Virus record (IMG/VR): IMGVR_UViG_3300037322_000284
Direction: 5' to 3' (one strand)
Source of the DNA: an uncultured virus (IMG/VR IMGVR_UViG_3300037322_000284)
Taxonomy: Duplodnaviria; Heunggongvirae; Uroviricota; Caudoviricetes
Length of the DNA stretch: 64,000 bases
Below the pieces are notes generated by a model, which was not told where the DNA came from, did no database searches, and was given only the letters and a program-made list of their open reading frames with translations. Numbering within the stretch: the first letter of the stretch is position 1; the number at the start of each line of letters is the position of its first letter. The position numbers and the translations under genes are program-made. Shown piece after piece: positions 1-64,000 of this stretch.

Positions 1-1
1 A

Positions 2-676
2 GACATTATTACAGAGTTTTATAATATTGTCAATTCAACAGGTTTTATCCCTTGTGGACATAATATTATTTCATTTGATATGCCCACCATTAGACTAAAG
101 GCATTTGAAAGTAGTGTTGATTTGAACCTATTAAATGAGAGAGTGACAGATAGTGAACAGAAACCTTGGATACTGTCTGAAAATATGTTCGATACAATGA
201 CCATTACTAAAGGTACTTATTATTACAACTTATCTTTAGATGCGATGTGCTTTTTAGGAGGTGTAGACACCCCCAAAGATGGAATTTCAGGTGCAGATGT
301 TTCAAGAGTTTACTACGAGGGAGGAATTAAAGAAATATCCGAGTATTGTAAGAAGGATGTAAAAGCAGTTGCTGAATTATTTTGCAACTTACAAGGTAAA
401 AAAGGCTTTATTAAAAATGTAGTTGATAGGACAGAAATTAAAATGATTGAACAGCCCCTACCAGTAAAGTTATTTAACTTAAAGCAATTAACTCTTGAAA
501 CTTTAGGCGAACTAAAAGATATAGTTAAAAAGAAAAAGCCGACAAAAAAAGATAAAGAGATTATCTTAGAAATACTTAAAGCTTCTCTTTCAGACATTAA
601 TCAAGACTTTGGAAAAGTAAAAAACGAGATAGATGTGAATAAAATAATTGAACAACTAAAAACCATTATTGGGTAA
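2..676 (+). CDS. 3'-5' exonuclease related to PolB exonuclease (DNA_pol_B_exo2-like), 5'-truncated by window edge
   Basis: Frame open from position 2; motifs GHNIISFDMP (ExoII), DTM, SLDAMC, GVDTPK, ISEYCKKDV (ExoIII). Confidence 0.8.
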   Translation, partial: DIITEFYNIVNSTGFIPCGHNIISFDMPTIRLKAFESSVDLNLLNERVTDSEQKPWILSENMFDTMTITKGTYYYNLSLDAMCFLGGVDTPKDGISGADVSRVYYEGGIKEISEYCKKDVKAVAELFCNLQGKKGFIKNVVDRTEIKMIEQPLPVKLFNLKQLTLETLGELKDIVKKKKPTKKDKEIILEILKASLSDINQDFGKVKNEIDVNKIIEQLKTIIG

Positions 677-719
677 TTACAAACAATTTAATCTATTTGG
701 AGATTACATTTCTTTTCCT

Positions 720-727
720 TATCTTTG
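720..727 (+). promoter_or_regulatory. Bacteroidota primary-sigma -7 promoter box TATCTTTG
   Basis: Matches TAnnTTTG. Similar boxes occur on + at about 1717, 3360, 6220, 7335, 8237, 11097, 17674, 23446 and 27330. Confidence 0.7.
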
Positions 728-733
728 TGGCTA

Positions 734-822
734 AGTTTGAATTCGGACGCAAACTAATAAGAAACAGCCTCATTTTAAAGTAATTACATCGTCCGAACTT
801 GGTGTAGTGAAATTGATGAGGC
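734..822 (+). promoter_or_regulatory. Two-hairpin kissing-loop leader element
   Basis: AGTTTG/CAAACT stem with loop TTCGGACG (742-749), complementary to CGTCCGAA (790-797) in the loop of a second stem GCCTCAT(767-773)/ATGAGGC(816-822). Confidence 0.6.
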
Positions 823-841
823 ATTTTTATTTTAAAGACAC

Positions 842-1022
842 ATGCCAAAAAAATTTTATATGGGAACAAGAAGAGAAGTTAAAAGAAGATTTAATATTGA
901 AGAGGTATAAACCTGCATTTTTATTTGGTGGTTACACAGAATGCTATGGAGTTGAAAATTTTAAACAGATATATGAAAAACTTAAAAGAATTGAAGAAGA
1001 TAGAATTACCGAGAAAGTATAA
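842..1022 (+). pseudogene. Deletion remnant of a GIY-YIG/T5orf172-like homing endonuclease
   Basis: ATG 842 (MPKK) is out of frame with a fragment WEQEEKLK...YKPAFLFGGYTECY that resembles the C-terminus of such endonucleases. Confidence 0.5.
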
Positions 1023-1704
1023 GGCAACATTACCAAAGTATGAAAAATATAATAATTGGCAAAAGGTTAGTTATTCACAACTAGGTTCAATAAAAGAGTA
1101 TAAGGCAGGTTATATACAAGATTACATCTTAGGGGTTGGTAATGGGGAAGCGGGAATTTTCGCATCGTATGGGAGTGCTGTAGGTGAATACTTTGAAAAA
1201 GGGGAATTTAATGAGTTGCTTTCAGATTTTGATATTGAAACAATTGGTAGAATTAAAAAACATAAGACATCAACATTTGAATCAGAGATTGTTATTGATT
1301 TAGAGCCATTTGGACTTGAAAAAACTTGTTTACAAGGATTTTCTGACCACGAGTTTATTTTAAAGAGTGAGAAGTTTATAGAAGACCTTAAAACAGGAAA
1401 TTCTACTAACATGCAAGATAAGTATGGGAATATGTTAAAATATTATCAAACTCGTATTTATGCTTACCAAAGAGAAAATGAGGGAGAGGTTATTGGAGGC
1501 TGTAAAGTACTGCACTTAGGACGTAAAGGGAATAACACGGTTAGAGGAGATAAAAACTGTCTAAGATTGAATGGGGACATTGATGAGATTGAGACTCCTT
1601 ATAAAAGAGAAGATGTAGAGAAGTACCTTAGAGAGGTAGTAGTACCTAGCTGTGAAGAAATTTCAGATTATTTTCAAGTTTATCAAAAATATTTTGCACA
1701 GTAA
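973..1704 (+). CDS. PD-(D/E)xK nuclease (RecB/Cas4-like exonuclease)
   Basis: SYSQL, E, LQGFSD, IEDLKTG, YQTRIYAY motifs; probable start at M973. Confidence 0.75.
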   Translation: MKNLKELKKIELPRKYKATLPKYEKYNNWQKVSYSQLGSIKEYKAGYIQDYILGVGNGEAGIFASYGSAVGEYFEKGEFNELLSDFDIETIGRIKKHKTSTFESEIVIDLEPFGLEKTCLQGFSDHEFILKSEKFIEDLKTGNSTNMQDKYGNMLKYYQTRIYAYQRENEGEVIGGCKVLHLGRKGNNTVRGDKNCLRLNGDIDEIETPYKREDVEKYLREVVVPSCEEISDYFQVYQKYFAQ

Positions 1705-1826
1705 ATAAAATAGTAATATCTTTGTAGAGAAGAAAGAGACGGATAAGAAATAATCCCAATAATTGAGTTGGTGTAAATAGTAAACTTTCTGTTTTAATGT
1801 TTTTGCCGAAAAAATAAATATAAAAA

Positions 1827-2072
1827 ATGAAAATTATAGGCAAACAGAAAAAAGAAATTAAAGACATTATATTTAAAAATTTCTATTTTGTTGAGATAGA
1901 AACTATAAATGATAGTTCTTCGTTGTATGCAGATTTAGATTTCGATGTTCTAGATTTAATAGACTTAATGATGAGAATAGAGTCTCACTTTGGAATCACA
2001 ATACCTAGTTCTTATTGGGAAGATGTAGAAACTGTAGAAAATATTTATAAAATTGTAAATGATTGGTTGTAG
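1827..2072 (+). CDS. Acyl carrier protein-like protein lacking the attachment Ser
   Basis: ADLDFDVLDLIDLMMRIESHFGITIP...VETV aligns to ACP DLGxDSLDxxELxMxxExxFGIxIP...TV, with DSL replaced by DVL. Confidence 0.75.
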   Translation: MKIIGKQKKEIKDIIFKNFYFVEIETINDSSSLYADLDFDVLDLIDLMMRIESHFGITIPSSYWEDVETVENIYKIVNDWL

Positions 2073-2209
2073 ATAAAAGTATTAAAGCTTCGAGGTCTTT
2101 TCTCAACTAAGTTGATTAGAAGACTACGCTACCGAAATGACAAGTGAACGCCCAAGCGTTATTTTTTAAAGTGGAGAAACGGGCTGTAAAAGCAACACCT
2201 CCAAATAAG

Positions 2210-2288
2210 GGAGAAATAGCTCAGTTGAATAGAGCATCAGTTCGTTAGGGAACAGAATGTATCGAGGGTTTGAACCCATCTTCTTCCA
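2210..2288 (+). tRNA. Degenerate/pseudo tRNA with atypical anticodon arm
   Basis: Acceptor GGAGAAA/TTCTTCC; D arm TAGCTCAGTTGAATAGAGC; T arm GAGGG-TTTGAAC-CCATC; 20-nt anticodon arm, identity unassignable. Confidence 0.55.
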
Positions 2289-2522
2289 CGAATCAACAAT
2301 ACGAATCATTGTAGTATCTACTTTGGAGGTCAAACCTCATTAAAAAATGAATTGTAGTTTGCGATTGAATTTTAAAAAGACCGAAAGCTTTAACAGTATC
2401 AAGATTGAGAATAGAAATAAATTCTATTTAGATACCTCAACGTTCTGTATAAAAGTAATTGGAGAGAGTGTATTTTTAACTCTTATTTTTTATTTTCGGC
2501 GAAAAAATCAAAAACAGTAAAT

Positions 2523-2972
2523 ATGAAAACACCAACATTAGAACAAGTAAAAGAACATTTTAAAAACGCAAAAGAGGTAAAATGTTTATCAAGTGGATAC
2601 ATACACGATTTAACTAAAATTGAAATAACTAGAGATATTCACGAATGGGAAGAAGACGGGTTTTGGATTGATGCAAATATTACTGGACGTAATATACAAC
2701 TACATAGTACAACAAAAGGATTTACTGAAATCATATCATATAAAACAGAATTTACACACTTAGAAGAAATTGAAGTAGCTTACGACCCCAATAATTGGAT
2801 AAAAGGTAAATTTGTTGGAAAAACATCTAAAGGTTTATTTGTTGTAGAAGATTGGCAAGGAGGAATAAGGAAATATAAATATGTTCGTAAAATTGACGAA
2901 TCAAAAAATAAAGCGATATTAGAAATTAGAGAAATGATGAGTTTAAATAACATTAAAAAACAAGAATTGTAA
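2523..2972 (+). CDS. hypothetical protein
   Basis: 149-aa ORF with A-rich leader, co-oriented with neighbours. Confidence 0.7.
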   Translation: MKTPTLEQVKEHFKNAKEVKCLSSGYIHDLTKIEITRDIHEWEEDGFWIDANITGRNIQLHSTTKGFTEIISYKTEFTHLEEIEVAYDPNNWIKGKFVGKTSKGLFVVEDWQGGIRKYKYVRKIDESKNKAILEIREMMSLNNIKKQEL

Positions 2973-3301
2973 TGAACAACCTATTTAAAAAAGAAAAAGC
3001 TATTGAATTAGACGCTAACTATAGTTTAGAGACTGATGGTGGTAATGGTGTATCTTTAGTGTTTCAAGAGGAAAGGCAGAAAGGAAAAACTGAAAAGATA
3101 AATGGTAAAATCGCAAAAACAGGTGAAACAGAGGCTTTTGTATTTAAAGATGCTTGGTTTTTTAACACTGTTGGACAAGCGTTGTCAAAGTATTTAGAAC
3201 TATCACAAAATTCGTCAAAGATATTAGAGGAAGTAGTTGTAAAAACAGATGAGATTTTGAAAATAATTCAAGATTTTAGAAGAGATTATAAAAATTGGTA
3301 A
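2972..3301 (+). CDS. hypothetical protein
   Basis: 109-aa ORF, TAATG overlap with upstream gene. Confidence 0.7.
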   Translation: MNNLFKKEKAIELDANYSLETDGGNGVSLVFQEERQKGKTEKINGKIAKTGETEAFVFKDAWFFNTVGQALSKYLELSQNSSKILEEVVVKTDEILKIIQDFRRDYKNW

Positions 3302-3439
3302 AACAAAATTTTTAACAAACAATCACTCTAATAGATTTGCACAAAAAGAATTAAAGTGTTACCTTTGTTTCAAGAGATGTCAGAGACATTGAGCATTAAG
3401 ACTAGCCTTTTCTAAGGGGTCGTTTCTGCAAAAAATAAC

Positions 3440-3472
3440 AAGACGGTTGGTTTATTCCTGTCCGTCTTTTTT
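3440..3472 (+). terminator. Terminator/attenuator-like hairpin in nrdB leader
   Basis: AAGACGG...CCGTCTT followed by T tract. Confidence 0.45.
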
Positions 3473-3500
3473 GTCCCTTAATAAATAATAATAATTTAAA

Positions 3501-4472
3501 ATGAGTATTTTTACAGAGAGAAAAAACTACAAGCCATTTGAATATCCCGAAGCAGTGGATATGATGGAAAAAATGAATCATACCTATTGGCTCCACTCTG
3601 AGTTAACATTTAATGGTGATAAAAACGACTACCTAAACCTATCAGAACTTGATAGAGAAGCAGTTAGGAGAAGCCTATGTGCAATTTCAACGATAGAAAT
3701 ATCCACAAAGACTTTTTGGCAACAACTAGGAGAGCATTTTCCTAAACCTGAATTTTCTATGCTTGGTGTTACAGCAGGTGAATCTGAGTGCAGACATTCC
3801 GAAAGTTATAGTAGATTGCTGACATTGCTTGACTTGGAAAAAGATTTTGTCGAGTGTTTAGAAATACCCGCATTGAAAGGTAGATTTAGTTATTTAGAAA
3901 AATACTTAAAATTGTCCCCTCACAATTCAGATAGAAAAAAGTATATAACCAAATTAATTTTATTTTCTGTACTTATTGAAAATGTTTCTTTGTTTAGTCA
4001 ATTTGCTACAATCATGTACTACTACCGACAGCACGGCTTAATGAAAGATGTGAGAAACATTATAAAGTGGACTGCCATTGATGAACAACTTCACTTTAAT
4101 ATTGGTGTGATGATTATTAATATACTTAGAAAAGAGCACCCTGAGATATTTGATGAGCAATTAAATGAAGTAGTTAGAAAAGCTTGTATAAAATCTGTCA
4201 AACACGAAAAAGAAATACTTGATTGGATTTTTGAAAAGGGGGAGTTAGAAAACCTGACAAAACAAAACCTTTTAGACTATATGCAAAGTAGAGTAAATGA
4301 CTCTATGAAAGCTATGAAATTTGATAAAGTTTTTGAAGATGTGGGCGACTTAACAAATACAGATTTTTTCTTTGAAGAAGTTTTTGCAGATAGCCAAGAT
4401 GATTTTTTTGCACTAAGACCCGTGGATTACACATTGAATGATGTGAGTATTACACAAGATGATTTATTTTAA
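3501..4472 (+). CDS. nrdB: Ribonucleotide reductase beta subunit (class Id/NrdBi-like)
   Basis: YKPFEYP, ExRH..Y, IENVSLFSQF, DEQLH, C-terminal DFF..RP..Y; first ligand region IEISTK. Confidence 0.95.
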   Translation: MSIFTERKNYKPFEYPEAVDMMEKMNHTYWLHSELTFNGDKNDYLNLSELDREAVRRSLCAISTIEISTKTFWQQLGEHFPKPEFSMLGVTAGESECRHSESYSRLLTLLDLEKDFVECLEIPALKGRFSYLEKYLKLSPHNSDRKKYITKLILFSVLIENVSLFSQFATIMYYYRQHGLMKDVRNIIKWTAIDEQLHFNIGVMIINILRKEHPEIFDEQLNEVVRKACIKSVKHEKEILDWIFEKGELENLTKQNLLDYMQSRVNDSMKAMKFDKVFEDVGDLTNTDFFFEEVFADSQDDFFALRPVDYTLNDVSITQDDLF

Positions 4473-4492
4473 ATAATTAATAACGAACAAGA

Positions 4493-6145
4493 ATGGAGTT
4501 TAAACCATATTGGTGGTACAATAAAGAAAGTGCAGATATGCTAAAAAGAGGGTATTTGCTGGAGAATCAAACAGTAGAGGAAAAATTAGATAAAATCTGT
4601 ACAAGAGCCTCTGAAATATTAAAAAGACCTGATTTAAAAGAGGGGTTCAAAGAAGTTTTTGTAAATGGTTGGGCATCGTTAAGTTCGCCTATTTGGGCAA
4701 ATTTTGGAGAGGATAGGGGTTTACCTATAGCGTGCTTCTCTAGTTTTGTACCCGACAGTCTATTAGGTATATATGACTCTTTGAAGGAGGTAGCTGTTAT
4801 GACTCAACAGGGGGGAGGTACTTCGGGCTATTTTGGAAATTTGCGTGAAAAGGGTGCGCCAATTAAAGGTGGGGGTAAATCATCTGGTACTGTTTCTTTT
4901 GTGAGTCAATTTGACAAGACAATTGAGATTGTGAGTCAATCAGGGGTTCGTAGGGGAGCTTTTGCAGCATACTTGGACATCAATCACTCTGAAATAAAAG
5001 AGTTTCTTAAAATTAAAGATAAAGGAAACAGTATGCAAACTATAAATACTGCTGTGAACGTACCTGATTGGTGGATGGAAGAGATGATTGCAGGAGACAA
5101 AGACAAAAGAGATGTTTGGGCAACTGTTATTAGGTCAAGAAGGGAAAAGGGTATTCCATATATTCACTTTATTGACAACGTGAATAATAATGCACCCCAA
5201 GTCTATAAAGACAAAGGGATGAGAATAAACCAATCAAATCTGTGCCAAGAGATAGAACTGTCAACTGATGAAACAGAGTCTTTTGTTTGCTGTTTACTTT
5301 CTATGAATCTCTATACTTACGATGATTGGAAAAACACCAACGCAATTGAATTAATGGTTTATTTTTTAGATGCAGTTATGGAAGATTTTATACAAAAAGC
5401 ATCTAGTATGAGTGGTATGGAAAGGGCTGTAAAGTTTGCTGTCAATCAAAGAGCTTTAGGTTTGGGTGTTTTAGGTTACTACTCTTACTTGCAAAAAAAC
5501 ATGATTGCTTTTGAATCTTTTGAAGCTATGCAATTAAATTCAAAAATTTTTAAAGACTTACAAGAAAAAGCATATAAAGCTTCCGAAAAATTAGCTGTTG
5601 AGTACGGTGAACCTGAATTATTAAAAGGGTATGGTAGAAGGAATACGACACTGATAGCCTTAGCACCTACAACATCTTCAAGTTCAATTTTAGGGCAAGT
5701 TTCACCAAGCATAGAGCCTTACAAATCAAACTATTTTGTAGTAGGTTTAGCAAAAGGCTCATTTACAAGAAAAAACCAAGAGTTGTTAAAACTTTTAAAA
5801 ACTAAGGATAAGGATACTAAAGATGTTTGGGAGCAAATTATTAAAAATAAAGGTTCTGTACAGTTCTTGGACTTTTTAAGTGATAACGAAAAGGCAGTCT
5901 TTAAAACATTTGAAGAGATTTCTCCGTTAGCTGTTATACAACAGGCTTCTATCAGGCAAAAGTTTATTGACCAAGGACAAAGTTTAAACCTGTTAATACC
6001 AAATGAAGTTGAGATTAAACAAATTAATAGTTGGATGATTGAGGCGTGGAAACTAGGGATAAAAGGTTTGTATTATCAGCGTGGTACATCAATCGCAAAA
6101 GACCAAGTTTTAAAAATGCTAGATTGCACTGCATGTGAATCTTAA
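4493..6145 (+). CDS. nrdA: Ribonucleotide reductase alpha subunit, short and lacking an ATP cone
   Basis: PIACF, GGGTS, RRGA, SNLCQE, APTTSSS, DQGQSLN, LYY, C-terminal CTAC. Confidence 0.95.
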   Translation: MEFKPYWWYNKESADMLKRGYLLENQTVEEKLDKICTRASEILKRPDLKEGFKEVFVNGWASLSSPIWANFGEDRGLPIACFSSFVPDSLLGIYDSLKEVAVMTQQGGGTSGYFGNLREKGAPIKGGGKSSGTVSFVSQFDKTIEIVSQSGVRRGAFAAYLDINHSEIKEFLKIKDKGNSMQTINTAVNVPDWWMEEMIAGDKDKRDVWATVIRSRREKGIPYIHFIDNVNNNAPQVYKDKGMRINQSNLCQEIELSTDETESFVCCLLSMNLYTYDDWKNTNAIELMVYFLDAVMEDFIQKASSMSGMERAVKFAVNQRALGLGVLGYYSYLQKNMIAFESFEAMQLNSKIFKDLQEKAYKASEKLAVEYGEPELLKGYGRRNTTLIALAPTTSSSSILGQVSPSIEPYKSNYFVVGLAKGSFTRKNQELLKLLKTKDKDTKDVWEQIIKNKGSVQFLDFLSDNEKAVFKTFEEISPLAVIQQASIRQKFIDQGQSLNLLIPNEVEIKQINSWMIEAWKLGIKGLYYQRGTSIAKDQVLKMLDCTACES

Positions 6146-6167
6146 ACATAACAATTCTAAATAAGAG

Positions 6168-6194
6168 AAGGTAGTATTAATTTACTACCTTTTT
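6168..6194 (+). terminator. Intrinsic terminator after nrdA
   Basis: AAGGTAGTA/TACTACCTT stem plus T tract. Confidence 0.7.
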
Positions 6195-6219
6195 CTTTGT
6201 TTATAAATTAAATGTTTTT

Positions 6220-6268
6220 TATCTTTGTAGGAGTAGAAAAGACTGTTTTATTTTCTTTTTTGCGGAAA
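6220..6268 (+). repeat. ~50-bp promoter-containing repeat, second copy at about 27330-27377
   Basis: TATCTTTGT..GTAGAAAAGACTGTTTTATTTTCTTTTTTGCGGAAA present at both loci. Confidence 0.75.
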
Positions 6269-6423
6269 AAATAACCAAGGCTACACTGTTAAGGTGAGTA
6301 AGCGAAAGTTTAAATTGAAAAGTCAAATTGAGAAATAATTTAAAGAGCGAGAAGAATACGAAAACGATGCGACCAATATTTTAATGGAAGCGCACGGATT
6401 AATTAATCAAAAGTATTAGTAAA

Positions 6424-7275
6424 ATGATAAATAAAGCAGACAAATACCTTAAAGAAACATTACTAGAAATATTAGAAGAGGGTACAATTGATAAGAACCC
6501 AAGACCAAAATATGAAGACGGAGAGCCCGCTTTTAGTAAGTTTATAACACAAAAAGTATTTGAATACGATTTACAAGAAGGCGAATTTCCAATACCCACT
6601 CTACGTAAGACTGCGATAAAAACAGGTATTAAAGAAATACTTTGGATTTACCAAAAGCAAACATCAAGTTTAAAGACCGCAAGAAAGTTAGGTATTAATT
6701 GGTGGGATAATTGGGACATTGGTAATGATACGGTGGGTAAACGTTATGGCGCAACCGTTGCTGAATACGACATTATTGAAAATGTACTGTACGAATTAGA
6801 GCATAATAAATTTAGCAGGAGACATGTAGTTAATTTATACCAATATAGAGATTTTGAAGAAACTAAAGGGTTATACCCTTGTGTATTTTTATCCATGTTT
6901 GCCGTTCGTGAAATTGACAACGTTAACTATTTAGATCTAATGGTTGTTTCTCGCTCATCTGATTTTATTACTGCGGGATTTATAAATCAAACACAATATG
7001 TAGGTTTACTTATGATGATTGTGGGGCATTTAAATACAGTTACAGAAGAAAATTGGGAAATAGGTAAATTTATGTTTGTGGTTAATGATATCCACATGTA
7101 TCTGTCGCACAGACACACTGTCAAAGAGGTTCTACAAAGAGAATCTTTAGACATTCAACCAACTATGTCACTTAAAGTGAATAAAGACTTCTTTGATTAC
7201 ACTATTGAGGATTTTGAGTTTAGTGGTTTGGAAAATATATTACCTTTAAAAAATAAATTAGAGCTTGCAATTTGA
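6424..7275 (+). CDS. thyA: Thymidylate synthase
   Basis: EILW, YG, SRR, LYPC (catalytic Cys), SRSSDF, N..QY, HMY motifs. Confidence 0.92.
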   Translation: MINKADKYLKETLLEILEEGTIDKNPRPKYEDGEPAFSKFITQKVFEYDLQEGEFPIPTLRKTAIKTGIKEILWIYQKQTSSLKTARKLGINWWDNWDIGNDTVGKRYGATVAEYDIIENVLYELEHNKFSRRHVVNLYQYRDFEETKGLYPCVFLSMFAVREIDNVNYLDLMVVSRSSDFITAGFINQTQYVGLLMMIVGHLNTVTEENWEIGKFMFVVNDIHMYLSHRHTVKEVLQRESLDIQPTMSLKVNKDFFDYTIEDFEFSGLENILPLKNKLELAI

Positions 7276-7344
7276 CAAAATTTGTTTCATGTTACAACCA
7301 TTGTCAAACATTTGCGTGGTAGGGGTAATAGTGGTATCTTTGCT

Positions 7345-7900
7345 ACAAGTTAAAGGAGAAATCCTCTTGAGCAGTAAAATAAGATTATCTACCACCATAG
7401 ACCAATCATCAAAAATAAAGTAAGGGTTAAACCTCGCATAAATAAGATGGGATAATAGGAACATGGTGGTGTTTTTAGAGTCCTATTTTTAGTTTAGCGA
7501 GGTTTTCTGTTTTTAGCCCATAGGGGTGTACATTAAGTTTGTACAATCACATCCTTGATAGTCGGGTTGAGGAAACCGCTTACTAAAAGGAGTTGACGGA
7601 GGGTTAATAATTGCAGGATTGAAATAATATCCAAAAATAGTGATGAAGTTGTCCCCTCTACCTAGAAAGAATTGCTTATATATAAACTTGTGGGCGTGTT
7701 AAGACAGAACAGTGTAAAAAGGGTGGTTCTGCAACGTTTGGGTGAACGAGGGAGTGATACAACCTCAACGTACAGCATAGGGGAAATTATAAGTTTAAAT
7801 CGCCGTCAATAAAAAAGAGACAGAATCTATAAATAGGTAAACTGTTAGAGAGAAATGACGGTTAACGAACTTTGAAGGAGGTTCTAAAGGGGTTTCCTAT
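7345..7900 (+). ncRNA. Candidate large structured non-coding RNA (strand inferred from upstream promoter)
   Basis: No credible ORF; promoter TATCTTTG at 7335-7342; many nested and long-range helices (see findings). Confidence 0.5.
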
Positions 7901-8272
7901 GTCCGATAATTTTTTACAGTTTGTATCCCAAGTATCGTACTTTAACGATAATTTATTTATTTTCGGCGAAATCAAGAATCTACAGTTTCTTTTACCGTTT
8001 TTATTTAAGGGGGTCTCCGCCGAATTATTATATTTTTATCAAAAAGTTAGTTACTAATAAATCTCGCAAATTTCCGCAAACAAAGGTAAAGAACAGTAGA
8101 AACAACAAAAACGGATTTTTTATTACTATTGTGGGCTCTCTAAAAGTGTTAAATTGATAAATAAACTAACTAATCCATAACAATTCTAAATAACAAATAT
8201 TTCTACTTTTTTGTTTGCAGTTGATAAATAAAACACTATCTTTGTAGAAGCAAAATTAATATTATAAAAACT

Positions 8273-8416
8273 ATGTTAAATCAACTAATACACTTAGTAA
8301 GTCTCTCAGATAATATATATTTGCAGAGAAAATTAGAAGAAGTACAAAAAATTTTAATGGAAACTCCTAGCGATGTAATTTTAGGAGAAAAGATTAGAAA
8401 GTACTTGCAGAATTAA
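8273..8416 (+). CDS. small hypothetical protein (47 aa)
   Basis: ATG directly after promoter 8237; read by eye, below ORF-track cutoff. Confidence 0.55.
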   Translation: MLNQLIHLVSLSDNIYLQRKLEEVQKILMETPSDVILGEKIRKYLQN

Positions 8417-8460
8417 AAAATAAGTAATACATTTGTAAAACAACTTAAATTAAAGAAAAA

Positions 8461-8736
8461 ATGAACAGAAAAGAATTATTACAAGCTTCTCTCACAGAAG
8501 AGAAAAACACAACATTAGTAATTGCAAACACCACTAAGGCAGATGCAAAATTCCTAGTTAGAGCAGTACGAGATTTAAACGATTTAGTGGCAGATTTAAA
8601 AGAAAAGTTAGAGATTAGACTGTCTTCAACAGAACCATTAGATAAATCTGTTATAGAAGGACTATATTTCAATATTAAAGACGCTTTAGAAAGTATAGCT
8701 CTTTATGAGGAATTTGAAAAAGAGTACATTGCATAA
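8461..8736 (+). CDS. hypothetical protein
   Basis: 91-aa ORF after TACATTTG box. Confidence 0.7.
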   Translation: MNRKELLQASLTEEKNTTLVIANTTKADAKFLVRAVRDLNDLVADLKEKLEIRLSSTEPLDKSVIEGLYFNIKDALESIALYEEFEKEYIA

Positions 8737-8752
8737 CAAATAAAAAAGCCAT

Positions 8753-10117
8753 ATGAAAACAGTGAAATTTTACACCCCGACGTTATTATCACAACTTGAT
8801 TTATTTAGTATGGGAGGGTCTGATAAAGTAGATGATGATTCCTCTATAGGGATGTACAATTCTGGATTGAAGTTTTCTATGGCTTTAGCTATTAGAAATA
8901 ACATAGATTTGTGTATAAAAGTGATAGATAATGTTTACATTGATAGCTTTGATAGAGATAGGGAAACACTCTACTCTATACAGAGTTATGATGAAGTGTG
9001 TGAACAAACTGGTAAAGAAAAACAACTTATTGAAATAAATAAGGATGTACACTTAGAAAGTTTCTTTTCTGCGCATTGTGAAGATTTAGGAGGAGGAGAC
9101 CTAGAAACAGAAGTAATTAAAACAGGATATTCTACTAAATTAGGGGTCGATTGGAGCTTATGGATGCTACTTAGAGAACTGTACTCTAATATGGTAGACG
9201 AAAATGGTTTTTATTCTGAAGATGGAGGAAAGCCAAGTAGTTTTAAAAGTGGAACTATAGTCAGCCTTAGATTTGAAGACGATAATAAGTTTGCAGAAAT
9301 TTGGAATAACAGGCACTTATACATTAATGAAAAAACTCCACTATTTAAATTATCTCATAGTGTAGATGTTTTACATAATGAGGAAAGATATATTAGGATT
9401 TACAAGCAGAATATCTTAGTGTTTGAAGATAAAGATACACCTAGTTTATATGCATATAATATTAAATTTGGAAATATTGATGAGAGAAGGATATTGTCTG
9501 ATGTATCCTCAGTAAAGACAAGTATTGCTAACTATATTAAAGATACTGATAATGAAGACTTTCTAAGAACTATCATAACTAAAGATTTTAATACTCTAGA
9601 TAAAGATTTTTTAGATTCGAATGTATATATCTATGGTCAGTCTGGTGATGTTGTAAATAAAATAGCTACAGAAGTTTATGAAGAGTTTGGTGAAGTTAGC
9701 ACCTATGGTTGGTTATTAAGTTCTGTAAAAGAAAGGGGCGATTGTAAAATAGCAGGTAAAATTATTAAATCTGTATCTGACAGTATCTGGAGTTATTCTA
9801 AGAATGTAACTGTAGAGAGTATACCTGAAAGTTATTCAGAACCTAACATTATTGTTGAAGAAGTGGAATACATTTCTAGTTTTTCGGCAGAAATAAAAAA
9901 ACACTATAATTTTGAACTAGATGTGGAAGTAAAAATAGCTAAACTTAGAGGTAAAAGGGTTATTTGTGATAAGTTTGAAAAATGTTTAATAATAGATGAA
10001 CAATTTAAAGTAGAGAACGACTTCTCGGATTTTATAGTAGAGTATCTAGATCTAACCCAAAAGGGGAATGTCGTAGACAACTTAGCTAAATATATTTGTA
10101 AAGTCTTAAAGAAATAA
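8753..10117 (+). CDS. Protein with GHKL/HATPase-like motifs
   Basis: MGGSDK...IGMYNSGLKFS and LRELYSNMVDE. Confidence 0.55.
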   Translation: MKTVKFYTPTLLSQLDLFSMGGSDKVDDDSSIGMYNSGLKFSMALAIRNNIDLCIKVIDNVYIDSFDRDRETLYSIQSYDEVCEQTGKEKQLIEINKDVHLESFFSAHCEDLGGGDLETEVIKTGYSTKLGVDWSLWMLLRELYSNMVDENGFYSEDGGKPSSFKSGTIVSLRFEDDNKFAEIWNNRHLYINEKTPLFKLSHSVDVLHNEERYIRIYKQNILVFEDKDTPSLYAYNIKFGNIDERRILSDVSSVKTSIANYIKDTDNEDFLRTIITKDFNTLDKDFLDSNVYIYGQSGDVVNKIATEVYEEFGEVSTYGWLLSSVKERGDCKIAGKIIKSVSDSIWSYSKNVTVESIPESYSEPNIIVEEVEYISSFSAEIKKHYNFELDVEVKIAKLRGKRVICDKFEKCLIIDEQFKVENDFSDFIVEYLDLTQKGNVVDNLAKYICKVLKK

Positions 10118-10119
10118 TT

Positions 10120-10365
10120 ATGAACAGTGAAGAAATTTTTAAAGTGGTAGAGAAGTTATGTGGCTCGATTGAACCAGTAGCAGACGCATCTATAGACACT
10201 CGAAAGTTGAATAATATTATTGAGTATATTGATGTAATGGAAAAGATGTACTATGAAATTGCTTGTATAGCAAACAGACATAAAGATAGCCCATACGGTA
10301 CTCAAAAGGAAATAGGTATGTATTGTCACAATCATTTAAAGAAGTTGGAGTATAAAGATCAATAA
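10120..10365 (+). CDS. hypothetical protein
   Basis: 81-aa ORF in operon. Confidence 0.7.
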   Translation: MNSEEIFKVVEKLCGSIEPVADASIDTRKLNNIIEYIDVMEKMYYEIACIANRHKDSPYGTQKEIGMYCHNHLKKLEYKDQ

Positions 10366-10382
10366 CTTAAATAAATATAATT

Positions 10383-10736
10383 TTGAAATATCAAGAATTA
10401 GAAGTAAAAGTATTAGATTGGGCACACGATAAGGGGATTTTAGATAAAGCAACACCTTTAGCTCAAGCAAAAAAGACAAAAGAAGAAGTAAACGAATTAT
10501 TAGAAGCTTGTGTCGCACAACAAAATGGGCAAAAAACATTTACAAACTTTAAGGGTAAATTAGTTAACACGCAAGAAGAAGTTGAAGATGCACTTGGAGA
10601 CATTTTTGTTACGATTATTATTGGGGCGGAACTTCAAGGTGTTAGTTTAGAAAATTGTTTAGAGAAAGCATATAATGTAATCTCTAAACGCACGGGGGTT
10701 ATGAGAGATGGGCAGTTTGTAAAAAATGTAAAATAA
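10383..10736 (+). CDS. MazG-like nucleotide pyrophosphohydrolase
   Basis: WAHDKGI, KTKEEVNEL, DALGDIFVT, AYNVISKRTG...FVK. Confidence 0.88.
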   Translation: MKYQELEVKVLDWAHDKGILDKATPLAQAKKTKEEVNELLEACVAQQNGQKTFTNFKGKLVNTQEEVEDALGDIFVTIIIGAELQGVSLENCLEKAYNVISKRTGVMRDGQFVKNVK

Positions 10737-10751
10737 ATAAAAACAGAAAAA

Positions 10752-11048
10752 ATGAAATATTTATTATTGTTACTATCAACAGCATCATTTGCACAGGTAG
10801 AAGAAAAAAGAATAGAAATATACAGTTATGTCAATGGTATTCGTAGTATTAACCCAACAGAAGTCATAATTAAAAAAGATGATAAGGTAGATATTTATAA
10901 GGTGAATAGAGGAATTCAAAATATAACACCATATAGAACTATAAATAGTCAAGGTTATATTTTTAATGTTGATAAAATAGGCATTGTTGAGACAATACCT
11001 ATTAGTAAAATAGAAGTGGTAGAACCTTTATTTAAAATAGAGGATTAA
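10752..11048 (+). CDS. Secreted protein with Bacteroidota-type signal peptide
   Basis: MKYLLLLLSTASFA/Q signal peptide; short internal repeats (NGIRSINP/RGIQNITP). Confidence 0.65.
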   Translation: MKYLLLLLSTASFAQVEEKRIEIYSYVNGIRSINPTEVIIKKDDKVDIYKVNRGIQNITPYRTINSQGYIFNVDKIGIVETIPISKIEVVEPLFKIED

Positions 11049-11156
11049 ATTTTCGCAAAAGATGAAAATAACAGAGAACTTTAAATTTAGAATAACTATC
11101 TTTGCATTAATAGCTTTGATGGTTTTTGAGTGGGTACTACTAATTAAATTTTTACA

Positions 11157-11720
11157 ATGGCTTTTTTAAATTTAGAAGTTTATAAGAACAGTGGTTTACA
11201 AGGAGATGATTTAGTCTATCTTTTTTCGGCAAAACAAGTTGAAAAAGACAGGCTAGAGACCATTCCAGAAGACGTTTACAACCGTTTACAGGCACTATCC
11301 CTAATTAAACACATCAATGCTCCAAAGAAAGATAATCATCTTCATAGTGTTAGATTGTCGGAGAAGGGGTTAAGATTATTTAAAGAGCTATGTGAAGCAC
11401 CAATTTTAGAGGAGGATAAAACTGTTGGAGAGTGGTTGTGCAATTATTACATTAAGGCGGGTAAAACTATAGGCAATAAGAAAAAGCTATTTCGCCATAT
11501 TAAAGATTTTAGAGTAAAATCAGGCATCCAGAAAAATAATTTAATAAAATTGTGCACCGCCTTTTTACGTGAAAATGAAGATAAGAGTAACAAACTTGAA
11601 TTTGTATTTTTCCACCCCAAAAATATATTTGAGGTAAAGTTAGATTTAGATGGTAGTTGGCTATATCAATTTTACTCTGAGAATAAAAAAGAATTGGAGG
11701 AAAACTTTGAAGAATACTAG
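11157..11720 (+). CDS. hypothetical protein, possible replication-associated wHTH protein
   Basis: Directly upstream of helicase; LQALSLIK...RLSEKG wing-like motif. Confidence 0.5.
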   Translation: MAFLNLEVYKNSGLQGDDLVYLFSAKQVEKDRLETIPEDVYNRLQALSLIKHINAPKKDNHLHSVRLSEKGLRLFKELCEAPILEEDKTVGEWLCNYYIKAGKTIGNKKKLFRHIKDFRVKSGIQKNNLIKLCTAFLRENEDKSNKLEFVFFHPKNIFEVKLDLDGSWLYQFYSENKKELEENFEEY

Positions 11721-11743
11721 AGTAAAACAACTAAAATATAAAG

Positions 11744-12823
11744 ATGGCATTATATAAATCAACAGATTTAACGGATAAAACAGTAAAAATAATAGCGGAC
11801 TTTCAATCAGGAAAGGTTAAACCAATAACTACGGGAATTTCACATTTTGATTTGGCTTGTGGTAAGGGTTTAACACCTTCTTTAATATGTGGCATCACTG
11901 CTAGGAGTTTCAGTGGTAAAACTTATGACTTGGAAAGAATACAGTCGCATATTCGAGAACATCACCCTGACGTTATCCAACTACATGCTAACTGGGAGTT
12001 AAACTTCTTTAAAATTTTATTACGTGATATTTCTCAAAAAACAGGTAAGACACAATCTGAGATTCTATATAATAGCCCTACAACCGAGGATTTAATAGAA
12101 TTAGGTAAAGTATGTGATTTACACAGAAATGACAATATATACTATCAAAATGAGCCTGTTTCCCCAGAACAATTTTTTATTGATGTCAAAGAGTTAATAG
12201 ATAAACACCCTAATGAAAGACTTTTAGTTACAGTTGATAATCTCGAGAATGTTTTAGATACTAAAAATAATCAAAAATCATCTATTGATGCATTCTTAAC
12301 ACAGGTTAACAGGTTGAAAGATATGCATTGGTTTATCAGTTTTGTAATACTGAATCAACTTAATGATAATATTTTAAGTCGTATAGATAATCCCAAAATG
12401 CACAAACCAAAAGAAAATGATATTTATTCTAGTGGACAATTCTATAAACTCTGTGATGTAGTATATGTAAAAGTACTTCCTTGGCGTTTACATATAACAG
12501 ACAAGTTTATGGTATTCGGCAAAGAAGCTTATAGTTGGTTAGAAGAATTTAAGATATTTGGTAATGGTAACACTGCAAGTTTTGAACCAAACGGAGTAGC
12601 TTACTACTTTTACCTTAAAAGAAGAGGTAGTGATATTAAAGACACAAAAGATATTTTTGCCGAGAGAATATTTCAAGTAGAAAAAAACGATAGTGTTTTA
12701 TCAACACCAAATTTTAGTGCGCCTGTATTTACACCAACAGTAGACCTTACAAAACATCAACCGAGTTTTGCAAGTTTGAATAATGCATTTGCTCCACCTA
12801 ATGTTAATGATGAGCCATTTTAA
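11744..12823 (+). CDS. DnaB-like (SF4) replicative helicase
   Basis: ITTGISHFD, Walker A ARSFSGKT, Walker B VTVD, ILNQLN, CDVV. Confidence 0.8.
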   Translation: MALYKSTDLTDKTVKIIADFQSGKVKPITTGISHFDLACGKGLTPSLICGITARSFSGKTYDLERIQSHIREHHPDVIQLHANWELNFFKILLRDISQKTGKTQSEILYNSPTTEDLIELGKVCDLHRNDNIYYQNEPVSPEQFFIDVKELIDKHPNERLLVTVDNLENVLDTKNNQKSSIDAFLTQVNRLKDMHWFISFVILNQLNDNILSRIDNPKMHKPKENDIYSSGQFYKLCDVVYVKVLPWRLHITDKFMVFGKEAYSWLEEFKIFGNGNTASFEPNGVAYYFYLKRRGSDIKDTKDIFAERIFQVEKNDSVLSTPNFSAPVFTPTVDLTKHQPSFASLNNAFAPPNVNDEPF

Positions 12824-12854
12824 TCGCATATCGCAATTTAGAATAAGTATAAAC

Positions 12855-12890
12855 AAAGCCATTGAAGTAATATTCTTTGGCTTTTATTTT
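12855..12890 (+). terminator. Putative intrinsic terminator
   Basis: AAAGCCA...TGGCTTT followed by T-rich run. Confidence 0.5.
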
Positions 12891-13080
12891 TTTATACCGT
12901 TTTTTCGGCGTAGATTTGTCTCAACAAAAAAGATAACATTATGCAAACAACAAGAGAAATAGCGGTAAGGACATACAACGAGTTGATTAAAACTAATAAT
13001 ATGTTTAATACACCAATTATTTGGGTGGCTTGGAAGAGGGCTTTCGATTCCGCAGAAAGAGAATTTAAAAAACAGAAACC

Positions 13081-13335
13081 ATGAAAGATAAACAAATAAC
13101 AAAACCACAGTACAAAATAGAGATAGAGTTTATATCAAATTTTATATTTTTAAAGAGGAAGAAATATTGCATTTATAAATATTGTAAAGTGCAGAAATTT
13201 TCAGACCCAAGTTACGGAAATGGTGGAGGAAGTTATAACCCTACAGTAGAGCAAAAAAGATTAATAACTTACTTTGATACGTTCATGGAGGCAGATAGTT
13301 TAAAAATAGAAATGGAAAAATATGAAAAAATATAA
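13081..13335 (+). CDS. hypothetical protein
   Basis: 84-aa ORF overlapping neighbours. Confidence 0.6.
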   Translation: MKDKQITKPQYKIEIEFISNFIFLKRKKYCIYKYCKVQKFSDPSYGNGGGSYNPTVEQKRLITYFDTFMEADSLKIEMEKYEKI

Positions 13336-13771
13336 ATTATTACAGTGGTATCCACCTTTAGGTGATCTACTAAAAGTAGGAGATATAATAAGTTCCTCTC
13401 TAGTGAAGGAAAGTTACTCTGCTTATTGCGGGCTATTTAAATTGGGTATTGAGGAAGTAGAAAACAATCCACTATTTTGGGAGTTGCAAGCGGAGTTCCT
13501 ATTCACTTCAGAAGAAGGCTTACCTGTTTTTAAAGGAGACTGTGTATGGGTTCCTAGAACACATAATGGTAGTATTATTAGGTTTGATGCAGAATACACT
13601 TCTAATATTGAAGGATTTAAGTATTTCGCCAAAAAAGAAAATGCAGAAAAGTTTTTAGAAAAGTTTAACAGAGCTTATTCGTTAGATGAAATAGTAAAAG
13701 CAGTAAATAACTGGAGTATGTGTGGAGTCGAGAAAGAGTGTATAATTAATTTTTTAAACGATGAAAACTAA
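13322..13771 (+). CDS. hypothetical protein sharing a module with 27677..28615
   Basis: LFTSEEG..FKGD.V...KYFAKKENAEKFL. Confidence 0.7.
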   Translation: MKKYKLLQWYPPLGDLLKVGDIISSSLVKESYSAYCGLFKLGIEEVENNPLFWELQAEFLFTSEEGLPVFKGDCVWVPRTHNGSIIRFDAEYTSNIEGFKYFAKKENAEKFLEKFNRAYSLDEIVKAVNNWSMCGVEKECIINFLNDEN

Positions 13772-14060
13772 ATTACTAAAAATAGTTAGAAATAGATATT
13801 CTATTAACTACTATCCTAAAGGAAGGTATATTTCTACTAAATTTGTAAACAAACCTATGATGTTTTTAACAGATAAACAAGATAGTTGGAAAGCTTTATA
13901 TTTAGACATAGACGACACATTATCTAAAGATCAGGCTTACACTCTATTGCTAACTTCACTATTGGAAATAATAAGAAGAGAGTATAAACATTGTGGAACT
14001 CGCCGAAATAAAATTAGAAGAAAAGCAACAGACAACGGTATAAAACTTTGGTGGAAATAA
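13761..14060 (+). CDS. hypothetical protein
   Basis: 99-aa ORF overlapping upstream gene. Confidence 0.65.
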   Translation: MKTKLLKIVRNRYSINYYPKGRYISTKFVNKPMMFLTDKQDSWKALYLDIDDTLSKDQAYTLLLTSLLEIIRREYKHCGTRRNKIRRKATDNGIKLWWK

Positions 14061-14077
14061 TTAAATAATTTTTAAAA

Positions 14078-15010
14078 ATGATAGTAAAAGGATATATAAT
14101 AAAAGACAGTAATACTAAAATAATTGTATTGAACAGCAGAACACTTCTAAAAAATAAAAAGACAGGGTTTAGCTTTGAAGCAAGCGGGGAATTTCAAGTG
14201 GATGATTTTAATGATTTAGTTAAATTAGTGTCTACTACAAGGATTAAAAGTATTATCCACAAAGAAACACAGGAAAGAATAAATGAGTTGGAATATTTAG
14301 ATTTGGAAAAAGAGCTTTTAGCCAACCGCATTTATGACCAGGAAGAGTATGAACACCGTTGGAAATCTCTTGATGATGAGTTTAATTATAGGAAGTTTAT
14401 AGCTTCTTACAATAAAGAGAATGAGACGGTATACTTAGAGGAGGAGGTAATAGTAGATGAATTAACTTCTTTAGTTATGAAAATAAACCATCCCTTTATA
14501 CAGTCAAAATTTTATCAAACGGGAGAGGCGACAAATATTTGTGTGTACAATAAACCTCAAGCTTACTTAGGTATCGTGCAAGAGAAAATGAAAGAAATTG
14601 GAGCAGAGTTTTTAGGTGACACAGACAAGACAGTAGGCAAATTATCGTGGAGTAATTCTACACACTCGTGTATCAGATTCGCTAAATTTTCAGGAGATTA
14701 TTTATTTAATGATGGTTATGATGTAAAATCTAAAAGGACAGGCACACTTGAAGTGTTAGAGAAAGAGTACGAAGAGGATAGAAGTAGAATTAGAAAAGTG
14801 ATACACGATAGATTTTTGTTGAAGTTTGGGAGGTTTGACGAGCAAAAAACACCAAGAATTTTAGAAGCAATTGGAAAATTAAATGCAAGCTTAAGTTCTA
14901 TTAGTTCGATAATTCCAACTAAAAAGACTTATGACGACAAATTAAGGTCGTCTAAATATGTTAGAGAAGCTTTAGAGTTATTGAATAACAGTTTTACTCT
15001 TGAAAAATGA
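14078..15010 (+). CDS. hypothetical protein
   Basis: 310-aa ORF. Confidence 0.8.
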   Translation: MIVKGYIIKDSNTKIIVLNSRTLLKNKKTGFSFEASGEFQVDDFNDLVKLVSTTRIKSIIHKETQERINELEYLDLEKELLANRIYDQEEYEHRWKSLDDEFNYRKFIASYNKENETVYLEEEVIVDELTSLVMKINHPFIQSKFYQTGEATNICVYNKPQAYLGIVQEKMKEIGAEFLGDTDKTVGKLSWSNSTHSCIRFAKFSGDYLFNDGYDVKSKRTGTLEVLEKEYEEDRSRIRKVIHDRFLLKFGRFDEQKTPRILEAIGKLNASLSSISSIIPTKKTYDDKLRSSKYVREALELLNNSFTLEK

Positions 15011-15198
15011 GAATACTAAAAATAAACAGTTTAGCAGTTACTTTAGGTGTAAAATACAACTACAAAGGCGAGAGTTACACAGTGATTACGGCGCAAAAAA
15101 GAGATAAAACAACAGAATTAGTGTTAAAAGACAGTAAAGGCTTGTTTAGTATAATAAAAGAATCTAACTTTGAAAAATGGTTTAAAATAGAAAAATAA
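15007..15198 (+). CDS. hypothetical protein
   Basis: ATGA overlap with upstream gene. Confidence 0.6.
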   Translation: MRILKINSLAVTLGVKYNYKGESYTVITAQKRDKTTELVLKDSKGLFSIIKESNFEKWFKIEK

Positions 15199-15199
15199 A

Positions 15200-15562
15200 A
15201 TGGAAATAGTATATATGTATGACGATATTTGGGAAGCAGACCTACAAGAGTTAATAGACAGATTAGTAGAAAAAGATTTCAGCAAAGAAGATTTAATAGG
15301 TCTTAAAGTAGAAGTTTGTGAGGCAGAGCCGTTCTGTAACTCAAAACTGGATTACGAAGATTTTAGAGATTTTTTAAACATAAAGTTTGAAGATAGGACG
15401 GATGAAGAAGGAAATGCTCTTGATAAAATGGAGCAAGTGTTTAAAAGATGTGTTGACTTTGATAAACTAAATGCAGAGTTAAGTAAGATTGAACTGTACT
15501 ATCCATCAGGCAAAACATATGAGATAGTGGAGAGTGATTTAGAAGGTGTAGAATTTTATTAA
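15200..15562 (+). CDS. acidic hypothetical protein
   Basis: 120 aa, D/E-rich. Confidence 0.7.
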   Translation: MEIVYMYDDIWEADLQELIDRLVEKDFSKEDLIGLKVEVCEAEPFCNSKLDYEDFRDFLNIKFEDRTDEEGNALDKMEQVFKRCVDFDKLNAELSKIELYYPSGKTYEIVESDLEGVEFY

Positions 15563-15586
15563 AAAACAAAATAAAAACATTAAATT

Positions 15587-17590
15587 ATGAACTTAGATAA
15601 AGTTTTTGTGTCAGATATTGAAAGTATTGGGTATTTAGATGAGTTAAAATCATTTGAAGACTTACACGTACTATCTTGCTGCTATCTAAATTCTGAGGGT
15701 AAATGGGATATAAAATCCACTAAAGAAAAATCTGCAATACAGACATTACTAGGCAACCCAAACAATACAGTGTTATTTCATAATGGAGTTTGCTATGATA
15801 AACCAGCATTAGAAATAATGGGAATAAAGTTTAAAGCCGAAATTATTGACACTTTAGTTTTAAGTCAATATTTATATAGTGAAAGAGATAAACACGGTTT
15901 AGAATCTTGGGGTGATTTTTTTAATGTACCCAAGCCAAAAATTACGGACTGGAAAAATTTAAGCTATGATGAATATCGAGTTAGGTGTGAGGAGGATTGT
16001 AAAATCAATACAAATCTTTGGGTAATGATACTTACCTATCTCAGAGAGTTGTATGAAACAGATGAGGAAATTATAAACTTGATTAAATACCTCAATCATA
16101 AAGCCTATATGCTCCATTTGCAAGATAGAAATCCTATTCTAATAGATGTGCCTCAATGTGAAAAAAACTTAGCTTATTTAGAGAGTATTATAAAAGAAAA
16201 AGAAGATGAGTTAAATAGTATAATGCCTAAAACACCAATTAAATCTAAAAGAATAAAACCTAAAAAACTATATAATAAAGACGGTTCTTTATCAGAAGTA
16301 GCGAAAAAATGGAAAATGATAACTGATAAGATAAATCAACCTATTGAATACGATGGTAAAGTTGAAGTTATAACTGGATGGGTTGAGCCTAACTGCCAAT
16401 CTAGTACACAAATGAAACGGTTTTTACTCGATAGTGGCTGGATACCAACTATGTTTAAAGATGGGGCTAATGGAAAAGTTGCACAATTAAGAGATGATGA
16501 TAAAAATTTATGCCCTAATATTGAAAAACTAATAGAGCAGAAACCACAATTAGAATCTCTTAATGGACTTAGTAGGGCACAACATAGGGCAGGCTATTTA
16601 AAATCTATGTTAAAACATGTTGATGAAAACGGGTATGCAAAAGCTTGGGCTCATGCCTTTACTCGAACGTTACGTTTGAAGCATGTAGCTCCATTTGTAA
16701 ATTTACCTAAGCCTAATACACAATATGGTGAATTAGTTAGGAGCGTTATGATTGCACCCAAAGGTTATGTTTGTTTTGGAGCAGATCTAAGTAGTATTGA
16801 AGATAAGTGTAAACAGATTTCAATATTCCAATTAGATAGACCTTATGTAGAATCTATGAATTCTAAAGGATGGGACGCACACCTGACACTTGGATTAAAG
16901 GCGGGGATGTTTACAGAAGATGAAGTGCAATTTTATAAATGGTATAATAATAAAGAAAAAGAAGAAAATATATATACTTGCCCCGATTCTTTAATAGACC
17001 TTACGGAGGAAGATATGTTAGAAACTTTTCACGTATTAAGTAAGAAAAGAAGTACAAGTAAGACTGCAAATTATGCCTTGACATACGGTTGTGGTGTTGC
17101 TAAACTTATGGAATCTACTGAATTACCTAGAAAAGATGCAGAAAAATTACACAAGGGATACCATGATATAAATTGGAGCGTTAAGAAATTTGCAGAAACA
17201 AGAATAGTAAAAACAATAATTGGTAAAAATTGGTTAAGAGTTGACAAAAAGGCGGGTGGTTTGATAGAAGTAAATGAAACTAAGTGGATTTGGAATGAGT
17301 ATAGTAAACTATGGCTTTTCTTAAAAAACGATAAAGACCGTTTCGCTGCATGTAATTCTAATTTTGGAGTTAAAGTTTTTGATGTATGGAGTTGGTTCTT
17401 GATTCAAGGTGGTATAAAGTTTTCATACCAAGCTCACGACGAACAGTTTTGGTATTGCCCTGAGAGTGAGGTAGATAATCATATAAAAATTATAGAATTT
17501 GCAATTAAAAAAACTAATGATGTATTTAATCCCCCTATACCTTTAGAATGTGATTATAAGATTGGTGAAAATTATTCGAAAGTACACTAG
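15587..17590 (+). CDS. DNA polymerase family A with 3'-5' exonuclease
   Basis: ExoI DIES, ExoII HNGVCYD, ExoIII RCEED; motif A GADLSSIE, motif B R...KTANYALTYG, motif C AHDE. Confidence 0.93.
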   Translation: MNLDKVFVSDIESIGYLDELKSFEDLHVLSCCYLNSEGKWDIKSTKEKSAIQTLLGNPNNTVLFHNGVCYDKPALEIMGIKFKAEIIDTLVLSQYLYSERDKHGLESWGDFFNVPKPKITDWKNLSYDEYRVRCEEDCKINTNLWVMILTYLRELYETDEEIINLIKYLNHKAYMLHLQDRNPILIDVPQCEKNLAYLESIIKEKEDELNSIMPKTPIKSKRIKPKKLYNKDGSLSEVAKKWKMITDKINQPIEYDGKVEVITGWVEPNCQSSTQMKRFLLDSGWIPTMFKDGANGKVAQLRDDDKNLCPNIEKLIEQKPQLESLNGLSRAQHRAGYLKSMLKHVDENGYAKAWAHAFTRTLRLKHVAPFVNLPKPNTQYGELVRSVMIAPKGYVCFGADLSSIEDKCKQISIFQLDRPYVESMNSKGWDAHLTLGLKAGMFTEDEVQFYKWYNNKEKEENIYTCPDSLIDLTEEDMLETFHVLSKKRSTSKTANYALTYGCGVAKLMESTELPRKDAEKLHKGYHDINWSVKKFAETRIVKTIIGKNWLRVDKKAGGLIEVNETKWIWNEYSKLWLFLKNDKDRFAACNSNFGVKVFDVWSWFLIQGGIKFSYQAHDEQFWYCPESEVDNHIKIIEFAIKKTNDVFNPPIPLECDYKIGENYSKVH

Positions 17591-17741
17591 AAAATTATGA
17601 ACAGTTGCTATTTAGAAACCGTATAAATAGCAATCTCTTTTACTTTTTCTATTGTGAGCTTAGGATTAATTGTTATCTTTGTATAAAATAAATCTGTTTT
17701 TTACCTTTTTTCGGCGAAAATTAACAATAAAAATAATAATT

Positions 17742-18005
17742 ATGTCAGGACACTTAACAAGAGAAGAAAAAGACCATTGGAAAGAATCAGTTATAAACTC
17801 AAGGTTTGAGGATTTTAAAGAATTGAAAGGTTGGTTAATATTAAAAAATATTAATTTTAGTGAAAATAATTTTGGAATTGAATTACAAGATTTTAATATT
17901 AGTAACACTTTAAAAATAAAATTTCCAAATACGAGAAAAGAGTATCAATACAACATTGATGGTATAAAAGAAAGATTAAAAAATAATTATGAAAATAGAA
18001 TTTAA
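17742..18005 (+). CDS. hypothetical protein
   Basis: Probable start MSGHL after promoter 17674. Confidence 0.6.
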   Translation: MSGHLTREEKDHWKESVINSRFEDFKELKGWLILKNINFSENNFGIELQDFNISNTLKIKFPNTRKEYQYNIDGIKERLKNNYENRI

Positions 18006-18252
18006 CAATGCTGAAAACGAGGCATCGAACAAAACCATTGTTATGATGCGTAATTTTATGAAAACATCAAGGCATATCGTAAATATTGACGGAGGTAGAA
18101 CTGCTTACATAAACGGTTATTTTGAGTTTAGAAGTTACTTTAAAAAAAGTAAATCTACTTATTATCGATGGATTAAAGAATTAGAAAAAATAGATGAAGA
18201 TTTTTGGTTCGACAGACGAGTTTCTGGACTTCTATTTTACTATGTATCATAA
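17989..18252 (+). CDS. hypothetical protein, probable fixed (domesticated) gene cassette
   Basis: Core bracketed by GTTATGATGCGTA (18040) and TATGTATCATAAT (ends 18253). Confidence 0.55.
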   Translation: MKIEFNNAENEASNKTIVMMRNFMKTSRHIVNIDGGRTAYINGYFEFRSYFKKSKSTYYRWIKELEKIDEDFWFDRRVSGLLFYYVS

Positions 18253-18464
18253 TGTACCGCCACTTTACTAACTGCTATATGTAAACAACAATACAATTTA
18301 AAACTATGACAACATTAATAATACTTATTCTCATACTGGTTGTGGAGAATAGATTTAGCCCCAGACTTTCTTACGTAAAAGCTTCTAATATGCTCTTACT
18401 TTACTACACACATGGCACAACAAGAAAATATTTAATTCTCTGGAAAGAGACAAAATTTTAAAAA

Positions 18465-19001
18465 ATGAAAAAGATATATAAATACTTAATTGCATTCTTA
18501 ATACTCTCATTAATTTTAACTCTAATTTTAATAGACAGTAAGGAAGTTAACTTTAACCATATTCTCTTATCTAAGAACAACACGGTTTATAATATAACTA
18601 AGAAACCATATCTAGATACTATAGTAAAAACTGCTTTAGACATTGAAAATGTAAAAGGTGTTACTGTTGTCATCCAGGTTTTGACTAACTTAAAGCAGGA
18701 AAGTTTAGGGAGAGAGTTAGAAATTAAAGCGTCAATATACGGAGAGGGCAGCACTTACATATTAAGGATGAATGATAATGTTGATAAAAGAGAAGCTATT
18801 TTAGTCGTTGCGCACGAAATTATACACTTAAGACAATATTACTCAAAAAAGTTAGCAATTAGTCAAGGATATGTATTTTGGGATGGGGTTATTGTGGATC
18901 ACAAAAATATTAACTATGAAGAAAGACCTTGGGAAATGGAAGCTTTTAGTAAACAAGAGGGATTAAAAAATAAGATTGAAAAAATACTATTGAAATTTTG
19001 A
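18465..19001 (+). CDS. Membrane-anchored zincin metallopeptidase
   Basis: N-terminal TM helix; AHEIIHLRQ and YEERPWEMEAF. Confidence 0.8.
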   Translation: MKKIYKYLIAFLILSLILTLILIDSKEVNFNHILLSKNNTVYNITKKPYLDTIVKTALDIENVKGVTVVIQVLTNLKQESLGRELEIKASIYGEGSTYILRMNDNVDKREAILVVAHEIIHLRQYYSKKLAISQGYVFWDGVIVDHKNINYEERPWEMEAFSKQEGLKNKIEKILLKF

Positions 19002-19519
19002 AAAAAGAAACAGAAATTATATCTGATATTTATAGACAATTGTATAAAGAGTCAGAACCAAGTGTAGATTTTGATAGTCTTGTGGAAAAAGCAACTATTA
19101 ATGAGAGAGGGCAGAATAGCATACCTTTTGATTCCTATTTTTTGGCGCAGGAAAGACAAGACCAAATAACTGAAGATCACTTAAAAGGTAAAAAGCTTAC
19201 CAAGATTAAAAAACAAATGATAAAGAATACCATCCTTTTAGGGTGCTCACCTTGCTCAGTTGACTTTTATTACAAATTGACACGTACTGACGGTTTAGTT
19301 CGGGAGTCTAAGAGAGTTCGATGGTTAGAGTTTGATGAAAACGGTTTGTTTAAAGAGTGGTATAATGATGTTCAAGTAGGGAGAAGTCTATTAATGTCTC
19401 CATTTAACAGTTATTACACTTGGCAAACTACACTGGTGAAAGAAATTTTAGAATTTAATGAGTTTAAGACGGGGAATTCAGAGTATAAATTAGAACGTAT
19501 AATTATTAGAAATGAGTGA
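18998..19519 (+). CDS. hypothetical protein
   Basis: 173-aa ORF; C-terminal GRSLLMSPFNSYYTWQTT...FKTGNSEYKL module. Confidence 0.7.
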   Translation: MKKETEIISDIYRQLYKESEPSVDFDSLVEKATINERGQNSIPFDSYFLAQERQDQITEDHLKGKKLTKIKKQMIKNTILLGCSPCSVDFYYKLTRTDGLVRESKRVRWLEFDENGLFKEWYNDVQVGRSLLMSPFNSYYTWQTTLVKEILEFNEFKTGNSEYKLERIIIRNE

Positions 19520-20432
19520 TTACCTACAGACAAAATTTCAATACTACCCAAGTGATATTAGAATTACAAAGCCTCTGGGGGATGTTAGTCTATATGAATA
19601 CTTAAAGGCTGTTAAACAACCGAAACCTCACATTTTAGAAACATTTAAAGAAATCGAAAGGGTTAGTTTAATTGGTGACTTGAAAACTAAAGCAGAGTTA
19701 AAAGCCAAACTCCCTTATTTTACTCCGTGTATTTATTCTAATGGAGAGGGGAGAAGTTATCAGCATATTGAAAGTTGGACAGGGTTAATGATAGTTGATA
19801 TAGACGGTTTAGATATTGAATTTGCCAAAGAGTTTAAAGAATATCTGTTCAATACTTATCCATTTTTTATTGCGGTTTTTTTGTCAGCCTCAAAGAAAGG
19901 TATTAAAGTTATTGTGAAAATTCCTATATGTAAAAGTACGGACGAATTTAAAGCTTACTTTTACGGTTTAATGGTAGAATTTCAGCATTATAGAGGAATA
20001 GATTTCACCAGCAAAAACTCAGCTTTGGCGAACTATTTAACATACGACACAGAGTTGTTATATAGATTAGATGCAACTACTTGGAATAAAAGAGGTTTAC
20101 AGTTGGACGAGTTTCAGGTTTACGAGGGCGAAATAGAAACAGTGGAGAACCCTTCGGAAGAAGATATTTATGAAATTAAAAGAATAATTAAAGGTATCTT
20201 TTCTAAAATTACAGATTCAGGTCACATATTTGTTAGAAATGGCTCTCTAGTTGGGGGTGGATATATTTCTGCGGGTTATATAGAATATGATGATATGAAA
20301 GACTTTTTATTAGATTTGATAGATAATACAGAATATTTACAAAAGTCCCTTAAAACGTATAAAACGACTTGTTTAGATATGTTACGCCGAGGAATGATGT
20401 CACCAATTTATTTGCGCAAAGATGAAAAATAA
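19512..20432 (+). CDS. BT4734/VirE-N-type primase-polymerase (AEP)
   Basis: LKAKLPYFTP, TGLMIVDID, FLSASKKGIK, LTYD. Confidence 0.8.
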   Translation: MSDYLQTKFQYYPSDIRITKPLGDVSLYEYLKAVKQPKPHILETFKEIERVSLIGDLKTKAELKAKLPYFTPCIYSNGEGRSYQHIESWTGLMIVDIDGLDIEFAKEFKEYLFNTYPFFIAVFLSASKKGIKVIVKIPICKSTDEFKAYFYGLMVEFQHYRGIDFTSKNSALANYLTYDTELLYRLDATTWNKRGLQLDEFQVYEGEIETVENPSEEDIYEIKRIIKGIFSKITDSGHIFVRNGSLVGGGYISAGYIEYDDMKDFLLDLIDNTEYLQKSLKTYKTTCLDMLRRGMMSPIYLRKDEK

Positions 20433-20569
20433 AGAATACTTTTTAAGAAAAGATAATTTCAAGATTAAATACATGCCTTTATGTAATTTAACACAATTTC
20501 CACAAAAAATACTTGCACAAAAAGATATTAAACCATATCTTAGCAGAATAGAAATTAGAGAAAAATAAA

Positions 20570-21016
20570 ATGGAAGAAAACAAAATAAAACTTTTCGCCA
20601 AGCAAATAAAGTGTGATGAAAAGTTAGCAGAAAATGAAGTGTTTGTAGAGTTTGATGTAGAAGAGTTGCTAGATCAAATTGAACATAAAGATATTACTGC
20701 TTATGCTAAAATGTGGTGTAACTTAATTTCTCACGAAGAAATAGATTTATCAGATTTTAGTGAGGAAGAATTGGTGACAGCTTTACAAAACATGGGATTT
20801 GATTTTATTTCCGAAGTGGATACCGAAGATATGATAGATGCTATTGAAAGTGACGGATATGAAGTTACCTTAGAAAATGTAGTACTTGACGAGGATTTAG
20901 ACCACACAGACAAACAAATGCTAGATCAAATAGTTAATAAATTCCAAGGTAGTAGTTGGGGAGATAGGGAAGAAATGTATAAAAATTTGATGGTTTTGAA
21001 AGATTTTAAATTATAA
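20570..21016 (+). CDS. highly acidic hypothetical protein
   Basis: 148 aa, D/E-rich with repeated E-L/M-x-x-A-L/I..G-F/Y units. Confidence 0.7.
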   Translation: MEENKIKLFAKQIKCDEKLAENEVFVEFDVEELLDQIEHKDITAYAKMWCNLISHEEIDLSDFSEEELVTALQNMGFDFISEVDTEDMIDAIESDGYEVTLENVVLDEDLDHTDKQMLDQIVNKFQGSSWGDREEMYKNLMVLKDFKL

Positions 21017-21125
21017 CCCCAATCAAGAACACCCTTTAGCTTGAAATTGTTAAACAGGTATTTGGAAGGAGGAAGGGAATTCAATATTTAGAAAATGGAT
21101 TTACAGAATTAATTTGCCCTAAATG

Positions 21126-21251
21126 TACGTTCCGCATATCTTGTGCTGTTACCGATGTGACACAAAATAATAATTTAATTAAACGGGATAATCCCAAACA
21201 CAAAACAATAACAACCAAAGCCTAATACGGTAATAGCTCAAATATGCTGTT
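21126..21251. repeat. attC-like hairpin 1 (degenerate left end)
   Basis: TAC-GTTCC-GCATATCTTGTGCTGTTACCG (21134-54) pairs with CGGTAATAGCTCAAATATGC-T-GTT (21228-51). Confidence 0.7.
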
Positions 21252-21281
21252 ATCACTGCGGTTTTTTATCCCACAACACAA

Positions 21282-21473
21282 ATGAAAACATTTAAAAAAA
21301 TTATCGGATACTTAATTGTATCACTTTTCGCAATAATGATAATATGCTGTTTTGCTTATAATATCTATCAAACTGGTTGGTACTTCATGCTACCCCTAGT
21401 TATTATTTTAGCTTTAGTTGGATTACTTATTTTTGGACTTCGTCTTTTAAGCGACAACGACCAAGCTGAGTGA
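21282..21473 (+). CDS. Cassette 1: small two-TM membrane protein
   Basis: 63 aa with two hydrophobic helices; stop codon lies inside AGTGACAAC. Confidence 0.75.
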   Translation: MKTFKKIIGYLIVSLFAIMIICCFAYNIYQTGWYFMLPLVIILALVGLLIFGLRLLSDNDQAE

Positions 21474-21474
21474 C

Positions 21475-21598
21475 AACGTCCGAGTGCTTGGCGAAGAAGC
21501 GGACTTATGAAAATTATATTTTCAGAAAACAATAAACGCAATTAGAATTACAAAACTTGAATTATAAACTGAACCCGCTTTTTTGCCAAACACTTGTT
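21475..21598. repeat. attC-like hairpin 2
   Basis: AAC-GTCC-GAGTGCTTGGCGAAGAAGCGG (21482-502) pairs with CCGCTTTTTTGCCAAACACTT-GTT (21575-98). Confidence 0.85.
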
Positions 21599-21632
21599 AT
21601 GTGATGAACGGGTTTTAACAACTAAATTAATT

Positions 21633-21935
21633 ATGAAACAATTAGCATCTATTAGAACAAATTTGAGCTTTTCAGTTGAAACAGGAACTACTGAATTAAA
21701 ACCGACAATTGAAATAGTATTGTTGACTTATAAGCCTGAATATTCATTTAATGCAAAAAGTGAAATTCAGCAAAAAAGAGCATTAGACGAAACAAGATTG
21801 ATATTAAGTACTGAAGGACTAAATCAAATGATTGCAAACTTACAATTATCTCTTGCTCAACTTCAACAATATGAACAAATGGGCGTTGCTTTAAATAACG
21901 TTATCAAGGCAATGAAAGTTGATGAAAAACCGTAA
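21633..21935 (+). CDS. Cassette 2: hypothetical protein (100 aa)
   Basis: Probable start MKQLA after A-rich leader, inside the cassette boundaries. Confidence 0.75.
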   Translation: MKQLASIRTNLSFSVETGTTELKPTIEIVLLTYKPEYSFNAKSEIQQKRALDETRLILSTEGLNQMIANLQLSLAQLQQYEQMGVALNNVIKAMKVDEKP

Positions 21936-21951
21936 ATATAGTTTATCACAT

Positions 21952-22037
21952 AACGGTTGGGTGTATGAGAAGGTTTGCTTAGATGAACTTTCAAATTACC
22001 ACAAATGTTGACAGCAAACTTTCTTATACACCTTGTT
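21952..22037. repeat. attC-like hairpin 3
   Basis: AAC-GGTT-GGGTGTATGAGAAGGTTTGCT (21959-79) pairs with AGCAAACTTTCTTATACACCT-T-GTT (22013-37). Confidence 0.85.
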
Positions 22038-22078
22038 ATATTTAGGTTTGTTTTTGTTTTACCGATTAAAAAAATGAT

Positions 22079-22450
22079 ATGAAAATAGAAAAAGTACATA
22101 ACAAAATTAGATATACACTATCTAACGAAAATCTTAAAGTTAGTGATGAAGTATTTCCAATAGCAAGAGGAAGATGTTTAGATGATGATGATGGATGGAT
22201 ATTACACGATTTAGATTTTCGTGATTTTATGAGTGGTTTTCCTGATGACCCACATATTATAATGGACTTGAATTATGACAATGGGAAACAAGGAAAGGCA
22301 TATCAAGTAAGAACTGATAATGGATATTCACCGATTGAGTGTTACTACAAAATTGTCAAAATAGAAGAAAAGATTAAAGTTAAGGAAAATATATTTGGTG
22401 GTTCTTACGAGTGGGTTGAAATAAAAAACTCAAAACAAAAACAAACTTGA
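22079..22450 (+). CDS. Cassette 3: hypothetical protein (123 aa)
   Basis: Bracketed by a 26-bp inverted repeat (23/26). Confidence 0.75.
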   Translation: MKIEKVHNKIRYTLSNENLKVSDEVFPIARGRCLDDDDGWILHDLDFRDFMSGFPDDPHIIMDLNYDNGKQGKAYQVRTDNGYSPIECYYKIVKIEEKIKVKENIFGGSYEWVEIKNSKQKQT

Positions 22451-22490
22451 ATATAGCTAATATTTGTGTGAATAATCTATAACCATTAAC
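22451..22490. other. Candidate attI-like primary recombination site
   Basis: Cassette 3 repeat ends at ATATAGC (22457) with no hairpin after it; CTATAAC at 22477-83; 51 bp upstream of the integrase. Confidence 0.45.
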
Positions 22491-22508
22491 AAAATCAACA
22501 TATAAGCC

Positions 22509-23312
22509 ATGAATATTCCTAAATACCTCGAAATGTATCGGAAAGACTTAATTTTAAAAAATTACTCTCACAACACGATAAAAAACTATGTCTATCAAGC
22601 AGATTTATTTTTAAGACATCAAGAAAAAGAGTTTACAGAACCATCAAAAGTAAACGAACAAGCAATTAAAAATTGGTTATTGCAATTCAAAACCAGAAAT
22701 GCAATGTGTCATTCATTATCTGCTTTAAAGTTGTTTTATAAAATGACAATTAAGCAACCAAGGAAGTTTCGTTATATTGAATACCCTCGCTCAGAAAAGA
22801 AGCTTCCAAGAATAATTGATAAGTCTTTTCTACTTGATTGTATTTCTAAAATAACAAACACTAAACACAAGGCTGTAATATCACTAGCATATTCAACAGG
22901 GATGAGAGTTTCAGAAGTTTGTAATTTAAAAATATCTGGCATTGACAGTAAAAGAATGGTAATCTCTATTAGACAGTCTAAAGGTAGAAAAGATAGAATC
23001 GTCGCTTTATCCGAGAAGATTTTAGTAATTCTCAGAGTTTATTTTTTAGAGTACAAACCTAAAGAATATTTATTTAATGGTCAATTTACGCAACAATATT
23101 CAACTACAAGTTGCAATCAAATTGTTAAAAAATACTTAGGTAAAGAATTTCACTTTCATCTTTTAAGGCACAGTAACGCCACAGCATTATTAGAAGCGGG
23201 TACGGATTTAAGGATTATTCAGAAACATCTTGGGCACTCAAGCTCAAAAACAACAGAAATATACACACACGTAAGCACTAATATTTTGCAATCAATGTCT
23301 TTACCCATTTAA
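22509..23312 (+). CDS. Tyrosine recombinase/integrase (SAM-like N-domain plus catalytic domain), no IntI I2 insertion
   Basis: YSHNTIKNY; YSTGMRVSE (R), KGRKDR (K), HLLRHS (HxxR), LGHSS (H), TEIYTH (Y). Confidence 0.95.
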   Translation: MNIPKYLEMYRKDLILKNYSHNTIKNYVYQADLFLRHQEKEFTEPSKVNEQAIKNWLLQFKTRNAMCHSLSALKLFYKMTIKQPRKFRYIEYPRSEKKLPRIIDKSFLLDCISKITNTKHKAVISLAYSTGMRVSEVCNLKISGIDSKRMVISIRQSKGRKDRIVALSEKILVILRVYFLEYKPKEYLFNGQFTQQYSTTSCNQIVKKYLGKEFHFHLLRHSNATALLEAGTDLRIIQKHLGHSSSKTTEIYTHVSTNILQSMSLPI

Positions 23313-23468
23313 AACTATTGTGACCCTAATAATAATTTTCTTTTTTATCAAAAATATAAACCAAACTTAGAATACTTAAAATAATCTAATACCCTAATTT
23401 TACATTATTATTTTAGAAACATTAGGGTATATATAAAATTTAAACTACCTTTGTAAAAACTAAACGAT

Positions 23469-23627
23469 ATGGACGGAACGAAATGCGAGGGGACTAATTG
23501 CCCCCTAAAAGAAAAGTGTTATAGATACACTGCAAAAGCAAATGAATATTATCAAAGTTATTTCACTGAGATTCCTTATGATTTTAAAACTAAAAAATGT
23601 GAATATTTATGGAAGCGGAAAACTTAA
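23469..23627 (+). CDS. small Cys-rich phage protein (52 aa)
   Basis: MDGTKCEGTNCPLKEKCYRYTA...QSY...CEY, read by eye after promoter 23446. Confidence 0.65.
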   Translation: MDGTKCEGTNCPLKEKCYRYTAKANEYYQSYFTEIPYDFKTKKCEYLWKRKT

Positions 23628-23845
23628 TAGATTGGTTAGTTAAATTAGACATTGCATTCTACGTCACTACAAAAGAAGTAGACTATGACCCTAAATGTAA
23701 ATCTCACTTGTATTTGAGGGGTTCGCCCGAAAGATTCTCAGGTGCGGATATTATATCTATTTTTGAGAACAAAGCAACTGACGAGATAAACGAAAATTGG
23801 CAATATGCAATTGCCGACCATAACGCATATTTAAAAAGACGTTAA
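23609..23845 (+). CDS. hypothetical protein
   Basis: 78-aa ORF. Confidence 0.6.
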   Translation: MEAENLIDWLVKLDIAFYVTTKEVDYDPKCKSHLYLRGSPERFSGADIISIFENKATDEINENWQYAIADHNAYLKRR

Positions 23846-23847
23846 TT

Positions 23848-24270
23848 ATGGATAAAATATATAAAAAATTAGGTAAAAGGTACGTGGAAGTAGAGCCACA
23901 AAGATTTAAAATAGATTTTTTTGAATTTGCTTTTCTAGTAGAAGCCTGCGTACCAAAACGCCCTATCGCAAGAGCAATGTTTTTTCATAACGTAATTGAT
24001 AAGTACTATTATGAAATGACCTCCGAGGAAAGAGAAAGACTGTTTGAGTGGGTAAACAGGCATAGTGGTTTTCAAGACAGCTTGGAAAAGAATAATGAAG
24101 ATTGTATAGCTTTTAATGCGAGGTTTGATAAAGATAACCAATACTTGGTCTCTACCTTTTTTGCCGAAAAAGAAGGTAAAACAGAAACTTTTAAAATGGG
24201 AGAAAGATATCACACTTCAATAAGCACAAGTGTAAACGAAGAATACATAACTAAAATAGAAAAATTATAA
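23848..24270 (+). CDS. hypothetical protein
   Basis: 140-aa ORF. Confidence 0.7.
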   Translation: MDKIYKKLGKRYVEVEPQRFKIDFFEFAFLVEACVPKRPIARAMFFHNVIDKYYYEMTSEERERLFEWVNRHSGFQDSLEKNNEDCIAFNARFDKDNQYLVSTFFAEKEGKTETFKMGERYHTSISTSVNEEYITKIEKL

Positions 24271-24921
24271 ATGGCGCAATTAAACGTGAATACTCCCTAC
24301 ATAAAATGTCTTTTGAGAAAAGAATTTACGGGGATGGACAAAAACTTAGAAGGGTATATTTTTGGAGCAAAAAGTTTACTAAACTATCCCTTATTGTTTC
24401 ACTTTCAAGGTAGCAATGGAGCTATATTTTGGAATGTATCTATTAACTACTTCTGTCATAAAGAAGACTATGATATATTAAGTGAGAGTGAGGAGACTAG
24501 ATTACAGATGTTAGAGAGTTGGGATTGTCAAAGTAATGCTATTACAGCTACTTGTTTTAAATTTTTGGAGAATAAAATAGTAGATGTTTTTTGCAGGGAC
24601 AAAGCTTGGAGAACAGGCACTTATGTTTTCACTTTAGATGATTATGAAGGAGAACCAAATCAAATTAATGTGGGACATTCCAACAGTATTGACAGTAAAT
24701 GCTTTCACTTCATTTGGTTAGATGATGGTAATATCTGTTTGCAACCTAACAATCTTTGTAGGTGGCACAATGCAGATTTTGTTATTCCATTCGATAAAGC
24801 AAATCCGCCAAAAATAAAAATACAGAAAGATTTAATATTTAGTGAAAATATAGATAGAACTTATGGAAATTCTCCCTATTATTTTTATGGTAACGATAGT
24901 CAAGAAATAGATGGAGTTTAG
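24271..24921 (+). CDS. conserved-looking phage hypothetical protein
   Basis: MAQLNVNTP...WDC...QPNNLCRW, a pattern I recall from aquatic phage proteins; function unknown. Confidence 0.7.
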   Translation: MAQLNVNTPYIKCLLRKEFTGMDKNLEGYIFGAKSLLNYPLLFHFQGSNGAIFWNVSINYFCHKEDYDILSESEETRLQMLESWDCQSNAITATCFKFLENKIVDVFCRDKAWRTGTYVFTLDDYEGEPNQINVGHSNSIDSKCFHFIWLDDGNICLQPNNLCRWHNADFVIPFDKANPPKIKIQKDLIFSENIDRTYGNSPYYFYGNDSQEIDGV

Positions 24922-25524
24922 AAAACCGATACCTGTAGTTTTAAAAGAGACAGGTAAAGATGCAATGGCTATTTATTGTTTTAACGGCGGAACTTTTGAG
25001 AATGATTTATGGACGGTTGCTCTATGTGAAACAGGAGACATAATAACAGTTAGAACCGACCAAATAAAAATGCACGTAAATAAAACTTTTGATATAGAGA
25101 AATGAAATATAAAGTAACAACAAAGTTAGACACACCGTGGTGGAAGAGACTACTACGGTGGTTAAGATTGAGTGAACCTATTGAAGAATTTGAAATAGAG
25201 TTTACAGAAGACTACTTTAGCATAGGGGATATTTTAGATGCCACTAATTGTAAAGTTAAGATAATAGGAAGGGTTTCGGCGAAAAACAGTTAAAACAAAG
25301 GGAATATGAATATTTGGATAAAAACAGAAATATACACTCAAGCAGAACAGAAGATACTAATTCAACCAACACCAGAGTTTGATGGAATAACTGCGCACAT
25401 AAAAGAATTAGACGGTTCGGAAAGTCTAGGAGAATTTTATATAACTCCCGAAGAACTACCTATAATTATCAAAAAGTTGCAAGAAATGATAGAATATGTT
25501 ACAAATTCGGCGAAAAACAATTAA
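24911..25524 (+). CDS. three small hypothetical proteins (24911-25105, 25102-25293, 25306-25524)
   Basis: Tightly packed, overlapping co-oriented ORFs. Confidence 0.6.
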
Positions 25525-25543
25525 AAACAGAAAAATAATTTAA

Positions 25544-27139
25544 ATGGAGTATAATAAGAAAAGAGTATATACAGAAGAACAAGTAGTATTTGTAAGAGAG
25601 CTTGTGGAAAAGGGTAGTGAAGTAACTCCCGCTACAAGACTTATGTGCGAAAAGTTTAGTCTTATTTTTGACGACACTATAGGGAGGTCTTTTAGAAATA
25701 AAATGCAAAAGTCAGGGGTTACTAATAATGTAGTTACTATTGAAGATACAGATGTATTCAAGGAGGCTCAAAATAAGCAACATGACAATACAAAGAAACG
25801 TTTTTTAATTAGTTGGGCTCAATCAGAGACTGATGTCCATAAAGGCTTTCTTAAAAACATAGAAGCGTATGCTGAACATATTGATGCTGAAATTTTAATT
25901 ATTGCAGGGAGGTATCGTTCCCCAACATCTTTAAGTGCGAGTAAAAGTTTAGAAGCAAAGGAAAAAAATGTTGCAAATACTTGGGATAAATCTATATTAC
26001 CATATCTTGATGCGAATAGACATAATATTCACAAACATTTAGTGGTGTTATCAGACGTTAAAATTCAACCTACGGCATCTAATCCACTTTCGTCTTTAAA
26101 TGGGCTTACAAAGGCTGAAAGTTGTATTGTGGGAAGCCCTCGTGTACACTTGAAGTCACTCCCTGTTTTAGACGGTTATCCAAACAAGCTTTTATTAACA
26201 ACAGGTGCGATAACAGTGGAGAACTATACAGATTCAAAAATTGGAAAGTTGGGGGAATTTCATCATCAGTTAGCCTTTATTATAGTAGAGTTAGATGGAG
26301 ATGATTTCCATATTAGGCAAGTTGTTGCTGATGATAAAGGAAATTTTTACGATTTAATATACAGGCTTAAAAATGGAGTCTGCTTAAATAATGAAAAAGG
26401 AGTAGAGGCTATTGTGCTAGGAGACTTGCATTTACCCAATGAAGAAAAAGGTGCTGTAAAGGTTTCTTTAGAAATTATTGATAGATTTAAACCACAACAC
26501 GTTGTCCTTCACGACATTAGCGATATGTGTAGCATAAGTCACCACGAAAAAAGAAATCCTTTTTTATTATTACAACGAGAAAATGATGGTAGTAACTCTT
26601 TACAAAAAGAGCTAGACTATATGATTGATTGGTTTAAAAGTAAAACTCACATTAATTTCATAATCCCATCTGCGAACCATTCGGATTTTTTAGAAAAGTG
26701 GCTACAGAACGAAGATTGGAGAAAAGAAAATAATAAATCTTTATATTTAGAATTTGCAAATATAACCGCTAAAGGATTAGCACCAAAAGGTATTATTGCA
26801 TATTTGTTAGAAAAAGAGTACTCTAATATAAAATGTTTAAGTGTTGACGAGTCTTACAAGGTACTAGATTTTGAGCTTTCCGTCCACGGGAATATTGGCG
26901 CATCGGGAAGCCGTGGTTCAGCAATTCAATACAAAAATTTGAATGTTAAATTAGTCACAGCACACACACATAGTAGCTCACGCCTTGACAACCATTTATG
27001 TGCGGGTACACTAACTAAATTGAGAATGGGATATAATATTGGGATGTCGTCTTGGATAGCTTCTAATGTAGTTATTTATCCCGATGGTAAGGCTTCTCAT
27101 ATACACATTGTTAATAATAAATACACAACTTTATTTTAG
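25544..27139 (+). CDS. T5 A1-like metallophosphoesterase/nuclease
   Basis: GDLH, HDISD..SHH, ANH, HGNIGASGSRG, AHTHS calcineurin-like motifs; size and N-terminal SWAQ/TTGAIT..NY motifs resemble T5 A1. Confidence 0.75.
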   Translation: MEYNKKRVYTEEQVVFVRELVEKGSEVTPATRLMCEKFSLIFDDTIGRSFRNKMQKSGVTNNVVTIEDTDVFKEAQNKQHDNTKKRFLISWAQSETDVHKGFLKNIEAYAEHIDAEILIIAGRYRSPTSLSASKSLEAKEKNVANTWDKSILPYLDANRHNIHKHLVVLSDVKIQPTASNPLSSLNGLTKAESCIVGSPRVHLKSLPVLDGYPNKLLLTTGAITVENYTDSKIGKLGEFHHQLAFIIVELDGDDFHIRQVVADDKGNFYDLIYRLKNGVCLNNEKGVEAIVLGDLHLPNEEKGAVKVSLEIIDRFKPQHVVLHDISDMCSISHHEKRNPFLLLQRENDGSNSLQKELDYMIDWFKSKTHINFIIPSANHSDFLEKWLQNEDWRKENNKSLYLEFANITAKGLAPKGIIAYLLEKEYSNIKCLSVDESYKVLDFELSVHGNIGASGSRGSAIQYKNLNVKLVTAHTHSSSRLDNHLCAGTLTKLRMGYNIGMSSWIASNVVIYPDGKASHIHIVNNKYTTLF

Positions 27140-27391
27140 AAAGTTACAAACAGTTTAACAAAGTTGGAGATACAATTAGATTGTTGTATTTTTGCATTAT
27201 AATTACTCGAACTAGGTTTAGTTATATTTAAGAAATTTAATTTTATATCACATCTAACCATAACCATTATAAATAACAAGCTTGTAGATTAATTTCTTCA
27301 AGCTTTTTTGTTTATTAGATATTTATTCTTATCTTTGTGGGGTAGAAAAGACTGTTTTATTTTCTTTTTTGCGGAAATTAACTTAAAAATA

Positions 27392-27640
27392 ATGAAAGAA
27401 AAGAAATGTGTAAACGGCTGTAAGAAATTTGAGGGTGGAGAAGTAAAACACCATAAACACTGTGACTTCTATCCTGACTCACTTACTAGATATTATGATG
27501 AGCTATTACTGAACATTGATAGAGTTGAAGTAATAAATCATAATTCTGATAAGTTTGAAATAGGCAGAGTTTTGGTTTATAAAGGTGCGTTGGAAGTGAG
27601 TTTACAAGATGATAATAAAACTTTAAAAATATTTATTTAA
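27392..27640 (+). CDS. hypothetical protein
   Basis: Probable start MKEKKC after promoter repeat; C-terminal RVEVI...SLQDDNKTLKIFI. Confidence 0.65.
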   Translation: MKEKKCVNGCKKFEGGEVKHHKHCDFYPDSLTRYYDELLLNIDRVEVINHNSDKFEIGRVLVYKGALEVSLQDDNKTLKIFI

Positions 27641-27676
27641 CCCTTTTTGCCGAAAAATTAACATAACAATAAAAAC

Positions 27677-28615
27677 ATGCAAACATTTAAGCACAAGAAT
27701 AACGGTAGTACAATGACATATAAAGATGGTTGTATGAAGATTGAAAATTTAGTAATTGAGGGGGAACCTAATTTAGATTATTGGGAGGAAGTGATTCAGA
27801 AAGATTGGAAGATTTTAAGTTTTAAGAATAAACATAATAATCAAATATATACAGAGTTTGAAAACGGTTGGGACTATAAGAATAGCGACTTTTGTTTTAT
27901 ACCCTATAATTCTTGTTTAAGGTATTATTCTATCCTTTCCGCCAAAAATTTAAAAACAGGAGTTATATTTACAGTTGGTGATAAAGTACTTAGACATGCA
28001 GATGAGATGTGCTCAGACCCATGTAAGGAAGTTAGACTAATAGATAAATTATATTTTAAAGATAACACCTTACATTTTGACACTATTGATAGTAAAAATT
28101 TTACACTATCCTTATTTTCAAAAGTTGAAACTCCTTTGTTCACTACTTTTGACGGCGAAGATATTTTTGAATACACAGATAGAGAGTTTGCTTGGGTAAT
28201 TAATGGTGATTATAAGTATATGCTTTCTGTAAGTGAAATAAATAATAGGCTTTCCTTACCTGATACTGAAATATATAAAGTGTTTTCTACTAAAGAGAAT
28301 GCAGAGAAGTGGGTAAAGGAAAATACTAAACAGCCTTTATTTATTTCCGAAGACGGCGTTGAGATTTTTGAGGGGGATAGAGTTTATTTCGTAAATAGAA
28401 ATCTACATTTATGTACAGTTCTTAGTTATTTATGGATGCCTGATAGTCGTAAATATTTCGCCGAAAAAGAAGAAGCGGAAGAGTATCTTTTAATGAGCAA
28501 TCGATTACTAAGTATAAATGACATTGTAGATTTACAAAATAAGAATAGTAATGGGGATTTTAAAGGGTCTCTTATGTATCAAAGACTTGTTAGTTTTGTA
28601 AAAACGAGAGTGTAA
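27677..28615 (+). CDS. hypothetical protein with tandem internal repeat
   Basis: PLFTTFDGEDIFE...FSTKENAEKW and PLFISEDGVEIFE...FAEKEEAEEY. Confidence 0.75.
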   Translation: MQTFKHKNNGSTMTYKDGCMKIENLVIEGEPNLDYWEEVIQKDWKILSFKNKHNNQIYTEFENGWDYKNSDFCFIPYNSCLRYYSILSAKNLKTGVIFTVGDKVLRHADEMCSDPCKEVRLIDKLYFKDNTLHFDTIDSKNFTLSLFSKVETPLFTTFDGEDIFEYTDREFAWVINGDYKYMLSVSEINNRLSLPDTEIYKVFSTKENAEKWVKENTKQPLFISEDGVEIFEGDRVYFVNRNLHLCTVLSYLWMPDSRKYFAEKEEAEEYLLMSNRLLSINDIVDLQNKNSNGDFKGSLMYQRLVSFVKTRV

Positions 28616-28629
28616 AACAACGACCAATT

Positions 28630-30491
28630 ATGAAAGGATTTGAAATAACGTCGGCAATGAAACAAGGTAAATTATTTGTTTTTGCTTGGAACACATCTTG
28701 CGAAGTTTTACACCAATTTAGACACATATCTTGGATTAGGTTTAAAGGGCAAATAAAGTCTGTAAGACATAAATTTTTAGAGTTTGACAGGATTGAAAAA
28801 GGAGAGTCTAGTCATAGAATGGTTAGGCTTACAACTGGTAAAGAGTTTGAAATATTAGATAAGTTAAGAAAAGAGTATGAAAGTATTAGGTAAAGAGCTA
28901 GGTGGGGGTGTTGACTCATCTGCCGAAGAATTCAGAGATGATTTGATATTAAAATTAAGTAAGTGTATTGAAGAACCTTTTGCAATGAATAGTTTTTCAG
29001 AAAGGCTACAATTTGGACAGCAACAAGCGTTAAAAGAAATTATTGAATATTTAAAATGGATAATATAATGATAACAGATGAACAGTTAGTAGACGACTTT
29101 AACTATTGTTTAGATCACTACACAAATAATGGAGATAAGCATTATTCAGATACGCCTGATTTGGAAAATACAAGAACTTTATATAAACTTGATTTATAAT
29201 GGAGTTTTAAATAGGATCGCCGAAGAAGATGGAACAGAGGATGAATTAATAGAACGTTTAAATAATTTAACATAAACAGGGAAACAACAATTAAATAATT
29301 AACACTTAAAGAATGTTAGAACTAATAGACGGAATTAATTTCCACGAATTATTGTATGCTACGAGAAGCGACGCTTGGAAGAAGCGTAGAGAGGATGAAA
29401 GTCTTGTTGAATGGTTCAATAGAGTTTCTATTCCTACAAACAAATGGTTAGAGAAGTTTGAGTGGCATAAAAATAATAAGTATTGGTTGGAAGCTTCTCT
29501 TAACATTTCTTTTGCTGTTTTATCTTTTTTGGGAGAAAATAAGATTAAAAAAGAAGATTTTGAAGATGAGTTAGGATTTAAATTGGACTTAAAGGGCACT
29601 CATAATTATTTACTGAGTGAGATTAAAAAGATTGAATTAATAATTGGTAAAAGAATTAAATTATGACAACAGAAATAGAATTTAGAACAGTAAAATTAGT
29701 AGTAGAGGGGACTTACACCCCCCAAGACAGGGGGTATAATTATGATGGTAATATGGAAGGGCATCCGCTTGTTAATTCAGAATTTGAGATTGATAGCATT
29801 AAAGCTGCTGATTCTAATATTGACATCTACGAACTTTTTTCTTATGAAAATTTATACGAAATCGAATACTTATGTTTAATTAATATAGAAGAATAATGGA
29901 AATTACAGCCTTTCAACTTATTAAAGGTATACCATTCGCTCCTGTGGGATGTATATTTAATGTGGTTCGGGAAATTTACCCATACATAGTCGTACCTGTT
30001 TTGGATGGTGAAATATATTATTCCATTGAAGCTTGTATTGCGGAACCTGAATTTTTTAAACCCTTATACTAAAATTATGAAATTAGAAAAAGTAATAGAA
30101 GTTTTAGCCAACCATCAAATGTGGAGGATGGGGGACGATGATGTAGAACCAACAGAGCCCAAAGAACTTACAGAGGCTTTAAATAAGGCTATTTATATTT
30201 TATACATAACTTTACAAAAAAAATAAAATGAAACAAATAATAATTTTTGACGGAGAATACGAATACGACTTAATCATAGAGGATGGTAACTATTTATTCT
30301 ATTACTCTCAAGGAGAATGTTGGAACTCAAATACAAGAGGTACTTTAGCATATACAGTTAAAAACGATGGTAACGGTCTTACTCTTGAAAGTAAGAAGTT
30401 AGACTATTCGCAGAGTTTTCTGTTGTATGTTGCCTTGAGATTGGAGCACAAAGAGGATAATATAGAAATTGGCAAATTAGAGAAATTATGA
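28630..30491 (+). CDS. cluster of small hypothetical proteins (28630-28893, 28877-29068, 29313-29666, 29663-29896, ~30077-30226, 30228-30491)
   Basis: Packed co-oriented short ORFs with overlapping starts and stops. Confidence 0.6.
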
Positions 30492-30666
30492 AAGATGACA
30501 ACAAAAGAGCTTTCGCTACAGAGATGGAAGCTCGTGAAGAACTTGAAAGAATAGTTAATACTAATTACAACCCTTGTGTGGTAAGAAATAAAAAACCGTG
30601 TCGTTCTTACCAAAATTCTAAAAACCTCTTGTGGTACTTAACTTCTAAACCTTTAATTTATTAAAC

Positions 30667-30702
30667 AAAAAACCCACCTTGTTAGAGTGGGTTTTGCTTT
30701 TT
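30667..30702. terminator. Bidirectional terminator at the strand convergence
   Basis: AAAACCCAC/GTGGGTTTT stem flanked by A and T tracts between converging modules. Confidence 0.75.
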
Positions 30703-32143
30703 ATATGAATCTTCCTTTTACGTGGACTATACCTCGAAATATTTCTGTTGCGGTGTTTGTACCTATTGGAACGTTTAATATTACACTCAGAATCCTACCA
30801 CTTTCTGTTACTTCTGGCGTATCGAAGGTTATGTCTATTCTATTTGCTTGCGCACCAACGGGAGCTCCTACTGCCAATGATTGAATACCTACAGTCTGCC
30901 TAATAATGTTGGCGGTGGCTAAAGATACAGCAACTGAATTAAAACCCATACCCCACTCAAATAATGTAGGTGTTGTGGCAACTGGTACCACTGTATTATA
31001 AGTTTCTATTACAACACCCTCGCAAATAAACCTACTACCTACAGGGACAGTGAAACCAAATAAGCAATAATCTGTCGCTGCGCCCACAGGAGCAGCAAAT
31101 TGAAATTTACCACCTAAAGTAGTATATCCCGCAGCTGTATTTGAAAGTGTTGCTGATACAGGGGCTAATGAGTTTGTAAAGTTTTCTAACTGAGCTCCCG
31201 TAAAAGGGTGTCTACCACTAGATAGAGCTAGTAACCCAGCTAATTGAGAAATATTATTTCCTGAATTCCAATCAGTTGTTAAAACTTGTATGTACCCTAA
31301 TGTTAAAATTGGTGCTATAGAAGGTGCAACTGAACTATTCCAAACTCTTACATAAGTAGGTAATGCTGTAGCTCCCCACATGGCTAATGATGATAGTGGT
31401 ACAATAACAGTAGCTTTCCCAACAAATTCTCCAGTAGTTGTATCTTGAACTGTTATAATAGCATTATCATCATCTACAATAATGTCTACTACATAGAACT
31501 CAGAGTTTGTATTTGCTGTGGAAAGTTGTGTAATACCATCACTTCCTAAAATTGGTATCGGTGTCGCAAGTTCAGTATTATTAAATGTTAAAACTGAGTA
31601 CCACAAGCCGCTTATGATTCTAACAGCAATACCATTTGGTACTAAAATATTATTAGTTGTTGGTATACCAAAACCAAAATCAGCATTTGAGTTTGTACCA
31701 ATACTAGCTCTTACTCTTAATTTAACTTGTAAAGGTATTCTAGGGTGTTTATAAAACAACCTTTGAGATTGTAAAATTGATACAGCATTTGCCGAAAGTA
31801 AGTTAGTATTGTTAAAATTATAACCCCCTGTTGTAGTTTGAGCTGGTACAAAAGTTGTACTCTGAGCTACCCATTTTTGAGCGTTTAGAACTGTACCTTC
31901 AAAGTTCTCTAATAGTTCAGGATTATAATTACCTGTAATAATATTACCTTTTCTATCAGTTCTAATGATAGTTGCTACATCATCATTCTTACCTGCTATA
32001 AGTAAAGATTCTTGTGAAGCATTAATAGGATCTCTTTGTCTTTTAGAAATACTGTTTCCTGCGCTATCTTTCAGTTTAACTTGTAAATTATTTTGGCTAT
32101 CTACATTAGCCTTAAACCCATCTAATCCGTCTACTAGTGGCAT
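30701..32143 (-). CDS. Putative virion structural/tail-associated beta-rich protein
   Basis: 480 aa, T/G/A/V-rich, in the structural module. Confidence 0.6.
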   Translation of the reverse strand: MPLVDGLDGFKANVDSQNNLQVKLKDSAGNSISKRQRDPINASQESLLIAGKNDDVATIIRTDRKGNIITGNYNPELLENFEGTVLNAQKWVAQSTTFVPAQTTTGGYNFNNTNLLSANAVSILQSQRLFYKHPRIPLQVKLRVRASIGTNSNADFGFGIPTTNNILVPNGIAVRIISGLWYSVLTFNNTELATPIPILGSDGITQLSTANTNSEFYVVDIIVDDDNAIITVQDTTTGEFVGKATVIVPLSSLAMWGATALPTYVRVWNSSVAPSIAPILTLGYIQVLTTDWNSGNNISQLAGLLALSSGRHPFTGAQLENFTNSLAPVSATLSNTAAGYTTLGGKFQFAAPVGAATDYCLFGFTVPVGSRFICEGVVIETYNTVVPVATTPTLFEWGMGFNSVAVSLATANIIRQTVGIQSLAVGAPVGAQANRIDITFDTPEVTESGRILSVILNVPIGTNTATEIFRGIVHVKGRFI

Positions 32144-32174
32144 ATTATTATTTTTATTAAATTATTTATTATAC

Positions 32175-32320
32175 TATATTTGCAAAACCACAGAATTATT
32201 ACAACAGCAAAGCCACGAGCGTTACAGGACAAAGTCTTCTATGCTCGTGGCTTTGGCTATATTTTTAATTCTGTGGTAAGACTTAAATTTGTTGGAGGAC
32301 TTTTTTTATGTAAGTCCTAA
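32175..32320. other. Long intergenic hairpin with pseudoknot potential
   Basis: ACCACAGAATTA/TAATTCTGTGGT and CAAAGCCACGAGC/GCTCGTGGCTTTG stems; loop AAGTCTT complementary to AAGACTT. Confidence 0.6.
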
Positions 32321-32326
32321 TTTGTT

Positions 32327-32578
32327 TTATTCTTTAAATTTTATTTTACATTGTTCTACAAAATTATAATACGCTTGAAAACGCTCTGGCTTTTCTTCTT
32401 TTTGACGTTGAATTGCAATTTCATCGTCAATGGAATACTGCACTCTTATTAGTGCCACTACTTTATGCACAGCGATTACCGTGTAAGTCTCGCCATCTTC
32501 ATTTAAATAATAGCTGGATATTTCGTAGTTTTCTAATTTTGATAAATCAGGCTGGCCATTTATTTTATTAACTATCAT
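32327..32578 (-). CDS. Small tail-fibre chaperone-like protein
   Basis: LIRVQYSIDDEIAIQRQ...FQAYYNFVEQCK, located downstream of a fibre-like gene. Confidence 0.55.
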   Translation of the reverse strand: MIVNKINGQPDLSKLENYEISSYYLNEDGETYTVIAVHKVVALIRVQYSIDDEIAIQRQKEEKPERFQAYYNFVEQCKIKFKE

Positions 32579-34104
32579 AAGTCTAAATTTGCTATTTTAA
32601 AAGAATGTATTTTTCCTGCATCGCCATAATTAGAAATTAAAGCTATTCGATTGTAATCAGCTGGTGTCACAAATGTTGAGTTGAATTGTGTAATATTTAC
32701 ATCAATTCTTAATGTGGGGTTGTCAAGCGATTGAACAACCACTGAAGAATTGCCATTTCTTCCCCTATTACCGTATTTTATTATAAAATTAAGTCTTGAT
32801 CCCAAAAAAGAATCTAAATTCCCTCCACCTGCGTACATTGTCTGTTGCGAAATTGAACCAATAGTAGTTGAAATTCCATTTATAACAACAAATAAACTAT
32901 AATCTACGTTTAAAGGAATTTCACTAAATACATTTCCTGCACCGATTCCAGCATTTTTAAAAAATCGTCCAAAAACAATATAATTATTATCGTCTTTAAC
33001 AATTGCAATTCCTGTCATTTGTCCGCCGAGAGTACTACGCATCATGCTAAACTCAATACCTATATTTTTTGTATTGGGTATCGTAAATATTGATGATGAC
33101 TCTACGAAATTCCCACTACCTGTATACACGCTGTTTAAGACTTCTCCACGAGTTGTACCCCTCCATAATGAATAGGGATGTCCTGAATCAGTAATGACTA
33201 CAGGATTTGTATTTACCCTATTAAAATTATCCCAAGCAACTAACTGTTTATTATCAAAAAATTTACTATCTGGAGCACGATTGTATGAGTTAATATTTCT
33301 TAAAAACTCAACTTCTGGAACACTTTCAAAAACAGTTCCGTTCGCTCTTAATATATTTCCAGCGGCTCTGTTATTAAGCTGAATCCTATTGTTAATATTG
33401 TCAGCAGCTACATTTGCTGCATCTCTTGCTGTGTTCGCCGCTGTGGTGGCTGTATTAGCCGCGTCCCTCGCTAAGTTTGCCACATCACTTATACTGTTAA
33501 TGTTTGTAATTAAACTATCTAGTTGCGAAAATACTTCTGTATCATCCTCTACCCAGTTAACACCATCCCACATATATAAGCCACTACCATAGTAATTTCC
33601 ACCTAAACCACCTGGAAGCCAACTTGTTCCTTGCGAAGTTCTAACATATGCGTAATCGTAAGTATCAGGTGTTTGTATAAGTAACTCCGAGTAGTTTAAT
33701 ACGTTGTACTTTATAGCTAGTACAGATTGAGGAGTTGTTAAAGTCTGTATAGCATCATTCTCATCTTTGTAAGTTATTACAACCTTACCCTCACTATTAA
33801 GTGAAAGACTTTCAATACTTTTTATACTTTGGGACGACGCTCCGTCCGACTTAAAATTTCCAGTGTTGGTCGTGTAAAAGTCCTCCCATTGTACTTTTGT
33901 GTAGCTAGTTGAGTCTTTTTTTAATATTTCCCCTAAAGAGATTACTAATCCTTGAGGGTAGTTTTTTATGTTAAATATTCTATAAATATCTTTCCCTGAA
34001 TTATTCTTAGTGACAAATACGTCCTTAGAAAGACCTTGTAATATTTCCCCCCTTAGTATATCCTCTATTATGATATAATTCCCCTTATTAAAAATTTTAT
34101 ACAT
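32575..34104 (-). CDS. Putative tail fibre/spike protein
   Basis: Ala-rich coiled stretch (AANTATTAANTARDAA) followed by a beta-rich C-terminal domain. Confidence 0.6.
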   Translation of the reverse strand: MYKIFNKGNYIIIEDILRGEILQGLSKDVFVTKNNSGKDIYRIFNIKNYPQGLVISLGEILKKDSTSYTKVQWEDFYTTNTGNFKSDGASSQSIKSIESLSLNSEGKVVITYKDENDAIQTLTTPQSVLAIKYNVLNYSELLIQTPDTYDYAYVRTSQGTSWLPGGLGGNYYGSGLYMWDGVNWVEDDTEVFSQLDSLITNINSISDVANLARDAANTATTAANTARDAANVAADNINNRIQLNNRAAGNILRANGTVFESVPEVEFLRNINSYNRAPDSKFFDNKQLVAWDNFNRVNTNPVVITDSGHPYSLWRGTTRGEVLNSVYTGSGNFVESSSIFTIPNTKNIGIEFSMMRSTLGGQMTGIAIVKDDNNYIVFGRFFKNAGIGAGNVFSEIPLNVDYSLFVVINGISTTIGSISQQTMYAGGGNLDSFLGSRLNFIIKYGNRGRNGNSSVVVQSLDNPTLRIDVNITQFNSTFVTPADYNRIALISNYGDAGKIHSFKIANLDL

Positions 34105-34180
34105 CTCTACAAATTAATTTTATAGGCAAAGATATTGTATTTCTATTTAACATTAAAATGTTTGAAAATCATTGTAATTT

Positions 34181-34552
34181 TTAAATTAAGCTCTTTAGAA
34201 TTTCTATTTGAAATGTTAATTTTGAAGATTTCTCTGGGTCTATCGTCTTTGTTAGTTTTACGTGATTTACTTCTTCTAACTGGCTTTTTAAAGCGTTTAT
34301 TTTATCTTTGATTATTTTATTAAAATTTTCTTTCATTTCCCATCTAACTAACTCTCTAAATTTGTCTTGGTCAATTTCTTCCGAAAACTCTAAATATGAA
34401 AATTCCTGTATGTCCCAACTTGATTTCCCAAAAAGGCGTAATTCTTTTTCCAATCTTTTTTTATAAATGTGGTAATTTTTAGGGTCGTCTAAAATTTTTA
34501 AGTTTCTAATATTTAATTTGTGCCAATATTCTAGTTTATCTCTCTGTTCCAT
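34181..34552 (-). CDS. hypothetical protein with its own host-type promoter (moron-like)
   Basis: TAAATTTG on - strand at 34558-65, ATG at 34552. Confidence 0.6.
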   Translation of the reverse strand: MEQRDKLEYWHKLNIRNLKILDDPKNYHIYKKRLEKELRLFGKSSWDIQEFSYLEFSEEIDQDKFRELVRWEMKENFNKIIKDKINALKSQLEEVNHVKLTKTIDPEKSSKLTFQIEILKSLI

Positions 34553-34616
34553 AGGTGCAAATTTAATGTAAAAAATCCACACTACCTAATGATAATGTGG
34601 AAATTTTACTCTTTGT

Positions 34617-37600
34617 TTATTCTTCTTTCTTCTCTTCCAATAGAGGGTAAACTGTTAAATTTTTTAATGCTGAGTTTGAGGATACAAAGTTAAAATAATT
34701 ATAAGACTTTATTGTATTATCAACATCATCAAAAAGGTTATTATATTCTTTTAAAATAGGTAATTGTTTTAAAAAATACCTTTCTCTTTCTGTTTTACCT
34801 TTGTAACGTCCTCTTGTAATAACCTTATCCCCTGCAAGCGCATCTCCAATTTCTGTTACAGCCTCAATAGAATTTAAACCTACAATCATATTCTCTAAAG
34901 TTCCATAAACGTTTTCTGGGAGCCCCACTGTTGTTGAAGCTATTTCGTTTGTAGTTCTCATGAGAAATAGGGAAGATGTTTTAAAGAGGTAACTATCATC
35001 GTCATCGTCACCAAGTTCTTTAATAGCTGCCATCATTAAGGCTATAAGCCCATTTAGAACTGCCATTTCAATACCTGTTCTGATAATGTTTTTCTTAGTT
35101 GTCTCATCTCCATTCTCCCATCGCTCTTTCATGTAAGTTAAAATATTTTTAACTTTACCTGTCCTGATGTCTTTAATTGTGTCATTCACTACTCTGGAAA
35201 CAGATCTCCAAGTTCCTTCCTCAAAGTGGTTAGTACTAAAAGAAAACTGTCTGTTTTTAAGCCTTGTTTGCGCCGCTAAAAATAACCATCCTCTGTGTAT
35301 ATTAGTAAAACTAAACCATGCGTTTCTAGAAGATACTGATTTATCTTCCGTGGCTATTTGTTGATCCACTGATTGAATTGCTGCTTTTACTCTGGTTCTT
35401 AAAAGCGTGCCCTTCTTGTCCATAAAATCTTTAGCCTCTTGATCTGTAAAATTATTATTTAGATATTCTGCTATCTTTTTATAGTCAAAAGCTACTACCC
35501 CTGATTCGTCTAAATCAATTACGTCTGTTACGTCCTTATAATCGTTCCAAAGTTTTCTAACCTCTTTATCTGACTTCCCTTTAAACCCTTCTTTAAACTC
35601 TCTATAATCTATAAGATTTCCCTCTACGAATCTATTATTAGCTAAGACGGCTAAACCAACTCTAGGGTTTACTGGGAAGTTAGCCATTTGGTGCGCCACA
35701 TACGGAGATTTGCCAATTGCTCTAACTGATTTACCGTAATTAGAATTGTTAAATCTTTCTTCGTATTCGAAAAATCCGAATCTATCCCCCACTGCATTTA
35801 ACCAAGACTTTGATTCAAATCCCATAATCTCTCTCATACTGTCTCCACTATGTTTGAAGAAAAGTTTGTCCGCCCTTTTAGAAGCATCTTTGTCAACTTT
35901 CTCTCCCACTAATGTTTCTATTCTCTTTTGTACCGACCCTGTTAAAGCAGACGTTATAGGTATTGTTAAGTTAAAACCTAAATTCCTAAGTCTAATCCAA
36001 CCTCCAAAAGTTTTCAAAACCTTTCCTACATCAAAAGTAACCCCAGCCACAGAGTATTGCTTACTCACGGATTCTTTTATACCAAAGAAGTTTGCCTTTT
36101 TAAAATCGTCAAACATTTTATAGGCGTTTGTGTCCGCAGCAGATAAACCACCTTCAAATTCAGAACCTAATAAAGTTTCCTCTATAGCGGTCATATCCCC
36201 TATATTATTAACTCTAGCCCTATAAGTGTTAGCTTGTTTGTTCATCCAAATATAAGAAGCTAGTAATTCATCTGTTGCCACTGCTTGTTCTAGTTTTCTT
36301 ATTCCATATTTAGGTATAATATTTAGTCCGAAACTTCTTCTAGCTGTGGTGTTTATTGTATTCCCCTCTTCATCCTCTTGTTGTCCTAGTTCAGACTCAT
36401 CTTCTCTAAAAGTTAACATTTCGTCTAGTAAAGATTTAACTGACTTTTCTTTAGCGTTTTTAACAATTTCTTCAACTTTTCTAAATCTGTCTCTTTCTTT
36501 TTGTGGGACTAAGTAGGGATTATGACTACCTTCCATTCCATAAAGATCTATGGACCTTTTCTGTAAATTTAAAAACTCGTTTCTAGCTTCGTGTCTTTTA
36601 GTGTCTTTTCTAGAAACCTCTATACCTGTGTTGTAAAGCTCTACTAAATCTATGTCAAATTGTTTTAAATATTCCTTACTTACAAATTTATTTAGTAAGC
36701 CTCTATTAGCTAAATCATCAACAGTACTATTTCTTAATATATCCTCTGTAACACCCTCCTCGAAAGTTCTAAACATTGGATCTCCATTAGCCTTAGCATT
36801 TAAAAACTCTCTATTTAGCCTAGAATCATCCGCATCTTGGAAATTGAAGTTTGGAGATATTAATAAATTTTTATAATCGTCTTTACCATTGGTCTCTCTA
36901 TTTAGATAATTGTCAATAAATTCCGAAGCTGTTATAGCTCCCACTTCTAATTGTTCTAAGGCTATATCCGCCCCTTTAGGTTGAGATTTTTTAAAATAGG
37001 GAAGCATCCTAGAATAAGAGTAATTTAATAGTTCATTAGTCATTATAGCTTCTTGTTCTTCTACGCTTAAATTATTATAACTCTCTAACTCTTCTTTAAA
37101 AATGTAAGACAGTGCTTTATCTATTTTTTGAACTCTGCCTGAAGTAAAGTTTTTAATAAACATTTGAGCATCTTCTATTTTTCTTCTATTAGTCTGTGTT
37201 GAGTTATCACCCACCACTTTTAAAATATCTTTTATGTTTTCTTTATCCGCTTTATCTAAAGCTGTGTTTTCTGAATAATCTAACCTACCTATACCCTTAA
37301 TGTCAAGCATATACTCCTTAAAAGATTTATTTACTATGGTTTCTGATAAATCATCCTCTTGTATTTCGCTATCTTTCAGGAAAGCTCTTGACTCTCTATA
37401 AAGTTCTTCAAGTCTTTCTGAGTCTTCTCTAACTGAGCTGATTTCATAGGAATCCATATTATCATAGTTAACTTCGGACGGATTGTTTAGTCTTTTATTG
37501 GCTTGTAGGGTTTCTCCTCTTTTCTTAGAAAGATTTGCGATTTTTAATATTAAATTATCAATATCATAATCATTGTCCCCATCTTTTGCATCTTCTAATC

Positions 37601-40600
37601 TAGATAGTATTGAAGGTCTTTCTAAAGACTCGTAATACTTACTATCATACCCTACGTAAGAGTTCAACATAAGAAAGTTGTAAGCTTCCTCGGGTTGCAT
37701 TGCGCCGATCATATCTATAAATTTTTGAGGAAATATTACATTTTCTCCAAATCTCACTTTATTTGTGGCTCTCTTATTGTTATCAATTTGAGTTAATTCA
37801 AAACTTAATACTGCCTCTCTAGTTGCATTAGTGAGTAATTTAAAGTATAGTGACTCTCCTGTTTTAATTATGCCTTTTTCATGTTTCACAGTTATTCCAT
37901 CAATATCTACATCTATTAAAGAGTCTAAATATTCTTGTTCTGTAATTAAGATTTGATCTATTCCTTTCTTAACATCTCCATCATAATATATTGATTTATC
38001 GTGGACTCTTTGTTTTTTTAAAGCCTCCATATCAGAACGATTATCTTCTGTAAATGTCCTAACACCATCAATTACTTCTGCATTCTGCATAATATTGTTG
38101 TAGGCACCGCTTGATGTTTCTTCATAGTCCTGAGTCTCTTTAGAGTAACTAGCCAATCTTTCTCTTTTATCTCGCATTTCTTGTACAGAGAGTGGCGTAA
38201 GTCTTAGATTAGACAGTTCCCAATCTCCATACTTTTGATTAGCTTCTCGGAGTTGATCTACTGTTAATTTTCTAAACTGATCTTTTTTGTAAATTATGTC
38301 AAACTCCTCTTTAGTTAAAGTGTCAAGTTTTGTAACCTCTTTATATACTTCAAATCTTTTATCTGCTATCGCTTCTTCTCTAGCTTTATCATTAAATCTA
38401 TTTTGTAGAAAACCATTCTTAAAAAATTCTTTAGCTTTGTCGGCAAAGCCTAATTTAGTTAACTTATCTACAAATGGTTTAGAATCCTTTAGGAATCCCT
38501 CTGTTAATTCATCTACTGTCTTTGTTACTACGTGTCCTGCTGCATTTAAATATACGTTTGATGAATGTGATAAGGTACCAAATTGCATGAAAAACCAGTT
38601 TACCTCATTTTGTTTCTGACTTACTCTGTTTTTGACGTATTCTTTTCTTTCGTTTGATAGCCCTAATCTATCTGATATTGTATTGATTATATTCTCTTCC
38701 GCATTTATTTGCAGTACTCCAACTTGTCCTTCTAATTCTGTAATTGCGTTAATAGTTTTATCTATTTCACTTAAAACTTTTTCTTCTGCTCGTGTTTTGT
38801 TTTTACGATCCTCTAAAATAGTTTTAGTTATCGGTAAAATTTTTCTACCAAAGGATTGAACCATTGAAATATAAACCGCTCTTTCTTCTGAAGAGAAGTA
38901 GAAATTATCTTGTGCCTTTTTCTTAGCAGCTCTTTGTAAATAAGTTAATTGTTTTTGAGCCATAGCTGTTATAGCTGAAAAAGCAGCAACTGATTCAACA
39001 GCAATCTTAGCTTTAGCTATGTCAATATCTGAATTATTTGTTGCTGTATCCGCCTGTATTAATGCTTCAGAAACTGCTCTAACCGCTTCCCTTGCTGTCT
39101 TTGACAATTTCTTTTGTGAGGCATCGTTCTTAGAGGTCTGTTGGGAATAAGATTCTAATAAGTTTATAGCGTCCTCGGCTTGTTTTTGAATGTTTACTAA
39201 ATCACTACTAATATTTTTATTGGACGAGTATAATCTAAATTTAGTTCCAAACTCTTGGTCTAAGTTTAATTCATCTGCCAATTGCCCTGCCATTAACTTT
39301 GTATATAAATCTTTGTTTAATTTATCAATTTGTTGTTGATACTCTGGCTTGAAATAGTTTGAAATTTTTTGAAAGAATGTGTCTAAAACTTCTTTGATCT
39401 TAGAAAAAATAGACTGTTGTGTTAGAGTGGCGTTTTCTTCCAAAGCAAAATTAGTTTTTACAGCATTTGCCATAACTTTACCTAAAACTTCTCTTCTAAC
39501 CATTTCCTCTAACTTGTCCCCACTATATTCCTTAGCGTAAACTTCATAATAATGTGCTGAATGTTGTTGCCATTCAGGAGTTTTATGGATATTTTTTCTA
39601 ACCCCCTCCATAGATTCTTGATTAGAACTTGCCTCAATTAAGTGCATAGTTTCTTCAATTAGGTCATCTCTAGTTATAGTCCCATCTCTAAAAGCCATAA
39701 CTTTATTTACCAAGTCCATTAAAGCTGTTGAATTCATATTAACCCCTTCATTTTTTAAACTGGTATTTTTAACGTAGTCTTCTATTGATGTAATACTAAC
39801 TCCCATCTTTGTAAGTAGGGATTTTATAGAGTTTATTAACTCATCCTCGGATTTTATCTCAATATCTTGACTTAATTTTTTCTGATTTTTAGATGGCATT
39901 AAGGCTTTTTCTATCTCTCTTGATACTTCAAAATTTAATGCAATATCCTCTCCAAACTCTTTTTTAAGAGCTTCGTAATTCATTTCTTTAAGTCCGTTCT
40001 CCTTATATTCCTTACCATTAATAATCCTCTTACCTTTATTGTTAATAAGAATAATATCTCCTGTTTTTGTTCTCTTAACTGAGCGTTGCCCCAACATTTT
40101 AGTGGCTATTGTTTCTAAATTATTAGCTGTTAAATGTTTAGCCGTTATTGTTTCGCCCGTTACTACTAATATTTCATCTCCATTAACTTCTAATATTCTT
40201 TCTCCTGTTAGTCCGCCTGCTTTTACAAATGAATTTATAAGTCCTTCATAAGTGTCTATATTTGTATCTGAATTTACCTCTGCTACTACAACTCCCTCAA
40301 TTTTAAGTTTTATTTCTCCCTCGTTTGTGTTTTGTAAAGCCTCTTGGTATGTATTATAAATTTGTCCAGAAGGTGTTTCAAAAATTAAATTTGGTTCTAT
40401 TGCTTTTTGAAAAGCTATTACAGGGTTGTTTACTTCGCTTGCTTCTATTTTGGTTTCATACCAATCAAACCCATTTTCATCAGTTACTGTCTCTACGTTT
40501 TCTTCTCCTCTTTCAATTTCTAAAAGTCTTTTAAGTTCTTTGTATTTTCTTGCTACTGTTTGTTCTGTGTCTGACAGGTCAGAAATTTGGAAATTCCAAG

Positions 40601-43600
40601 ATTTTTTGGCTTTATTTCCTAAATATACTTGTGGTTGTGAAAACCTCTCAAGTCCGCCTGAAATAAAAGTAATCATTCCCTTACCATTGTAGCTATACCT
40701 TACACCTCCTATTTGATGGATACCTATTTGTACATCTTCTCCGAACTCTTTCTTAAATACTTCTTTATTATACTGTATTGATTTTTCATTATCAATTTTT
40801 ATTGCGGAAAATTCGCTATCATCTGCTCTTGTTACAGCATAAGCTTGTGCACCAATCATTATAATATCAGTAGGTTCTAAGACTACAACATTACCATTAC
40901 TATCCACAGTTTCAGAATTATACTCTAAATCTCTTGATATGATATTATATGGTAATTGGGTAGAATCATAATTTTCATCTTTAATGTATCCCTCAATAAC
41001 ACTTAAAGTATATGGTGTAGGTAGTCTAAATGTTGTTGCGCCACTTAAAGATGCTTCTTTTAATGCTTCTCTTAATAGTCTTTTTTCCCATTCTTTTTGA
41101 GATGCTATAAATTGTTTTTCTTGTGGTGAAAAAATATTATCTATGTGTTTTTGCTCTCTAACTTTTTCATCTTTTATAAAAGCGTCTACTTCTTTTTCGT
41201 TGTTATTGTACTTTTTAACAAAATCAAAAACATTAATACTTCCTTTGAGATAAGCATCTATTACTTGATTTTTTACATTTAACGCTTCTATCTGTTCAGT
41301 AACTTCATTGAAGTCTTTATTATTTCTAATTTCACTTAAAAGTCTGTCATATTTCCCTATCTTCTTGTTATTTTCGGTTTTTATTTCCGACAAACTCTCT
41401 TTTGATGGGTGTTTTTCTCTAAAGTTATTAGGTGTAAAACCCTGTTTGGTAAAAAACTCTTCTCTCTTTTTAGTAAACTCTTTTGTCGTAAAATATGCTG
41501 ATTTTTCTTTGATTAATAAATCCTTTGCTTTGTATTTTTGGTAGAAATCACTTTGTGCTTCAGCGACATAAAATATATCTCCATCTTGCCATACACGAAT
41601 ATGAGCAAACATTCCTTTGTTTATACTTATATTAACTCCTTTATTTTGTAAATATTCTAATCTTTTCTTTTCTTTTTCATCCAAAGATGCTATGGCTCTT
41701 TTCCTAGTTAAGTCTGACATTTCTTCCATTTCTTTTTCAGATAATCCTTCATAAGACTCATACTCATTTATCCAAACATCGACAGCTTCTTTTGTACCCG
41801 CAGTTCCTACAAACTGATAAATATTATTATCATTTGCTCCTTGTGCTTGATAATTTTCTTCAACTGCTACCCAAGTGTTACCATTAAGTTGTTTAGAAAT
41901 ATATTTAATATCTTTTCTTCCACTCGCTTTAAATGCTTCACTAAGATGTCCTGTTATTGCGTGCTCAATCGGAGTGTTTAATATAATAGTGTTAGCCGTT
42001 CCGTATTTTCCATCACCTAAATTATCCATTCCATAGTTGGCATAACTTGAAGTGAATACTCTTTCTAGTGGCATTATATTAGCTCTAACTGTTGCTTCTA
42101 ATTCGTCATAACTTATTTTCTTTTGTCCCACATAATTTTCTTCAATTATGTTTTTTATTAACTCTTTTTCAATTTGTTTTATTCCTGTTTGATTTAAAGA
42201 ATTTAAAACAGTTAGTGGGTTTATCTGTTTGCCTTGTAATTTTACAAATTCAGGTCTGCTAAAAACAGCTAATGTTAAAGGTAGTCTATCTGCTTCTCTA
42301 GTAAAATACTGTTGTGCTTGACTGCCTTTTATATTGTTTCCTTGTAATAAACTTACTCCCATTGCAGTAGCATACTCACCTAAGTTTAGGTTAGCAATTT
42401 GTTGAGGAGTCATATTAGTAATCCCTAACATTTTACCGATAGTTTCCCAAAAGTCCGAAAGCCATTGCATCAATGGGGATTTAGCTTTTTGTTCATCCAT
42501 CATTTCTCCTGCTTTTCTTGAAATAGTCTCTGTTAAAATTTCTTCTAATAGTGCTTCTCCTTTTAAGTTGGGTTGGGTCTCTTTAATAAATGCGATTATA
42601 TCTTTTATTTCGCTGTTTGGGTTATTGATTTCCTCTGAAACAAGTTCAATTCCTTTATCGTATGTAGCTTTATTAGTAGTTTTAAGTGTTGATAGTAGTA
42701 AATGTCCATATTCATGTACAAAAGTTTCATTATTGGCTAAATCCGAGTTAAAGTAAACATCGTTATTAAATACAAATCCTAAAGTAGTCATCTGAACATT
42801 ATCTGCTCCAAGCTCTTCTAGTTTTGCATTAATTTCCGCTGTTGACATTTGGAAAACATTTTCTGCAAGTCCGCTCTCTTTTAGTCTGTCTATTACTTCT
42901 TGGTCTGCTGATTTAGTTGTTTGTCTTGTAGTATCATTAAAAATATCATCTGTAAATATACTAATAACTTCATTTTTATTTATGCCCTCCTTATTTTGTA
43001 ATAAATTTAGTAGGTCTTCATAACGATATTCAGAGTTCTTAAAGTTATCTCTTAATTTTAAAGCTTGTTCAACAACTCTAGCATCAATCTCTCCTTGTAG
43101 TAAGTCTAATTGGGATATTAATAAATCATTATTATTTATATCTGCTATTAGTTTTCTTGCTGAAAGTATGACTTTTTTCTCGTTACTAGTTAAATTATTT
43201 AAAGGGTAGTTATTAATGATGCTAACTGTTTCCAATGCTAACAACTCTTGCGATTTTGTTATAAAAATTGCATTTTTTATAATTGTATATGGGTTGCCTC
43301 CTCTAGCAAATCCTTCAACGTTTTGGATGTAGTGTTGGAATTCGTGGGCAGTAATACTTGTGATATCTTTTCCATCAGGATTGTCTGTTCGTATGAACAT
43401 TGTAGCCTCTCCCTCGGATGTTGTGTTAATTGCTCCATTTGACCCTCTATATCTTTCTGAGATGTCCAAATTTGTTTTGTCATAATATATTATTTTTAAA
43501 TTTTTAGACTCTGGGTACAATTGAAATAGGATATTACCCTCCCCTAAAACTTCTACTAGACGTTGTTCTTTGTTTAATGTTATGTTACTTAAATTAAATT

Positions 43601-43943
43601 GCCTTAGTATCTTATTGGAGAGATACTTCCACTGCCCCTCATCGTTTTTAAACCACCCTGTTTGAGAATAGTCTTTGTTTTGAGAGTCTAATTGTTTTGC
43701 TTCGTCTAAAAGGGTTTTATATTCTTCTACTTTTGACGCTCCTTTTTCTCCAATTACTTGGAATCTTATAGAATCTTTTAACTTTTCACCATAGATATTT
43801 TTATAAGCGTCTATAGACTGTTCCAAACTTAATATCGGAGTATTAAATATTTCTTTAAAAAGCTTACTAGTATTGCCCGATTGATCTAACACACCGTTGA
43901 TTTTACCGTCTTTATTCTTTGTTATTTTACAGCCTTTAGCCAT
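34617..43943 (-). CDS. Giant polyvalent (probably ejected) protein: LPD23-like domain plus several zincin-like motifs
   Basis: TGWFKNDEGQWKY (LPD23-like), AHEFQHYIQNVEGFARGG...GEIDAR, VHEYGH, EETMHLI. Confidence 0.75.
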   Translation of the reverse strand: MAKGCKITKNKDGKINGVLDQSGNTSKLFKEIFNTPILSLEQSIDAYKNIYGEKLKDSIRFQVIGEKGASKVEEYKTLLDEAKQLDSQNKDYSQTGWFKNDEGQWKYLSNKILRQFNLSNITLNKEQRLVEVLGEGNILFQLYPESKNLKIIYYDKTNLDISERYRGSNGAINTTSEGEATMFIRTDNPDGKDITSITAHEFQHYIQNVEGFARGGNPYTIIKNAIFITKSQELLALETVSIINNYPLNNLTSNEKKVILSARKLIADINNNDLLISQLDLLQGEIDARVVEQALKLRDNFKNSEYRYEDLLNLLQNKEGINKNEVISIFTDDIFNDTTRQTTKSADQEVIDRLKESGLAENVFQMSTAEINAKLEELGADNVQMTTLGFVFNNDVYFNSDLANNETFVHEYGHLLLSTLKTTNKATYDKGIELVSEEINNPNSEIKDIIAFIKETQPNLKGEALLEEILTETISRKAGEMMDEQKAKSPLMQWLSDFWETIGKMLGITNMTPQQIANLNLGEYATAMGVSLLQGNNIKGSQAQQYFTREADRLPLTLAVFSRPEFVKLQGKQINPLTVLNSLNQTGIKQIEKELIKNIIEENYVGQKKISYDELEATVRANIMPLERVFTSSYANYGMDNLGDGKYGTANTIILNTPIEHAITGHLSEAFKASGRKDIKYISKQLNGNTWVAVEENYQAQGANDNNIYQFVGTAGTKEAVDVWINEYESYEGLSEKEMEEMSDLTRKRAIASLDEKEKKRLEYLQNKGVNISINKGMFAHIRVWQDGDIFYVAEAQSDFYQKYKAKDLLIKEKSAYFTTKEFTKKREEFFTKQGFTPNNFREKHPSKESLSEIKTENNKKIGKYDRLLSEIRNNKDFNEVTEQIEALNVKNQVIDAYLKGSINVFDFVKKYNNNEKEVDAFIKDEKVREQKHIDNIFSPQEKQFIASQKEWEKRLLREALKEASLSGATTFRLPTPYTLSVIEGYIKDENYDSTQLPYNIISRDLEYNSETVDSNGNVVVLEPTDIIMIGAQAYAVTRADDSEFSAIKIDNEKSIQYNKEVFKKEFGEDVQIGIHQIGGVRYSYNGKGMITFISGGLERFSQPQVYLGNKAKKSWNFQISDLSDTEQTVARKYKELKRLLEIERGEENVETVTDENGFDWYETKIEASEVNNPVIAFQKAIEPNLIFETPSGQIYNTYQEALQNTNEGEIKLKIEGVVVAEVNSDTNIDTYEGLINSFVKAGGLTGERILEVNGDEILVVTGETITAKHLTANNLETIATKMLGQRSVKRTKTGDIILINNKGKRIINGKEYKENGLKEMNYEALKKEFGEDIALNFEVSREIEKALMPSKNQKKLSQDIEIKSEDELINSIKSLLTKMGVSITSIEDYVKNTSLKNEGVNMNSTALMDLVNKVMAFRDGTITRDDLIEETMHLIEASSNQESMEGVRKNIHKTPEWQQHSAHYYEVYAKEYSGDKLEEMVRREVLGKVMANAVKTNFALEENATLTQQSIFSKIKEVLDTFFQKISNYFKPEYQQQIDKLNKDLYTKLMAGQLADELNLDQEFGTKFRLYSSNKNISSDLVNIQKQAEDAINLLESYSQQTSKNDASQKKLSKTAREAVRAVSEALIQADTATNNSDIDIAKAKIAVESVAAFSAITAMAQKQLTYLQRAAKKKAQDNFYFSSEERAVYISMVQSFGRKILPITKTILEDRKNKTRAEEKVLSEIDKTINAITELEGQVGVLQINAEENIINTISDRLGLSNERKEYVKNRVSQKQNEVNWFFMQFGTLSHSSNVYLNAAGHVVTKTVDELTEGFLKDSKPFVDKLTKLGFADKAKEFFKNGFLQNRFNDKAREEAIADKRFEVYKEVTKLDTLTKEEFDIIYKKDQFRKLTVDQLREANQKYGDWELSNLRLTPLSVQEMRDKRERLASYSKETQDYEETSSGAYNNIMQNAEVIDGVRTFTEDNRSDMEALKKQRVHDKSIYYDGDVKKGIDQILITEQEYLDSLIDVDIDGITVKHEKGIIKTGESLYFKLLTNATREAVLSFELTQIDNNKRATNKVRFGENVIFPQKFIDMIGAMQPEEAYNFLMLNSYVGYDSKYYESLERPSILSRLEDAKDGDNDYDIDNLILKIANLSKKRGETLQANKRLNNPSEVNYDNMDSYEISSVREDSERLEELYRESRAFLKDSEIQEDDLSETIVNKSFKEYMLDIKGIGRLDYSENTALDKADKENIKDILKVVGDNSTQTNRRKIEDAQMFIKNFTSGRVQKIDKALSYIFKEELESYNNLSVEEQEAIMTNELLNYSYSRMLPYFKKSQPKGADIALEQLEVGAITASEFIDNYLNRETNGKDDYKNLLISPNFNFQDADDSRLNREFLNAKANGDPMFRTFEEGVTEDILRNSTVDDLANRGLLNKFVSKEYLKQFDIDLVELYNTGIEVSRKDTKRHEARNEFLNLQKRSIDLYGMEGSHNPYLVPQKERDRFRKVEEIVKNAKEKSVKSLLDEMLTFREDESELGQQEDEEGNTINTTARRSFGLNIIPKYGIRKLEQAVATDELLASYIWMNKQANTYRARVNNIGDMTAIEETLLGSEFEGGLSAADTNAYKMFDDFKKANFFGIKESVSKQYSVAGVTFDVGKVLKTFGGWIRLRNLGFNLTIPITSALTGSVQKRIETLVGEKVDKDASKRADKLFFKHSGDSMREIMGFESKSWLNAVGDRFGFFEYEERFNNSNYGKSVRAIGKSPYVAHQMANFPVNPRVGLAVLANNRFVEGNLIDYREFKEGFKGKSDKEVRKLWNDYKDVTDVIDLDESGVVAFDYKKIAEYLNNNFTDQEAKDFMDKKGTLLRTRVKAAIQSVDQQIATEDKSVSSRNAWFSFTNIHRGWLFLAAQTRLKNRQFSFSTNHFEEGTWRSVSRVVNDTIKDIRTGKVKNILTYMKERWENGDETTKKNIIRTGIEMAVLNGLIALMMAAIKELGDDDDDSYLFKTSSLFLMRTTNEIASTTVGLPENVYGTLENMIVGLNSIEAVTEIGDALAGDKVITRGRYKGKTERERYFLKQLPILKEYNNLFDDVDNTIKSYNYFNFVSSNSALKNLTVYPLLEEKKEE

Positions 43944-44043
43944 TTTATATTTTATTTTAAATTAAAGTAGCCTAAAAGGTTTCCCAATCAGGCTACAAAT
44001 TTAGATTATTTATTTTTATTACACAACTGTTTGAAAACTATTG

Positions 44044-46266
44044 TTAAGATGCACAACTAAAATTATCATCTAAATCGGCTTCTTTCCATTTTTTCTTAAC
44101 ATCGTTGTACTTCTCTAAGTTTTTAACATTAGAAATTATTTGTTTAGTGTATTCTGGAACAGCTTTAGGATTTAGCTCGTTGTAAATTAAATTGCTATTT
44201 TTATCTATTTTCCCGTAAATCGACATATTCCCCTCAATTGACTGCTGTTCAAATAAATCTTCTCCTACTCTTAAAAACTGATCTGTTGTGTTTTTGCTTA
44301 CTAAAACTTCGCTATTTAATCTAGTGAATTGACCCTCTGGTTCACTCACTTCATAAAAATTATTTACGGCATCTATTCTCTGGTTAAACCTGTTGTCTAA
44401 AATATCCTCTGTGGTTTTTAATTTGTACATTTGCTTGGATATCAAACTATACTCTGCTATTTCATCTCCCAATTTAACTCCATCTTGTATATAAGCTTGG
44501 ATTTCAGATAAGGATATTAAATCATCATACTTTAAAATAATCCCTTTTTCATTTACTTCAAACTTACTGTAAAAATCACTATCTTTATTTTTTAATTTTT
44601 CAATATTAAAGTCTGCAATAAATTCTCCTGTTAGATACTCAACACTATTTATAAGAGTTGAGGGGCTGAAATATTTAGCTTCTATGTTAGAAGCTGTATT
44701 GTAATTAAAATAGTCTTTATAGGCTTGTAATTCGCTTATATTATCATCTAATACTAAAGCTTCCTTCATCTGTTCAAAATCAACTTTCTCAATAACATGA
44801 TAGACATTTTCCTGTTCTGTTTTTAAAAGATTTAATTCGTCAAATAGTTGTTGTTCTGTTTTTAACGTCTCTAGGTATACTAAATCTCTTTCCTTATTCT
44901 CTATTTTTAAAACTTGCTCTCTTTGTTTTTCTGGGGTATTAAAGACTACTCTATAATCGTTGGAAAAGATTTCAATATTTTCTTGGTTGGGAGTTTTTAA
45001 CATATTATCTAAACTAGGTAGTAAATCTTTAGTAAACCCCTCAATGTCTATACCATAATCTAAAAGCCATTTTGAAAGTTTACTCTCTAAATTAGACGTA
45101 TCCACTTGTGATGGTGCGTTTATTAAAGCTGAAATAGCTCTAAATATCTTCTCGTCTTCCACAACCTTAACTGCATTAGTGTAAACAATTTTGTTTACTA
45201 TTGGCTCCCCTAATTCGTTTATTACAGGAACTCGTTTAAACTCTGCTAAAAATTCTTGAGTTATAGTTTTATCTTGTACTTCTGATAGGTCTGGGTTTTC
45301 TGTGCCACCTAATTCTTGTATTAAATCTTGTTTAACTATGAAAGGATTTCTAATAGATATTTTTCCTAAGCTGTTTAATTCACCTGTTTTGGTTACATTA
45401 TCAACACTAGTATTATTATATAGTAACTCTGTCTTTTTTAGTTTTTCTACTGTTTCTTTTATTGTTGCCAAAACTTTAACATCTCCTAAAATTCTATCTA
45501 CTTCATATTTAGAATATATTTTACTTTTATCTAAGGTTTGTTTTGTCGGTGCAAATAGCCCATCTTTATTATAAAAAGCTTCTATAAGTTTTTGAGTTAA
45601 TCTTTCTGAATCTTCTACGTTCGGAAATTCTGTCATCATAAGTTTTATCTCTCGTTGTTCTACAAAAGATAATGGCTCTGACACTTCATTTTGTTGCATG
45701 GCATACTGAATAACTCTATCAGCTTTTATCTCTCCATTAATGTCAAATTTATCAGCGGGGTAGGGTGTGATAACTTTATTATTCTGAGATGTAATCCCCA
45801 TTTTTTCTAAAGACTTCCAAACTCTTTCTGCATCATCTGTACGCATTAAATCTGTGTAGAGTGTGGCTCCTTCAGACATTAATTTTCTTACGGCATATAT
45901 GTATAACGCCTTACCGTAACCTTGACCCTTAAAAGCATCGTCAACTAACACTGATTTTATTTTAAATCCGTTTTTATGGGGTGTTAATTGTATTCTGCCA
46001 ATTTTTCCATTATCGGTTAAATGGAAAGTTCTTATTTTTCGTTCATTACTTTCTCTAAATTTTAATTCCTTTGGTAGCGTTGGTATATTAGTTCGGTATT
46101 TTACTACCTCTGTGGCTATCACTTCTTTTTTAAAACCTTTCGTGTAAGATAACACAAACAAATCTTTTGCTTGTGCTTCTCCTACTTTACTCTCTAATTC
46201 TTTATATAATATACTTTCCTCTCCGTTGGGAGCAAAATACTTATTACCTCTAATTTGACATGCCAT
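44044..46266 (-). CDS. Large virion-module protein with GNAT acetyltransferase domain
   Basis: VLVDDAFKGQGYGKALY...TDDAERVWKSL acetyl-CoA motif A. Confidence 0.7.
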   Translation of the reverse strand: MACQIRGNKYFAPNGEESILYKELESKVGEAQAKDLFVLSYTKGFKKEVIATEVVKYRTNIPTLPKELKFRESNERKIRTFHLTDNGKIGRIQLTPHKNGFKIKSVLVDDAFKGQGYGKALYIYAVRKLMSEGATLYTDLMRTDDAERVWKSLEKMGITSQNNKVITPYPADKFDINGEIKADRVIQYAMQQNEVSEPLSFVEQREIKLMMTEFPNVEDSERLTQKLIEAFYNKDGLFAPTKQTLDKSKIYSKYEVDRILGDVKVLATIKETVEKLKKTELLYNNTSVDNVTKTGELNSLGKISIRNPFIVKQDLIQELGGTENPDLSEVQDKTITQEFLAEFKRVPVINELGEPIVNKIVYTNAVKVVEDEKIFRAISALINAPSQVDTSNLESKLSKWLLDYGIDIEGFTKDLLPSLDNMLKTPNQENIEIFSNDYRVVFNTPEKQREQVLKIENKERDLVYLETLKTEQQLFDELNLLKTEQENVYHVIEKVDFEQMKEALVLDDNISELQAYKDYFNYNTASNIEAKYFSPSTLINSVEYLTGEFIADFNIEKLKNKDSDFYSKFEVNEKGIILKYDDLISLSEIQAYIQDGVKLGDEIAEYSLISKQMYKLKTTEDILDNRFNQRIDAVNNFYEVSEPEGQFTRLNSEVLVSKNTTDQFLRVGEDLFEQQSIEGNMSIYGKIDKNSNLIYNELNPKAVPEYTKQIISNVKNLEKYNDVKKKWKEADLDDNFSCAS

Positions 46267-49200
46267 TATTTACAATTTAAATTTGATTGTGTAACTTTAT
46301 CTTTTATTGTCTTAATCTGTTTTTCATAGAAATCCAATAATATTAACTTGTCTCTTAATTTTAGCAGTTTATCTTTGCCAATTATTTCAACAGCTTTTCC
46401 ACCTATACCTATTTTATTTCCATTAGCATCAAAAAACACTTTCTTTATGAAATTTACATCTTTTCTATTCATAATATCTGCCCCGCTATTCTCAACATCG
46501 TTGTTATCAAAAGCTTGGACAAACCTGTTTTGTTCTGGAATACCTACTTCTGAATTTACTATGTTTCTAATAACCTCTAAATCTTGAGGAATACTTGCTC
46601 TTAACTTAATAGCATCTGTTTCATTTTTATCTACGTTTCCTATGGTTAAAGAATCTAGGTCAAAGATTAATTTTGGAGATGATATTACTTCATTTTCTAA
46701 ATTTACTTTTATTGTAGCGTCTTGTTGTAAAGATTCTTTATTATACTCTGAATCTGCTAATTCATTAGCTGTTGTAAAACTTTTATAGTTTTTTAACTCT
46801 TCCCTAACCTCTTCTACTCTTTCATCACTATATTCTGACAACCTTGTCTCAGAACCTAAAGAAATCATAAGCTCGTTAATTCTTATAACAACCGCCACAG
46901 GAGTTTTTGCCGAAGTCAATATCGCTTCTAAATCGCCACTTCTATCGTCTTCTCTTTTTAACATTGTTATAGGGAATGCAAATTTATATTCTCCTTTTTC
47001 TAATATAACTACGGGTATTTTTAAATCTGGATTTTTATCCATTAAATTAGTCACATATAAATTAGAAACTTCTTCTGACTTTAAAGTTTTATCTGCTACA
47101 ACTAATCCCTCCTTAGACGAAATATAACCTTGTGTCAACACTTTTTCTGTTCCTATTTGAGTTATTGGTTGTTCTTTAGGTTGATTATTTTCATCTAATT
47201 GTAATATAGGGGAGCCTAAATACATATCTTTTACGTCTACGTCTGCTTCTAAGTCTATTTTCTTAGGTAGTGTTTCTAAAGCAGAGTTTAAATCTTTAAC
47301 TTTACTTATTGTTGATGCGCTATACTCTAATTCTTCTATAAAACTGTCAGCGTATCTTTTTCTAAGTAGTAGGAAGTTATCATTAATTCCTTTTTCAGAC
47401 GCTGCTTTTAAAGTGGCTACATTTCCTTGTTGCCCTTTTAAAGTTATCTCTAAAGTCTTTTCAATTTTATCTTTTAACTCTTTAGATATTTGCCCGTTGG
47501 TTTTTAAATACTCTTTTATAAACTCCTCAGATAAACCTTTATTCCATTGAGTGTCCATGTCAACAAATAATTCTAAGTTAGAACCCGTTTTTGCATCGTA
47601 TAAAAGCTCTGAATTTGTATTTGTTTCAAACTCTGAATCTTTTTTTCTAGTGGTTCCATCAGGTAATCTTTCATATAAATCTTGACTTGACCAACTTCCT
47701 GTTTTACTATCAATAAATATAAGGTTTATTTGTTCTTTTACTTGATTGTAAAGTGTCTCACTAAAAATAATTGTACTTCTTGCTCCTATGGAAAATTGAA
47801 CACCATTCACTGAAAACACAGTTCCTTCTACCTTAGCAAATTTTTCAATTGTTTCCTCACTTGCAAATTCAGAGGGTGTTGCTTTTTGTAAAACCCCTTT
47901 TGAATTATACTTTGGCTCCGCAATTAAAACCTCGTCGTTCACATCTAATTTTAAACTTTTAATAATAGTTTGGGCATTAACGTGAGATAAAAATACCTTG
48001 CCTTGATATTTTTTAACTACTGCACTGCCACTAATACTTTGTGCAATATCTTCTCTAATTTGTGCTCTTGAGTCTCTATCTGCCACTGTCTCTAAAAACT
48101 GAACTTCATTGTCAATATTGTCTAATGTGTCTCTTTTTTCTGATGTTGTTTCTAATTGTGAAAGTATCACTACTAAGTCCGCAATTGATTTTTCTCCCGA
48201 AGGTAAAGATTGAGCCATAAACCATTTTGACATTCTTGCTTGTAGTTCTTCAAAAACAGGTTGTTCAAATAAATCAAGGTTTGCTCTTTTTTCATATAAT
48301 TCTTTATATTTTTCTATTTCTTCCTTTGTAGGTCTGTCTCTTATAAGTTCATCTACATCAGTTGTTAATAAAGGATAGTCTTTTTCAAAAGCTTGTTCAA
48401 TTTCTTGTCTTATAGCTTCTGCTTCTGTTAAAACTTCTACGTTTTTGACTTGCGAATTTAAATCAGGCTTATTTGGGTTAGGTTTTGTAGCTTTATTTAT
48501 TTCATCAGTTTTTGCCTGATAAATCTCTTGCTCACGTTCAGTCAACCTTTCTTTATTTTTTACTTTTGAAGCGATGTCGTTTAAGATAGTTTCTGTTATT
48601 GTCCCCTCTTCCTTAAATGTTTTATAGTCTTCGTCGGAAACACTATCACCCTCAATACGTCCAACTGCAAAATTTTCAATAGATTTCTTGTAATTGTTAT
48701 AAGTTGTTTCTAAAAACTCTGCCGTAAAATTATCAATAGGTTCTTTTGAATTAAACACTCTTCCTAGTAATCCCTCTGCTTTAGAGAATTTAGGTTTGAA
48801 ATTTCCATTAACTATTGCATCTACTGTCGCTTGGTAACTAAAAAAACTATCTTTTGCAAAATTATATTGCTTCATAGACTCCATTAAATCATAATACACT
48901 TGGTGATTAATACCTTCGTAAGATTTAATTATTTCATCTATTTTTTGCAACTTCCCGTCAATATTTTCTAAGTCGCTTCCTAATATAAATTCTGTATCTA
49001 AGTTGATTCCTTCTGGATTTGATTTATTTATACCTCTTCTTCTCTTACTCTCTTGACTAACTTCTTTTGCTAATTCTTCTCTTTGTTGTTTTAAATTTCT
49101 GACTTCCTCATTTACTAAAAGTAATTTTTCTTGTACTTTTTGAAGCCTCTCTCCTTTAGTTTCATCTTTTGAAACTTGTAATCTTTGTAGTTCAGTTGAT

Positions 49201-51377
49201 AAAGATTTTACTTCTGCTTCTGCTTGAGCTATACTAATATTTGTTCTTCTAACCCTCGCTTGCATATTTTTACCCATCCTTTCAATTTCTGCTTGAATTG
49301 ATTTTGCTTTTAAAGTGTCTTCTCCTATTATGTCGCTCATATCTTTTACTGCACTATCCATAGCTTTGTTTGAATACTGTCCACTAACAATTGAAAATGT
49401 TAGTGCGTCTTTCATCTGCTGTGTTTGTACATCAGTTCCTAAAATTCTAGTGTCTCCTAAAATTGCATCGGCAAAACCTTTAGCATCTTTGTACGAGTTT
49501 ATAGTGTCTTTTACACCTTTTAAAATCTGTTCTTTGTGATTTTCAATGTCCGAAATACCTTGCTCAGCCCACTGCTCATCAGTTGTTGTTTCTAAAGCAG
49601 TTTCTGCTAAAGAAATGAAGTTATTTAAATCTTCCCCTATTGTGTCTCTAAATTGTATGTTAGCTAAAAGTCCGTGATTACTTGCTAATTGTGCTTCTAC
49701 ATCATTCCCCGCTTCTGCTGCTTTTCCTTGTCTTATAGCTGCGTCTTTTACTCTGGCATCCATTATAACCCTATTCATAAGGATAGTTTGTGCTACAGTG
49801 TCATTTGCTCCAAATTTATTTAAACCTTCAGCTACATATTCTTGCTGATATTGTTCGTCTTTTTCAAATTGTCTTACTTCTTGGAATTTCCCTTTTCCAA
49901 TTGTCAAAGAGCTTATTCCCCCAACAATTGCCCCAATTCCAATTGCATTCCAACCTTCTTTTGTACCGTATTGCTCAGAAAAAGCTTTACCTGTTGCTTC
50001 CGCAAAAGCCATAGTTTCATTGTTATACTTTGGGTCGTAAGATGCAGAAATCCAATTTTCCGCTGTTTTTGTTGTTACTCCTTGTAACCCTTCTTCAAAA
50101 AGACCTTCCGTTACTAAAGGTTTCAGTGCAGCGTAAGCGTACTGAGCTCCTTTTTGTTTTCCTGTTGCTTTTAGTCCTTCAACAACCCCACTCTCTAAGG
50201 TTTTTGTCCCTATACCAAACATGGATTTATTCATTGCTTTTGCTGCGCCTTTAAAAGGGGAAGCAATATTAAATATACTACCAAACATAGCCATGTTAGA
50301 GGGTGTCAGAATTGCCATATTAGTTGCAAAAACAGCATTAGCTGAGTCCTCTAAATTGTTCTCAAAAGTTTGTATTTCCTCTTTTGAAGGCTCTCTTCCA
50401 TTTAACCTTTCAAAATTATCATAGAAATTTTCTTGCTGTTCTCTTTTATAGTGTAGTGCTTCAATACCCGCCTCGTTTCCTGAGGATGTTGCTAAGAACC
50501 TAAAGGTGTTAGCTACTTTTGCTGTGTTAGCATATAATTTTGCGGTATTTTTACTAATTTGCCCCGTGCGGTACATTGTTTCTATACCTTTTTGCACAAA
50601 GCTTTTATTTTTTGCCAAACCTAAGGCTACTTGTTCTGCACCCAAAGCTGCTTTACCCCATCTTGTTATATTCCCTACTTTTGCTCCATATAAACCTGCT
50701 CTTGCTGCTATGGATGCTCCTCCTGTAGCAAACGCCCAAATTCCTTCGGAAACTGCTGTACCTAATGTAAATGATAACGCCCCTGCTACATCATTAGCCC
50801 AAAAATTGGCAGTACCCATATTCTGAAAAAAGTTGTTGTCTTGTTCGTCTTTTTTTACATAACTAGGTAGTTGATATCCTAACTTTTCATTGTAGTCCGC
50901 CAAAGCATTAGAAAAACTATTATCAAAAACAGCGTTCCAACTACCCTCTCTAGCTCCTTCCGCTAAGCCATATACAAAACCTACAGTGTTACCCACAACT
51001 GTAGTTAATAAGTTATTACCCGCTTTTAATAAACCATTAGCCCACTTGTCTCCAGTGGATTGGGATTGTGACAACCTTTCTTGGTTATCTACTCTTGGTA
51101 CATATGTTTCAAATTTAGCTACAGCTCCAGTACCTATTGATTTATATACATCTGAAAACGGGGTAGTATTATCATATGTTTGCATTCTACTATCAAGTCT
51201 ACCATCTAAAGACCCTATAAAATTAACATTCATATCTTGGTTCTTTAGTCCTTCTACTTTTTTTATTCCATTTTGTATAGGGCTTTTTTTCTGTATACTT
51301 TTTACCGTATTAGTTATATCTGTATTTGGTTGGTTAACTATGTCTAAATAGGAAAAATCAGTATTAGTTGGTTCCAT
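46266..51377 (-). CDS. Large internal virion/ejection protein
   Basis: 1703 aa; G/A-rich hydrophobic N-terminal segments followed by coiled coil. Confidence 0.6.
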   Translation of the reverse strand: MEPTNTDFSYLDIVNQPNTDITNTVKSIQKKSPIQNGIKKVEGLKNQDMNVNFIGSLDGRLDSRMQTYDNTTPFSDVYKSIGTGAVAKFETYVPRVDNQERLSQSQSTGDKWANGLLKAGNNLLTTVVGNTVGFVYGLAEGAREGSWNAVFDNSFSNALADYNEKLGYQLPSYVKKDEQDNNFFQNMGTANFWANDVAGALSFTLGTAVSEGIWAFATGGASIAARAGLYGAKVGNITRWGKAALGAEQVALGLAKNKSFVQKGIETMYRTGQISKNTAKLYANTAKVANTFRFLATSSGNEAGIEALHYKREQQENFYDNFERLNGREPSKEEIQTFENNLEDSANAVFATNMAILTPSNMAMFGSIFNIASPFKGAAKAMNKSMFGIGTKTLESGVVEGLKATGKQKGAQYAYAALKPLVTEGLFEEGLQGVTTKTAENWISASYDPKYNNETMAFAEATGKAFSEQYGTKEGWNAIGIGAIVGGISSLTIGKGKFQEVRQFEKDEQYQQEYVAEGLNKFGANDTVAQTILMNRVIMDARVKDAAIRQGKAAEAGNDVEAQLASNHGLLANIQFRDTIGEDLNNFISLAETALETTTDEQWAEQGISDIENHKEQILKGVKDTINSYKDAKGFADAILGDTRILGTDVQTQQMKDALTFSIVSGQYSNKAMDSAVKDMSDIIGEDTLKAKSIQAEIERMGKNMQARVRRTNISIAQAEAEVKSLSTELQRLQVSKDETKGERLQKVQEKLLLVNEEVRNLKQQREELAKEVSQESKRRRGINKSNPEGINLDTEFILGSDLENIDGKLQKIDEIIKSYEGINHQVYYDLMESMKQYNFAKDSFFSYQATVDAIVNGNFKPKFSKAEGLLGRVFNSKEPIDNFTAEFLETTYNNYKKSIENFAVGRIEGDSVSDEDYKTFKEEGTITETILNDIASKVKNKERLTEREQEIYQAKTDEINKATKPNPNKPDLNSQVKNVEVLTEAEAIRQEIEQAFEKDYPLLTTDVDELIRDRPTKEEIEKYKELYEKRANLDLFEQPVFEELQARMSKWFMAQSLPSGEKSIADLVVILSQLETTSEKRDTLDNIDNEVQFLETVADRDSRAQIREDIAQSISGSAVVKKYQGKVFLSHVNAQTIIKSLKLDVNDEVLIAEPKYNSKGVLQKATPSEFASEETIEKFAKVEGTVFSVNGVQFSIGARSTIIFSETLYNQVKEQINLIFIDSKTGSWSSQDLYERLPDGTTRKKDSEFETNTNSELLYDAKTGSNLELFVDMDTQWNKGLSEEFIKEYLKTNGQISKELKDKIEKTLEITLKGQQGNVATLKAASEKGINDNFLLLRKRYADSFIEELEYSASTISKVKDLNSALETLPKKIDLEADVDVKDMYLGSPILQLDENNQPKEQPITQIGTEKVLTQGYISSKEGLVVADKTLKSEEVSNLYVTNLMDKNPDLKIPVVILEKGEYKFAFPITMLKREDDRSGDLEAILTSAKTPVAVVIRINELMISLGSETRLSEYSDERVEEVREELKNYKSFTTANELADSEYNKESLQQDATIKVNLENEVISSPKLIFDLDSLTIGNVDKNETDAIKLRASIPQDLEVIRNIVNSEVGIPEQNRFVQAFDNNDVENSGADIMNRKDVNFIKKVFFDANGNKIGIGGKAVEIIGKDKLLKLRDKLILLDFYEKQIKTIKDKVTQSNLNCK

Positions 51378-54153
51378 ATGTTTTTATAAGATTATCAATT
51401 TCATTTACGTTTTCAGACCTAAGTAATGCTAATATGTATTCATTTATAAATTCTTGTGGTCTAAATTTTACTTTTTGTTGAAGTGCATCTAATTTATTAG
51501 AGTTTTCTTCTGATATTAAACTACTCATTGGAGTCTCAAATAGTGCTTTACCACCTTTAACTACTTTTGGTAAAATATATATTCCGTCTTTATTTTCCGT
51601 CTTTTCTGTAATGATATATATTTCTGGATCGGATATCAATTTACTTATGGCACTACCTAATTTTGTTGGGTTAGATTCTTTACCTAATAGCTCTTGATAA
51701 TTTTTATGGTAGTAAGCTTTTGCTCCTTTTTTTGTACTTAGATTTGCTATTTCTGAATTAGTACTGCCATAATGTGCTTTAGAGTACCCTGCTAAATTAG
51801 TGCCAGACATTTCTGTAAAAGTGGCTTTTTGCCTTAATGGTGGAAAATTGCCTAGACTAAAAACAGACTTTGTATTGTATAAATCGATGGAGTTTAAAGT
51901 TTCTTTTGGTAAATCTTCCTTTCTCAATACAATTTCCTTATAGCTATCTTCTCCCACCCTTCCCACAGAAAGGGATATCAACGCATTGTCGCCTTTTACT
52001 TGCTTCATATTTATAGGTAGACTTCCACTAGATTCAAAATTAGCCTGTTGTGCTATTCTTTTATAGTCGCTTGTACCTGGTTGAACTGTAGTTATTAATG
52101 CAAAAGATGTTTTAGAGTTAGATTTTATCTTTTCACCTATTTTTTTATTTATTTCATAGGAGGTTATCTTTTTATAAAAATCTTGATTTGTTAGATCATC
52201 GAAAGAGTCGTCTGAACTAAAAATACCATCAACGTTATACCCTTTACTCTTTTTTTGGTTTTCTATAAACTTGTAAGTTTTTGAATTTGGGTTCAATTGC
52301 GTATCTTCATAAGTACTAGCTGCAGCTACTCCCGTAGTTGGTGAAGTGTTAGACATGCTTCTTGTCACTTTTTGAGTTATTTTTAAATAATCCTCTCCAT
52401 TTAACTTTGCTATTTCTCTTAAATTTTGCTGTCTATCTCTTGGATCACTTAAATATTTATCTGTCAACATGGATTTTTTTAAATATTCTTTTAATCTTGG
52501 TACATCATTTATACTTTTTATCTTGTTACCATCGTTATCTACAATGCCTGTTGCTTTTAATACGTCTTTAACAGGTATTACTTTCTCTTTACCGTTACTA
52601 AACCACGTCATTTTAACATTAGAGTTGTTATGTAATTCTTTTAAGAAAGACTCTGAGTCTAAAGAACTTTCGGCTTGTTTTACAACTTCCTTAGTGTAAA
52701 TATTTATTTCATTCTGTTTTACGTATCTTTCATTAACAACCCTATTAAGGTTAATAGCGTCGGAATTTGAAACTTTACCTCCTTTAGCATAGTCTATTAA
52801 TAAATCCTCTTTTGTTTTTAAACCTTTAGAGGCTTTTATTTCAGCATCTATTCCTTGTCTTATTTCTTCATCTAAATTTTCATATATATTATTTGTAATA
52901 TCTTTTATAGAATTGTCTAGATCGTTGATTTCCCCTAGTGCATCCTTAGTGATATCTTCAGGAGTTATATCAGGGGTTGCTTCAAAATCAGCTTTTGTTT
53001 GATATGATCCGCTTTTTGTATTAGCTTCTTTATTTTCAACAAATTCTTGTTTTCTTAAAGCCAATTGGTAATTTCTCTCGTCTTTTTCCCTGTCATATTC
53101 CATCTTAACTTTAGCCATATAAGTAGAGTCTGATGATATTGTCTCCGATATATTATTATAAGCAAAAGTATTAGCAACATTACTAAGCACGCCTTCTCTA
53201 TACATTAACCCATACATTTGTTCAGATGTGCCTCTGTTATATACGTTTTCTAGATTTTTTATGGAGTTGTTATAATTTTTTTCCGCATTAGATGCCTCTA
53301 TTTTATCTACTTCTGAACCTGTTTTATTTGCTTCTGCCTTTGTTAAGACCATTGCGTCTTTTAAGTTACTCTCGTATTGATTTTTAAAATTTTCAAAAGA
53401 TACTTTTGTATTTAGGTCTCTCTCTTGTTGTGTATTACCTTGGTGGTAAGATGCCCAACCATTTATTGTCATTTGCTGCTTAGCTCCGTCAGATAGTAGT
53501 GCTTCTGATATCTGCCTAACTTTACCAGCAGATATTGTCTTACCTTCTTGTGTATAAATATAACCGTCTCCCCCTATAGAAGATCTTTTTATTTCGGTGT
53601 CATATTTATCTAAGTTTTCTACAATGTCTTTTAACTCTTTTTGGTAATCAACAGAAGGTATATACTTCATACCACCTAACTTATTAGTTTTACCCTCCAT
53701 GTAATCTTGGTATCCCCCTTTAAACTTTCCATAAGCGTAATTGGCATTGTTTGCAGCACCTGGTGTTTTTTTTATAATTTCAGCATACTCTTTGTCATAA
53801 TTACTTGCGTTTTGGTAGCTACTTAGTGCATCTTGTACTAGTGTATCATCCATAACACTTGTCACGGCTGTTAAAATACTGTCTTTGTTATAATTACGAG
53901 ATAAGTCTCCATTCTTTACAGAATACTCTTTAATTGCAGATTTAACTTGCTTCATTTTTTCCGCTATGTACTCATTATCTACGTCTCTCAATCCTTTTAA
54001 CTGGTTTGTGTATAGTGCAAGTGTTTGGTCTATTTGACTCTTATTTTGGTCATATTTCCCTTGCATAGAATAAGCCACTTTTGCGGCTATTTGGGTAGCG
54101 CTGTAATCTTGTGGAGCTTGTGCTTGATATGTTTTACTTAGATAATTACTCAC
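51364..54153 (-). CDS. Putative internal virion protein
   Basis: 929 aa helical protein in the structural module. Confidence 0.55.
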   Translation of the reverse strand: MSNYLSKTYQAQAPQDYSATQIAAKVAYSMQGKYDQNKSQIDQTLALYTNQLKGLRDVDNEYIAEKMKQVKSAIKEYSVKNGDLSRNYNKDSILTAVTSVMDDTLVQDALSSYQNASNYDKEYAEIIKKTPGAANNANYAYGKFKGGYQDYMEGKTNKLGGMKYIPSVDYQKELKDIVENLDKYDTEIKRSSIGGDGYIYTQEGKTISAGKVRQISEALLSDGAKQQMTINGWASYHQGNTQQERDLNTKVSFENFKNQYESNLKDAMVLTKAEANKTGSEVDKIEASNAEKNYNNSIKNLENVYNRGTSEQMYGLMYREGVLSNVANTFAYNNISETISSDSTYMAKVKMEYDREKDERNYQLALRKQEFVENKEANTKSGSYQTKADFEATPDITPEDITKDALGEINDLDNSIKDITNNIYENLDEEIRQGIDAEIKASKGLKTKEDLLIDYAKGGKVSNSDAINLNRVVNERYVKQNEINIYTKEVVKQAESSLDSESFLKELHNNSNVKMTWFSNGKEKVIPVKDVLKATGIVDNDGNKIKSINDVPRLKEYLKKSMLTDKYLSDPRDRQQNLREIAKLNGEDYLKITQKVTRSMSNTSPTTGVAAASTYEDTQLNPNSKTYKFIENQKKSKGYNVDGIFSSDDSFDDLTNQDFYKKITSYEINKKIGEKIKSNSKTSFALITTVQPGTSDYKRIAQQANFESSGSLPINMKQVKGDNALISLSVGRVGEDSYKEIVLRKEDLPKETLNSIDLYNTKSVFSLGNFPPLRQKATFTEMSGTNLAGYSKAHYGSTNSEIANLSTKKGAKAYYHKNYQELLGKESNPTKLGSAISKLISDPEIYIITEKTENKDGIYILPKVVKGGKALFETPMSSLISEENSNKLDALQQKVKFRPQEFINEYILALLRSENVNEIDNLIKTYGTN

Positions 54154-54229
54154 GTGTTTGTTTTTATTTTAAAACCTCTGCTAATTTTCAAAAGCAAAGG
54201 TATTGTTTATTTTTTAATTGTGCAAATAT

Positions 54230-57200
54230 TTAATAGTTAAATCTTCCCCCTAGTTGAGCTGTGTATTTTTTAGCATCCCCTCTAAAGTTTTTCATGTATT
54301 CTATCCTTTGTTGTGGAGTCATTTTACTTAACTCTTCTTCCGATAGAGAAGGTAGTCCAATATCTGTGGATTTATTATTTAAGTACTCAATTCCATTATC
54401 TGTGATTGCATAATTATCTAATCCAGCATTGTAATAGTTCATACTTCTAACATTGTTTTGTGCAGCACTTTGGTCTACAAAACTTTGATTTGCTAAACCT
54501 TGTAAGTCATCTCTATAAGCATTTAAACCTCCTAAAACTTTTCCTTGATAGTCTTGATTAAATTGAGAATTAGCAATATCTTCTTTAGATCTTTGTCCAA
54601 TATTGAATTGATCTGCTGAAAATTGGTTTTGAGCGTTAAAGTTTTCTACTTTAGATATAGCATCATTTGAAGCCATTTGACTTGAAGCTAATCCTGAAGC
54701 TAGTAGAGCCTCTTGTTGAATTGGGGATAAACCTGAATTTTGGAACCGTGCAACATCTGTCTGTCTTTGTCTTTCCTGTTCGGCCAACATAGGTTCTGTT
54801 GTAGCCTTAATAGGGTCAATTCTATCTAAGTAAATTTGTTCCTTAGCTATTGTATCCATTTCTGGCATGTACATCATCCTTTGTATTGGATTAGACATTA
54901 CATTTTTAGTTATGTTTCTTTGTTCGATACTCGCTTTTTCACCCGTTATACTGCTAGGTTTTTCTAAAATTGCTACTTTTTCATTTTCAGCAGGTGTCCC
55001 AACTTCTTTTATAGCTTCTAAAAAGGCGTTATGATAGAGTCCAGGTTTCCCATCTGTAGCTAATTGAGTAATCCTATTTTTTCTAGCTTCTCCTGTTAAA
55101 CCTTTTAGCTGTTCTTTTACATTTTCAGAATACTGATTTTTTGTTGATAGTAGCCAATTTTCTATCTTCTCTGCTTTTTTTGGGTCTTTCATAGACTCTT
55201 CTACTAAAGGTATCCAATTTTTTCCATAATTATCCCCTTTCCATATATTATTTAGAGATATATCTCTTGGAGTATATGGTAAATCATTAATACTTATAGG
55301 TGCATTTTCAAAATTTAATGTATTTGTAGAATTTACAGAAGTTGTTGCATTTGGTAGCATAAAAAGAGGGGGATTATTTTCATAGTATTTATTCCCTTGT
55401 TGAGCCATTTGCTGTTCTTCTTGAGGTTGCATTTGTTGCATAACTCCCTCAATCATTTGTACGGCTTGTTCTTCTGGAATCCCATTTTGAATTAACTGTT
55501 GTAATACATCTTGTGGGTCAGTTCCATTTTGCAAAGCTTGTGCAACCATTTGCATTATTTGTTGTGGGTCAACTTGTGCTTGCTGTTCTTGTGGATTAAC
55601 TTCTTCCTCTGCTGTTTGCATCCCACCTTGTTGCATTAAAAGCTCTTCGGCTCTTTCAGGTGAAATTCCATATTTTTTTGCTAGTTCTCCAACCCTACCT
55701 CCCTGTTGTTTTGGGTCGTCTAATGTTTCAGTAATTGCCTTACCATTTTTGTCTAAAAGCTCTCCTGGATTACCCTTTTTTGGTTGTGCTTCTTGCATTG
55801 CAAATACGTCTTGAAAGAACATTGCTTGAGGGGCTTTTAAAGTGTTTAATTTTTTAGTAGTTTCCTCTATTTCACTTGCTACGTAATTCTCATTCAGACC
55901 TCTTGTAACTTCATCTTTTACATTTGAAGCTTTTTCCATTTGCTCGATATAAGCAGTTAGTTTATCTGTTGTTTTTTTAATTCCTAGTTTTTTGTCGAAA
56001 GCTTTTTGTGCATCTGCTGGTGTGGCTCCTTTTTTTAGAGATATGTCATACCTTTCTTTAAGTTCCTTAATGTTAGAAGATGATAGTTTTTGATAGTCTG
56101 CTAAAATCATATCTCCTTGGTCTAAGTTTAAGTTCACTCCATCTGCTATCTTACCTTTTTTGATGTGTGGCTCTCCCACTATTTCTTTAACTTCCCCTGT
56201 TTGCCCATCTGCAAAATATTCACCTCCTTCGGCATTTGTGTTACCATAACCTTGGTCTGTTAAGAATTGACCCGTCATATTTTGAGCATTTGTTATTTCC
56301 TTTTTTCCGCCTTGTTGATAGCTTGCTATGGAGTTCGTTTGCATTCCTTTATTTGCATAACTTCTCCATTGAGGTGTTTTCCTAACCTCCATCATTTCAG
56401 CCTTTGTCACATTTTTATAATCTTCTGAACTTCTAGGGGGATAATTGTAGTATATTCTATCGCCATCTATTCCTGATTTAGAGTCTGTTACACCCTCTTG
56501 GTATTTTACAATGTTAGGGTTAGTTGGTGGGAAGTTTCCATTTTGAACTATACCTCTTCCAAATAAAGCTTGTGCTCCTTCTAAAGTAAATTGTACCCCA
56601 CTGTCTTTTTGTATTTGAGACAAATCATTTTGTGCTACTTGGGTATAACCTCCTTGTTGTGTATATTCATAGTTTGTTTGTGGTCTATCTATATTGTCTT
56701 GCATTTCTTGCATAGACCTTTTTTTATCCCTCCCACTAGCTAATCCACTTAAAAAGTTTCTAGATCCTTGTAGAGCAAATAGACCTGCTCCCATACCTAT
56801 TCCTGACGCATTTCCTTCCCCTATAGATTGTCCTAAAAAACCTAACGCATTAACATCTCCATAAGGGTTTTGTATGTTATATCTAGTTATATCACTGTAC
56901 TGTTGGTTTGGTTGCATGCTTCTTTTTAAAGCATTTAGGTTATTTTGCTCAGATGTGTAGTCTTTAAAATTTTCCGTTGTTCTATCAGCAAAACTTCCTG
57001 AACTGCTACTTATCCCTTGTGGTAAAGGTTGAGTAAAAGGTATTGGGTTATTATTAATAAAGTTTTGAGAATTTGATAAAAGTTGTTCTTGATTTAGATT
57101 ATTGTAGTCTAAACTTTGTAGGTTTAAACTTGGGTTTACATTTCTAAATTGGTTAAAGCTTCCCCCAAATTGCATATTTTTTTGCCCATTAAATGTTGCA

Positions 57201-57286
57201 TAAGCTATTGCATTGGCTTGCGGTGTAGAATACCCATCTCCTTTAAGAGCTTTTATTTTGTTTTTAATAAACTGTTCTTTTGTCAT
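54230..57286 (-). CDS. Q-rich internal virion protein with repeated QxGG motifs
   Basis: MQFGG, TQQGG, YQQGG, KQQGG, MQQGG, AQQG, AQLGG; NAEGGE...GEPH motif. Confidence 0.65.
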   Translation of the reverse strand: MTKEQFIKNKIKALKGDGYSTPQANAIAYATFNGQKNMQFGGSFNQFRNVNPSLNLQSLDYNNLNQEQLLSNSQNFINNNPIPFTQPLPQGISSSSGSFADRTTENFKDYTSEQNNLNALKRSMQPNQQYSDITRYNIQNPYGDVNALGFLGQSIGEGNASGIGMGAGLFALQGSRNFLSGLASGRDKKRSMQEMQDNIDRPQTNYEYTQQGGYTQVAQNDLSQIQKDSGVQFTLEGAQALFGRGIVQNGNFPPTNPNIVKYQEGVTDSKSGIDGDRIYYNYPPRSSEDYKNVTKAEMMEVRKTPQWRSYANKGMQTNSIASYQQGGKKEITNAQNMTGQFLTDQGYGNTNAEGGEYFADGQTGEVKEIVGEPHIKKGKIADGVNLNLDQGDMILADYQKLSSSNIKELKERYDISLKKGATPADAQKAFDKKLGIKKTTDKLTAYIEQMEKASNVKDEVTRGLNENYVASEIEETTKKLNTLKAPQAMFFQDVFAMQEAQPKKGNPGELLDKNGKAITETLDDPKQQGGRVGELAKKYGISPERAEELLMQQGGMQTAEEEVNPQEQQAQVDPQQIMQMVAQALQNGTDPQDVLQQLIQNGIPEEQAVQMIEGVMQQMQPQEEQQMAQQGNKYYENNPPLFMLPNATTSVNSTNTLNFENAPISINDLPYTPRDISLNNIWKGDNYGKNWIPLVEESMKDPKKAEKIENWLLSTKNQYSENVKEQLKGLTGEARKNRITQLATDGKPGLYHNAFLEAIKEVGTPAENEKVAILEKPSSITGEKASIEQRNITKNVMSNPIQRMMYMPEMDTIAKEQIYLDRIDPIKATTEPMLAEQERQRQTDVARFQNSGLSPIQQEALLASGLASSQMASNDAISKVENFNAQNQFSADQFNIGQRSKEDIANSQFNQDYQGKVLGGLNAYRDDLQGLANQSFVDQSAAQNNVRSMNYYNAGLDNYAITDNGIEYLNNKSTDIGLPSLSEEELSKMTPQQRIEYMKNFRGDAKKYTAQLGGRFNY

Positions 57287-58884
57287 TATTTTTTATTTAT
57301 TTCTTTTAAAAATAGTTTTTCTGCTTCTGTGATTGGATATTCTGTAAACTTTGTAGCTCCTTCAAATTTATATTCTCCTGAATTTGCCTCTATAATCTGT
57401 GATCTACCTACATTTGGTTTCACCAGAAGGCTTATGTTTCCATAACCATCCGTTGCCATTGTATTTCCTTGTATCTCTGTTATTTGATTGGGGTACTTCC
57501 GTTGACCCTGTTGGTCTTTTATTACTTTCCCTTGTTGTGCGTAATAATTATCAGAAACTTTTGAATTATCTGCGGTTTTATTCAATAACTCTAATATTTC
57601 ATCTTTATTAAAATGTTCTAAATTGTAACCTTTAAAGTTGTATTTTTCTACATCTTCGGGCGTTATAACTTGTGTAGGTTTTAGTCCGTTATTATATCTA
57701 AACCTGTTTATTTCTGCGTGATTTTCCTCAGAGTCTTCTCTGTAAGGCGTTAAAGTTTTCGACGATGTTAACTTTGATATGGGCTCTGTTATGTATTTTT
57801 TATAGTTTTCATTATTTCCCTTCTTTAAATCTTTTTGGAACCTGTGGGAAAACTCGTGAGTTGCTATGCCTGCTCTATCTTGATAGTTTTTATCAAATAT
57901 TATCCTATTAGTAACAGTATCAAATTCTCCCGAAGGTGTTATTAAATTACCACCGTTGTCTGTGTATGATAAGTCATCAATATAAATATCATTTGAGAAA
58001 GGTGTAGAAGCGTTATTGTTTAATTTTACTCCGTTGACTTCTCTATTACTATTCCAACTATTTAACCACTCTCTTTGGGTTTCAATATCTACTACTTGGG
58101 AAGTATTAAGATTACCTATTTTTGTTCCTTGTTGTGCAATATCACTATCTACAAAACTACTCACATTATTATATATATCTACTAAGTTTGAAGTTGGTTG
58201 AGAATATTCCTGTTGGTCTCCTTGTGGTGGAGGTGCTACTTGTTTTTGCTCTGCTAATGATTTACCGTATTCATCTAAAAAATTTTGTTCTTTAGTTTTT
58301 TGCTCCACTTCAGCTATATCTTTATCTTCTTTTTGAGGCTCTTCTTCTGCTATTATTGGAGTATCAAAGGTAGGCATACTATTTTTTATATCAAATTCTT
58401 TGAAATTGCTTGTAAGTTGTTGTTCATAATTTGCTATTGCTTCATCAGAGATTGGTGTTTGTCCTTTGTATTGTTGTTGAGTAGGTGTGTACTTTATATT
58501 TGCATTTTTGTAAACCTTTCCAACATAACTAGCTGTTTGTTGTGGCAATTCCTTTTTACCCGCTTTCCACTTTTTAATATTTCCTATTCCAAAATTATAA
58601 GCTCTTAAAGCATCATCCATATTACCCGTCTGCTTTTGTAATTGACTTAGGTACTTACCCGCCGCCTCTATACTTTGAGAAGCATTAAAAGGATCTATTC
58701 CAAAATCCTTTGCTGCTCCTGGCATAAATTGCATGAGTCCCTTAGCTCCCGCCTTAGAAACGGCACGTGAATTAAAGTTGCTTTCAGTCTTCATGATTCC
58801 CACTAATATATTTTTAGGTAAGTTGTACTTACTTTCTGTAACATTAGCTTCCTTAATATATCTTTGTTGTTCTGCTATTGTCAT
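57286..58884 (-). CDS. Virion lytic transglycosylase (SLT) with C-terminal zincin-like motif
   Basis: ESNFNSRAVSKAGAKGLMQFMP, AYNFGIGN; HEFSH. Confidence 0.88.
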   Translation of the reverse strand: MTIAEQQRYIKEANVTESKYNLPKNILVGIMKTESNFNSRAVSKAGAKGLMQFMPGAAKDFGIDPFNASQSIEAAGKYLSQLQKQTGNMDDALRAYNFGIGNIKKWKAGKKELPQQTASYVGKVYKNANIKYTPTQQQYKGQTPISDEAIANYEQQLTSNFKEFDIKNSMPTFDTPIIAEEEPQKEDKDIAEVEQKTKEQNFLDEYGKSLAEQKQVAPPPQGDQQEYSQPTSNLVDIYNNVSSFVDSDIAQQGTKIGNLNTSQVVDIETQREWLNSWNSNREVNGVKLNNNASTPFSNDIYIDDLSYTDNGGNLITPSGEFDTVTNRIIFDKNYQDRAGIATHEFSHRFQKDLKKGNNENYKKYITEPISKLTSSKTLTPYREDSEENHAEINRFRYNNGLKPTQVITPEDVEKYNFKGYNLEHFNKDEILELLNKTADNSKVSDNYYAQQGKVIKDQQGQRKYPNQITEIQGNTMATDGYGNISLLVKPNVGRSQIIEANSGEYKFEGATKFTEYPITEAEKLFLKEINKK

Positions 58885-58885
58885 T

Positions 58886-59809
58886 TTACTCGTAAATTGT
58901 TGTATTACTTACTATATTCTTAAGTACTAAATTAAACCTAGAATCCTCGTTTCCTTCTAAATGAACTAAAAAAGACTCCCCTTTTAATCTTTCTAAGACT
59001 TTTTTTCCAGTGAATTTAACTGCCTCACTATTTACTCCTCTAAAAATATTATTTTTATCTTTTAATATTATTGGAATATTGTTGTTTTGATTTACAGTCC
59101 TGTTAAAAAAGTAGTTTACGTTTTGCTTTCCTTCCACCGATGTAAATAGTATATCTTGAATATTTCCATTTAGTTTTGGGTATTTTCTATTGTCCGCCAA
59201 ATTTTTCTGCGGGTTTAGGCTCAAAAGTCCTGAACAATTAGTAGAGTTATAAATAAACATGTTTTTAAAAGACTTATTTTTGTCTATCGTAAAATCCCAA
59301 TCGTTTTGATAATGTTTACTCTCGATGTTCAAAGATATGGAGTTTAACATTTTATTTACGTTTTCGTTAACTATTGGAAACTCTATAATAGGGTTGTGTT
59401 TTATACCTTGGAATACACAAAAACTACTATTGCCCATTAAGTGATTCCAAAGTGTCCCTTTATCCACTCCCCAATTGTATCCTACTTGAAACATATTATT
59501 GTGGTAAGGAGAATAGTCGGGGTAAAAACTGAAATAGCTGTTCCAACTACCTTCACTTACTTTATAAGATATTGTCCAACTAACTTCCTCAAAATAAGTG
59601 CTATTGTCAAAATATATTGGTGTCTTTTGTTCCACTATTATAGGTTGTACAAAGTCTAAACATCTGTATACTGCATTACCATTAGGTAGTATTTCTAAAA
59701 CACAATTCTGTGGATAATCTACGTTGTTTATAGTGGTTATGCATTGACACATAACCACTCCATTTAATTCATATTGAGTACAATTAACTCCCGTGCAAGT
59801 ACATGCCAT
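58886..59809 (-). CDS. C-terminal part of a tail stabilisation/nozzle-like protein
   Basis: YFEEVSWTISY...WNSYFSFYPDY, preceded by a Cys-rich N-terminus. Confidence 0.5.
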   Translation of the reverse strand: MACTCTGVNCTQYELNGVVMCQCITTINNVDYPQNCVLEILPNGNAVYRCLDFVQPIIVEQKTPIYFDNSTYFEEVSWTISYKVSEGSWNSYFSFYPDYSPYHNNMFQVGYNWGVDKGTLWNHLMGNSSFCVFQGIKHNPIIEFPIVNENVNKMLNSISLNIESKHYQNDWDFTIDKNKSFKNMFIYNSTNCSGLLSLNPQKNLADNRKYPKLNGNIQDILFTSVEGKQNVNYFFNRTVNQNNNIPIILKDKNNIFRGVNSEAVKFTGKKVLERLKGESFLVHLEGNEDSRFNLVLKNIVSNTTIYE

Positions 59810-59819
59810 AGTTTATATT

Positions 59820-62800
59820 TTAAAATTTTCTTATCGCTCTTACTTTACAATTATTTCCTGGTTCTGATTTAGGGAATTCTAAAAATGTTCCCGCTAACAA
59901 TGTATTGTAATCGTAGAATTGGCAAGCCCAAGCACTTTGTCCGCCTATAGCAGGACTCTGAGAAGATGTCCAATATCTCGATCTTCTTGTATCGCTGTCA
60001 AATTGTAAAAAGTTACCAATTGTATCTCTCAGAGAAAATACTAAAGCTAATTCATCTTTACTAGGTAGGTACCAATCAGTGAAACCTCCAGCATTGTAAT
60101 CTCTAGCTGCTTTTGCTGCGTATGGGTGTGGACTTGGGGCATATTTATTTATTATGTTAGTAGTGTTAGTATCCCCAGATAATAGTGTGTCAGATGTTAT
60201 ATCTTGTCCACTTGTTTGATTAGGTCTAAACATGGTAAAATGGGCTTCTGGAGGAACACCTGGATTTGTACTGTAATTAGTTAGTTGCACATCACTTAAT
60301 CCTACGATTAGTCCATGGCATCCGCTGCTGTCTACATATATTATTTTACCTCCTGCGTGTAGGCTTCCCACTGTAAAGTTACAAACTGCTGACGCTACAG
60401 ATACAGCTATAAAAGTTGGACTGCTATTACACCCATTGTGACTTGCTACCACTGAATATGTTGTAGTTCCCGTACCGTTTAGTGTTTGTAATATTGTTGT
60501 ACCATTGCCTGCTAACCCTCCTGTTGTGCCCGAATTTACAACTGTCCAACTGAATGTTGCTCCTATTACATTACTTGTTAACAATATGTTAGTAGGTTCA
60601 CCCGAATTTATACTTTGACTACTTGGAGTTGCTATTACATTTGGTATAGGCTTTACTGTAGCTGTCACTTGTCTTGTTGTGCCTATACATCCTGAAACTG
60701 CTTCTTGTGGAGTGATTGTGTAAGTTGCTGTCCCGTTTCCTATCAACACTTGATTTATACTATTTCCACTACCACTTGTTGCGCCAGTAACTCCTGATTG
60801 AGTAACAGTCCACGTGAAATTTATATTTTGTCCCGTGGAAGTTATTGGTATAGATGTTTGTATTCCACTACATATTTCCGCATTAGTCGCTAATGCATCT
60901 GCTGTACAGTTACAAACTGCTAGTGAAACTGCTGTTAAAGTACAAGTTTTTAAAATGTCATTGTATACATACCCACTTGGACAAATTGGAGGAGAAACTG
61001 TTAGTCTTTCACATAGTTGTGTTGCTGAATTATATGTATACCCTGTAGGACAAGTTGTAGTGTAGGCACCGCAAGAATTATAAAATCCTTTTTCTTCATC
61101 GTATTCTAAACAATTTGTATCTTTAACAATATAGTCTTTCTTAGTTATAAAAACTCTATCTTCTCTATTGTCATACCACATATTAAAACCTATCCCTTTG
61201 TATTTATTATCCGTATCTACTTGTGGGAATTGTTTTAATATTTTCATTGGTAGGTGTTCTCTAAACCATTGTTTCATATTAGTAGGTTGATTTCCCACTT
61301 GTTCAGAAATTATCTCTAACCCTTTACCGTTTTGATCTATTTTAAATATTTTACCTCTTTTGGCATCTACCCAAATATGCCCATAAGGTGTGCTAACTAT
61401 GTCTGTGTTTTGTGTTCCCATAAAGCCTAAATCTGTGGATTTAAACTCTGTCGGTCTTTGTAAAAACATCCCCCCTACACCTAAATCTTTATTTTGCGGT
61501 GTTATTCTTTCGGCAATATTATCTACCGCATTATGTAACATTAGTTTATCTTCAAATCTAACTATAAATTGCTCACTTTCAATATTGTGTAAATCTATAA
61601 GCCCACCATTTGCAGTTTTAAACTCGTACCAATCTAATGGTTTATATACAAGCCATGGATTTGTTAAATCATTCTCATTTATATCCTTTTGACTCCAGGC
61701 AATAGCATTTAATTGGGTTGTTCTTTTTGCCCAAACGTCTTTATCGTATGTAGTGTCTAGTATTTTAAAAGGTGAGTTGCTAACTGGTAATGTGTATGCA
61801 TTGTTATAGTAAAAAGTGTTAGGTTCTGCTATTGAAACATTCGTATCCTGTAACCACGTACTCAAGTCTTGGTGTTGAGGGTAAAACCAATCTGCTGGCT
61901 CTTTCTTAGCATACCTAAAATTACAGTTTATCTCTGATTCAACAAGAAAGTCTACTATTCCGTGCACAAACAAGTAAAACTTACTAGGTGGTTTAAAATA
62001 CATACTTCTACGTCCGTTTTCACAATCAAATCTAGTATTTGACACAATATCTGGAAAAGGTATACCTAAGAATTTTTTAAATCCGTCATCATCTCCAGTT
62101 TCATAGTCACAAAAATATGCGGGGTACCCTATATTATCATACTTGGAGTACATAAAAGGTATCTTGTTTGCTATTTTTATTGCGTTCTTTCTAAATATTG
62201 GAGTTTTTCTTCTCCAACTAAATCTAGATATTACAGAAGTTCCCCCATAAATTACTTTACATTCTGTATTTTCCTGTATATCAAAGATATAGTTGGTAGT
62301 CAACCATTTTATAGACCCTATTCCCCCCCATTGGTCAGGAATATAGTTTTTTAATGTAAAATAAGGTGAGGCTACATCTCTATCTGATTTAACATCTGAA
62401 CTGCAATTTACTTCCGAAGATAAAAAGTTACTAGATGTTGAAGAAGTTTTATTATTGTCATAGTTTTTATAATCAGTATAACTTCCATAATTAAATGGAT
62501 AGTCTTTACCTGTAGATAAAAATACTGAGTGCTCTCTTAACCAATTATTTACTTTTACAGTGGTACCATCATTTTCATCTACTATGTTAAATTCTCCTTC
62601 TTTTAAATGTTTTTTAGAAGCTAGAGTTCTCAAGTAATCATTAGAATATTGATCCACTTTAAGAAACTTATTGTAATTACCTACTCCCACTTGCATTGAA
62701 GCAAAGTTATCGATTCTTCCTAAATCTCTAAATATTAGTAACCAACTATACCTGTATTTTCCTACTTTGAATGCCCCTGATACTAATTGTAATCCTGCAA

Positions 62801-63998
62801 GTATTCCTGAGGCTATTAACCCAGCATTTGCACCATTTGCTAACCCAAATAGAAAAAATTGAGATCCTGCTGATTCAGTTGATTTTATTAAAAATTCTAA
62901 AGTTGCTTCTGCTAGACCTAATCGATCTGCTGTTCTTCTAGCTTTATCTCCTAATACTGTCCATTCAGAATGTTTATCTACATCTGTAAAACTTGTACTG
63001 GCACTTCCAAAAACAAAGCCTTGTAAGCTAACTTCTGTAGGGAGTGTAGGTTTAGTTAAAAATATGTCTGGACTTAAAAATGAATATAAGTGATTACTGT
63101 TAGAATTATAAGGGTGTTCCAAAGGCTTACCGTTGGGTGCATCTAAACAAAATTTATTTCTCCCTAAATCATTAAAAGGAAAATTTGGAAAATGAAAAAC
63201 CTCTTTTTCTTTTGTATATTTATAGTAATCGAATGCTATTCCACTTGCTACAATAGATTTTGATACGGAGTTATCCCCTCTAAGTATTTCATAGCCTTGT
63301 ATATTATCTCTTTGTTTTTTAGTGATTAAACCATTTGTATACGCTATATTAATAGCTGTCTGAACTACTTTACTGTCTAATTCAAACCCTAAAGGAAATA
63401 TTATAGTGTCTGCATTATCTTTAAAGTCTAAGCTGTCTATAATATATGGTGAAACTGTATTGTCAGGTAACTTATAATGCCTAATTGGTTGGCATCTAAA
63501 ATCTGCGTTTTTTAAAATATAATTATTGTTTACATCAACTACATTATTATTTGTATAATACGCTGTAAATTCTAATCTGTCTGTTACAGATAAAAGGTTT
63601 AAGTCGGAAGGTTTAATCTTTATATTGGAACTATCCCATAGTTGTTTATTATCTGGGTATTCTTCTGTAGATTCCCAATAAGCTGTCCTACCTTTTTTGT
63701 AAGGTATAGGATCACAATCATTAACTTGAGGTATTACCGATTTGCAAGTTGCTTCGTAAGTAATTACTTTACTTATTTTTATCTCTTCCCAACTTACTCT
63801 TATTTGAGCATTTTCTAATTCTCTAGAATATATTGAAAAACTACCACAAGTGGGTATAACTTTATAAACTGTTTTTTGAGAAGATGTAAGTCCACAATTT
63901 TCATCTATACTTTCGACAATTAAAGGTGCGTCTATAGCTATTATAAAAGTATTGGGGTAATTAGTTGTGTCAATAGTTCTAATAAGTCCTTGAGACAT
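59820..63998 (-). CDS. Tail stabilisation-like protein with CPxGY repeats, PKD-like domains and C-terminal DUF1566/Lcl-like lectin-fold domain (may start beyond window)
   Basis: VDAKRGKIF, MKQWFREHLP; CPTGYTYN/CPSGYVYN; FTWTV/FSWTV; DWYLPSKDEL...YWTSSQ...VRAIRKF. Confidence 0.65.
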   Translation of the reverse strand: MSQGLIRTIDTTNYPNTFIIAIDAPLIVESIDENCGLTSSQKTVYKVIPTCGSFSIYSRELENAQIRVSWEEIKISKVITYEATCKSVIPQVNDCDPIPYKKGRTAYWESTEEYPDNKQLWDSSNIKIKPSDLNLLSVTDRLEFTAYYTNNNVVDVNNNYILKNADFRCQPIRHYKLPDNTVSPYIIDSLDFKDNADTIIFPLGFELDSKVVQTAINIAYTNGLITKKQRDNIQGYEILRGDNSVSKSIVASGIAFDYYKYTKEKEVFHFPNFPFNDLGRNKFCLDAPNGKPLEHPYNSNSNHLYSFLSPDIFLTKPTLPTEVSLQGFVFGSASTSFTDVDKHSEWTVLGDKARRTADRLGLAEATLEFLIKSTESAGSQFFLFGLANGANAGLIASGILAGLQLVSGAFKVGKYRYSWLLIFRDLGRIDNFASMQVGVGNYNKFLKVDQYSNDYLRTLASKKHLKEGEFNIVDENDGTTVKVNNWLREHSVFLSTGKDYPFNYGSYTDYKNYDNNKTSSTSSNFLSSEVNCSSDVKSDRDVASPYFTLKNYIPDQWGGIGSIKWLTTNYIFDIQENTECKVIYGGTSVISRFSWRRKTPIFRKNAIKIANKIPFMYSKYDNIGYPAYFCDYETGDDDGFKKFLGIPFPDIVSNTRFDCENGRRSMYFKPPSKFYLFVHGIVDFLVESEINCNFRYAKKEPADWFYPQHQDLSTWLQDTNVSIAEPNTFYYNNAYTLPVSNSPFKILDTTYDKDVWAKRTTQLNAIAWSQKDINENDLTNPWLVYKPLDWYEFKTANGGLIDLHNIESEQFIVRFEDKLMLHNAVDNIAERITPQNKDLGVGGMFLQRPTEFKSTDLGFMGTQNTDIVSTPYGHIWVDAKRGKIFKIDQNGKGLEIISEQVGNQPTNMKQWFREHLPMKILKQFPQVDTDNKYKGIGFNMWYDNREDRVFITKKDYIVKDTNCLEYDEEKGFYNSCGAYTTTCPTGYTYNSATQLCERLTVSPPICPSGYVYNDILKTCTLTAVSLAVCNCTADALATNAEICSGIQTSIPITSTGQNINFTWTVTQSGVTGATSGSGNSINQVLIGNGTATYTITPQEAVSGCIGTTRQVTATVKPIPNVIATPSSQSINSGEPTNILLTSNVIGATFSWTVVNSGTTGGLAGNGTTILQTLNGTGTTTYSVVASHNGCNSSPTFIAVSVASAVCNFTVGSLHAGGKIIYVDSSGCHGLIVGLSDVQLTNYSTNPGVPPEAHFTMFRPNQTSGQDITSDTLLSGDTNTTNIINKYAPSPHPYAAKAARDYNAGGFTDWYLPSKDELALVFSLRDTIGNFLQFDSDTRRSRYWTSSQSPAIGGQSAWACQFYDYNTLLAGTFLEFPKSEPGNNCKVRAIRKF

Positions 63999-64000
63999 AT

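What the first reader, a model, noticed from the sequence alone, without database searches (positions are those of the whole stretch)
7316..7900. Large structured non-coding region after thyA, candidate novel ncRNA
Seen: about 1 kb without a credible ORF in a gene-dense genome, visibly G-richer, with promoter TATCTTTG at 7335. Helices include GGGTTAA(7424)/TTAGCCC(7513), AAACCTCGC(7429)/GCGAGGTTT(7497) and AATAGGA(7454)/TCCTATT(7481), whose loop ATGGTGGT(7463) complements ACCACCAT(7391) as a pseudoknot. Further helices: AGGGGTGT/ACATCCT (about 7522-7555), long-range TTGACGG(7593)/CCGTCAA(7803), AAACTTGTG(7684)/TATAAGTTT(7788) and CAGAAC(7705)/GTTCTG(7726). G-U pairs favour a + strand RNA. I found no tmRNA, RNase P or group II domain V signature.
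Basis: partly seen in the sequence, partly recalled or inferred. Interest (0 to 1): 0.7.

Follow-up and report, generated by a model that had tools for sequence, protein, structure and literature searches.

The report
Novel large structured phage RNA gene
The 1-kb gene-free stretch after thyA most likely holds a gene for a large folded non-coding RNA of a family not described before, which also occurs, as a self-contained cassette, in other and partly unrelated phages; its job is still unknown.

Summary
The gap 7276-8272 is truly non-coding: no ORF, no coding signal in any frame or alternative code, no Pfam hit. It matches no Rfam family, tRNA or tmRNA.

Relatives exist. Pattern scans of IMG/VR found the same element in three further phage lineages:
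- L190/L191/L220, 73% identical to the window over 211 nt.
- L216.
- A distant class, L183/L186, that shares only an almost invariant 40-nt hairpin (window 7609-7648).

On the 213-nt core (7594-7804), 14 of 44 consensus pairs keep pairing through changes on both sides, against 0-2 in slid controls. Column-shuffled alignments never reach the observed covariation or energy (0/200). G-U pairs and energy favour the + strand.

All three full-length lineages have a Bacteroidota-type promoter (TTTG-N20-TAnnTTTG). Two also have a terminator upstream of it. The cassette sits at different places in related phages.

No expression data were available. The function is inferred only: most likely a trans-acting RNA that works through the invariant hairpin.

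The parts
7271..7308 (+). Weak AT-rich hairpin just after the thyA stop (arms 7271-7285 / 7294-7308). It may be a terminator ahead of the RNA promoter.
   Evidence: Inverted repeat I10. The terminator scan did not call it. In L190 and L216 a clear hairpin-plus-T-run terminator stands at the equivalent place.
7311..7342 (+). Promoter of Bacteroidota type: TTTG (7311-7314), a 20-nt spacer, then TATCTTTG (7335-7342). The start of transcription is inferred at about 7347-7350.
   Evidence: TANNTTTG occurs 156 times against 105.8 +/- 9.5 expected. The same two-part motif precedes genes at 720, 1717, 6220, 8237 and 27330. L190 (TTTG 1060-1063, TATATTTG 1084-1091) and L216rc (913-916, 937-944) have the same motif with a 20-nt spacer before their RNA.
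7346..7369 (+). 5' terminal hairpin: CAAG/CTTG and AGGA/TCCT stems with a GAAA loop.
   Evidence: Fold. The aligned L216 hairpin keeps pairing with 3 pairs changed on both sides (columns 4-27). On its own it is not above shuffles (z -0.85).
7391..7398 (+). 5' strand of the pseudoknot (ACCACCAT). It pairs with 7463-7470.
   Evidence: Exact 8-nt complement, found in 37 of 20000 shuffled leaders. L216 has TTCGTAG (1005) complementary to its hairpin loop CTACGAA (1071), found in 72 of 20000 shuffles. Both lie a few bases after the shared ATAAGATT.
7424..7519 (+). Long, nearly perfect, AU-rich hairpin of about 35 pairs. Its apical part (7463-7470) forms the pseudoknot. It is a candidate RNase III processing site (inferred).
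   Evidence: dG -41.1 kcal/mol, z -7.33, 0/200 shuffles. L216 has a hairpin of like size at the same place (z -5.26, 0/200) with unrelated letters. L190 has none.
7570..7577 (+). AGGAAACC, the 5' strand of a long-range helix with GGTTTCCT (7891-7898) that would close the core.
   Evidence: Inverted repeat I15. L216 has ATAGGAAACC / GGTTTCCTAT (read). L190 lacks the 5' strand (A5). There is no covariation, so it is tentative.
7594..7804 (+). Conserved core of 213 model positions. Helices: H1 7598-7603/7654-7659; H2 7610-7614/7640-7644 with apical stem 7616-7619/7629-7632; H3 7674-7681/7787-7794; H4 7694-7697/7734-7737; H5 7705-7710/7726-7731; H6 7748-7751/7763-7766.
   Evidence: 73% identity to L190 over 211 nt. 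Of 44 pairs, 14 change on both sides and 97.7% of cells are paired, against 36-48% and 0-2 in slid controls. Column-shuffle null 0/200. Model R1 scores 228 bits here.
7609..7648 (+). Almost invariant 40-nt hairpin module (AATTGCAGGATTGAAATAATATCC...GATGAAG), enclosed by H1. It is the only part shared with the second RNA class (L183/L186).
   Evidence: 95% identity (38/40) to L183/L186/L190. R1 positions 16-54 are the only match in L183, L186 and L208.
7883..7904 (+). Conserved 3' block TCTAAAGGGGTTTCCTATGTCC.
   Evidence: 22 of 23 nt identical to L190. Present in L216 and L220.
7905..8115 (+). 3' domain: a GGCG/CGCC hairpin (7964-7968 / 8018-8022) and the conserved element AAGAACAGT...AAAACGGA (8089-8115). 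The 3' end of the RNA is not defined.
   Evidence: Window 7886-8115 against L216rc 1437-1652: 62% over 232 nt, E 6e-11. Hairpin. 8095-8119 matches L190 1527-1551 at 80% (E 0.008). No canonical terminator was found.
8116..8272 (+). AT-rich spacer with the promoter of the next operon: upstream motif 8176-8193, TTTG 8214-8217, TATCTTTG 8237-8244. Probably not part of the RNA.
   Evidence: Shared upstream motif and promoter with 6130-6240 and 27240-27340. GC 0.24-0.27.

Best explanation
WHAT IT IS (about 0.85 likely). The gap holds an independent gene on the + strand for a large structured non-coding RNA, about 770 nt long here (about 7348 to at least 8115). It belongs to a family that has not been described.

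The gene is a self-contained cassette. An upstream hairpin or terminator is followed by a Bacteroidota-type promoter and then the RNA. The cassette has moved between phages.

Anatomy, from 5' to 3':
- A variable 5' domain: a small hairpin, and a pseudoknot between 7391-7398 and the tip of a long hairpin of about 35 pairs.
- A conserved 213-nt core of six helices, built around an almost invariant 40-nt hairpin.
- A conserved G-rich 3' block.
- A looser 3' domain.

SHOWN: non-coding nature, homology, covarying structure, strand, promoter motif, and mobility of the cassette.

HOW IT WORKS (inferred, about 0.35-0.4 likely). The RNA is made early from its own promoter. It is possibly trimmed at the long double-stranded hairpin by RNase III; in the second class the trimming would be at tRNA-like elements. 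It then acts in trans.

The invariant hairpin would be the working site and would bind a factor of the host: a protein or an RNA common to the hosts of these otherwise unrelated phages. The rest would be a scaffold. This would be host takeover or counter-defence by decoy or sequestration.
For: NON-CODING.

HOMOLOGUES. L190/L191/L220 are 73% identical over 211 nt, plus a 23-nt block. L216 is also a member. The 3' domain is homologous to L216 up to 8115.

STRUCTURE
- RNAalifold on 4 sequences from 3 lineages gives 56 pairs, 18 of them covarying.
- Against 200 column-shuffled alignments, 19 covarying pairs compare with 8.0 +/- 2.8 (maximum 16). Consensus energy z is -4.17. In both measures 0 of 200 shuffles reach the observed value.
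- On the core, 14 of 44 pairs change on both sides, against 0-2 when partners are slid.
- The pseudoknot and long hairpin recur in L216 with different letters.

STRAND
- 32 of 176 paired cells are G-U.
- Consensus energy is -34.8 on the + strand and -18.0 on the - strand.
- The promoter lies on the same strand in three lineages.

CASSETTE AND MOBILITY
- A terminator precedes the RNA promoter in L190 and L216.
- In G009, a relative of this phage (11 shared proteins), the RNA lies after the helicase gene rather than before the 91-aa/454-aa genes.
- The relatives G001-G003 lack it.
- G004/G010 and G007 carry it yet share 0 ORFs of 40 aa or more with the window at E <= 1e-4.
- No protein is shared by all carriers. 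This points to a host partner rather than a phage one.

NOT A KNOWN FAMILY.
Against: - No transcript has been seen. All ten runs that hold the stretch are DNA, so expression, ends and processing are all inferred.
- Only three independent lineages support the core, and two support the 5' domain.
- All homologues were retrieved through patterns anchored on two conserved blocks. The sample is therefore small and biased.
- The consensus structure was derived from the same sequences on which covariation was counted. The column-shuffle control corrects for this only in part.
- No intrinsic terminator follows the RNA in any lineage. Read-through into downstream genes, and hence a cis role, remains possible.
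- Nothing identifies the proposed host partner.
- The carrier contigs other than the window are fragments (17-90% complete). A shared phage protein could lie outside them.
Confidence: 0.55

Rival explanations
1. Cis-acting leader. The RNA would be the 5' part of the downstream operon's transcript. It would act on the polymerase that makes it (processive antitermination, as put RNA does in phage HK022) or otherwise control downstream genes.
For: No terminator follows the RNA in the window, L190 or L216. All copies point the same way as the downstream genes. In L216 I saw no TAnnTTTG promoter between the RNA and the next gene (reading). In G007 the element sits inside an early operon next to repressor-like genes.
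Against: The downstream genes differ in every lineage: small ORFs and a 454-aa protein here, an SF2 helicase in G004, and a protein that I recognise by eye as PAPS-reductase-like in G009. The window and L190 have a separate promoter between the RNA and the next gene. At 500-800 nt it is several times larger than known antiterminator RNAs (size recalled). A terminator-promoter-gene cassette that moves between sites fits an autonomous gene better.
Confidence: 0.15
2. CRISPR mimic. The invariant block would imitate the end of a host CRISPR repeat followed by a spacer-like stretch. The RNA would then load Cas proteins wrongly (an RNA anti-CRISPR) or redirect them (a viral crRNA-like regulator).
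For: The block is 95-100% conserved between phages that are otherwise unalignable, as expected of something that must match a host sequence. Its letters ATTGAAAT (7621-7628) resemble the 8-nt handle left by Cas6-type processing; this is recalled, not tested. AATTGC recurs 62 nt later (7609 and 7671), which is about one repeat-spacer unit. Such viral RNAs are in print: PMC10651486 and bioRxiv 10.1101/2024.10.29.618823 (I saw only the search listing with the start of each abstract).
Against: The block is folded on itself and enclosed by helices that covary (H1, H2), unlike a crRNA. A 213-nt covarying core and a 3' domain are not needed for a repeat mimic. No matching host repeat was found: the GTDB scan with the 3' two-thirds of the block gave 7 matches, all chance hits inside coding genes. 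That scan would, however, miss a repeat ending at ...GAAAT.
Confidence: 0.08
3. Replication origin or primer transcript. A promoter would drive a G-rich structured transcript into an AT-rich unwinding region (7900-8270), priming DNA synthesis next to the replication genes.
For: A promoter is followed by G-rich DNA and then by a stretch of 27% GC without skew. The gap lies upstream of helicase and polymerase genes here, and upstream of a helicase gene in G004.
Against: There are no iterons or tandem repeats. The element sits at different places in related phages. It is shared by phages whose replication genes show no similarity, whereas origins normally go with their initiators. The close relatives G001-G003 replicate without it.
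Confidence: 0.05
4. Small-protein gene. The conserved ATG at 7643 would start a short peptide (19 codons here), with the RNA structure serving only as its untranslated regions or giving a dual function.
For: An ATG at the same place opens frames of 19, 19, 19, 24 and 35 codons in the window, L190, L220, L216 and L189. The first residues are alike (M-K/R-L/F-S-P-L/I).
Against: Between the window and L190 the 19 codons differ at 8 first, 4 second and 6 third positions (my count on the sequences). That is no third-position excess. Several of these changes are the compensatory ones of H1, H3 and H4. The ATG is paired in H2. Length and C-terminus are not conserved. The coding score of the region is about 0.
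Confidence: 0.05
5. Decayed gene or junk DNA with chance structure.
For: The gap lies in a variable region that the relatives lack. Taken alone, 7560-7900 folds only marginally better than shuffles. The phage has other gaps of 400-600 nt.
Against: There is 73% identity over 211 nt, and an invariant 40-nt block, in phages with no detectable shared proteins. Substitutions are compensatory. There is no protein remnant: 0 of 11 frames hit Pfam at E <= 1, and tblastx found nothing below E 0.06.
Confidence: 0.03

Closest known systems
GOLLD and ROOL RNAs (large 'ornate' RNAs of phages and prophages)
   Same: Both are non-coding RNAs of 500-800 nt carried by phages, with many helices and pseudoknots, a conserved part beside a variable part, and no known function. 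tRNA-like elements occur beside or within them; here that holds for the second class, L189. These points are general knowledge plus PMC12286853, of which I saw only the start of the abstract in the search listing.
   Different: There is no sequence or structure match. Rfam cmscan found nothing at gathering score in the window and nothing relevant up to E 10 in 7200-8350, E 1 in L183 or E 5 in L190/L216. That Rfam holds models of both is recalled. The hosts here use Bacteroidota-type promoters. Oligomer formation was not tested.
put RNAs of phage HK022 (cis-acting antiterminator RNAs)
   Same: A phage RNA element placed just after an early promoter, made of stem-loops, acting without a phage protein (recalled).
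   Different: put RNAs are about 70 nt and act only in cis (recalled). This RNA is 500-800 nt, is a movable cassette with its own upstream terminator, and is followed by another promoter in two lineages.
RNA anti-CRISPRs (Racr) and viral crRNA-like RNAs
   Same: Small conserved RNA modules in unrelated phages that must match a host sequence. The invariant 40-nt block behaves this way. Papers: PMC10651486 and bioRxiv 10.1101/2024.10.29.618823 (listing only).
   Different: The block is embedded in a large covarying fold and is paired with itself. No host repeat was matched.
phi29 prohead (packaging) RNA
   Same: A phage-encoded structured RNA made from an early promoter that works as RNA, with structure conserved more than sequence (recalled).
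   Different: There is no similarity of sequence. The phages here are of other types. The cassette is absent from close relatives, so it cannot be an essential packaging part.
tmRNA, RNase P RNA, group I/II introns
   Same: Size class. By eye there are short runs that recall conserved motifs. The second class (L189) has two elements with an acceptor stem and a T arm.
   Different: ARAGORN finds no tmRNA or tRNA. Rfam finds none of these families. There is no T-arm motif in the window's gap. thyA is complete (283 of 283 residues match relatives), so there is no interrupted host gene for an intron.

Membership tests
Any Rfam 15 family (including GOLLD, ROOL, HEARO, OLE, raiA, RNase P, tmRNA, 6S, group I/II introns, small ribozymes) | Score at or above the family's gathering threshold against its covariance model | tested here: not met
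   There were 0 matches in the whole window at gathering score. In 7200-8350 there were only 3 chance matches, at E 0.97-8.6 and far below threshold. Nothing relevant turned up in the homologues L183, L190 and L216.
tRNA / tmRNA | Cloverleaf, or a tRNA-like domain with a tag reading frame, recognised by ARAGORN | tested here: not met
   0 genes in the window and in L183. No T-arm motif with a 5-bp stem occurs in 7276-8272. The mini-ORF ends are not conserved.
Self-splicing intron in thyA or a neighbouring gene | Interrupts a host gene whose exons join into a complete protein | tested here: not met
   ThyA (6424-7275) aligns over residues 1-283 of 283 with relatives and covers Pfam Thymidylat_synt positions 5-256 of 266. 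The element has its own promoter, and in other phages it lies between unrelated genes.
Structured non-coding RNA gene (generic) | Conserved secondary structure shown by compensatory changes, specific to one strand | tested here: met
   14 of 44 core pairs change on both sides, against 0-2 in slid controls. Covariation and energy exceed all 200 column-shuffled alignments. 32 of 176 cells are G-U, and the + strand energy is about twice that of the - strand.
Structured non-coding RNA gene (generic) | A transcript of defined ends is made | not testable with these tools
   No RNA run holds the stretch, and the four runs laid were DNA contigs. The promoter is inferred from the motif.
RNA anti-CRISPR / solitary repeat unit | Near identity to the CRISPR repeat of a host | tested here: inconclusive
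   No host genome is held. The GTDB pattern scan with the 3' two-thirds of the block gave 7 matches, all chance hits in coding genes. A repeat ending inside the block would have been missed, and no further genome scan was available.
Replication origin | Iterons or initiator boxes, and a fixed place relative to the replication genes among relatives | tested here: not met
   No repeat family beyond short two-copy matches. The position differs between the window and its relative G009, and the element is absent from G001-G003.

The most novel reading that the evidence does not exclude
This would be a new class of large 'ornate' phage RNA. Its invariant 40-nt hairpin would be an exchangeable functional module: it is mounted on at least two unrelated RNA scaffolds, one released by an RNase III-type hairpin and the other by tRNA-like punctuation. 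The RNA would act on its own, as a decoy that disarms a host defence or captures a core host factor, or as a self-assembling or catalytic RNA. That would add RNA 'morons' to the accessory genes that phages of Bacteroidota trade among themselves.
Probability: 0.3. Interest if true: 0.85.

Novelty: new variant of a known kind. Interest (0 to 1): 0.66.

Why it matters
Bacterial and phage non-coding RNAs longer than about 500 nt with an intricate conserved fold are rare. The few known classes (as I recall: ribozymes, OLE, GOLLD, ROOL, raiA) have each turned out to be unusual.

This one has four features that make it tractable:
- It has covariation support from only a handful of sequences.
- It has a clear promoter and cassette architecture.
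- It has an almost invariant hairpin that marks the likely working site.
- It has moved between phages that share no detectable proteins, which is the behaviour of counter-defence and host-takeover genes.

It also gives a concrete covariance model (R1) with which far larger collections can be searched.

If the hairpin module is shown to bind a host factor or a defence system, it would be an RNA counterpart of the protein 'morons' of phages that infect Bacteroidota. Regulatory RNA biology in that phylum is, to my knowledge, still poorly known.

Tried and rejected
HIDDEN CODING
- TAG=Q and table 4 give no long frame.
- Codon log-odds are at or below 0.10 in all six frames.
- Pfam on 11 stop-to-stop frames gave 0 hits at E <= 1.
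- tblastx against 102 loci gave a best E of 0.064.

SEARCHES FOR RELATIVES THAT FOUND NOTHING USEFUL
- Phages collection, blastn with 997 nt: no match.
- Synteny through ThyA: 80 IMG/VR loci and 80 metagenome loci, at most 56% identity. None has DNA like the gap or a conserved gap after thyA.
- Synteny through the 454-aa protein: 4 loci, with a gene-dense upstream region.
- DNA search of G001-G003: only chance hits of 14-25 nt.
- Non-coding frames used as protein queries found nothing in the search for homologous proteins and nothing for 7258-7482 in IMG/VR. The frame 7513-7698 gave the first real lead, L183.

CHANCE HITS SET ASIDE
- Of the 3 loci, L184 and L185 are chance hits in real genes.
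- Of the 10 loci, 5 are chance (L210, L212, L213, L215, L218).
- Of the 5 loci, 2 are chance (L219, L222).
- GTDB scan: 7 matches, all chance hits in coding genes.
- Model R1 over 1.44 Mb of held loci found no further member. The weak hits L089 (E 0.15), L060 (E 0.031), L158, L185 and L213 were taken as noise.

EXPRESSION AND VARIATION
- No RNA holder is listed among the 10 runs.
- Laid DNA contigs are near-identical, so they give no covariation. Neither X3 nor X4 covers 7618-7791, which the tool says proves nothing.

EARLIER NOTES AND LITERATURE
- Earlier notes of this scan: nothing.
- Literature: six sequence words gave 0 papers. A topic search listed nothing on such an RNA (listing only).

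RESEMBLANCES BY EYE, REJECTED
- RNase P, hammerhead, box C/D or k-turn, and group II domain V motifs. None is supported by Rfam or by the covarying pairing.
- GGA-motif enrichment: about 11 seen and about 10.6 expected, by my own count.
- Using control genomes to reach a Bacteroidota genome for a repeat search gave no handle.
Full report
1. WHAT IS AT THE COORDINATES

The window is a phage-like genome of about 32% GC. It has a + strand block of nucleotide-metabolism and replication genes:
- RNR small subunit, 3501-4472.
- RNR large subunit, 4493-6145.
- ThyA, 6424-7275.
- A DnaB-like helicase, 11744-12823.
- PolA, 15587-17590.

It also has a - strand block of very large virion proteins. No whole genome is held for it.

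Between the thyA stop (7275) and the next credible gene (8273) lies 997 nt of non-coding DNA:
- No ORF of 80 aa or more.
- No long frame under TAG=Q or table 4.
- The ten ORFs of 30-78 aa in the gap score -0.56 to +0.03 log-odds per codon. Ten real small genes of this phage score +0.31 to +0.57.
- A sliding six-frame scan never exceeds 0.10 inside the gap.
- Eleven stop-to-stop frames hit no Pfam family at E <= 1.
- tblastx against all loci held at that time found nothing below E 0.06.

The stretch 7340-7900 is G-enriched: 23.2% against 18.9% on coding strands. Its GC is 0.35-0.39. From 7900 to 8272 the DNA is AT-rich and has no skew.

2. PROMOTER

TANNTTTG is over-represented in the window: 156 sites against 105.8 +/- 9.5 expected. 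The exact TATCTTTG occurs 15 times. The copies at 720, 1717, 6220, 8237 and 27330 stand before genes, each with TTTG 19-20 nt upstream. The copy at 7335 has TTTG at 7311-7314 and a 20-nt spacer.

This is the two-part promoter type of Bacteroidota. That assignment rests on established knowledge, not on a tool result.

3. FOLDING OF THE WINDOW SEQUENCE ALONE

- 7316-7900 folds at z -4.43 on the + strand (0/100 shuffles) and z -1.46 on the - strand.
- Most of this signal comes from one long hairpin, 7424-7519: z -7.33, 0/200. Sliding windows reach -5 to -6 only over 7360-7600.
- 7560-7900 alone gives z -1.68, 4/100.
- By RNALfold the hairpin region ranks about 15th in the window.

From this sequence alone, therefore, the case for a 600-nt structured RNA was weak.

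4. KNOWN FAMILIES

- Rfam 15 found nothing at gathering score in the window.
- At E <= 10 in 7200-8350 there were only three chance hits.
- There are no tRNAs or tmRNAs.

5. FINDING RELATIVES

Routes through neighbouring genes failed.
- The nearest ThyA proteins in IMG/VR and JGI metagenomes are at most 56% identical. Their loci hold nothing like the gap.
- The nearest relatives of the phage, G001-G003, lack the whole RNR-thyA-gap module.
- Public runs that hold the stretch are DNA runs labelled salt-lake or outdoor metagenomes. Their contigs are near-identical to the window.

The break came from handing the open non-coding frame 7513-7698 (- strand) to the search for related loci as if it were a protein.
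- One of its three hits, L183, shares a 40-nt stretch at 95% identity (window 7609-7648). The stretch lies in a non-coding gap of about 510 nt in that contig.
- Patterns built on this block, and on a second conserved block, then found L186, L190/L191, L216 and L220 in IMG/VR.
- The same kind of scan over GTDB genomes gave only seven chance hits inside coding genes.

6. THE FAMILY

- L190 (with L191 and L220, which are near-identical) matches window 7601-7804 at 73% over 211 nt (E 5e-27). It matches 7882-7904 at 22 of 23 nt.
- L216 aligns over the same core. Its 3' domain aligns with window 7886-8115 at 62% over 232 nt (E 6e-11).
- L183/L187/L189 and L186/L188 form a second class. A covariance model of the core (R1, 213 positions, 44 pairs) matches them only at positions 16-54, the hairpin block.
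- R1 found no other member in the 1.44 Mb of loci held.
- None of the homologues matches an Rfam family.

7. COVARIATION

Window against L190 alone:
- RNAalifold gives 53 pairs, 11 of them changed on both sides.
- Column-shuffled alignments run through the same procedure give 5.4 +/- 2.1. One of 200 reaches 11.

Four sequences from three lineages:
- 56 pairs, 18 covarying by the tool's count and 19 by my script's count.
- The null is 8.0 +/- 2.8 with a maximum of 16, so 0 of 200 reach the observed value.
- Consensus energy z is -4.17, again 0 of 200.

On the core:
- 14 of 44 pairs change on both sides and 97.7% of cells are paired.
- With partners slid by 1-3 columns, 36-48% of cells are paired and 0-2 pairs covary.

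Helices with support, in window coordinates:

| Helix | Position | Pairs changed on both sides |
|---|---|---|
| H1 | 7598-7603 / 7654-7659 | 3 |
| H3 | 7674-7681 / 7787-7794 | 3 |
| H4 | 7694-7697 / 7734-7737 | 3 |
| H5 | 7705-7710 / 7726-7731 | 2 |
| H6 | 7748-7751 / 7763-7766, plus apical pairs | 3 |

H2 and its apical stem lie inside the invariant block. They vary only by G-C to G-U changes.

Strand: 32 of 176 paired cells are G-U. The consensus energy is -34.8 on the + strand and -18.0 on the - strand.

Caveats: there are only three lineages, and the structure was derived from the same sequences.

The window and L216 share no significant sequence upstream of the core (best E 0.44). Their architecture is nevertheless the same.
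- Both have a small 5' hairpin, with 3 compensatory pairs.
- Both have the shared word ATAAGATT.
- A few bases after that word, both have a short strand that is the exact complement of the tip of a long hairpin about 66-72 nt further on.
  - Window: ACCACCAT (7391) with ATGGTGGT (7463).
  - L216: TTCGTAG (1005) with CTACGAA (1071), which is exactly its 7-nt apical loop.
  - In shuffled leaders such a complement occurs in 37 and 72 of 20000 trials.
- The long hairpins fold at z -7.33 and z -5.26.

This is covariation for both the hairpin and the pseudoknot. L190 lacks the whole domain and starts with a short hairpin.

A double-stranded stem of about 35 pairs is what RNase III cuts. Processing at this stem is my inference.

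Supported:
- The three segments of the long hairpin.
- The pseudoknot.
- CAGAAC/GTTCTG.

Not conserved:
- AGGGGTGT/ACATCCT. ATCCT pairs instead with AGGAG at 7588-7592 in the consensus.
- TTGACGG/CCGTCAA. L190 has a local hairpin there instead.

Re-paired:
- TATAAGT pairs with 7674-7681.

10. CASSETTE AND MOBILITY

Promoter and terminator:
- L190 reads: gene, terminator (1005-1029), TTTG-N20-TATATTTG (1060-1091), RNA, next promoter, SF2 helicase gene.
- L216, read on its reverse strand, reads: gene, terminator, TTTG-N20-TATATTTG (913-944), RNA within a 1075-nt gap, then a gene that I recognise by eye as PAPS-reductase-like.

Position among relatives:
- G009, the contig of L216, is a relative of the window's phage. 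They share 11 proteins, for example PolA at 49% and the 454-aa protein at 49%.
- In G009 the RNA lies downstream of the helicase gene (26262-26474). In the window it lies upstream of the 91-aa and 454-aa genes.

Unrelated carriers:
- G004/G010 and G007 share 0 ORFs of 40 aa or more with the window at E <= 1e-4.
- These contigs are fragments, 17-90% complete.
- In G007 the element sits in an early operon beside repressor-like genes and upstream of Erf-like, exonuclease and SSB genes.

The RNA gene therefore behaves like a 'moron': an autonomous accessory cassette. This argues against an origin or a site-bound cis element. It also argues for a partner supplied by the host, since no protein is common to all carriers.

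11. FUNCTION

Nothing identifies the function directly.

I commit to a trans-acting RNA whose invariant hairpin binds a host factor, for host takeover or counter-defence. I put this at about 0.35-0.4.

Rivals:
- Cis-acting leader or antiterminator: 0.15.
- CRISPR-repeat mimic: 0.08.
- Origin or primer RNA: 0.05.
- Small-peptide gene: 0.05.
- Junk DNA: 0.03.

On the peptide reading: the mini-ORF at ATG 7643 is 19 codons long, and comparable frames exist in all members. However, it shows no third-position excess of change (8/4/6 by position against L190, my count). It also overlaps the compensatory changes.

12. NOVELTY

- No Rfam family matches.
- No phage in the INPHARED collection holds similar DNA.
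- No paper in the held library contains the block's letters. A topic search listed nothing comparable (listing only).

I therefore treat this as an undescribed RNA family of a known general kind: large structured RNAs carried by phages. Supplementary files were not consulted.

Noticed in passing
window 6147-6164, 8176-8193, 27254-27279; leaders 6228-6270 and 27338-27377: Three promoters (6220, 8237, 27330) share an 18-nt motif 45-75 nt upstream (CATAACAATTCTAAATAA, with small changes). Two of them are followed by a near-identical leader of about 40 nt. 6147-6269 and 27259-27377 are 80% identical over 123 nt. This looks like a regulator binding site and a shared 5' leader for one temporal class of genes.
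   Followed up: partly
window 32181-32282: This is the strongest local structure in the window: z -10.2 on the + strand and -8.7 on the - strand, dG -47 kcal/mol. It is a near-perfect palindrome within the minus-strand gene block, between the 480-aa (30701-32143) and 83-aa (32327-32578) ORFs, and is probably a two-way terminator.
   Followed up: no
window 21134-21248, 21476-21603, 21950-22040, 25110-25220: Other gaps of 400-600 nt without ORFs of 80 aa or more (21016-21594, 23312-23848, 24921-25544, 29666-30228). Some hold + strand local structures with z -4.7 to -6.3. Model R1 does not match them, so they are not copies of this RNA.
   Followed up: partly
L189 931-978 and 1103-1149 (= L183 minus strand; contig of G006; also in G007): The second RNA class carries two compact tRNA-like elements: a 6-bp acceptor stem, a small arm, and a 5-bp T arm with a TTCAAGT or TTCGAAT loop. 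They have no anticodon arm, and ARAGORN does not call them. They may serve as RNase P/Z punctuation to release the RNA from an operon transcript.
   Followed up: partly
window 1827-8272 against G001-G003: The whole block with an acyl-carrier-like protein, both RNR subunits, thyA and the RNA gene is absent from the nearest relatives. They hold other genes between the homologues of 946-1704 and 8461-8736. It is a variable accessory region.
   Followed up: partly
window 7643-7702; L190 1231-1290: A mini-ORF starts at a conserved ATG inside the invariant hairpin: 19 codons in the window and L190, 24 in L216, 35 in L189. The first six residues are alike. The pattern of substitutions fits RNA pairing better than coding.
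   Followed up: partly
window 7618-7791 in runs X3 and X4: Contigs of two DNA runs stop at 7581/7583, and none covers 7618-7791, although both flanks are covered at 2-5x. This could be low coverage or strain variation in the core. The tool warns that such a hole proves nothing.
   Followed up: no

Follow-up and report, generated by a model that had tools for sequence, protein, structure and literature searches.

The window analyzed here is a 64,000-nt stretch of DNA from an uncultured virus (IMG/VR IMGVR_UViG_3300037322_000284). Between positions 21126 and 23312, its + strand carries three imperfect hairpins, each followed by one small gene, then a short segment resembling an integron attI site, and finally the gene of a tyrosine recombinase. 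Each attC-like hairpin with the small gene downstream of it can be read as a cassette, three of which would stand in line on the + strand. The initial annotation had placed the hairpins at 21126-21251, 21475-21598, and 21952-22037, bounded by AAC (TAC in the first) and GTT. Direct reading of the cores and a covariance model (R1, described below), which gives three matches in 64 kb, confirm the positions, the cores, and the layout; the first core is a degenerate GTAC.

Hairpins, small genes, and a recombinase at one locus

The outermost hairpin (21126-21253, + strand), farthest from the recombinase gene, was recognized from the sequence and its match to R1. Its left core, GTAC at 21126-21129, differs from TAAC by one missing A, and its right core reads GTTAT, with GTT at 21249-21251. 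The stem, about 21 bp long and mismatched at 3 positions, encloses some 75 nt of loop. The second and third, on the same strand, were recognized by folding and a stem scan as well. The second (21475-21600) opens with CAAC (AAC at 21475-21477) and a 5-nt unpaired spacer; its stem of about 19 bp includes one C.A and two G.T pairs, its loop is 72 nt long, and its right core is GTTAT (GTT at 21596-21598). The third (21952-22039) runs from TAAC (AAC at 21952-21954) to GTTAT (GTT at 22035-22037), with a 21-bp stem containing G.T pairs and a 33-nt loop.

A gapless search for stems across the window places hairpin 3 first (19.5) and hairpin 2 joint second (18.0) of the 24 stems listed, with hairpin 1 under the threshold. 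An unrelated 47-nt repeat at 17636-17773 ties with hairpin 2 at 18.0. A search of the full 64 kb with R1, covering either strand at E<=10, returns exactly three matches: hairpin 2 (21468-21605, 97.6 bits, the site itself being in the training set), hairpin 3 (21945-22044, 55.1 bits, E 1.6e-8, outside the training set), and hairpin 1 (21120-21258, 47.6 bits, E 4.5e-7). In DNA folding, the + strand is the more stable of the two for every hairpin, at -12.6, -18.9, and -16.8 kcal/mol for hairpins 1, 2, and 3 versus -11.2, -14.8, and -12.5 kcal/mol on the - strand. The corresponding + strand z-scores are -1.67, -3.58, and -4.65; none of 200 shuffles of hairpin 2 is equally stable, and with a z-score of only -1.67, hairpin 1 taken alone is therefore within chance by folding energy.

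As the initial annotation had it, each hairpin precedes one small gene: the ORF list has three on the + strand, encoding 63 aa (cassette A, hydrophobic, 21282-21473), 100 aa (cassette B, 21633-21935, the full cassette being 21475-21951), and 123 aa (cassette C, 22079-22450). The A gene ends with a stop codon 1 nt ahead of the next AAC core, and the C gene with one 4 nt ahead of the core beside the recombinase gene. Pfam and PHROGs give no family for any of the three proteins; a protein atlas likewise gives no usable family, its best scores (0.85 and 0.82) lying in the range of shuffled sequences. Sigma-70-like patterns are no commoner than chance, numbering 19 versus 16.7 +/- 4.5 expected, for a pattern that does not represent Bacteroidota promoters.

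The segment between the array and the recombinase gene (22451-22508, + strand), delimited by alignment of upstream regions and by contig breakpoints, comprises the attI-like site and the recombinase leader. Its core is TAGC at 22455-22458, 51 nt upstream of the ATG at 22509, which is where the array had been said to end. The core is followed by TAATATTTGTG... (consensus TAyTATATGTA), and the flank AATATAGC agrees at 7/8 positions with the complement of the right flank of hairpin 3, GTTATATT. The relatives have TAAC. When they are aligned, upstream conservation begins exactly at this TAAC core, about 51-56 nt before the ATG; several viral contigs begin exactly there, contigs of relatives begin or diverge at 22457, and a close relative has TAAGC with a different cassette alongside. 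Like attI, the site adjoins the recombinase gene and corresponds to the point at which cassettes sit newly inserted in relatives (see below). With 4/15 mismatches to the consensus here, and with both TAGC and the outermost GTAC departing from consensus, the window copy may be partly decayed. A second attI-like motif occurs at 18269, with no partner found nearby on the + strand.

The recombinase (22509-23312, + strand) is a 267-aa Xer-like protein (Pfam Phage_integrase, 1.2e-38) in which alignment shows all catalytic residues (R133, K158, H217, R220, H243, and Y252), in keeping with the earlier description of an intact enzyme. Its top NCBIfam match is XerA at 173 bits, under the cut-off of 220; XerC (149 bits, cut-off 335) and XerD (144 bits, cut-off 330) are under theirs as well. 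Reading of the region found no dif-like site, the conserved neighbor being the TAAC site, so that neither a score above cut-off nor a dif-type site marks it as a member of the Xer family. Its designation as a non-IntI recombinase also holds. The integron integrase model TIGR02249 scores 131 bits, in two stretches, under its cut-off of 265, and PRK15417 reaches 85 bits (cut-off 435). The best-matching solved structures, XerA 5hxy and 4a8e, align in a single stretch each and IntI4 (2a3v) in two; alignment to annotated IntI opens gaps of 23+14+9 aa that include the ALERKYP region, and the IntI-specific insertion (I2 helix region) is missing.

Site architecture and linkage among relatives

A covariance model, which the initial annotation had proposed as a check, was built and scanned over related contigs; it recovers the three window sites and finds matches in relatives. 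R1 was trained on 47 sites, 46 from related contigs plus hairpin 2 of the window, and its reach is the window's subfamily. In the alignment, 18 of the 24 predicted pairs have changed on both sides (covariation). The consensus has cores yTAAC and GTTAk, a 19-bp stem, a one-sided unpaired spacer (4-5 nt on the left, 0-2 nt on the right), and loops in length classes of about 33 nt and about 73 nt. This is the architecture by which attC sites are recognized, namely an imperfect hairpin with RYYYAAC...GTTRRRY, an unpaired spacer, and a variable loop. Extrahelical bases, a feature of integron attC sites, were not seen in these sites; fixed C.A and G.T mismatches seem to take their place.

Pairing occupies 94.8% of cells in the 47 sites versus 64.5% in shuffles (0/500 as high) and falls to 34-47% when the partner is slid; G.T is kept at one stem position in 45/47 sites and at the core pair in 47/47, and G.U outnumbers C.A among predicted pairs by 134 to 8. 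The sites were picked by a scan that demanded a 16-bp stem and counted G.T as half a match, a rule that predetermines the pairing percentage and some of the G.T excess; enrichment by position and strand under the same scan rule is the fairer control.

Such enrichment was measured in 80 viral contigs carrying homologues of the 267-aa recombinase (L001-L080). Counting + strand sites gives 148 over the 179 kb that lie within 3.5 kb upstream of a recombinase gene (8.3 per 10 kb) and 14 over 450 kb downstream (0.31 per 10 kb), a density about 27-fold higher upstream. R1 matches at E<=1e-3 lie on the strand of the recombinase gene without exception (168/168, + strand), and 158 of the 161 in these loci are upstream of it. 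Among the 53 loci with at least 1 kb of upstream sequence, 50 carry at least one site, 38 at least two, and 3 none. Homologues unlinked to hairpin arrays, which had been named as evidence against a capture system, are thus not what these loci present. The genes neighboring the array in the window are absent from the 80 loci, except for one cassette gene that is placed elsewhere, and a DNA search of a phage collection with window positions 20000-24000 gave no match. Sites also occur in L082 and L172 with no recombinase gene in the DNA examined.

The system is not confined to phages. Bacteroidota chromosomes encode homologues of the same length, 38-47% identical, with their own arrays, which are matched by the same hairpin model, obey the same flank rule (see below), and have a fixed site of the TAAC|TAGTATATATGTA type. 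They differ from the phage arrays in that the recombinase gene is inverted, its 3' end lying beside the fixed site, and in that the cassette gene in L113 (one cassette examined) reads away from the fixed site, the classical direction. Among the best 80 genome matches to the recombinase, 3 exceed 60% identity, and all three are metagenome bins.

Cassette units and their exchange

Comparison among arrays shows that the unit of exchange extends from one AAC core to the next and is closed by a cassette-specific inverted repeat, GTTAxxxx...xxxxTAAC. Over the 5 nt outside AAC/GTT, the right flank of one site and the left flank of the next are perfectly complementary in 79/107 cases; a site's own two flanks are so matched in 4/166 and random pairs in 6/166. 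In the window, the matches across cassettes are 7/8, 9/9, and 7/8. The last right flank of an array agrees at 5/5 nt with the flank at the attI-like site in 34/48 loci. Integron cassettes have this same structure: what follows the core of one site is part of the next cassette and pairs with the inverse core of that cassette.

The same units recur in unrelated genomes. Window positions 21475-21959 (hairpin 2 and its gene) are 100% identical to a stretch of L082, an 8.3-kb locus with no other similarity to the window; identity begins exactly at AAC, and the left junction has no common sequence beyond it. In L084 a homologue of the B gene follows a different hairpin as a cassette; L083 and L085 have homologues without hairpins. 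The A gene is found in a different context on a metagenome contig spanning 21234-21477. Positions 22040-22455 lie in another metagenome contig, both sides of which are unlike the window, and a relative of the C gene in L086 is 62% identical. The hairpin 3 type recurs at 90-95% identity beside unrelated genes in L068, L075, and L079. By presence in different arrays, these cassettes are mobile in the sense used for integrons.

Gene content, whose invariance among related phages would have spoken against a shuffling platform, varies: the neighbors differ, metagenome contigs diverge at the array borders, and the Freya phages described below differ by whole cassettes. Contigs of a close relative keep the flanks (20500-21125 and 22457-23500) and enter unlike sequence exactly at the borders of the array, one of them matching to 21125 and then diverging. 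Contig depth over the hairpins reaches 148, versus 3-12 for the flanks. Four public runs, available as contigs and not raw reads, show no joints, no excised circle, and no empty site, the uncovered parts of the array being uninformative, and comparing the DNA of the 80 arrays all against all gives only five shared stretches of at least 200 bp, too few for breakpoint statistics.

Freya_1 and Freya_10 are cultured Polaribacter phages. In relatives of this kind, new units appear precisely at the TAAC core next to the recombinase gene: Freya_10 equals Freya_1 plus 4,922 bp at ...TTTACAAC|ACCCC..., 49 nt before the recombinase gene. About 20 nt (cassette end and core) are common to the left of the insertion, and each junction is exactly at the AAC core; taken with the window/L082 comparison, junctions map to the core within a base or two. 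The share of this array present is 1% in Freya_1-4, 13% in Freya_5-7, 78% in Freya_8, and 93% in Freya_9, and in the Danklef phages it is 38%, with 97% identity. Between the Freya and window recombinases, identity is only about 33%. With default filters R1 finds no site in Freya or in Polaribacter phage P12002L; with filters off it gives one solid match, in Freya_10.

Across relatives, the median cassette unit is 507 bp, the median distance from stop codon to next core is 16 nt, and the gene seems to begin within the hairpin loop in 58/147 cassettes. The longest ORF lies on the + strand, toward the attI-like site, in 100/106 cassettes, as it does in 3/3 window cassettes; orientation is thus the reverse of that in integrons, where promoterless cassettes point away from attI and are expressed from a promoter located there or in the integrase gene. 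Since the cassette genes face the attI-like site, transcription would come from upstream phage promoters and not from a promoter there. A Pfam scan of 146 cassette proteins assigns a family to 19, of which 12 are DNA methyltransferases or Mom. Because the nameable cargo of relatives is mostly orphan DNA methyltransferases and Mom, the likely use of the system is rapid exchange of counter-defense and other accessory genes.

A probable integron-type module and its possible lineage

Integrons are the textbook case of the capture of genes as cassettes and are defined by one enzyme family; their recombination uses the bottom strand, folded and cut between the A and C of the core. The window array shares much with them. 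Its hairpins vary in sequence but not in structure, lie between AAC and GTT, and leave a spacer above the core unpaired; each cassette has its own complementary core flanks; and one fixed site beside the recombinase gene would be the entry of new cassettes. Recombinase gene, fixed site, and array follow one another in the classical order, with the recombinase gene facing away from the array, and the better-folding + strand here corresponds to the integron bottom strand. As in chromosomal integrons, related hairpin types are common to many cassettes. Unlike integrons, the window has a recombinase without the IntI insertion, scoring under every IntI and Xer cut-off, cassette genes on the opposite strand that run toward the fixed site (so that a promoter there cannot drive them), a one-sided spacer, genes that often seem to start in the loop, and a phage as host.

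Xer enzymes recombine short dif-like sites in double-stranded DNA. Archaeal XerA and bacterial XerC/XerD are the nearest sequence relatives of the window recombinase and have the same size and domain layout; its presumptive sites, unlike theirs, are 85-130-nt hairpins in arrays with cassette-specific flanks.

Linkage, the flank signature, and the presence of cassettes in unrelated genomes all support the reading as a gene capture and shuffling platform, and window positions 21126-23312 are probably an integron-like gene-capture module of three cassettes, an attI-like site, and a Xer-like recombinase. In the mechanism we propose, the adjacent recombinase would cut the folded + strand hairpin at the AAC core or within a base or two of it. 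Strand exchange with another hairpin would then excise a cassette as a circle, and exchange with the attI-like site would insert it. The + strand order of hairpin, gene, attI-like site, and recombinase would match what a classical integron shows when its bottom strand is read, and the cassette genes, unlike those of the classical integron, would be sense on the recombining strand.

Assignment of this activity to the adjacent enzyme has one competitor of some substance, although we consider it improbable: the recombinase could be an ordinary lysogeny integrase with the upstream site as its attP, and the cassettes could be moved by another enzyme, such as a host homologue, the phage merely carrying a passive cluster of bacterial origin, which is how Qi 2023 reads such clusters. 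The protein does match general phage integrase families (phrog_1), and Bartlau 2021 (PMC8776804) reads integrases of this type as evidence of a temperate lifestyle. The viral contigs that start at the TAAC core look as a prophage end would, the chromosomal homologues with their own arrays offer a possible source of activity, and in P12002L, L082, and L172 the DNA examined has sites and lacks a recombinase gene. Against this, the order and strand of array, site, and recombinase are fixed in 50/53 loci with otherwise unrelated backbones, the attI-like site is where new Freya cassettes land, the flank of the last cassette pairs with the attI-like flank in 34/48 loci, and no integrated copy of the phage type was seen among the best 80 genome matches. 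Roles in lysogeny and in cassette exchange are compatible and not mutually exclusive.

Shuffling by homologous recombination, with the common hairpin sequences as linkers and no site-specific enzyme, is very unlikely. Recurrence of hairpin types at 90-95% identity beside different genes would suit it, as would the high contig depth over the hairpins, but the left junction of window and L082 has no common sequence beyond AAC, the Freya junctions, with about 20 nt in common on the left, are each exactly at the AAC core, and breakpoints fall at the core instead of being scattered over a hairpin of about 120 nt; complementary cassette-specific flanks are predicted by a circle closed at the core and not by linker exchange. 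Just as little credit is due to the idea that the hairpins act in the phage transcript as RNA elements (terminators, or processing or stabilizing stem-loops) and the recombinase is unrelated: they do separate genes that run in one direction, folding favors the coding strand, G.U is enriched, and Qi 2023 (PMC9892861, section 3.4) mentions a view that weak terminators occur in attC sites, but terminator-like patterns in the window are at chance level, with none on the + strand hairpins and no U-tract after them, a comparison with Rfam gave no family at threshold (its sole match, a snoRNA model at E 0.76, is far below it), and this idea leaves unexplained why flanks pair across the gene and not the hairpin, why the identical hairpin and gene in an unrelated genome end exactly at AAC, and why Freya insertions sit at the core beside the recombinase gene. 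An additional RNA-level role of the hairpins is possible.

For the capture module favored here, the closest precedent is the report of attC clusters without an integrase in virulent phages such as P12002L (Qi 2023, PMC9892861, section 3.4), which that paper reads as integron parts acquired from bacteria. In that work IntI1 recombined attC2 of P12002L into attI1, and attC1 failed. Our pattern scan of P12002L finds sites of the window architecture on the - strand, and no integrase is annotated. The two cases share the kind of site, a Flavobacteriia phage as host, and orphan DNA methyltransferase cargo; they differ in that the available sections report neither a recombinase nor a fixed site for the clusters, and the window array ends at a conserved site and a recombinase. 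The expectation that standard tools would probably miss such sites needs qualifying, as standard attC tools do call some in phages (Qi 2023, PMC9892861). In the open literature, as distinct from subscription journals and supplements, we found no paper linking attC-like arrays to a phage recombinase without the IntI insertion.

We lean modestly toward placing the module in a second integron-type lineage, native to Bacteroidota and their phages, in which an I2-less Xer-like recombinase would join hairpins to a fixed site and trade counter-defense genes. The cassette logic is that of integrons, but the enzyme does without the insertion held to enable recombination of folded strands; Smyshlyaev 2021 (PMC8138268) and Escudero 2020 (PMC7790495) treat that insertion as essential for this purpose. 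If a second lineage exists, either the I2 helix is unnecessary for hairpin recombination or the lineage represents the ancestral state of IntI-type integrons, and integron surveys would be missing a large part of cassette-based gene exchange. The system opens a test of whether the insertion is truly needed for folded-strand chemistry.

Phages would also gain a dedicated means of swapping small accessory genes, the nameable cargo being mostly DNA modification that blunts restriction, and many flavobacterial phage "integrases" may not indicate lysogeny. The carriers are lytic-looking phages of marine and salt-lake Flavobacteriia, and the same logic is seen in Bacteroidota chromosomes. Cultured Polaribacter isolates that differ only in their cassette arrays should give laboratory access to the exchange.

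Hairpin sites and their linkage to a phage recombinase

The window is AT-rich phage DNA (GC about 31%). Genes for a ribonucleotide reductase, thymidylate synthase, DnaB-like helicase, family A DNA polymerase and primase-like protein lie on its + strand, and those for a lytic tail protein and very large virion proteins on its - strand; by recombinase similarity, its nearest cultured phages (32-34% identity) infect Cellulophaga and Polaribacter. Three hairpins, three small + strand genes and the + strand gene for a 267-aa tyrosine recombinase occupy 21126-23312. Core pairs read GTAC/GTT in hairpin 1 (21126-21253), where the left core is one A short, CAAC/GTT in hairpin 2 (21475-21600) and TAAC/GTT in hairpin 3 (21952-22039), and all three carry unpaired stretches of 4-5 nt past the left core and 1-2 nt ahead of the right core. 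A stem scan of the whole window placed hairpin 3 first (19.5) and hairpin 2 joint second (18.0) among the 24 stems listed. When a covariance model trained on hairpin 2 and 46 sites of other contigs (47 in all) was run against both strands of the 64 kb at E<=10, it returned three matches, hairpins 1, 2 and 3; hairpin 1 is the weakest of the three by folding (z-score -1.67), yet its model E-value is 4.5e-7. The coordinates and description of the hairpins in the initial annotation thus prove accurate, the cores being as read in the sequence and the three model matches coinciding. The fourth-best stem score belongs to a 25-nt inverted repeat (31387-31473; 84% complementary, 37-nt loop) near a switch in gene orientation, which is without the AAC/GTT architecture.

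A recombinase search of viral contigs yielded 80 loci at 49-88% identity. Scanning these for AAC, a 16-bp stem with at most 2 mismatches and GTT gave 183 sites on the recombinase strand versus 36 on the opposite strand, and the recombinase-strand sites were concentrated in the 3.5 kb upstream of the gene (148 in 179 kb, versus 14 in 450 kb downstream). With the covariance model at E<=1e-3, all 168 matches across 86 loci lay on the + strand; in the first 80 loci, 158 of 161 were upstream of the recombinase gene, the remaining three forming a second group downstream in one contig (L073). Sequence reached 1 kb or more upstream in 53 loci; of these, 50 held at least one site and 38 two or more, to a maximum of eight.

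RNAalifold predicted 24 pairs from 47 aligned sites. The core accounts for five (TAACG with TGTTA, ending in a G.T pair); above these come a bulge of four bases, confined to the left side, and then a 19-bp stem. Changes on both sides occur in 18 of the 24, and pairing cells reach 94.8%, versus 64.5% in shuffles and 34-47% with the partner slid, percentages inflated by the choice of sites, each of which was selected for its stem; measured with the same rule, the bias in strand and position is a control independent of that selection. A G.T pair occupies one stem position in 45 of the 47 sites, and at one position an unpaired C faces an A. Total length is 120-129 nt in 96 of 167 sites and 80-89 nt in 28. 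Sites of about 124 nt have A-rich motifs near the 3' end of their long loops (ACAAA ... TTAAATTAAAcc; alignment columns 85-112), a version of which lies at 21551-21572 in hairpin 2; possible roles are protein binding, promoter activity or a signal for translation.

Cassette units and the fixed site

A site's own two 5-nt flanks do not pair beyond chance (perfect in 4 of 166; mean 2.25 of 5 versus 2.35 for random pairs), whereas its right flank is the perfect complement of the next downstream site's left flank in 79 of 107 cases (mean 4.32), and the last site's right flank pairs with the bases ahead of the recombinase-side core in 34 of 48 loci. The window shows this pairing across each of its three cassette genes: GTTATCAC past hairpin 1 and GTGACAAC ahead of hairpin 2 are 7/8 complementary across the 63-aa gene (21282-21473), GTTATGTGA past hairpin 2 and TCACATAAC ahead of hairpin 3 are 9/9 complementary across the 100-aa gene (21633-21935), and GTTATATT past hairpin 3 and AATATAGC at the recombinase-side fixed site are 7/8 complementary across the 123-aa gene (22079-22450). 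Such pairing across the gene is the hallmark of integron cassettes, and would be expected of a circular intermediate closed at the core.

Using the 100-aa protein as query led to an 8.3-kb contig (L082) whose only similarity to the window is a 496-bp match to 21475-21970 at 99.6% identity. Identity is complete between the first A of the hairpin 2 AAC (21475) and 21959; left of the AAC the contig and the window are unrelated, and rightwards they enter two different hairpins. These borders therefore define the mobile unit as a hairpin with its downstream gene, bounded by AAC cores. Directly upstream of the common cassette, L082 carries a 47-nt minimal hairpin site and then a nearly empty unit (3750-3842: GTTAGGCG, about 20 nt, CGCCTAAC). 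In contig L084 a homologue of the 100-aa gene follows a different hairpin as a cassette, and the recombinase downstream of it shares 42% identity with that of the window; the homologues in L083 and L085 are without a hairpin. Hairpin 3's type recurs at 90-95% identity beside unrelated genes in three loci (L068, L075, L079). For the remaining genes near the recombinase gene of the window, a search of the 80 loci gave no homologue; recombinase gene, site and array thus travel together through phage backbones that are otherwise unrelated.

When the 130 nt upstream of the recombinase genes are aligned, they are unrelated up to a TAAC and conserved beyond it (TAyTATATGTA...) to the ATG some 51 nt on. 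At least five contigs (L001, L003, L005, L045, L047) start at exactly that TAAC, as expected if assemblies break where the constant part meets variable parts. The window's attI-like site (22451-22508) is the most divergent copy, TAGC then TAATATTTGTG, with 4 mismatches in 15 against the consensus; the cores at both array ends are off consensus, and activity may be lower in this module than in related ones. Even so, a metagenome contig of a close relative has the same variant site with a different cassette adjoining it. A second attI-like motif, TAACTGCTATATGTAAA (18268-18284), is closer to consensus (1 mismatch in 15) and lies in an intergenic gap 4.2 kb upstream, followed by a 51-aa ORF and not by a recombinase gene; a search upstream of it for a hairpin site or complementary flank found neither.

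Variation among populations, isolates and chromosomes

Contigs, rather than reads, from four public salt-lake metagenome runs (X1-X4) were aligned to 20500-23500 at 90% likeness. In X1, one contig matches 20500-21125 with 24 differences and is unlike the window beyond, and another matches 22457-23500 with 8 differences, preceded by 520 unlike bases; a close relative therefore keeps the window's flanks around an array of other content. Contigs of X2 carry the 123-aa gene (22040-22455) or the 63-aa gene (21234-21477), with sequence unlike the window to either side. Contig ends cluster at the cores (21125, 21475-21481, 21600-21603, 21947-21959, 22040 and 22455-22457). Being assembled contigs, these data show no excision joints. 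Summed contig depth in X2-X4 is 55-148 over hairpins (21510-21610, 21914-22115) versus 3-12 over flanking genes, which implies that these metagenomes contain many copies of the hairpin types, or contain them in many contexts.

At its outer border the array cuts a small zinc-ribbon gene (21040-21126), the remnant reading ...YLENGFTELICPKC and then hairpin 1, with no usual start codon upstream; in the X1 relative this gene runs on past 21125. In contig L172 (4872-5228), an intact 71-aa zinc-ribbon gene is followed by just one hairpin site, at 73 bits, with one cassette gene behind it; the stretch of this contig covered has no recombinase gene, and the border target there is AAATGTTGTAAA. This target points to a secondary site containing GTT as the place where the outermost cassette went in.

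In the Polaribacter phage isolates Freya_1 to Freya_10, the recombinase gene stands at shifting record positions. Across the record origin, Freya_10 matches Freya_1 at 100% identity over 6,982 bp and 99.9% over 5,880 bp, with an extra 4,922 bp in Freya_10 between these stretches. Freya_1 reads ...ATTGTTTACAAC/ACCCCTATAAC... 49 nt ahead of its recombinase gene; the Freya_10 left junction is ...TTTACAAC/GG and then a hairpin, and the right junction ...TTGCTAAC/ACCCCTATAAC. The share of the Freya_10 array present is 1% in Freya_1-4, 13% in Freya_5-7, 78% in Freya_8 and 93% in Freya_9, and Danklef phages, from another host strain, hold 38% at 97% identity. In the original Freya description (PMC8776804), integrases are taken as a sign of a temperate lifestyle and the word "integron" is absent.

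A recombinase-alignment search of one genome per species gave a best 80 genome loci, three of them 61-72% identical (all metagenome bins) and the rest 38-47% identical, of the same recombinase length and mostly on Bacteroidota contigs. The phage-derived model found 75 sites in 33 of these, 74 of them past the 3' end of the recombinase gene and on the strand opposite to it. In Bacteroidota chromosomal arrays this gene is inverted relative to the phage arrays. Examples (L113, L114, L143 and L153 among the loci) come from Flaviramulus, Seonamhaeicola, Flavobacterium, Winogradskyella and Pseudotamlana. The fixed site, viewed from the array, is that of the phages, as in a Flavobacterium (AGTTGCTAAC/TAGTATATATGTA), and consecutive sites in L113 obey the flank rule. 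For Bacteroidetes, the IntegronFinder 2.0 report (PMC9024848) lists nothing beyond empty integrases and a single complete integron, that of Salinibacter.

Recombinase, proposed mechanism and cargo

The recombinase (22509-23312) has a complete catalytic set (R133, K158, H217, R220, H243, Y252). It falls below every curated family cut-off; its best match is XerA, the integron integrase match being split in two stretches, and among solved structures XerA likewise aligns in one stretch and IntI4 in two. Around the IntI insertion it is short by 23, 14 and 9 residues against an annotated phage-borne IntI. That insertion is essential for integron function and not fully conserved in an integron-like subgroup, according to Smyshlyaev et al. 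(PMC8138268).

The flank signature, mobile units, fixed site and recombinase-linked arrays uphold the integron-like cassette system proposed from the first inspection, and on this sequence evidence the module appears to work like an integron. It stands outside the integron family on two defining features, the integrase insertion and cassette orientation. Integrase-less attC clusters in virulent phages, Polaribacter phage P12002L included, were already known: in Qi et al. (2023, PMC9892861), two P12002L sites were tested, IntI1 recombining attC2 and failing on attC1, and phage clusters are proposed to have been acquired from bacteria. Our pattern scan of P12002L found sites of the window's architecture, and that phage has no annotated integrase. 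A search of the accessible literature returned no earlier paper in which attC-like arrays are tied to a phage recombinase without the IntI insertion.

Read on its bottom strand, a classical integron has the same order as the + strand here: hairpin, gene, fixed site, recombinase gene. The + strand folds better in the window hairpins, and with crossover at the 5' AAC core this fits the + strand as folded substrate; G.T pairs outnumber C.A pairs in the sites by 134 to 8, an excess partly biased by site selection. The recombinase would bind a folded hairpin and the fixed site and exchange strands at the core, with cassettes predicted to leave as circles and to insert beside the recombinase's own gene.

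Cassette genes are sense on the + (recombinase) strand in 100 of 106 cassettes, and therefore transcription must come from upstream phage promoters; orientation in integrons differs, the phage cassettes being sense on the folding strand. Among 146 distinct cassette proteins of at least 60 aa from related arrays, 19 match Pfam at E<=1e-5, and 12 of these are DNA methyltransferases or Mom, echoing the methyltransferases in the phage clusters of Qi et al. For the window's own three, Pfam and PHROG comparisons gave no family. In 58 of 147 cassettes the longest ORF has its first start codon within the hairpin loop (ATG in 47 of the 58; for example, L016, site 2334-2458, ORF 2412-2708), and the right hairpin arm would then encode the protein's start; the window's three genes all start past their hairpin.

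Follow-up and report, generated by a model that had tools for sequence, protein, structure and literature searches.

The window, that is the whole stretch of 64,000 nucleotides analyzed here, very probably carries a phage-borne integron-like gene-cassette array, composed of three units, a docking site and the gene of a short Xer-like tyrosine recombinase. The units are arranged head to tail (21129-21477, 21478-21954 and 21955-22457), and in each an attC-like hairpin precedes a single small gene.

All three hairpins lie on the + strand. Site H0 of unit 1 (21126-21251) carries TAC in place of AAC, a 5-nt spacer, an imperfect stem (21134-21247) and a closing T-GTT. Site H1 of unit 2 (21475-21598) is formed by AAC, the spacer GTCC(G), an imperfect 20-bp stem with a 62-nt loop, and GTT. 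Site H2 of unit 3 (21952-22037), which corresponds to inverted repeat I4, comprises AAC, the spacer GGTT(G), a 20-bp stem with a 33-nt loop, and T-GTT; its stem holds two G.T pairs. A site model (R1) built from 60 sites, all of them located on other contigs, was run over the 64-kb window and found only H1 (88.4 bits, E 3e-15), H2 (56.1 bits, E 6e-9) and H0 (21121-21257; 51.7 bits, E 4.5e-8), all on the + strand. The three hairpins of the window are attC-like sites. Folded as DNA, the + strand of H1 reached -18.9 kcal/mol (z -3.06) and the - strand -14.8 (z -1.86); the corresponding values for H2 were -16.8 (z -4.0) and -12.5 (z -2.25).

To place the sites in their family, the window was compared with 80 related phage contigs. 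In this set, 151 of the 156 detected sites are situated upstream of the recombinase in one orientation. Site length varies from 68 to 204 nt with a median of 123 nt, and the spacers are unequal, with 5 nt on one side and 1-2 nt on the other. The invariance of AAC and GTT in the 151 sites arises by construction, because the stem detector demanded both triplets; the flanking T, G and A positions were not demanded, and the R1 matches in the window did not depend on this requirement either. The consensus structure consists of 22 pairs without bulges, as derived from an ungapped stem search. Stem pairing is strongly one-sided: besides 2,523 Watson-Crick pairs, we counted 292 G.T pairs with the G in the 5' arm and 43 T.G pairs. 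In 89 of 94 phage cassettes the longest ORF is located on the folding strand and reads toward the docking site, as do all three cassette genes of the window.

Hairpins and arms might instead act in mRNA, as stabilizers, processing sites or terminators separating phage genes, and have no part in DNA recombination. The better-folding strand is indeed the sense strand in phage arrays, and G.T pairs would become G.U pairs in RNA. However, bacterial arrays with sites of this family have the G.T strand antisense to the genes (30 of 32 cassettes), as opposed to sense in 89 of 94 phage ones, and the bias therefore tracks the site and not the mRNA. A terminator scan gave no terminator-like pattern on the + strand at the hairpins of the window, and an Rfam scan gave no family above threshold, with two sub-threshold snoRNA-like chance matches only. 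An mRNA function would also leave presence/absence breakpoints exactly behind AAC unexplained, and we regard it as very improbable.

The second element of the array is a pair of private repeats at the ends of each cassette. The sequence-only reading had proposed that the bases after each GTT complement those ahead of the next AAC and not the flank of the same hairpin. Counted over positions 4-15 beyond the triplets, the own ends of cassettes 2 and 3 each pair at 10 of 12 positions and those of cassette 1 at 8 of 12, while the two flanks of one hairpin barely pair (H0 2/12, H1 1/12, H2 4/12), in agreement with the proposal. In cassette 1 the repeats GTTATCACT (21249-57) and AGTGACAAC (21469-77) match at 8 of 9 positions, as the reading had it. 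They are part of a left private arm GTTATCACTGCGGTT (21249-21263, + strand) and a right private arm ending in AAC (21463-21477, + strand), which lack the usual G/T at position 11 and have C/A instead. Between them starts an ORF of 63 aa (21282-21473, + strand) encoding a hydrophobic protein without family match. The cassette 2 pair (21596-21609 and 21941-54, 13/14) was likewise recovered; its left arm (21596-21610, + strand) carries G at position 11, giving G/A there, and its right arm (21940-21954, + strand) ends in TAAC. They flank an ORF of 100 aa counted from ATG (21633-21935, + strand), which has relatives but no family match. For cassette 3, the coordinates and the count of 23/26 held (22035-60 and 22432-57), but not the right end, which was given as AAC and is AGC, where relatives have AAC. 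The left arm of this cassette is unusually long with 26 nt (22035-22060, + strand), the right arm (22432-22457, + strand) meets the docking site, and the core of the pair equals inverted repeat I1 (24 nt, 92% complementary). The enclosed ORF of 123 aa (22079-22450, + strand) has no family match either. Searches of Pfam, NCBIfam and PHROGs returned nothing for the three cassette proteins, and comparison of the DNA of the region with GenBank phages gave no match.

The chance background was estimated from the 11,061 GTT..AAC pairs of the window that are 150-600 nt apart. At least 10 of 11 matches at positions 4-14 were reached by three of these pairs, one of which is cassette 2. Over positions 4-26 cassette 3 scores 21/23, and no GTT..AAC pair of the window exceeds 15/23. 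Cassette 1 is weak when taken alone, its 5/6 being attained by 89 of the 11,061 pairs.

The same rule governs the related phages. Among 98 scored cassettes of the window and the related contigs, own ends pair at 6.64 of 10 positions beyond the triplets, compared with 3.68/10 for the flanks of one hairpin (n=151) and 3.64/10 for random pairs (n=4,862). Eight or more matches were found in 49 of 98 own-end pairs and in none of 151 same-hairpin flank pairs. The match frequency is 0.74-0.89 at arm positions 4-9, drops to 0.03 at position 11, returns to approx. 0.6 at positions 12-15 and is at most 0.3 further out. The family norm is a 15-nt private arm pair of the form GTTA-N6-G-N4 / N4-T-N6-TAAC, whose position 11 holds a fixed G.T; G/A occupies this position in 102 of 143 cassettes. 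The arms thus exceed the classical 7-bp R box, as had been noted for cassettes 2 and 3. A cassette 2 homologue in L176 (83% aa identity) has other arms, GTTACTGGCT[G]TAC / ...GTATAGCCAGTAAC, which again pair with each other, and, judging by this pairing, represents a compensatory change relative to the arms of cassette 2. The suggestion that repeat length falls with distance from the integrase (26, 14, 9) and reflects insertion age did not survive: over 143 cassettes the number of matches gives a Spearman's rho against distance of -0.007, and the repeat length one of 0.002.

Each private repeat forms one half of the outer (R) arm in the recombination site of its cassette; the complete arm is usually 15 bp long. 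The earlier analogy with integron R''/R' boxes is accordingly kept as far as it takes the repeats for a split outer R stem. It needs refining where it makes a circle the only way to extend the stem: a linear single strand could also close it by looping out the gene, and circularization would therefore not be the sole route. The sequence of the R arm would be free to vary among cassettes while always remaining self-complementary with a G.T at position 11. Within the array a hairpin stands between the tail of one cassette and the head of the following one, so only TAAC(G) and (T)GTTA can pair. The full arm would close once the own ends of a cassette meet, either in an excised circle or in single-stranded DNA with the gene looped out. 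The + strand is the one predicted to fold; where mismatched, it shows G.T wobbles, whose counterparts on the opposite strand would be A.C. Two recombinase monomers may then occupy the R arm and the inner stem, and strand exchange at AA↓C would shift a hairpin with its downstream gene among sites and the docking site. We infer the folded single strand, the binding, the circular intermediate and the role of this recombinase as the enzyme; anatomy, statistics and breakpoints are observed.

The recombinase gene (22509-23312, + strand) encodes a Xer-like tyrosine recombinase of 267 aa (Pfam PF00589, 1e-38) devoid of the IntI-specific insertion. In an alignment to the structure of VchIntIA (PDB 2a3v), 34 aa of the recombinase stand opposite 82 of IntIA. 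The protein scores below the cut-offs of XerA NF040815 (173 bits, cut-off 220), XerC (149 bits, cut-off 335), XerD (144 bits, cut-off 330), NF011946 (85 bits, cut-off 435) and, with a match split into two stretches, integron integrase TIGR02249 (131 bits, cut-off 265). Kinship with XerA at the level of the fold is clear (5hxy, E 9e-32). The ORF is intact, and the residues that we take to be catalytic fall in invariant columns of 12 relatives. The enzyme could also, or solely, be a lysogeny integrase. Its gene is preceded by the attI-like docking site and the leader of the recombinase gene (22458-22508, + strand), reading TAATATTTGTG..., a variant of the family consensus TACTATATGTA. At loci with readable upstream sequence conservation extends from TAAC onward, and a docking sequence resembling TAAC followed by TACTATATGTA is kept approx. 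55 nt ahead of the recombinase start codon. Contigs L001, L003 and L005 begin exactly at the TAAC of the docking site, and the arrays of the Freya phages are nested at the docking point.

Evidence for movement came from these Freya phages, which are cultured Polaribacter phage isolates. Outside the array, Freya_1, 5, 6, 8, 9 and 10 share 99.5-100% identity; the arrays themselves differ by whole units with each breakpoint directly behind ...AAC. In Freya_8, a deletion fuses two dissimilar hairpins exactly behind AAC. The Freya evidence comes from the stem detector and the breakpoints; R1 gives a single Freya match of 18.6 bits. The unit formed by hairpin 1 and gene 2 (21475-21970) recurs with 99.6% identity in L174, where its neighbours are different. 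One metagenome contig (X1 record 8) has another cassette end (...CTAA) joined to C22457 and the same downstream sequence, another (X3) terminates at 22457, and a third (X2 record 10) carries 21234-21477 and departs straight after that AAC. The breakpoints of Freya, the ends of the L174 unit and the junction at 22457 all fall at AAC, which bears out a crossover in the AAC/GTT triplets, the exact bond being masked by the letters shared at AAC. Near-identical phages and contigs part at this triplet, which marks the cassettes as independent units.

The recently moved unit is a hairpin with its downstream gene, bounded by AAC on either side, and not a segment from GTT to AAC. This bears on the idea that each gene is a miniature transposon with terminal inverted repeats (GTTA.../...TAAC) and that the hairpins are unrelated spacers. 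The private inverted repeats at the gene ends do look like transposon ends. Yet the variable units of Freya and the L174 unit run from AAC to AAC with the hairpin included, the array has no transposase gene, and the units, all in one orientation, adjoin a recombinase with a conserved docking site. Such transposons are extremely improbable here.

Among similar hairpins at different loci, the right flank is common in 9 of 60 pairs and the left flank in none, an observation in favour of the cassette reading. Older comparisons are less tidy. In several metagenome contigs homology also ends after GTTAT, near-identical hairpins with both flanks unlike occur (e.g. L013 vs L023, 97% identity), and the L176 homologue of cassette 2 sits with an unrelated hairpin. 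Because of these three observations, a hairpin and its downstream gene do not stay together in the long term. Of five loci with homologues of cassettes 2 or 3, three (L173, L175 and L177) lack cassette boundaries, and the cassette 3 relative in L173 (62%) sits outside any cassette. Nucleotide comparison of the cassettes of the 80 contigs gave 26 pair matches; few cassettes are common and the cargo is highly diverse.

Genes might also be shuffled by duplex Xer/dif-type module exchange or by homologous recombination between similar hairpins, in both cases without folded single strands. The Xer-like enzyme without IntI domain, hairpin families common to several cassettes and the loss of homology on both hairpin sides in older comparisons would fit such exchange. 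On the other hand, the Freya_8 deletion joins dissimilar hairpins exactly behind AAC, duplex DNA would give no purpose to the one-sided G.T bias (292 vs 43) or to the G.T fixed at position 11, and all sites have one orientation, unlike the alternating pdif sites. Shuffling of either kind is improbable in our view.

The array of the window looks partly worn. H0 carries TAC and lacks AAC, the arms of cassette 1 are degraded (8/12, no G.T) and cassette 3 ends in AGC. Together with the lack of excision joints in assembled Logan contigs of runs labelled salt-lake metagenome, this would suit a system that is real in the family and of which the window holds a frozen relic, with immobile cassettes and repeats as fossils of past insertions. 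Several findings speak against a relic: the recombinase ORF is intact, with its presumed catalytic residues among the invariant columns, in a metagenome relative this docking-site variant adjoins another cassette at 22457, and each of cassettes 1, 2 and 3 also turns up in different surroundings, on contigs of the same habitat label. We consider a relic rather unlikely.

As a functional cassette array, the region would be a modular accessory-gene store of the phage. In the cargo of relatives, 97 ORFs include 14 DNA methyltransferases and 2 Mom-type enzymes, whose probable role is to counteract restriction by the host. Its private arms would allow a cassette to self-close in single-stranded DNA, and the phage could thereby exchange accessory genes, anti-restriction genes among them, during infection. 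In the literature, supplements aside, we found neither a phage Xer-like recombinase with attI and cassettes nor private extended arms. The available text on the Freya phages (Bartlau et al., PMC8776804) reads the Freya integrase as indicating a temperate lifestyle, and its main text contains the words 'integron', 'variable' and 'hairpin' 0 times. Integron recombination is depicted as needing the IntI-specific domain in the accessible part of PMC4792948, and integrons are reported to be nearly absent from Bacteroidetes in that of PMC9024848. Against this background it matters that many phage contigs, and cultured phages too, have a short recombinase without IntI domain at the docking site of their cassette arrays; integron-like gene swapping may run without the classical integron enzyme. 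Whether Bacteroidota phages possess a second, IntI-independent kind of integron, with a minimal Xer-like enzyme that recognizes a fully paired, private 15-bp arm with strand-selecting wobbles, appears to us evenly balanced. If they do, the wobble at position 11 and those of the inner stem would choose which strand folds and would stand in for two features of classical integrons, the extrahelical bases and the additional protein domain. Private arms of 15 bp carrying a fixed wobble suggest a concrete, testable recognition rule, and with the cultured Freya phages and their host Polaribacter both the circular intermediate and the strand rule can be tested directly.

Comparison with known systems revealed common and distinct features. 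In classical integrons (class 1, Vibrio cholerae IntIA 2a3v), as in the phage array, the docking site adjoins the 5' end of the recombinase gene, the array runs in one direction, the hairpins are imperfect and of the AAC...GTT type, and the triplet is where breakpoints lie. In a classical site the next cassette completes the outer box, hence the own ends of a cassette match; the phage array behaves likewise (6.64/10 vs 3.68/10). In contrast to classical integrons, the phage recombinase lacks the IntI-specific segment and stays below the IntI cut-offs, the outer arm is longer (15 bp, not 7 bp) and carries a fixed G.T, the spacers of the site are asymmetric (5 nt vs 1-2 nt), mismatches are wobbles without evident extrahelical bases, and the genes, carried on the folding strand, read toward docking site and recombinase (89/94).

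A Xer-type reaction without IntI domain is known from the CTX phage, whose attP, as folded single-stranded DNA, forms a hairpin that mimics a duplex site for XerCD. There, the enzyme pair is encoded by the host and acts in a single integration at dif, and no cassette array is involved. pdif modules possess duplex Xer sites in alternating orientation; modules of this type were rejected for the window, where 3/3 sites, and 151/156 overall, have one orientation upstream of the recombinase. A transposon or MITE was rejected as well, the polymorphic units extending from AAC to AAC with the hairpin and not being bounded by the repeats.

Rows of phage-borne attC-type sites with DNA methyltransferase cargo, one example being a Polaribacter phage, are described in the available part of PMC9892861, which assays phage attC-type sites using IntI1 and gives the classical crossover as G↓TTRRRY. 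That part names no cognate phage recombinase, docking site or private 15-bp arms, and 'Xer' occurs in it 0 times. P12002L was absent from the recombinase matches at E 1e-15 or better. The DUF1874 motif, as presented in the accessible text of PMC5737381, is a different, multistem candidate attC.

A further counterpart is found in integron-like chromosomal arrays of Bacteroidota (L121, L154 and others). They share the site family, with R1 scores of up to 89.9 bits, and the private arms (8.51/12 vs 4.19), with G/A at position 11 in 28 of 35 cases, and have an attI-like TAAC followed by TAGTATATATG after the first cassette. Their recombinase has 344-380 aa, passes the NF040815 cut-off and is 40-45% identical to the enzyme of the window. 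They differ from the phage array in that an N-terminally extended Xer-like recombinase precedes the array and that the genes are antisense to the folding strand (30/32), as in classical integrons.

The window is AT-rich (G+C of about 31%) and phage-like in overall character, encoding a family A DNA polymerase (15587–17590), a primase-like protein, a 'DNA transfer protein' and a 3,107-aa virion structural protein (PHROGs). A DNA search with the array region against GenBank phages returned no match. The array, on the plus strand, is followed by the gene of a 267-aa tyrosine recombinase (22509–23312; Pfam PF00589, 1e-38). The top curated models for this protein were archaeal XerA (173 bits against a cut-off of 220) together with XerC/XerD; the integron-integrase model reached 131 bits, split over two stretches (cut-off 265). 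Among solved structures XerA (5hxy) aligned end to end (9e-32), and Vibrio IntIA (2a3v) aligned in two pieces, residues 10–177 and 212–256. The interval between these pieces spans 34 residues in the recombinase versus 82 in IntIA, which we take to be the place of the IntI-specific insertion. Residues R133, K158, H217, R220, H243 and Y252, presumably catalytic, all lie within invariant columns of an alignment of 12 relatives.

The cassette genes are separated by three long imperfect hairpins. H1 and H2, preceding cassettes 2 and 3 (c2, c3), had been recognized in the sequence-only reading and were confirmed; H0 (21126–21251), preceding cassette 1 (c1), was added here. Folding as single-stranded DNA was better on the plus than on the minus strand, with −18.9 kcal/mol (z −3.06) versus −14.8 kcal/mol (z −1.86) for H1 and −16.8 kcal/mol (z −4.00) versus −12.5 kcal/mol (z −2.25) for H2. 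The stretch from cassette 3 to the recombinase gene displayed no structure on folding (z 0.17). The backbone of a metagenome relative (X1 record 1) is homologous to the window up to 21125, 3 bases short of the degenerate TAC in H0, and the array's far end lies at this break (21125/21126).

Scanning viral contigs yielded 80 related loci with recombinases 49–88% identical to that of the window. Together with the window they contained 156 detected sites on the recombinase strand, 151 of which lie upstream of the recombinase gene. At least one upstream site was present in 52 of the 80 loci, and 21 of the 28 loci lacking one have less than 250 nt of upstream sequence. The stem detector needs AAC, an ungapped stem and GTT, so the invariance of both triplets is its own requirement and no evidence of conservation. 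Features not imposed by the detector were a conserved T before AAC, a G after AAC (82/82 five-nt spacers) and an A after GTT (139/151). Spacing was asymmetric, mostly 5 nt following AAC versus 1–2 nt preceding GTT. A covariance model (R1) trained on 60 sites, all from contigs other than the window, found only H1 (88.4 bits), H2 (56.1 bits) and H0 (51.7 bits) in the 64-kb window at E up to 10, all on the plus strand.

It had been proposed from the sequence that each cassette carries private arms, complementary ends located after GTT and before the next AAC. All three pairs are present where they had been placed. At positions 4–15 beyond the triplets, own ends matched at 8/12 (c1), 10/12 (c2) and 10/12 (c3), and the two flanks of the same hairpin at 2/12 (H0), 1/12 (H1) and 4/12 (H2). 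The chance background consisted of 11,061 GTT..AAC pairs, 150–600 nt apart, within the window. Only 3 of these, c2 among them, had at least 10/11 matches at positions 4–14, and c3 scored 21/23 at positions 4–26 against a background maximum of 15/23. c1 alone was unconvincing, as its level of 5/6 matches occurred in 89 of the 11,061 pairs. The right arm of c3 ends in AGC instead of AAC, and its 26-nt arms are exceptionally long compared with the loci (maximum 22 nt with up to 3 mismatches, mode 15). Position 11 opposes G to T in c2 and c3, and C to T in c1.

Across the window and its relatives, own ends (right flank of one site, left flank of the next) matched at a mean of 6.64 of 10 positions (n=98; at least 8 in 49), compared with 3.68 for the two flanks of the same site (n=151; at least 8 in none) and 3.64 for random flank pairs (n=4,862; share with at least 8, 0.00). 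This bears out the interpretation of the repeats as a split outer stem, and private arms are a general rule of the cassette family. Match frequency was 0.74–0.89 over positions 4–9, fell to 0.61 at position 10 and to 0.03 at position 11, returned to about 0.6 over positions 12–15 and was 0.13–0.30 beyond; base composition at positions 6–9 was nearly even. The canonical cassette starts with GTTA-N6-G-N4 and ends with N4-T-N6-TAAC, its 15-nt arm being longer than the classical integron box, as had been noted for c2 and c3. In 102 of 143 cassettes, G stood against T at position 11. Locus L176 has a homologue of cassette 2 (83% aa identity) with very different arms, which still pair with each other and keep G/T at position 11, a case of compensatory change. 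The suggestion that repeat length falls with distance from the integrase as an age gradient did not hold. Arm quality was flat (Spearman rho −0.007, p = 0.94, n=143), with mean matches of 8.47, 7.59, 7.62, 8.00, 9.62 and 8.57 of 12 for ranks 1–6 from the recombinase.

A one-genome-per-species scan returned mostly Bacteroidota recombinases, 40–45% identical to that of the window. Arrays of the same site family were observed on Bacteroidota chromosomes (L121, L134, L145, L149, L154 and others), downstream of a Xer-like recombinase of 344–380 aa. The proteins of L154 and L121 (344 and 380 aa) possess an N-terminal extension and both exceed the NF040815 cut-off. At least two sites opposite to the recombinase strand were found in 21 bacterial loci, and the sites lay downstream of the recombinase in the 13 loci inspected for position; R1 confirmed site polarity in L121, L145, L149 and L154. 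The private arms recur in the bacterial arrays, own ends matching at 8.51/12 versus 4.19/12, with G/A at position 11 in 28/35. The right arm of the first cassette adjoins an attI-like sequence in 10 of 12 bacterial loci, 44–140 nt past the recombinase stop.

The inner stems of the 151 phage sites comprised 2,523 Watson-Crick pairs, 292 G.T pairs (G in the 5′ arm), 43 T.G, 44 C.A and 6 A.C. The bias of 292:43 is real, because the detector scores G.T and T.G equally. On the opposite strand, G.T pairs become A.C mismatches. Relative to the folding strand, genes are antisense in bacterial arrays (30/32) and sense in phage arrays (89/94). A purely mRNA role for hairpins and arms is unlikely, since between phage and bacterial arrays the wobble bias tracks the site rather than the direction of transcription.

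Ahead of the recombinase gene, the loci are alignable from TAAC|TACTATATGTA... onward, some 55 nt ahead of the start codon, and unrelated upstream of this TAAC, which delimits an attI-like docking site. Assemblies break exactly there (first base of contigs L001, L003 and L005; metagenome X3 record 23 at window position 22457), as expected if the neighbouring cassette varies among populations. The window's docking variant reads ...ATAGC|TAATATTTGTG. X1 record 8 contains this variant and the recombinase gene with 8 differences in 1,244 nt, joined at 22457 to another cassette end, ...CCGCTAA|C. A near-copy of the docking consensus, TAACTGCTATATGTA (1 mismatch in 15), is located at 18266–18306, 4.2 kb upstream of the recombinase gene, directly after an ORF ending at 18252 and 22 nt before a 51-aa ORF that is not a recombinase. 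R1 detected no hairpin site near this copy, which could be either a relic or an additional docking site.

Polaribacter Freya phages encode a recombinase 33% identical to that of the window. Freya_1, 5, 6, 8, 9 and 10 are 99.5–100% identical on either side of the array and differ in array content, all breakpoints falling at ...AAC|. The arrays of Freya_1, 5 and 9 terminate in three different cassette ends, each followed by an identical docking sequence, AAC|ACCCCTATAAC, and in Freya_10 these ends each run into hairpins of additional units. The arrays are therefore nested, 1 in 5 in 9 in 10, with growth on the recombinase side. Freya_8 lacks one internal stretch from AAC| to the next AAC|. Homologous recombination between hairpins could be considered as its source, but the hairpins brought together are dissimilar, which argues against it; Freya_6 carries another unit at that point. 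In the Freya phage paper the integrase is read as a sign of possible lysogeny, and 'integron', 'variable' and 'hairpin' are absent from its main text (PMC8776804). In Polaribacter phages Danklef_1 to 5 (MT732458–MT732462), the recombinase match is limited to residues 121–267 and overlaps features annotated 'hypothetical protein' or 'integrase', at positions varying from 41039 to 42030 across the five isolates, which hints that the gene is split and the array variable.

L174 carries a 99.6% identical copy of window 21475–21970, a stretch that spans AAC, H1, gene 2, the second AAC and the start of the following hairpin. In L174 this copy is preceded by another cassette end and followed by another hairpin. 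Together with the Freya breakpoints, this same cassette between other neighbours agrees with the proposal of independent cassettes and a crossover at the triplet. Similar hairpins from different loci formed 60 pairs, of which 9 had the right flank in common (at least 11/12) and none the left (maximum 8). The recent moving unit is therefore the hairpin with its downstream gene. Older comparisons are untidy. Several metagenome contigs diverge directly past GTTAT, both flanks differ in a 97% identical hairpin pair (L013 1676–1799, L023 808–931), and the gene 2 homologue of L176 has an unrelated hairpin. Either crossover can occur at both triplets, or hairpin families are homogenized. Hairpins 95–97% identical also stand between cassettes unrelated on both sides (the L013/L023 pair; H2 and L075 903–988); hairpin families are thus shared or homogenized independently of cargo. 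The expectation that homologues keep cassette boundaries held only in part. In three of five loci with gene 2 or 3 homologues (L173, L175, L177; 62–86% aa identity) hairpins and private arms are absent; both families therefore also exist as ordinary phage genes, possible sources of cassettes.

The three cassette proteins of the window had no family match in Pfam, NCBIfam or PHROGs. Among the 97 longest of 233 ORFs (at least 50 aa) from related arrays, 22 matched Pfam: 14 DNA methyltransferases (PF00145 5, PF01555 8, PF02086 1), 2 Mom, 1 PAPS-reductase-like, 2 YopX and 3 others. The abundance of orphan methyltransferases and Mom-family proteins (for example L012 1815–3140 and 3201–3932; L016 1984–2592) suggests an anti-restriction role for this cargo.

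Anatomy, statistics and breakpoints are direct observations; the remaining mechanism is most likely that of integrons, by analogy. The plus strand would fold, and a 15-bp private arm and an inner stem of about 20 bp, on either side of an unpaired spacer, would together resemble a duplex core site to which two recombinase monomers bind. Exchange at AA|C, with either the docking site or another site as partner, would then insert or excise the unit. Within the array, where hairpin flanks come from different cassettes, pairing would be confined to TAAC(G)/(T)GTTA, and the full arm would form in the proposed excised circle. Alternatively, in single-stranded DNA the full arm could form within the array by looping out of the gene.

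A literature search returned no published description of a phage recombinase with docking site and extended private arms. Qi et al. (PMC9892861) reported that IntI1 recombined, at G|TT, five of the six sites tested, with bottom strands outperforming top strands; the parts consulted mention neither a cognate recombinase of the phages nor a docking site nor extended private arms. Compared with classical integrons, genes are likewise antisense in the Bacteroidota arrays and oppositely oriented in the phage arrays. By the defining test the window's recombinase falls outside IntI, but its array is integron-like in its working.

Follow-up and report, generated by a model that had tools for sequence, protein, structure and literature searches.

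Can a tyrosine recombinase that lacks the I2 helix of integron integrases move gene cassettes between folded, attC-like hairpins? A passage of PMC7790495 holds that the gain of the I2 helix enabled IntI to recombine single-stranded hairpins, and the question is raised here by a 64,000-nucleotide stretch of DNA (IMG/VR record IMGVR_UViG_3300037322_000284, in its full length referred to below as the window), in which a tyrosine recombinase gene with an ATG start (positions 22509 to 23312, + strand; int in what follows) lies behind hairpins that resemble attC sites. A first-pass annotation had described the 267-aa product as a minimal recombinase without the IntI-specific I2 insertion, and had proposed that a XerD-like clade may have evolved hairpin-site recombination independently, possibly by reading an asymmetric 4-5-nt bulge next to AAC. 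Our sequence comparisons lead us to put the probability at roughly 65% that this ORF encodes the integrase of an integron-like cassette platform, i.e. a phage-borne variant of the integron, in phages of Bacteroidota.

The window is a phage contig, with a G+C content of about 30%. Genes of replication and nucleotide metabolism (ribonucleotide reductase, thymidylate synthase, family-A DNA polymerase and an A1-like DNA transfer protein) are encoded on its + strand, and giant virion proteins, starting at 30.7 kb, on its - strand. Its closest cultured relatives by DNA are phages of Flavobacterium, Cellulophaga and Polaribacter, the match being confined to one gene; its hosts are taken to be flavobacteria-like, and the phages bearing the platform to infect Bacteroidota.

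The recombinase

Pfam recognises in the 267-aa protein the PF00589 catalytic domain (1.2e-38) and a SAM-like N-terminal domain. Six residues, R133, K158, H217, R220, H243 and Y252, are invariant in an alignment of 16 family members that are 50-84% identical to the window protein, and from alignment to Pfam, XerA and IntI4 we take them to be the R-K-H-R-H-Y catalytic set, so that the reading of an intact R, K, HxxR, H and Y holds throughout the family. The motifs YLFNG and HLLRH occupy residues 187-191 and 217-221, and therefore 25 residues lie between them, exactly the spacing of about 25 that had been noticed at first.

The missing insertion can be seen in several ways. A phmmer alignment to VchIntIA (2a3v) splits in two, query residues 10-177 matching chain residues 9-179 and query residues 212-256 matching 262-306, which leaves 34 residues in the window protein where IntI4 has 82, a deficit of 48; the I2 or additional domain of the Vibrio enzyme is therefore absent. 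Within the short segment that stands in place of the IntI insert, LFNGQ (188-192), Y197, S201 and C202 are also invariant in the family alignment. An AlphaFold model built on the 16-member alignment (mean pLDDT 86.7) has a loop at residues 183-198, and the extra helix is absent from it. The NCBIfam integron-integrase model TIGR02249, whose cut-off is 265 bits, gives a match of 131 bits that is split into two stretches, and PRK15417 reaches 85 bits, its cut-off being 435. The I2 insertion is thus missing, as the annotation had it, and both Pfam and the model describe a two-domain recombinase without an arm-binding N-terminal domain.

As to the wider relationship of the enzyme, the top NCBIfam model is archaeal XerA (NF040815), with 173 bits, which is below its curated cut-off of 220, while the XerC and XerD models fail with 149 bits (cut-off 335) and 144 bits (cut-off 330), respectively. 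The nearest solved structures are XerA (5hxy, 9e-32) and then IntI4 (2a3v, 2e-22), and Foldseek with the predicted model gives the same ranking, XerA first and IntI4 second. The likeness to archaeal XerA (5hxy, 4a8e) lies in the best sequence and fold match and in the same two-domain size without inserts; unlike members of the Xer family, the window enzyme is phage-borne and tied to cassette arrays, not to dif, and it falls below the XerA, XerC and XerD cut-offs. It belongs to a large and very uniform family, in which the best 120 database clusters show 73-99% identity and are nearly all 267 aa long.

A tree of 50 rows (IQ-TREE, LG+C20, unrooted, with limited sampling) places IntI1 and 11 Bacteroidota IntI proteins in one clade with 100/100 support and a long stem, from which the phage family is excluded. 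The phage enzymes form a clade of their own (23 rows, 98/96 support), in which the integrases of the Freya and Ingeline phages are nested on long branches, and XerC/D-like genes of two Bacteroidota genomes branch apart (100/99 support). A topology that unites the phage family with the Bacteroidota IntI is worse by 106 lnL units and is rejected (AU test, p-AU 0.0005); this hypothesis was chosen only after the tree had been inspected. When set in a phylogeny against IntI and XerC/D, the phage enzymes thus do not nest within IntI. Of the description as a XerD-like clade, the Xer-like or XerA-like part and the position outside IntI stand, while membership of XerD itself does not, given the missed cut-off.

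This tree gives no supported branching order for IntI, the phage clade and a group of chromosomal genes with about 43% identity to the window protein. In addition, the layout of the phage hairpins matches that of canonical Bacteroidota attC sites (see below). The independent origin of hairpin recombination that had been proposed is thus no more probable, and perhaps less so, than a shared origin or the capture of a cassette system that already existed.

Hairpins upstream of the recombinase gene

Two attC-like hairpins and three cassette ends lie upstream of int in the window. Hairpin 1 (21474 to 21600, + strand, 127 nt) has the form CAAC-GTCC-stem...stem-T-GTTAT, and when folded as DNA without constraints its + strand reaches -18.9 kcal/mol, as compared with -14.6 for the - strand; our TAAC-based scan missed it because its 5' box is CAAC. 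Hairpin 2 (21951 to 22039, + strand, about 90 nt), recognised by DNA folding and by its recurrence elsewhere, reads TAAC-GGTTG-GGTGTATGAGAAGGTTTGCT-loop-AGCAAACTTTCTTATACACC-TT-GTTAT. The 136 nt around it (21925-22060) fold at -20.3 kcal/mol (z = -4.3), a value that 0 of 200 shuffles equalled, and a constrained fold of the hairpin itself gives -15.5 on the + strand and -11.0 on the - strand. Its bulge is asymmetric, with GGTTG after TAAC on the 5' side versus TT on the 3' side. Searches of Rfam with the window and with the region of hairpin 2 matched no family.

The second hairpin is widespread. tblastx flagged positions 21925-22050 of the window as conserved in three distant loci, and an exact 19-mer of the hairpin was found in 118 viral contig stretches, being repeated within some contigs. 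Its left flank bears ATTrCnnnT-AAC, as does the junction next to int. Wherever a full int is present within 3 kb, hairpins of this type lie upstream of it and on the same strand (15 of 15 rows, from 14 places).

To what extent are such hairpins associated with int in general? We scanned 80 int loci by structure only, for TAAC...GTTA elements of 36-135 nt with a DNA fold of -9 kcal/mol or better, and observed 183 hairpins in 201 kb upstream of int (0.91 per kb) as opposed to 35 in 290 kb downstream (0.12 per kb), an excess of about 7.5-fold; with the other strand folded, the counts were 141 and 33. A hairpin occurs within 1.5 kb upstream of int in 46 of 52 loci, as compared with 10 of 76 downstream.

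The 181 distinct sites are unlike in sequence and have common boxes and a common architecture, with a modal length of 120-129 nt, G after TAAC in 87%, A at -11 in 91% and T before GTTA in 90%. The 5' spacer measures 3-5 nt in 133 of the 181 and the 3' spacer 0 nt in 125, the commonest phage form, with a 5-bp R box, a 3-4-nt 5' bulge and nothing opposite, accounting for 93; the asymmetric bulge by AAC that had been read from the window is therefore a property of related sites as well. In a strand-symmetric set, the int-sense strand folds better in 179 of 195 phage sites, and it is G-T (G-U) pairs, 2.7 per site, that lie behind this better folding. The Freya phages have few long hairpins, and their modules are mostly without them.

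The integrase-proximal site

Between the last cassette and int, the window has a putative attI-like site with its leader (22457 to 22508, + strand), which reads C-TAA-TATTTGTG... and was recognised by gapless alignment to the family consensus (T)AAC-TAC-TATATGTA. This consensus was derived from 80 viral int loci, in 55 of which (53 distinct sequences) a regular expression found the motif, the 25 others being truncated or divergent at the site. The conserved motif AAC-TAC-TATATGTA lies about 56 nt (52-56 nt) before the int start codon, and its AAC is invariant (53/53), as is a T at -8 (46/46). To the left of AAC there is a loose motif, ATTrCnnnT, and here the sequences and genes of different loci are unrelated to each other and include DNA methyltransferases. 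Sequences just past the int stop codon likewise differ among loci.

The window's own copy has AGC instead of AAC at 22455-22457. Since the junction beside int is not AAC, the last cassette in the window may be locked in.

Five IMG/VR contigs start exactly at the TAAC of the integrase-proximal site, and two more start within 4 nt of it. We considered the possibility that these are genome ends with terminal repeats and rejected it, as the opposite ends of three of the contigs contain no copy of the site. One such contig, of 53 kb, would read ...GGTAACGG|TAACGTC across its ends if it is circular.

Cassettes and their cargo

Of the three cassette ends in the window, the first closes cassette A (21282 to 21477, + strand), which has a 63-aa ORF (21282-21473) and the end ...AAGCTGAGTGAC-AAC, with AAC at 21475-21477; in the form AAGCTGAGTGAT-AAC, the same end motif adjoins the int module in two other loci, L018 and L038. 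The coding part of cassette B (21633 to 21954, + strand) ends in TTATCACAT-AAC, with AAC at 21952-21954, and its ORF, which runs to 21935, has 113 aa if started at TTG 21594 and 100 aa if started at ATG 21633. Cassette C (22040 to 22456, + strand), delimited by homology to the loci L088 and L096, consists of a 39-nt leader, a 123-aa ORF (22079-22450) and the end CTTGAATAT-AG. Its protein has no Pfam or PHROGs match. Nor was it found in 401 Bacteroidota genomes, in a search that was run without a positive control, and for this reason its absence there says little; the idea of a cassette pool shared with the hosts received no support from that search.

Across the scanned loci, the sites delimit 183 inferred cassettes with a median length of 489 nt (interquartile range 383-763). 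In 160 of them the longest ORF shares its strand with int and in 12 it lies on the other one, i.e. 160 of 172 decisive cases point towards int; the ORF starts at a median of 31 nt past the hairpin and stops at a median of 14 nt ahead of the next TAAC. A promoter within each cassette was considered and rejected, since the Bacteroidetes -7 motif TAnnTTTG occurs in 8 of 155 leaders, as against 6.9 expected.

Out of 150 cassette proteins searched against Pfam, 128 were unmatched and 22 matched: eight N6/N4 DNA methylases, four C5 DNA methylases, one Dam-type methylase, one Mom, four YopX, one PAPS reductase, DUF551, DUF7736 and one weak partial match. DNA-modification enzymes, i.e. 13 DNA methyltransferases and the Mom-like protein, thus account for 14 of the 22 annotatable proteins, a cargo that would fit counter-defence.

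Evidence that cassettes move

A stretch of the window that comprises a hairpin and the 123-aa ORF (21955-22457) recurs in L088 and L096, where homology extends from right after AAC| to CTTGAATAT-AAC|. Past this shared cassette the window continues with int, L088 with another small hairpin and L096 with unrelated sequence, and the left flanks are unrelated too. A second case comes from cultured Polaribacter phages, in that Freya_1 and Freya_10 have flanks that are 100% identical over 1679 nt and differ by about 4.9 kb. In Freya_10, this insert starts right after ...ATTGTTTAC-AAC and ends with ...ATTGTTGCT-AAC, adjoining the integrase-proximal sequence; inner module ends within it carry the same motif, and Freya_6 has yet another combination.

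We also looked at contigs from four metagenome runs, all of them from relatives only, with a share of at most 0.35. These contigs break or diverge at 21951-21955, 22039-22047 and 22455-22457, although breaks at repeats are to be expected of any shared repeat. In runs X2 and X3 there are contigs that stop at 21477, which is the end of cassette A, and in runs X1 and X4 contigs that end at 21955; loose ends also occur at 21949-21959. One contig of run X1 (1965 nt) matches the window from 22457 on behind a different cassette end, ...ATTACCGCTAA, and one of run X3 (1069 nt) has 22040-22455 between other flanks, while hairpin 2 appears in run X2 as separate high-depth unitigs of 68-88 nt. A joint from 20990 to 23470, seen in a single contig, may come from a relative without the whole block.

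Taken as comparisons of sequence, these cases support the exchange of cassettes exactly at AAC, at hairpin sites to which the recombinase gene is tightly and directionally linked.

Comparison with integrons and with phage arrays

Like an integron, the phage-borne system combines a recombinase gene with a neighbouring attI-type site and a row of cassettes that lie between attC-type hairpins. How similar is it to the integrons of the host phylum? Of 401 Bacteroidota genomes sampled, 113 have a full-length canonical IntI that passes the cut-off of the integron-integrase model. The arrays in these genomes are likewise upstream of intI, and their attC sites read TAAC-G-ACCC-stem...stem-TT-GTTA over a length of 84 or about 118 nt. 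The modal architecture (5-bp R box, 4-nt 5' bulge, 0 nt on the 3' side) is that of 29 of 72 canonical and 67 of 181 phage sites; these counts come from the TAAC/GTTA scan, which misses sites such as the window's CAAC hairpin, and which was used after a three-letter AAC/GTT scan of the canonical loci had been dropped as too noisy. The intI-sense strand folds better in 58 of the 72 canonical sites, where the longest cassette ORF lies opposite to the intI strand in 37 cases and on the same strand in 7. Transcription does not explain the strand bias of the canonical sites, because there the better-folding strand is the non-coding one.

Thus, both in integrons with IntI (VchIntIA/IntI4 2a3v, IntI1) and in the phage system, transcription of the recombinase gene leads away from a neighbouring attI-type site and array, the attC layout is TAAC-bulge-stem-GTTA over 70-130 nt, cassettes measure about 0.5 kb with an AAC junction, and the integrase-sense strand folds better. 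The phage enzyme differs from IntI in that the additional domain (I2 helix) is missing and in its position outside the IntI clade, and its platform resides in phage genomes. Phage cassette ORFs point towards int (160 versus 12), whereas canonical ones point away from intI (37 versus 7). The attI-type sequence is also distinct, the canonical attI being TAAC-ATAATATTAT at about 215 nt from intI, whereas the phage site lies much nearer to the start codon.

Arrays without an integrase have been described in phages. From a set of 10,705 phage genomes, passages of Qi et al. 2023 (PMC9892861) report 17 CALINs "lacking an integron-integrase", of which one, with DNA methyltransferase cassettes, belongs to the Polaribacter phage P12002L; they also show that IntI1 recombines five of six phage attC sites in E. 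coli. These resemble the present case in having attC sites and short arrays in virulent phages, a Polaribacter phage included, and DNA methyltransferase cargo, and differ in that they were described without an integrase, whereas here a dedicated recombinase gene, with a site of its own, closes the arrays. The main text of that paper contains none of the strings "xer", "additional domain" and "flavobacter", and no Xer-like partner is mentioned there. In the openly accessible literature that we searched, no description of the link between recombinase and array was found.

Proposed mechanism

Hairpin-site recombination by an I2-less, Xer-like enzyme, which was the central idea of the annotation, has strong comparative support and could proceed as follows. 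Compact cassettes would stand in a row upstream of int, on the strand that encodes it, each beginning with an attC-type hairpin, which is followed by a leader of about 31 nt and a single small ORF in the orientation of int, and closing with a tail of about 14 nt that ends in ATTrCnnnT-AAC. When the int-sense strand folds, TAAC would pair with GTTA, giving a short R box beside a one-sided 3-5-nt bulge and a long stem, and recombinase subunits would bind the folded hairpin, the invariant LFNGQ...Y..S..SC loop (residues 188-202) being a candidate for contact with the bulge. Y252 would then cleave at or beside AA|C, and strand exchange with the double-stranded integrase-proximal site would insert or remove cassettes, as IntI does with attC x attI, with resolution through replication. 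Catalysis by the 267-aa enzyme, the folded single-strand substrate, the exact position of cleavage and the resolution by replication are steps that we infer. Points that weigh against this reading are the AGC at the window's own junction, the presence of just two hairpins in the window, the scarcity of long hairpins in the Freya phages, the lack of -7 motif enrichment in the leaders and the absence of cassette C from the 401 Bacteroidota genomes. An I2-less, Xer-type precedent for hairpin sites exists in the host XerCD, which recombines the folded single-stranded attP of CTX-type phages; there, however, the enzyme is that of the host, a whole phage is integrated at dif, and no cassette array is involved.

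Alternative explanations

For arrays of this kind, one should also consider that they are CALINs shuffled during infection by the canonical IntI of the host, the 267-aa enzyme being otherwise employed, in dimer resolution or phage integration, and only linked to them. This is the main rival, and as IntI1 can recombine phage attC sites (see PMC9892861, passages cited above) and canonical IntI is widespread among Bacteroidota, its attC sites there being laid out in the same way, a host enzyme could indeed move the cassettes. Many hairpin loci also have no int nearby: 64 of 80 loci with hairpins of the window type are without a full int within 3 kb, and of five hairpin-bearing contigs that were searched whole, all of them incomplete (26-84% complete), one has int and four do not. 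Polaribacter phage P12002L, whose attC sites are published, has no annotated integrase either. Against shuffling by the host enzyme alone stand the strict polarity described above, in which the hairpin is upstream of int on the same strand in all 15 rows and hairpins in general are in excess there, and an invariant-AAC site, 52-56 nt before int, at which unrelated cassettes join, and at which the Freya insertion is also found. Moreover, because the phage site is unlike canonical attI, host IntI would have to recognise a foreign attI. We therefore regard this explanation as unlikely, while giving it more weight than the two that follow.

A less probable explanation, which we consider doubtful at best, is that int encodes an ordinary temperate-phage integrase, that AAC is the core of attP, and that the variation upstream is due to phage mosaicism or to attL junctions. 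PHROGs does place the 267-aa protein in integrase families, some relatives are on long contigs of Bacteroidota MAGs, and flavophage integrases were read as a sign of temperate potential in passages of Bartlau et al. 2021 (PMC8776804). Those of the Freya, Ingeline and Leef phages are 32-34% identical to the window protein, and Freya and Ingeline (Leef was outside the tree) share its clade, Freya also having an AAC junction by int; they differ in their long branches and in being annotated as lysogeny integrases only. The left flanks, however, consist of phage-like small ORFs and hairpin cassettes with a common end motif, and no single conserved bacterial target was seen in them. In addition, when 185,579 species genomes were searched, the 11 relatives of at least 46% identity among the best 80 loci were all on MAG contigs and none in isolates, no tRNA gene was found in the whole window, where phage genes flank int on either side, and the two-domain protein has no arm-binding N-terminal domain.

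Finally, it is most improbable that the hairpins act at the RNA level, as terminators or as processing sites between genes, with modules swapped by homologous recombination at shared sequences, for while they do lie between co-oriented genes, fold better on the sense strand through G-T (G-U) pairs and include one type that is nearly identical over the 118 contig stretches, hairpins unrelated in sequence still keep the TAAC/GTTA boxes and the one-sided bulge, AAC junctions occur even at the hairpin-less integrase-proximal site and in Freya, and canonical arrays have this strand bias too, although most of their cassette ORFs are encoded opposite to the strand that folds better.

Implications

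Returning to the reading that we prefer, the wider picture that it would give, for which we see about even odds, is that phages of Bacteroidota own integrons in which a Xer-like integrase, without any I2 helix, recombines folded attC hairpins. These would serve as exchangeable banks of small genes, many of them for DNA modification (anti-restriction), that are read through in the direction of phage transcription. Since attC sites in the integrons of the host phylum are laid out alike, the cassette pools used by phage and host may be compatible, and the phage site might even allow whole phages to enter host arrays.

If this is true, a natural and abundant I2-less clade wired to attC arrays would be a direct test of the view that I2 is required, and would offer a minimal enzyme for the study of structure-specific recombination. 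It would also explain the phage CALINs that tools keyed on the IntI domain have called orphan arrays, and would provide a mechanism by which virulent-looking phages swap small genes.

Recombinase homologues and integrons in Bacteroidota

Homologues about 40-44% identical to the tyrosine recombinase encoded in the window (int, 22509-23312, + strand) are common in Bacteroidota chromosomes, where they are 345-355 aa long and, in the loci that we retrieved (L205-L284), devoid of the IntI insert. In at least a dozen of these loci the contig ends no more than a few hundred nucleotides past the gene, which suggests that a repeat adjoins the chromosomal homologue. The closer relative found on a 293-kb contig of a Flavobacterium MAG (L313), whose int has 73% identity to that of the window, is directly preceded on its 5' side by a tidy array (10417-12817) of four cassettes, each made of a hairpin and a small ORF (92, 73, 70 and 81 aa); a second copy is present on another contig of the same MAG. 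Canonical integrons are also frequent in Bacteroidota, with an IntI above the cut-off in 113 of the 401 genomes sampled, and those at L319, L322, L326, L321 and L325 have long arrays with near-identical attC sites (TAACGACCCGGCGTTTAAGCGG...).

Repeats, virion genes and related phage contigs

The - strand half of the window is occupied by very large virion proteins (3108, 1703, 1392, 1018 and 929 aa), encoded at 34617-43943 (-) and in neighbouring genes. A 39-nt direct repeat (GGrGTAGAAAAGACTGTTTTATTTTCTTTTTTGCGGAAA) occurs in two intergenic copies, 97% identical and 21 kb apart, at 6230-6268 and 27339-27377, and possibly serves the phage as a promoter or a regulatory element. Within the 156-nt gap 3' of int lie both a 13-nt inverted repeat (23389-23430; ATACCCTAATTTT / AACATTAGGGTAT, spaced by 16 nt) and a third ACCCTAAT copy near ~23323.

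The contig carrying another phage int locus, L045, is 53,196 nt long (CheckV 100%); it starts with ...CCGTTACC and ends at the TAAC proximal to int, so that, if it is circular, the joint would read GGTAACGG|TAACGTC, with a near-tandem GTAACG. In one contig of metagenome run X1, position 20990 of the window appears joined to 23470 (side 39), which would bypass the 2479 nt with the cassettes (small ORFs bounded by attC-like hairpins) and int, and this contig may represent a relative without the entire cassette-int block.
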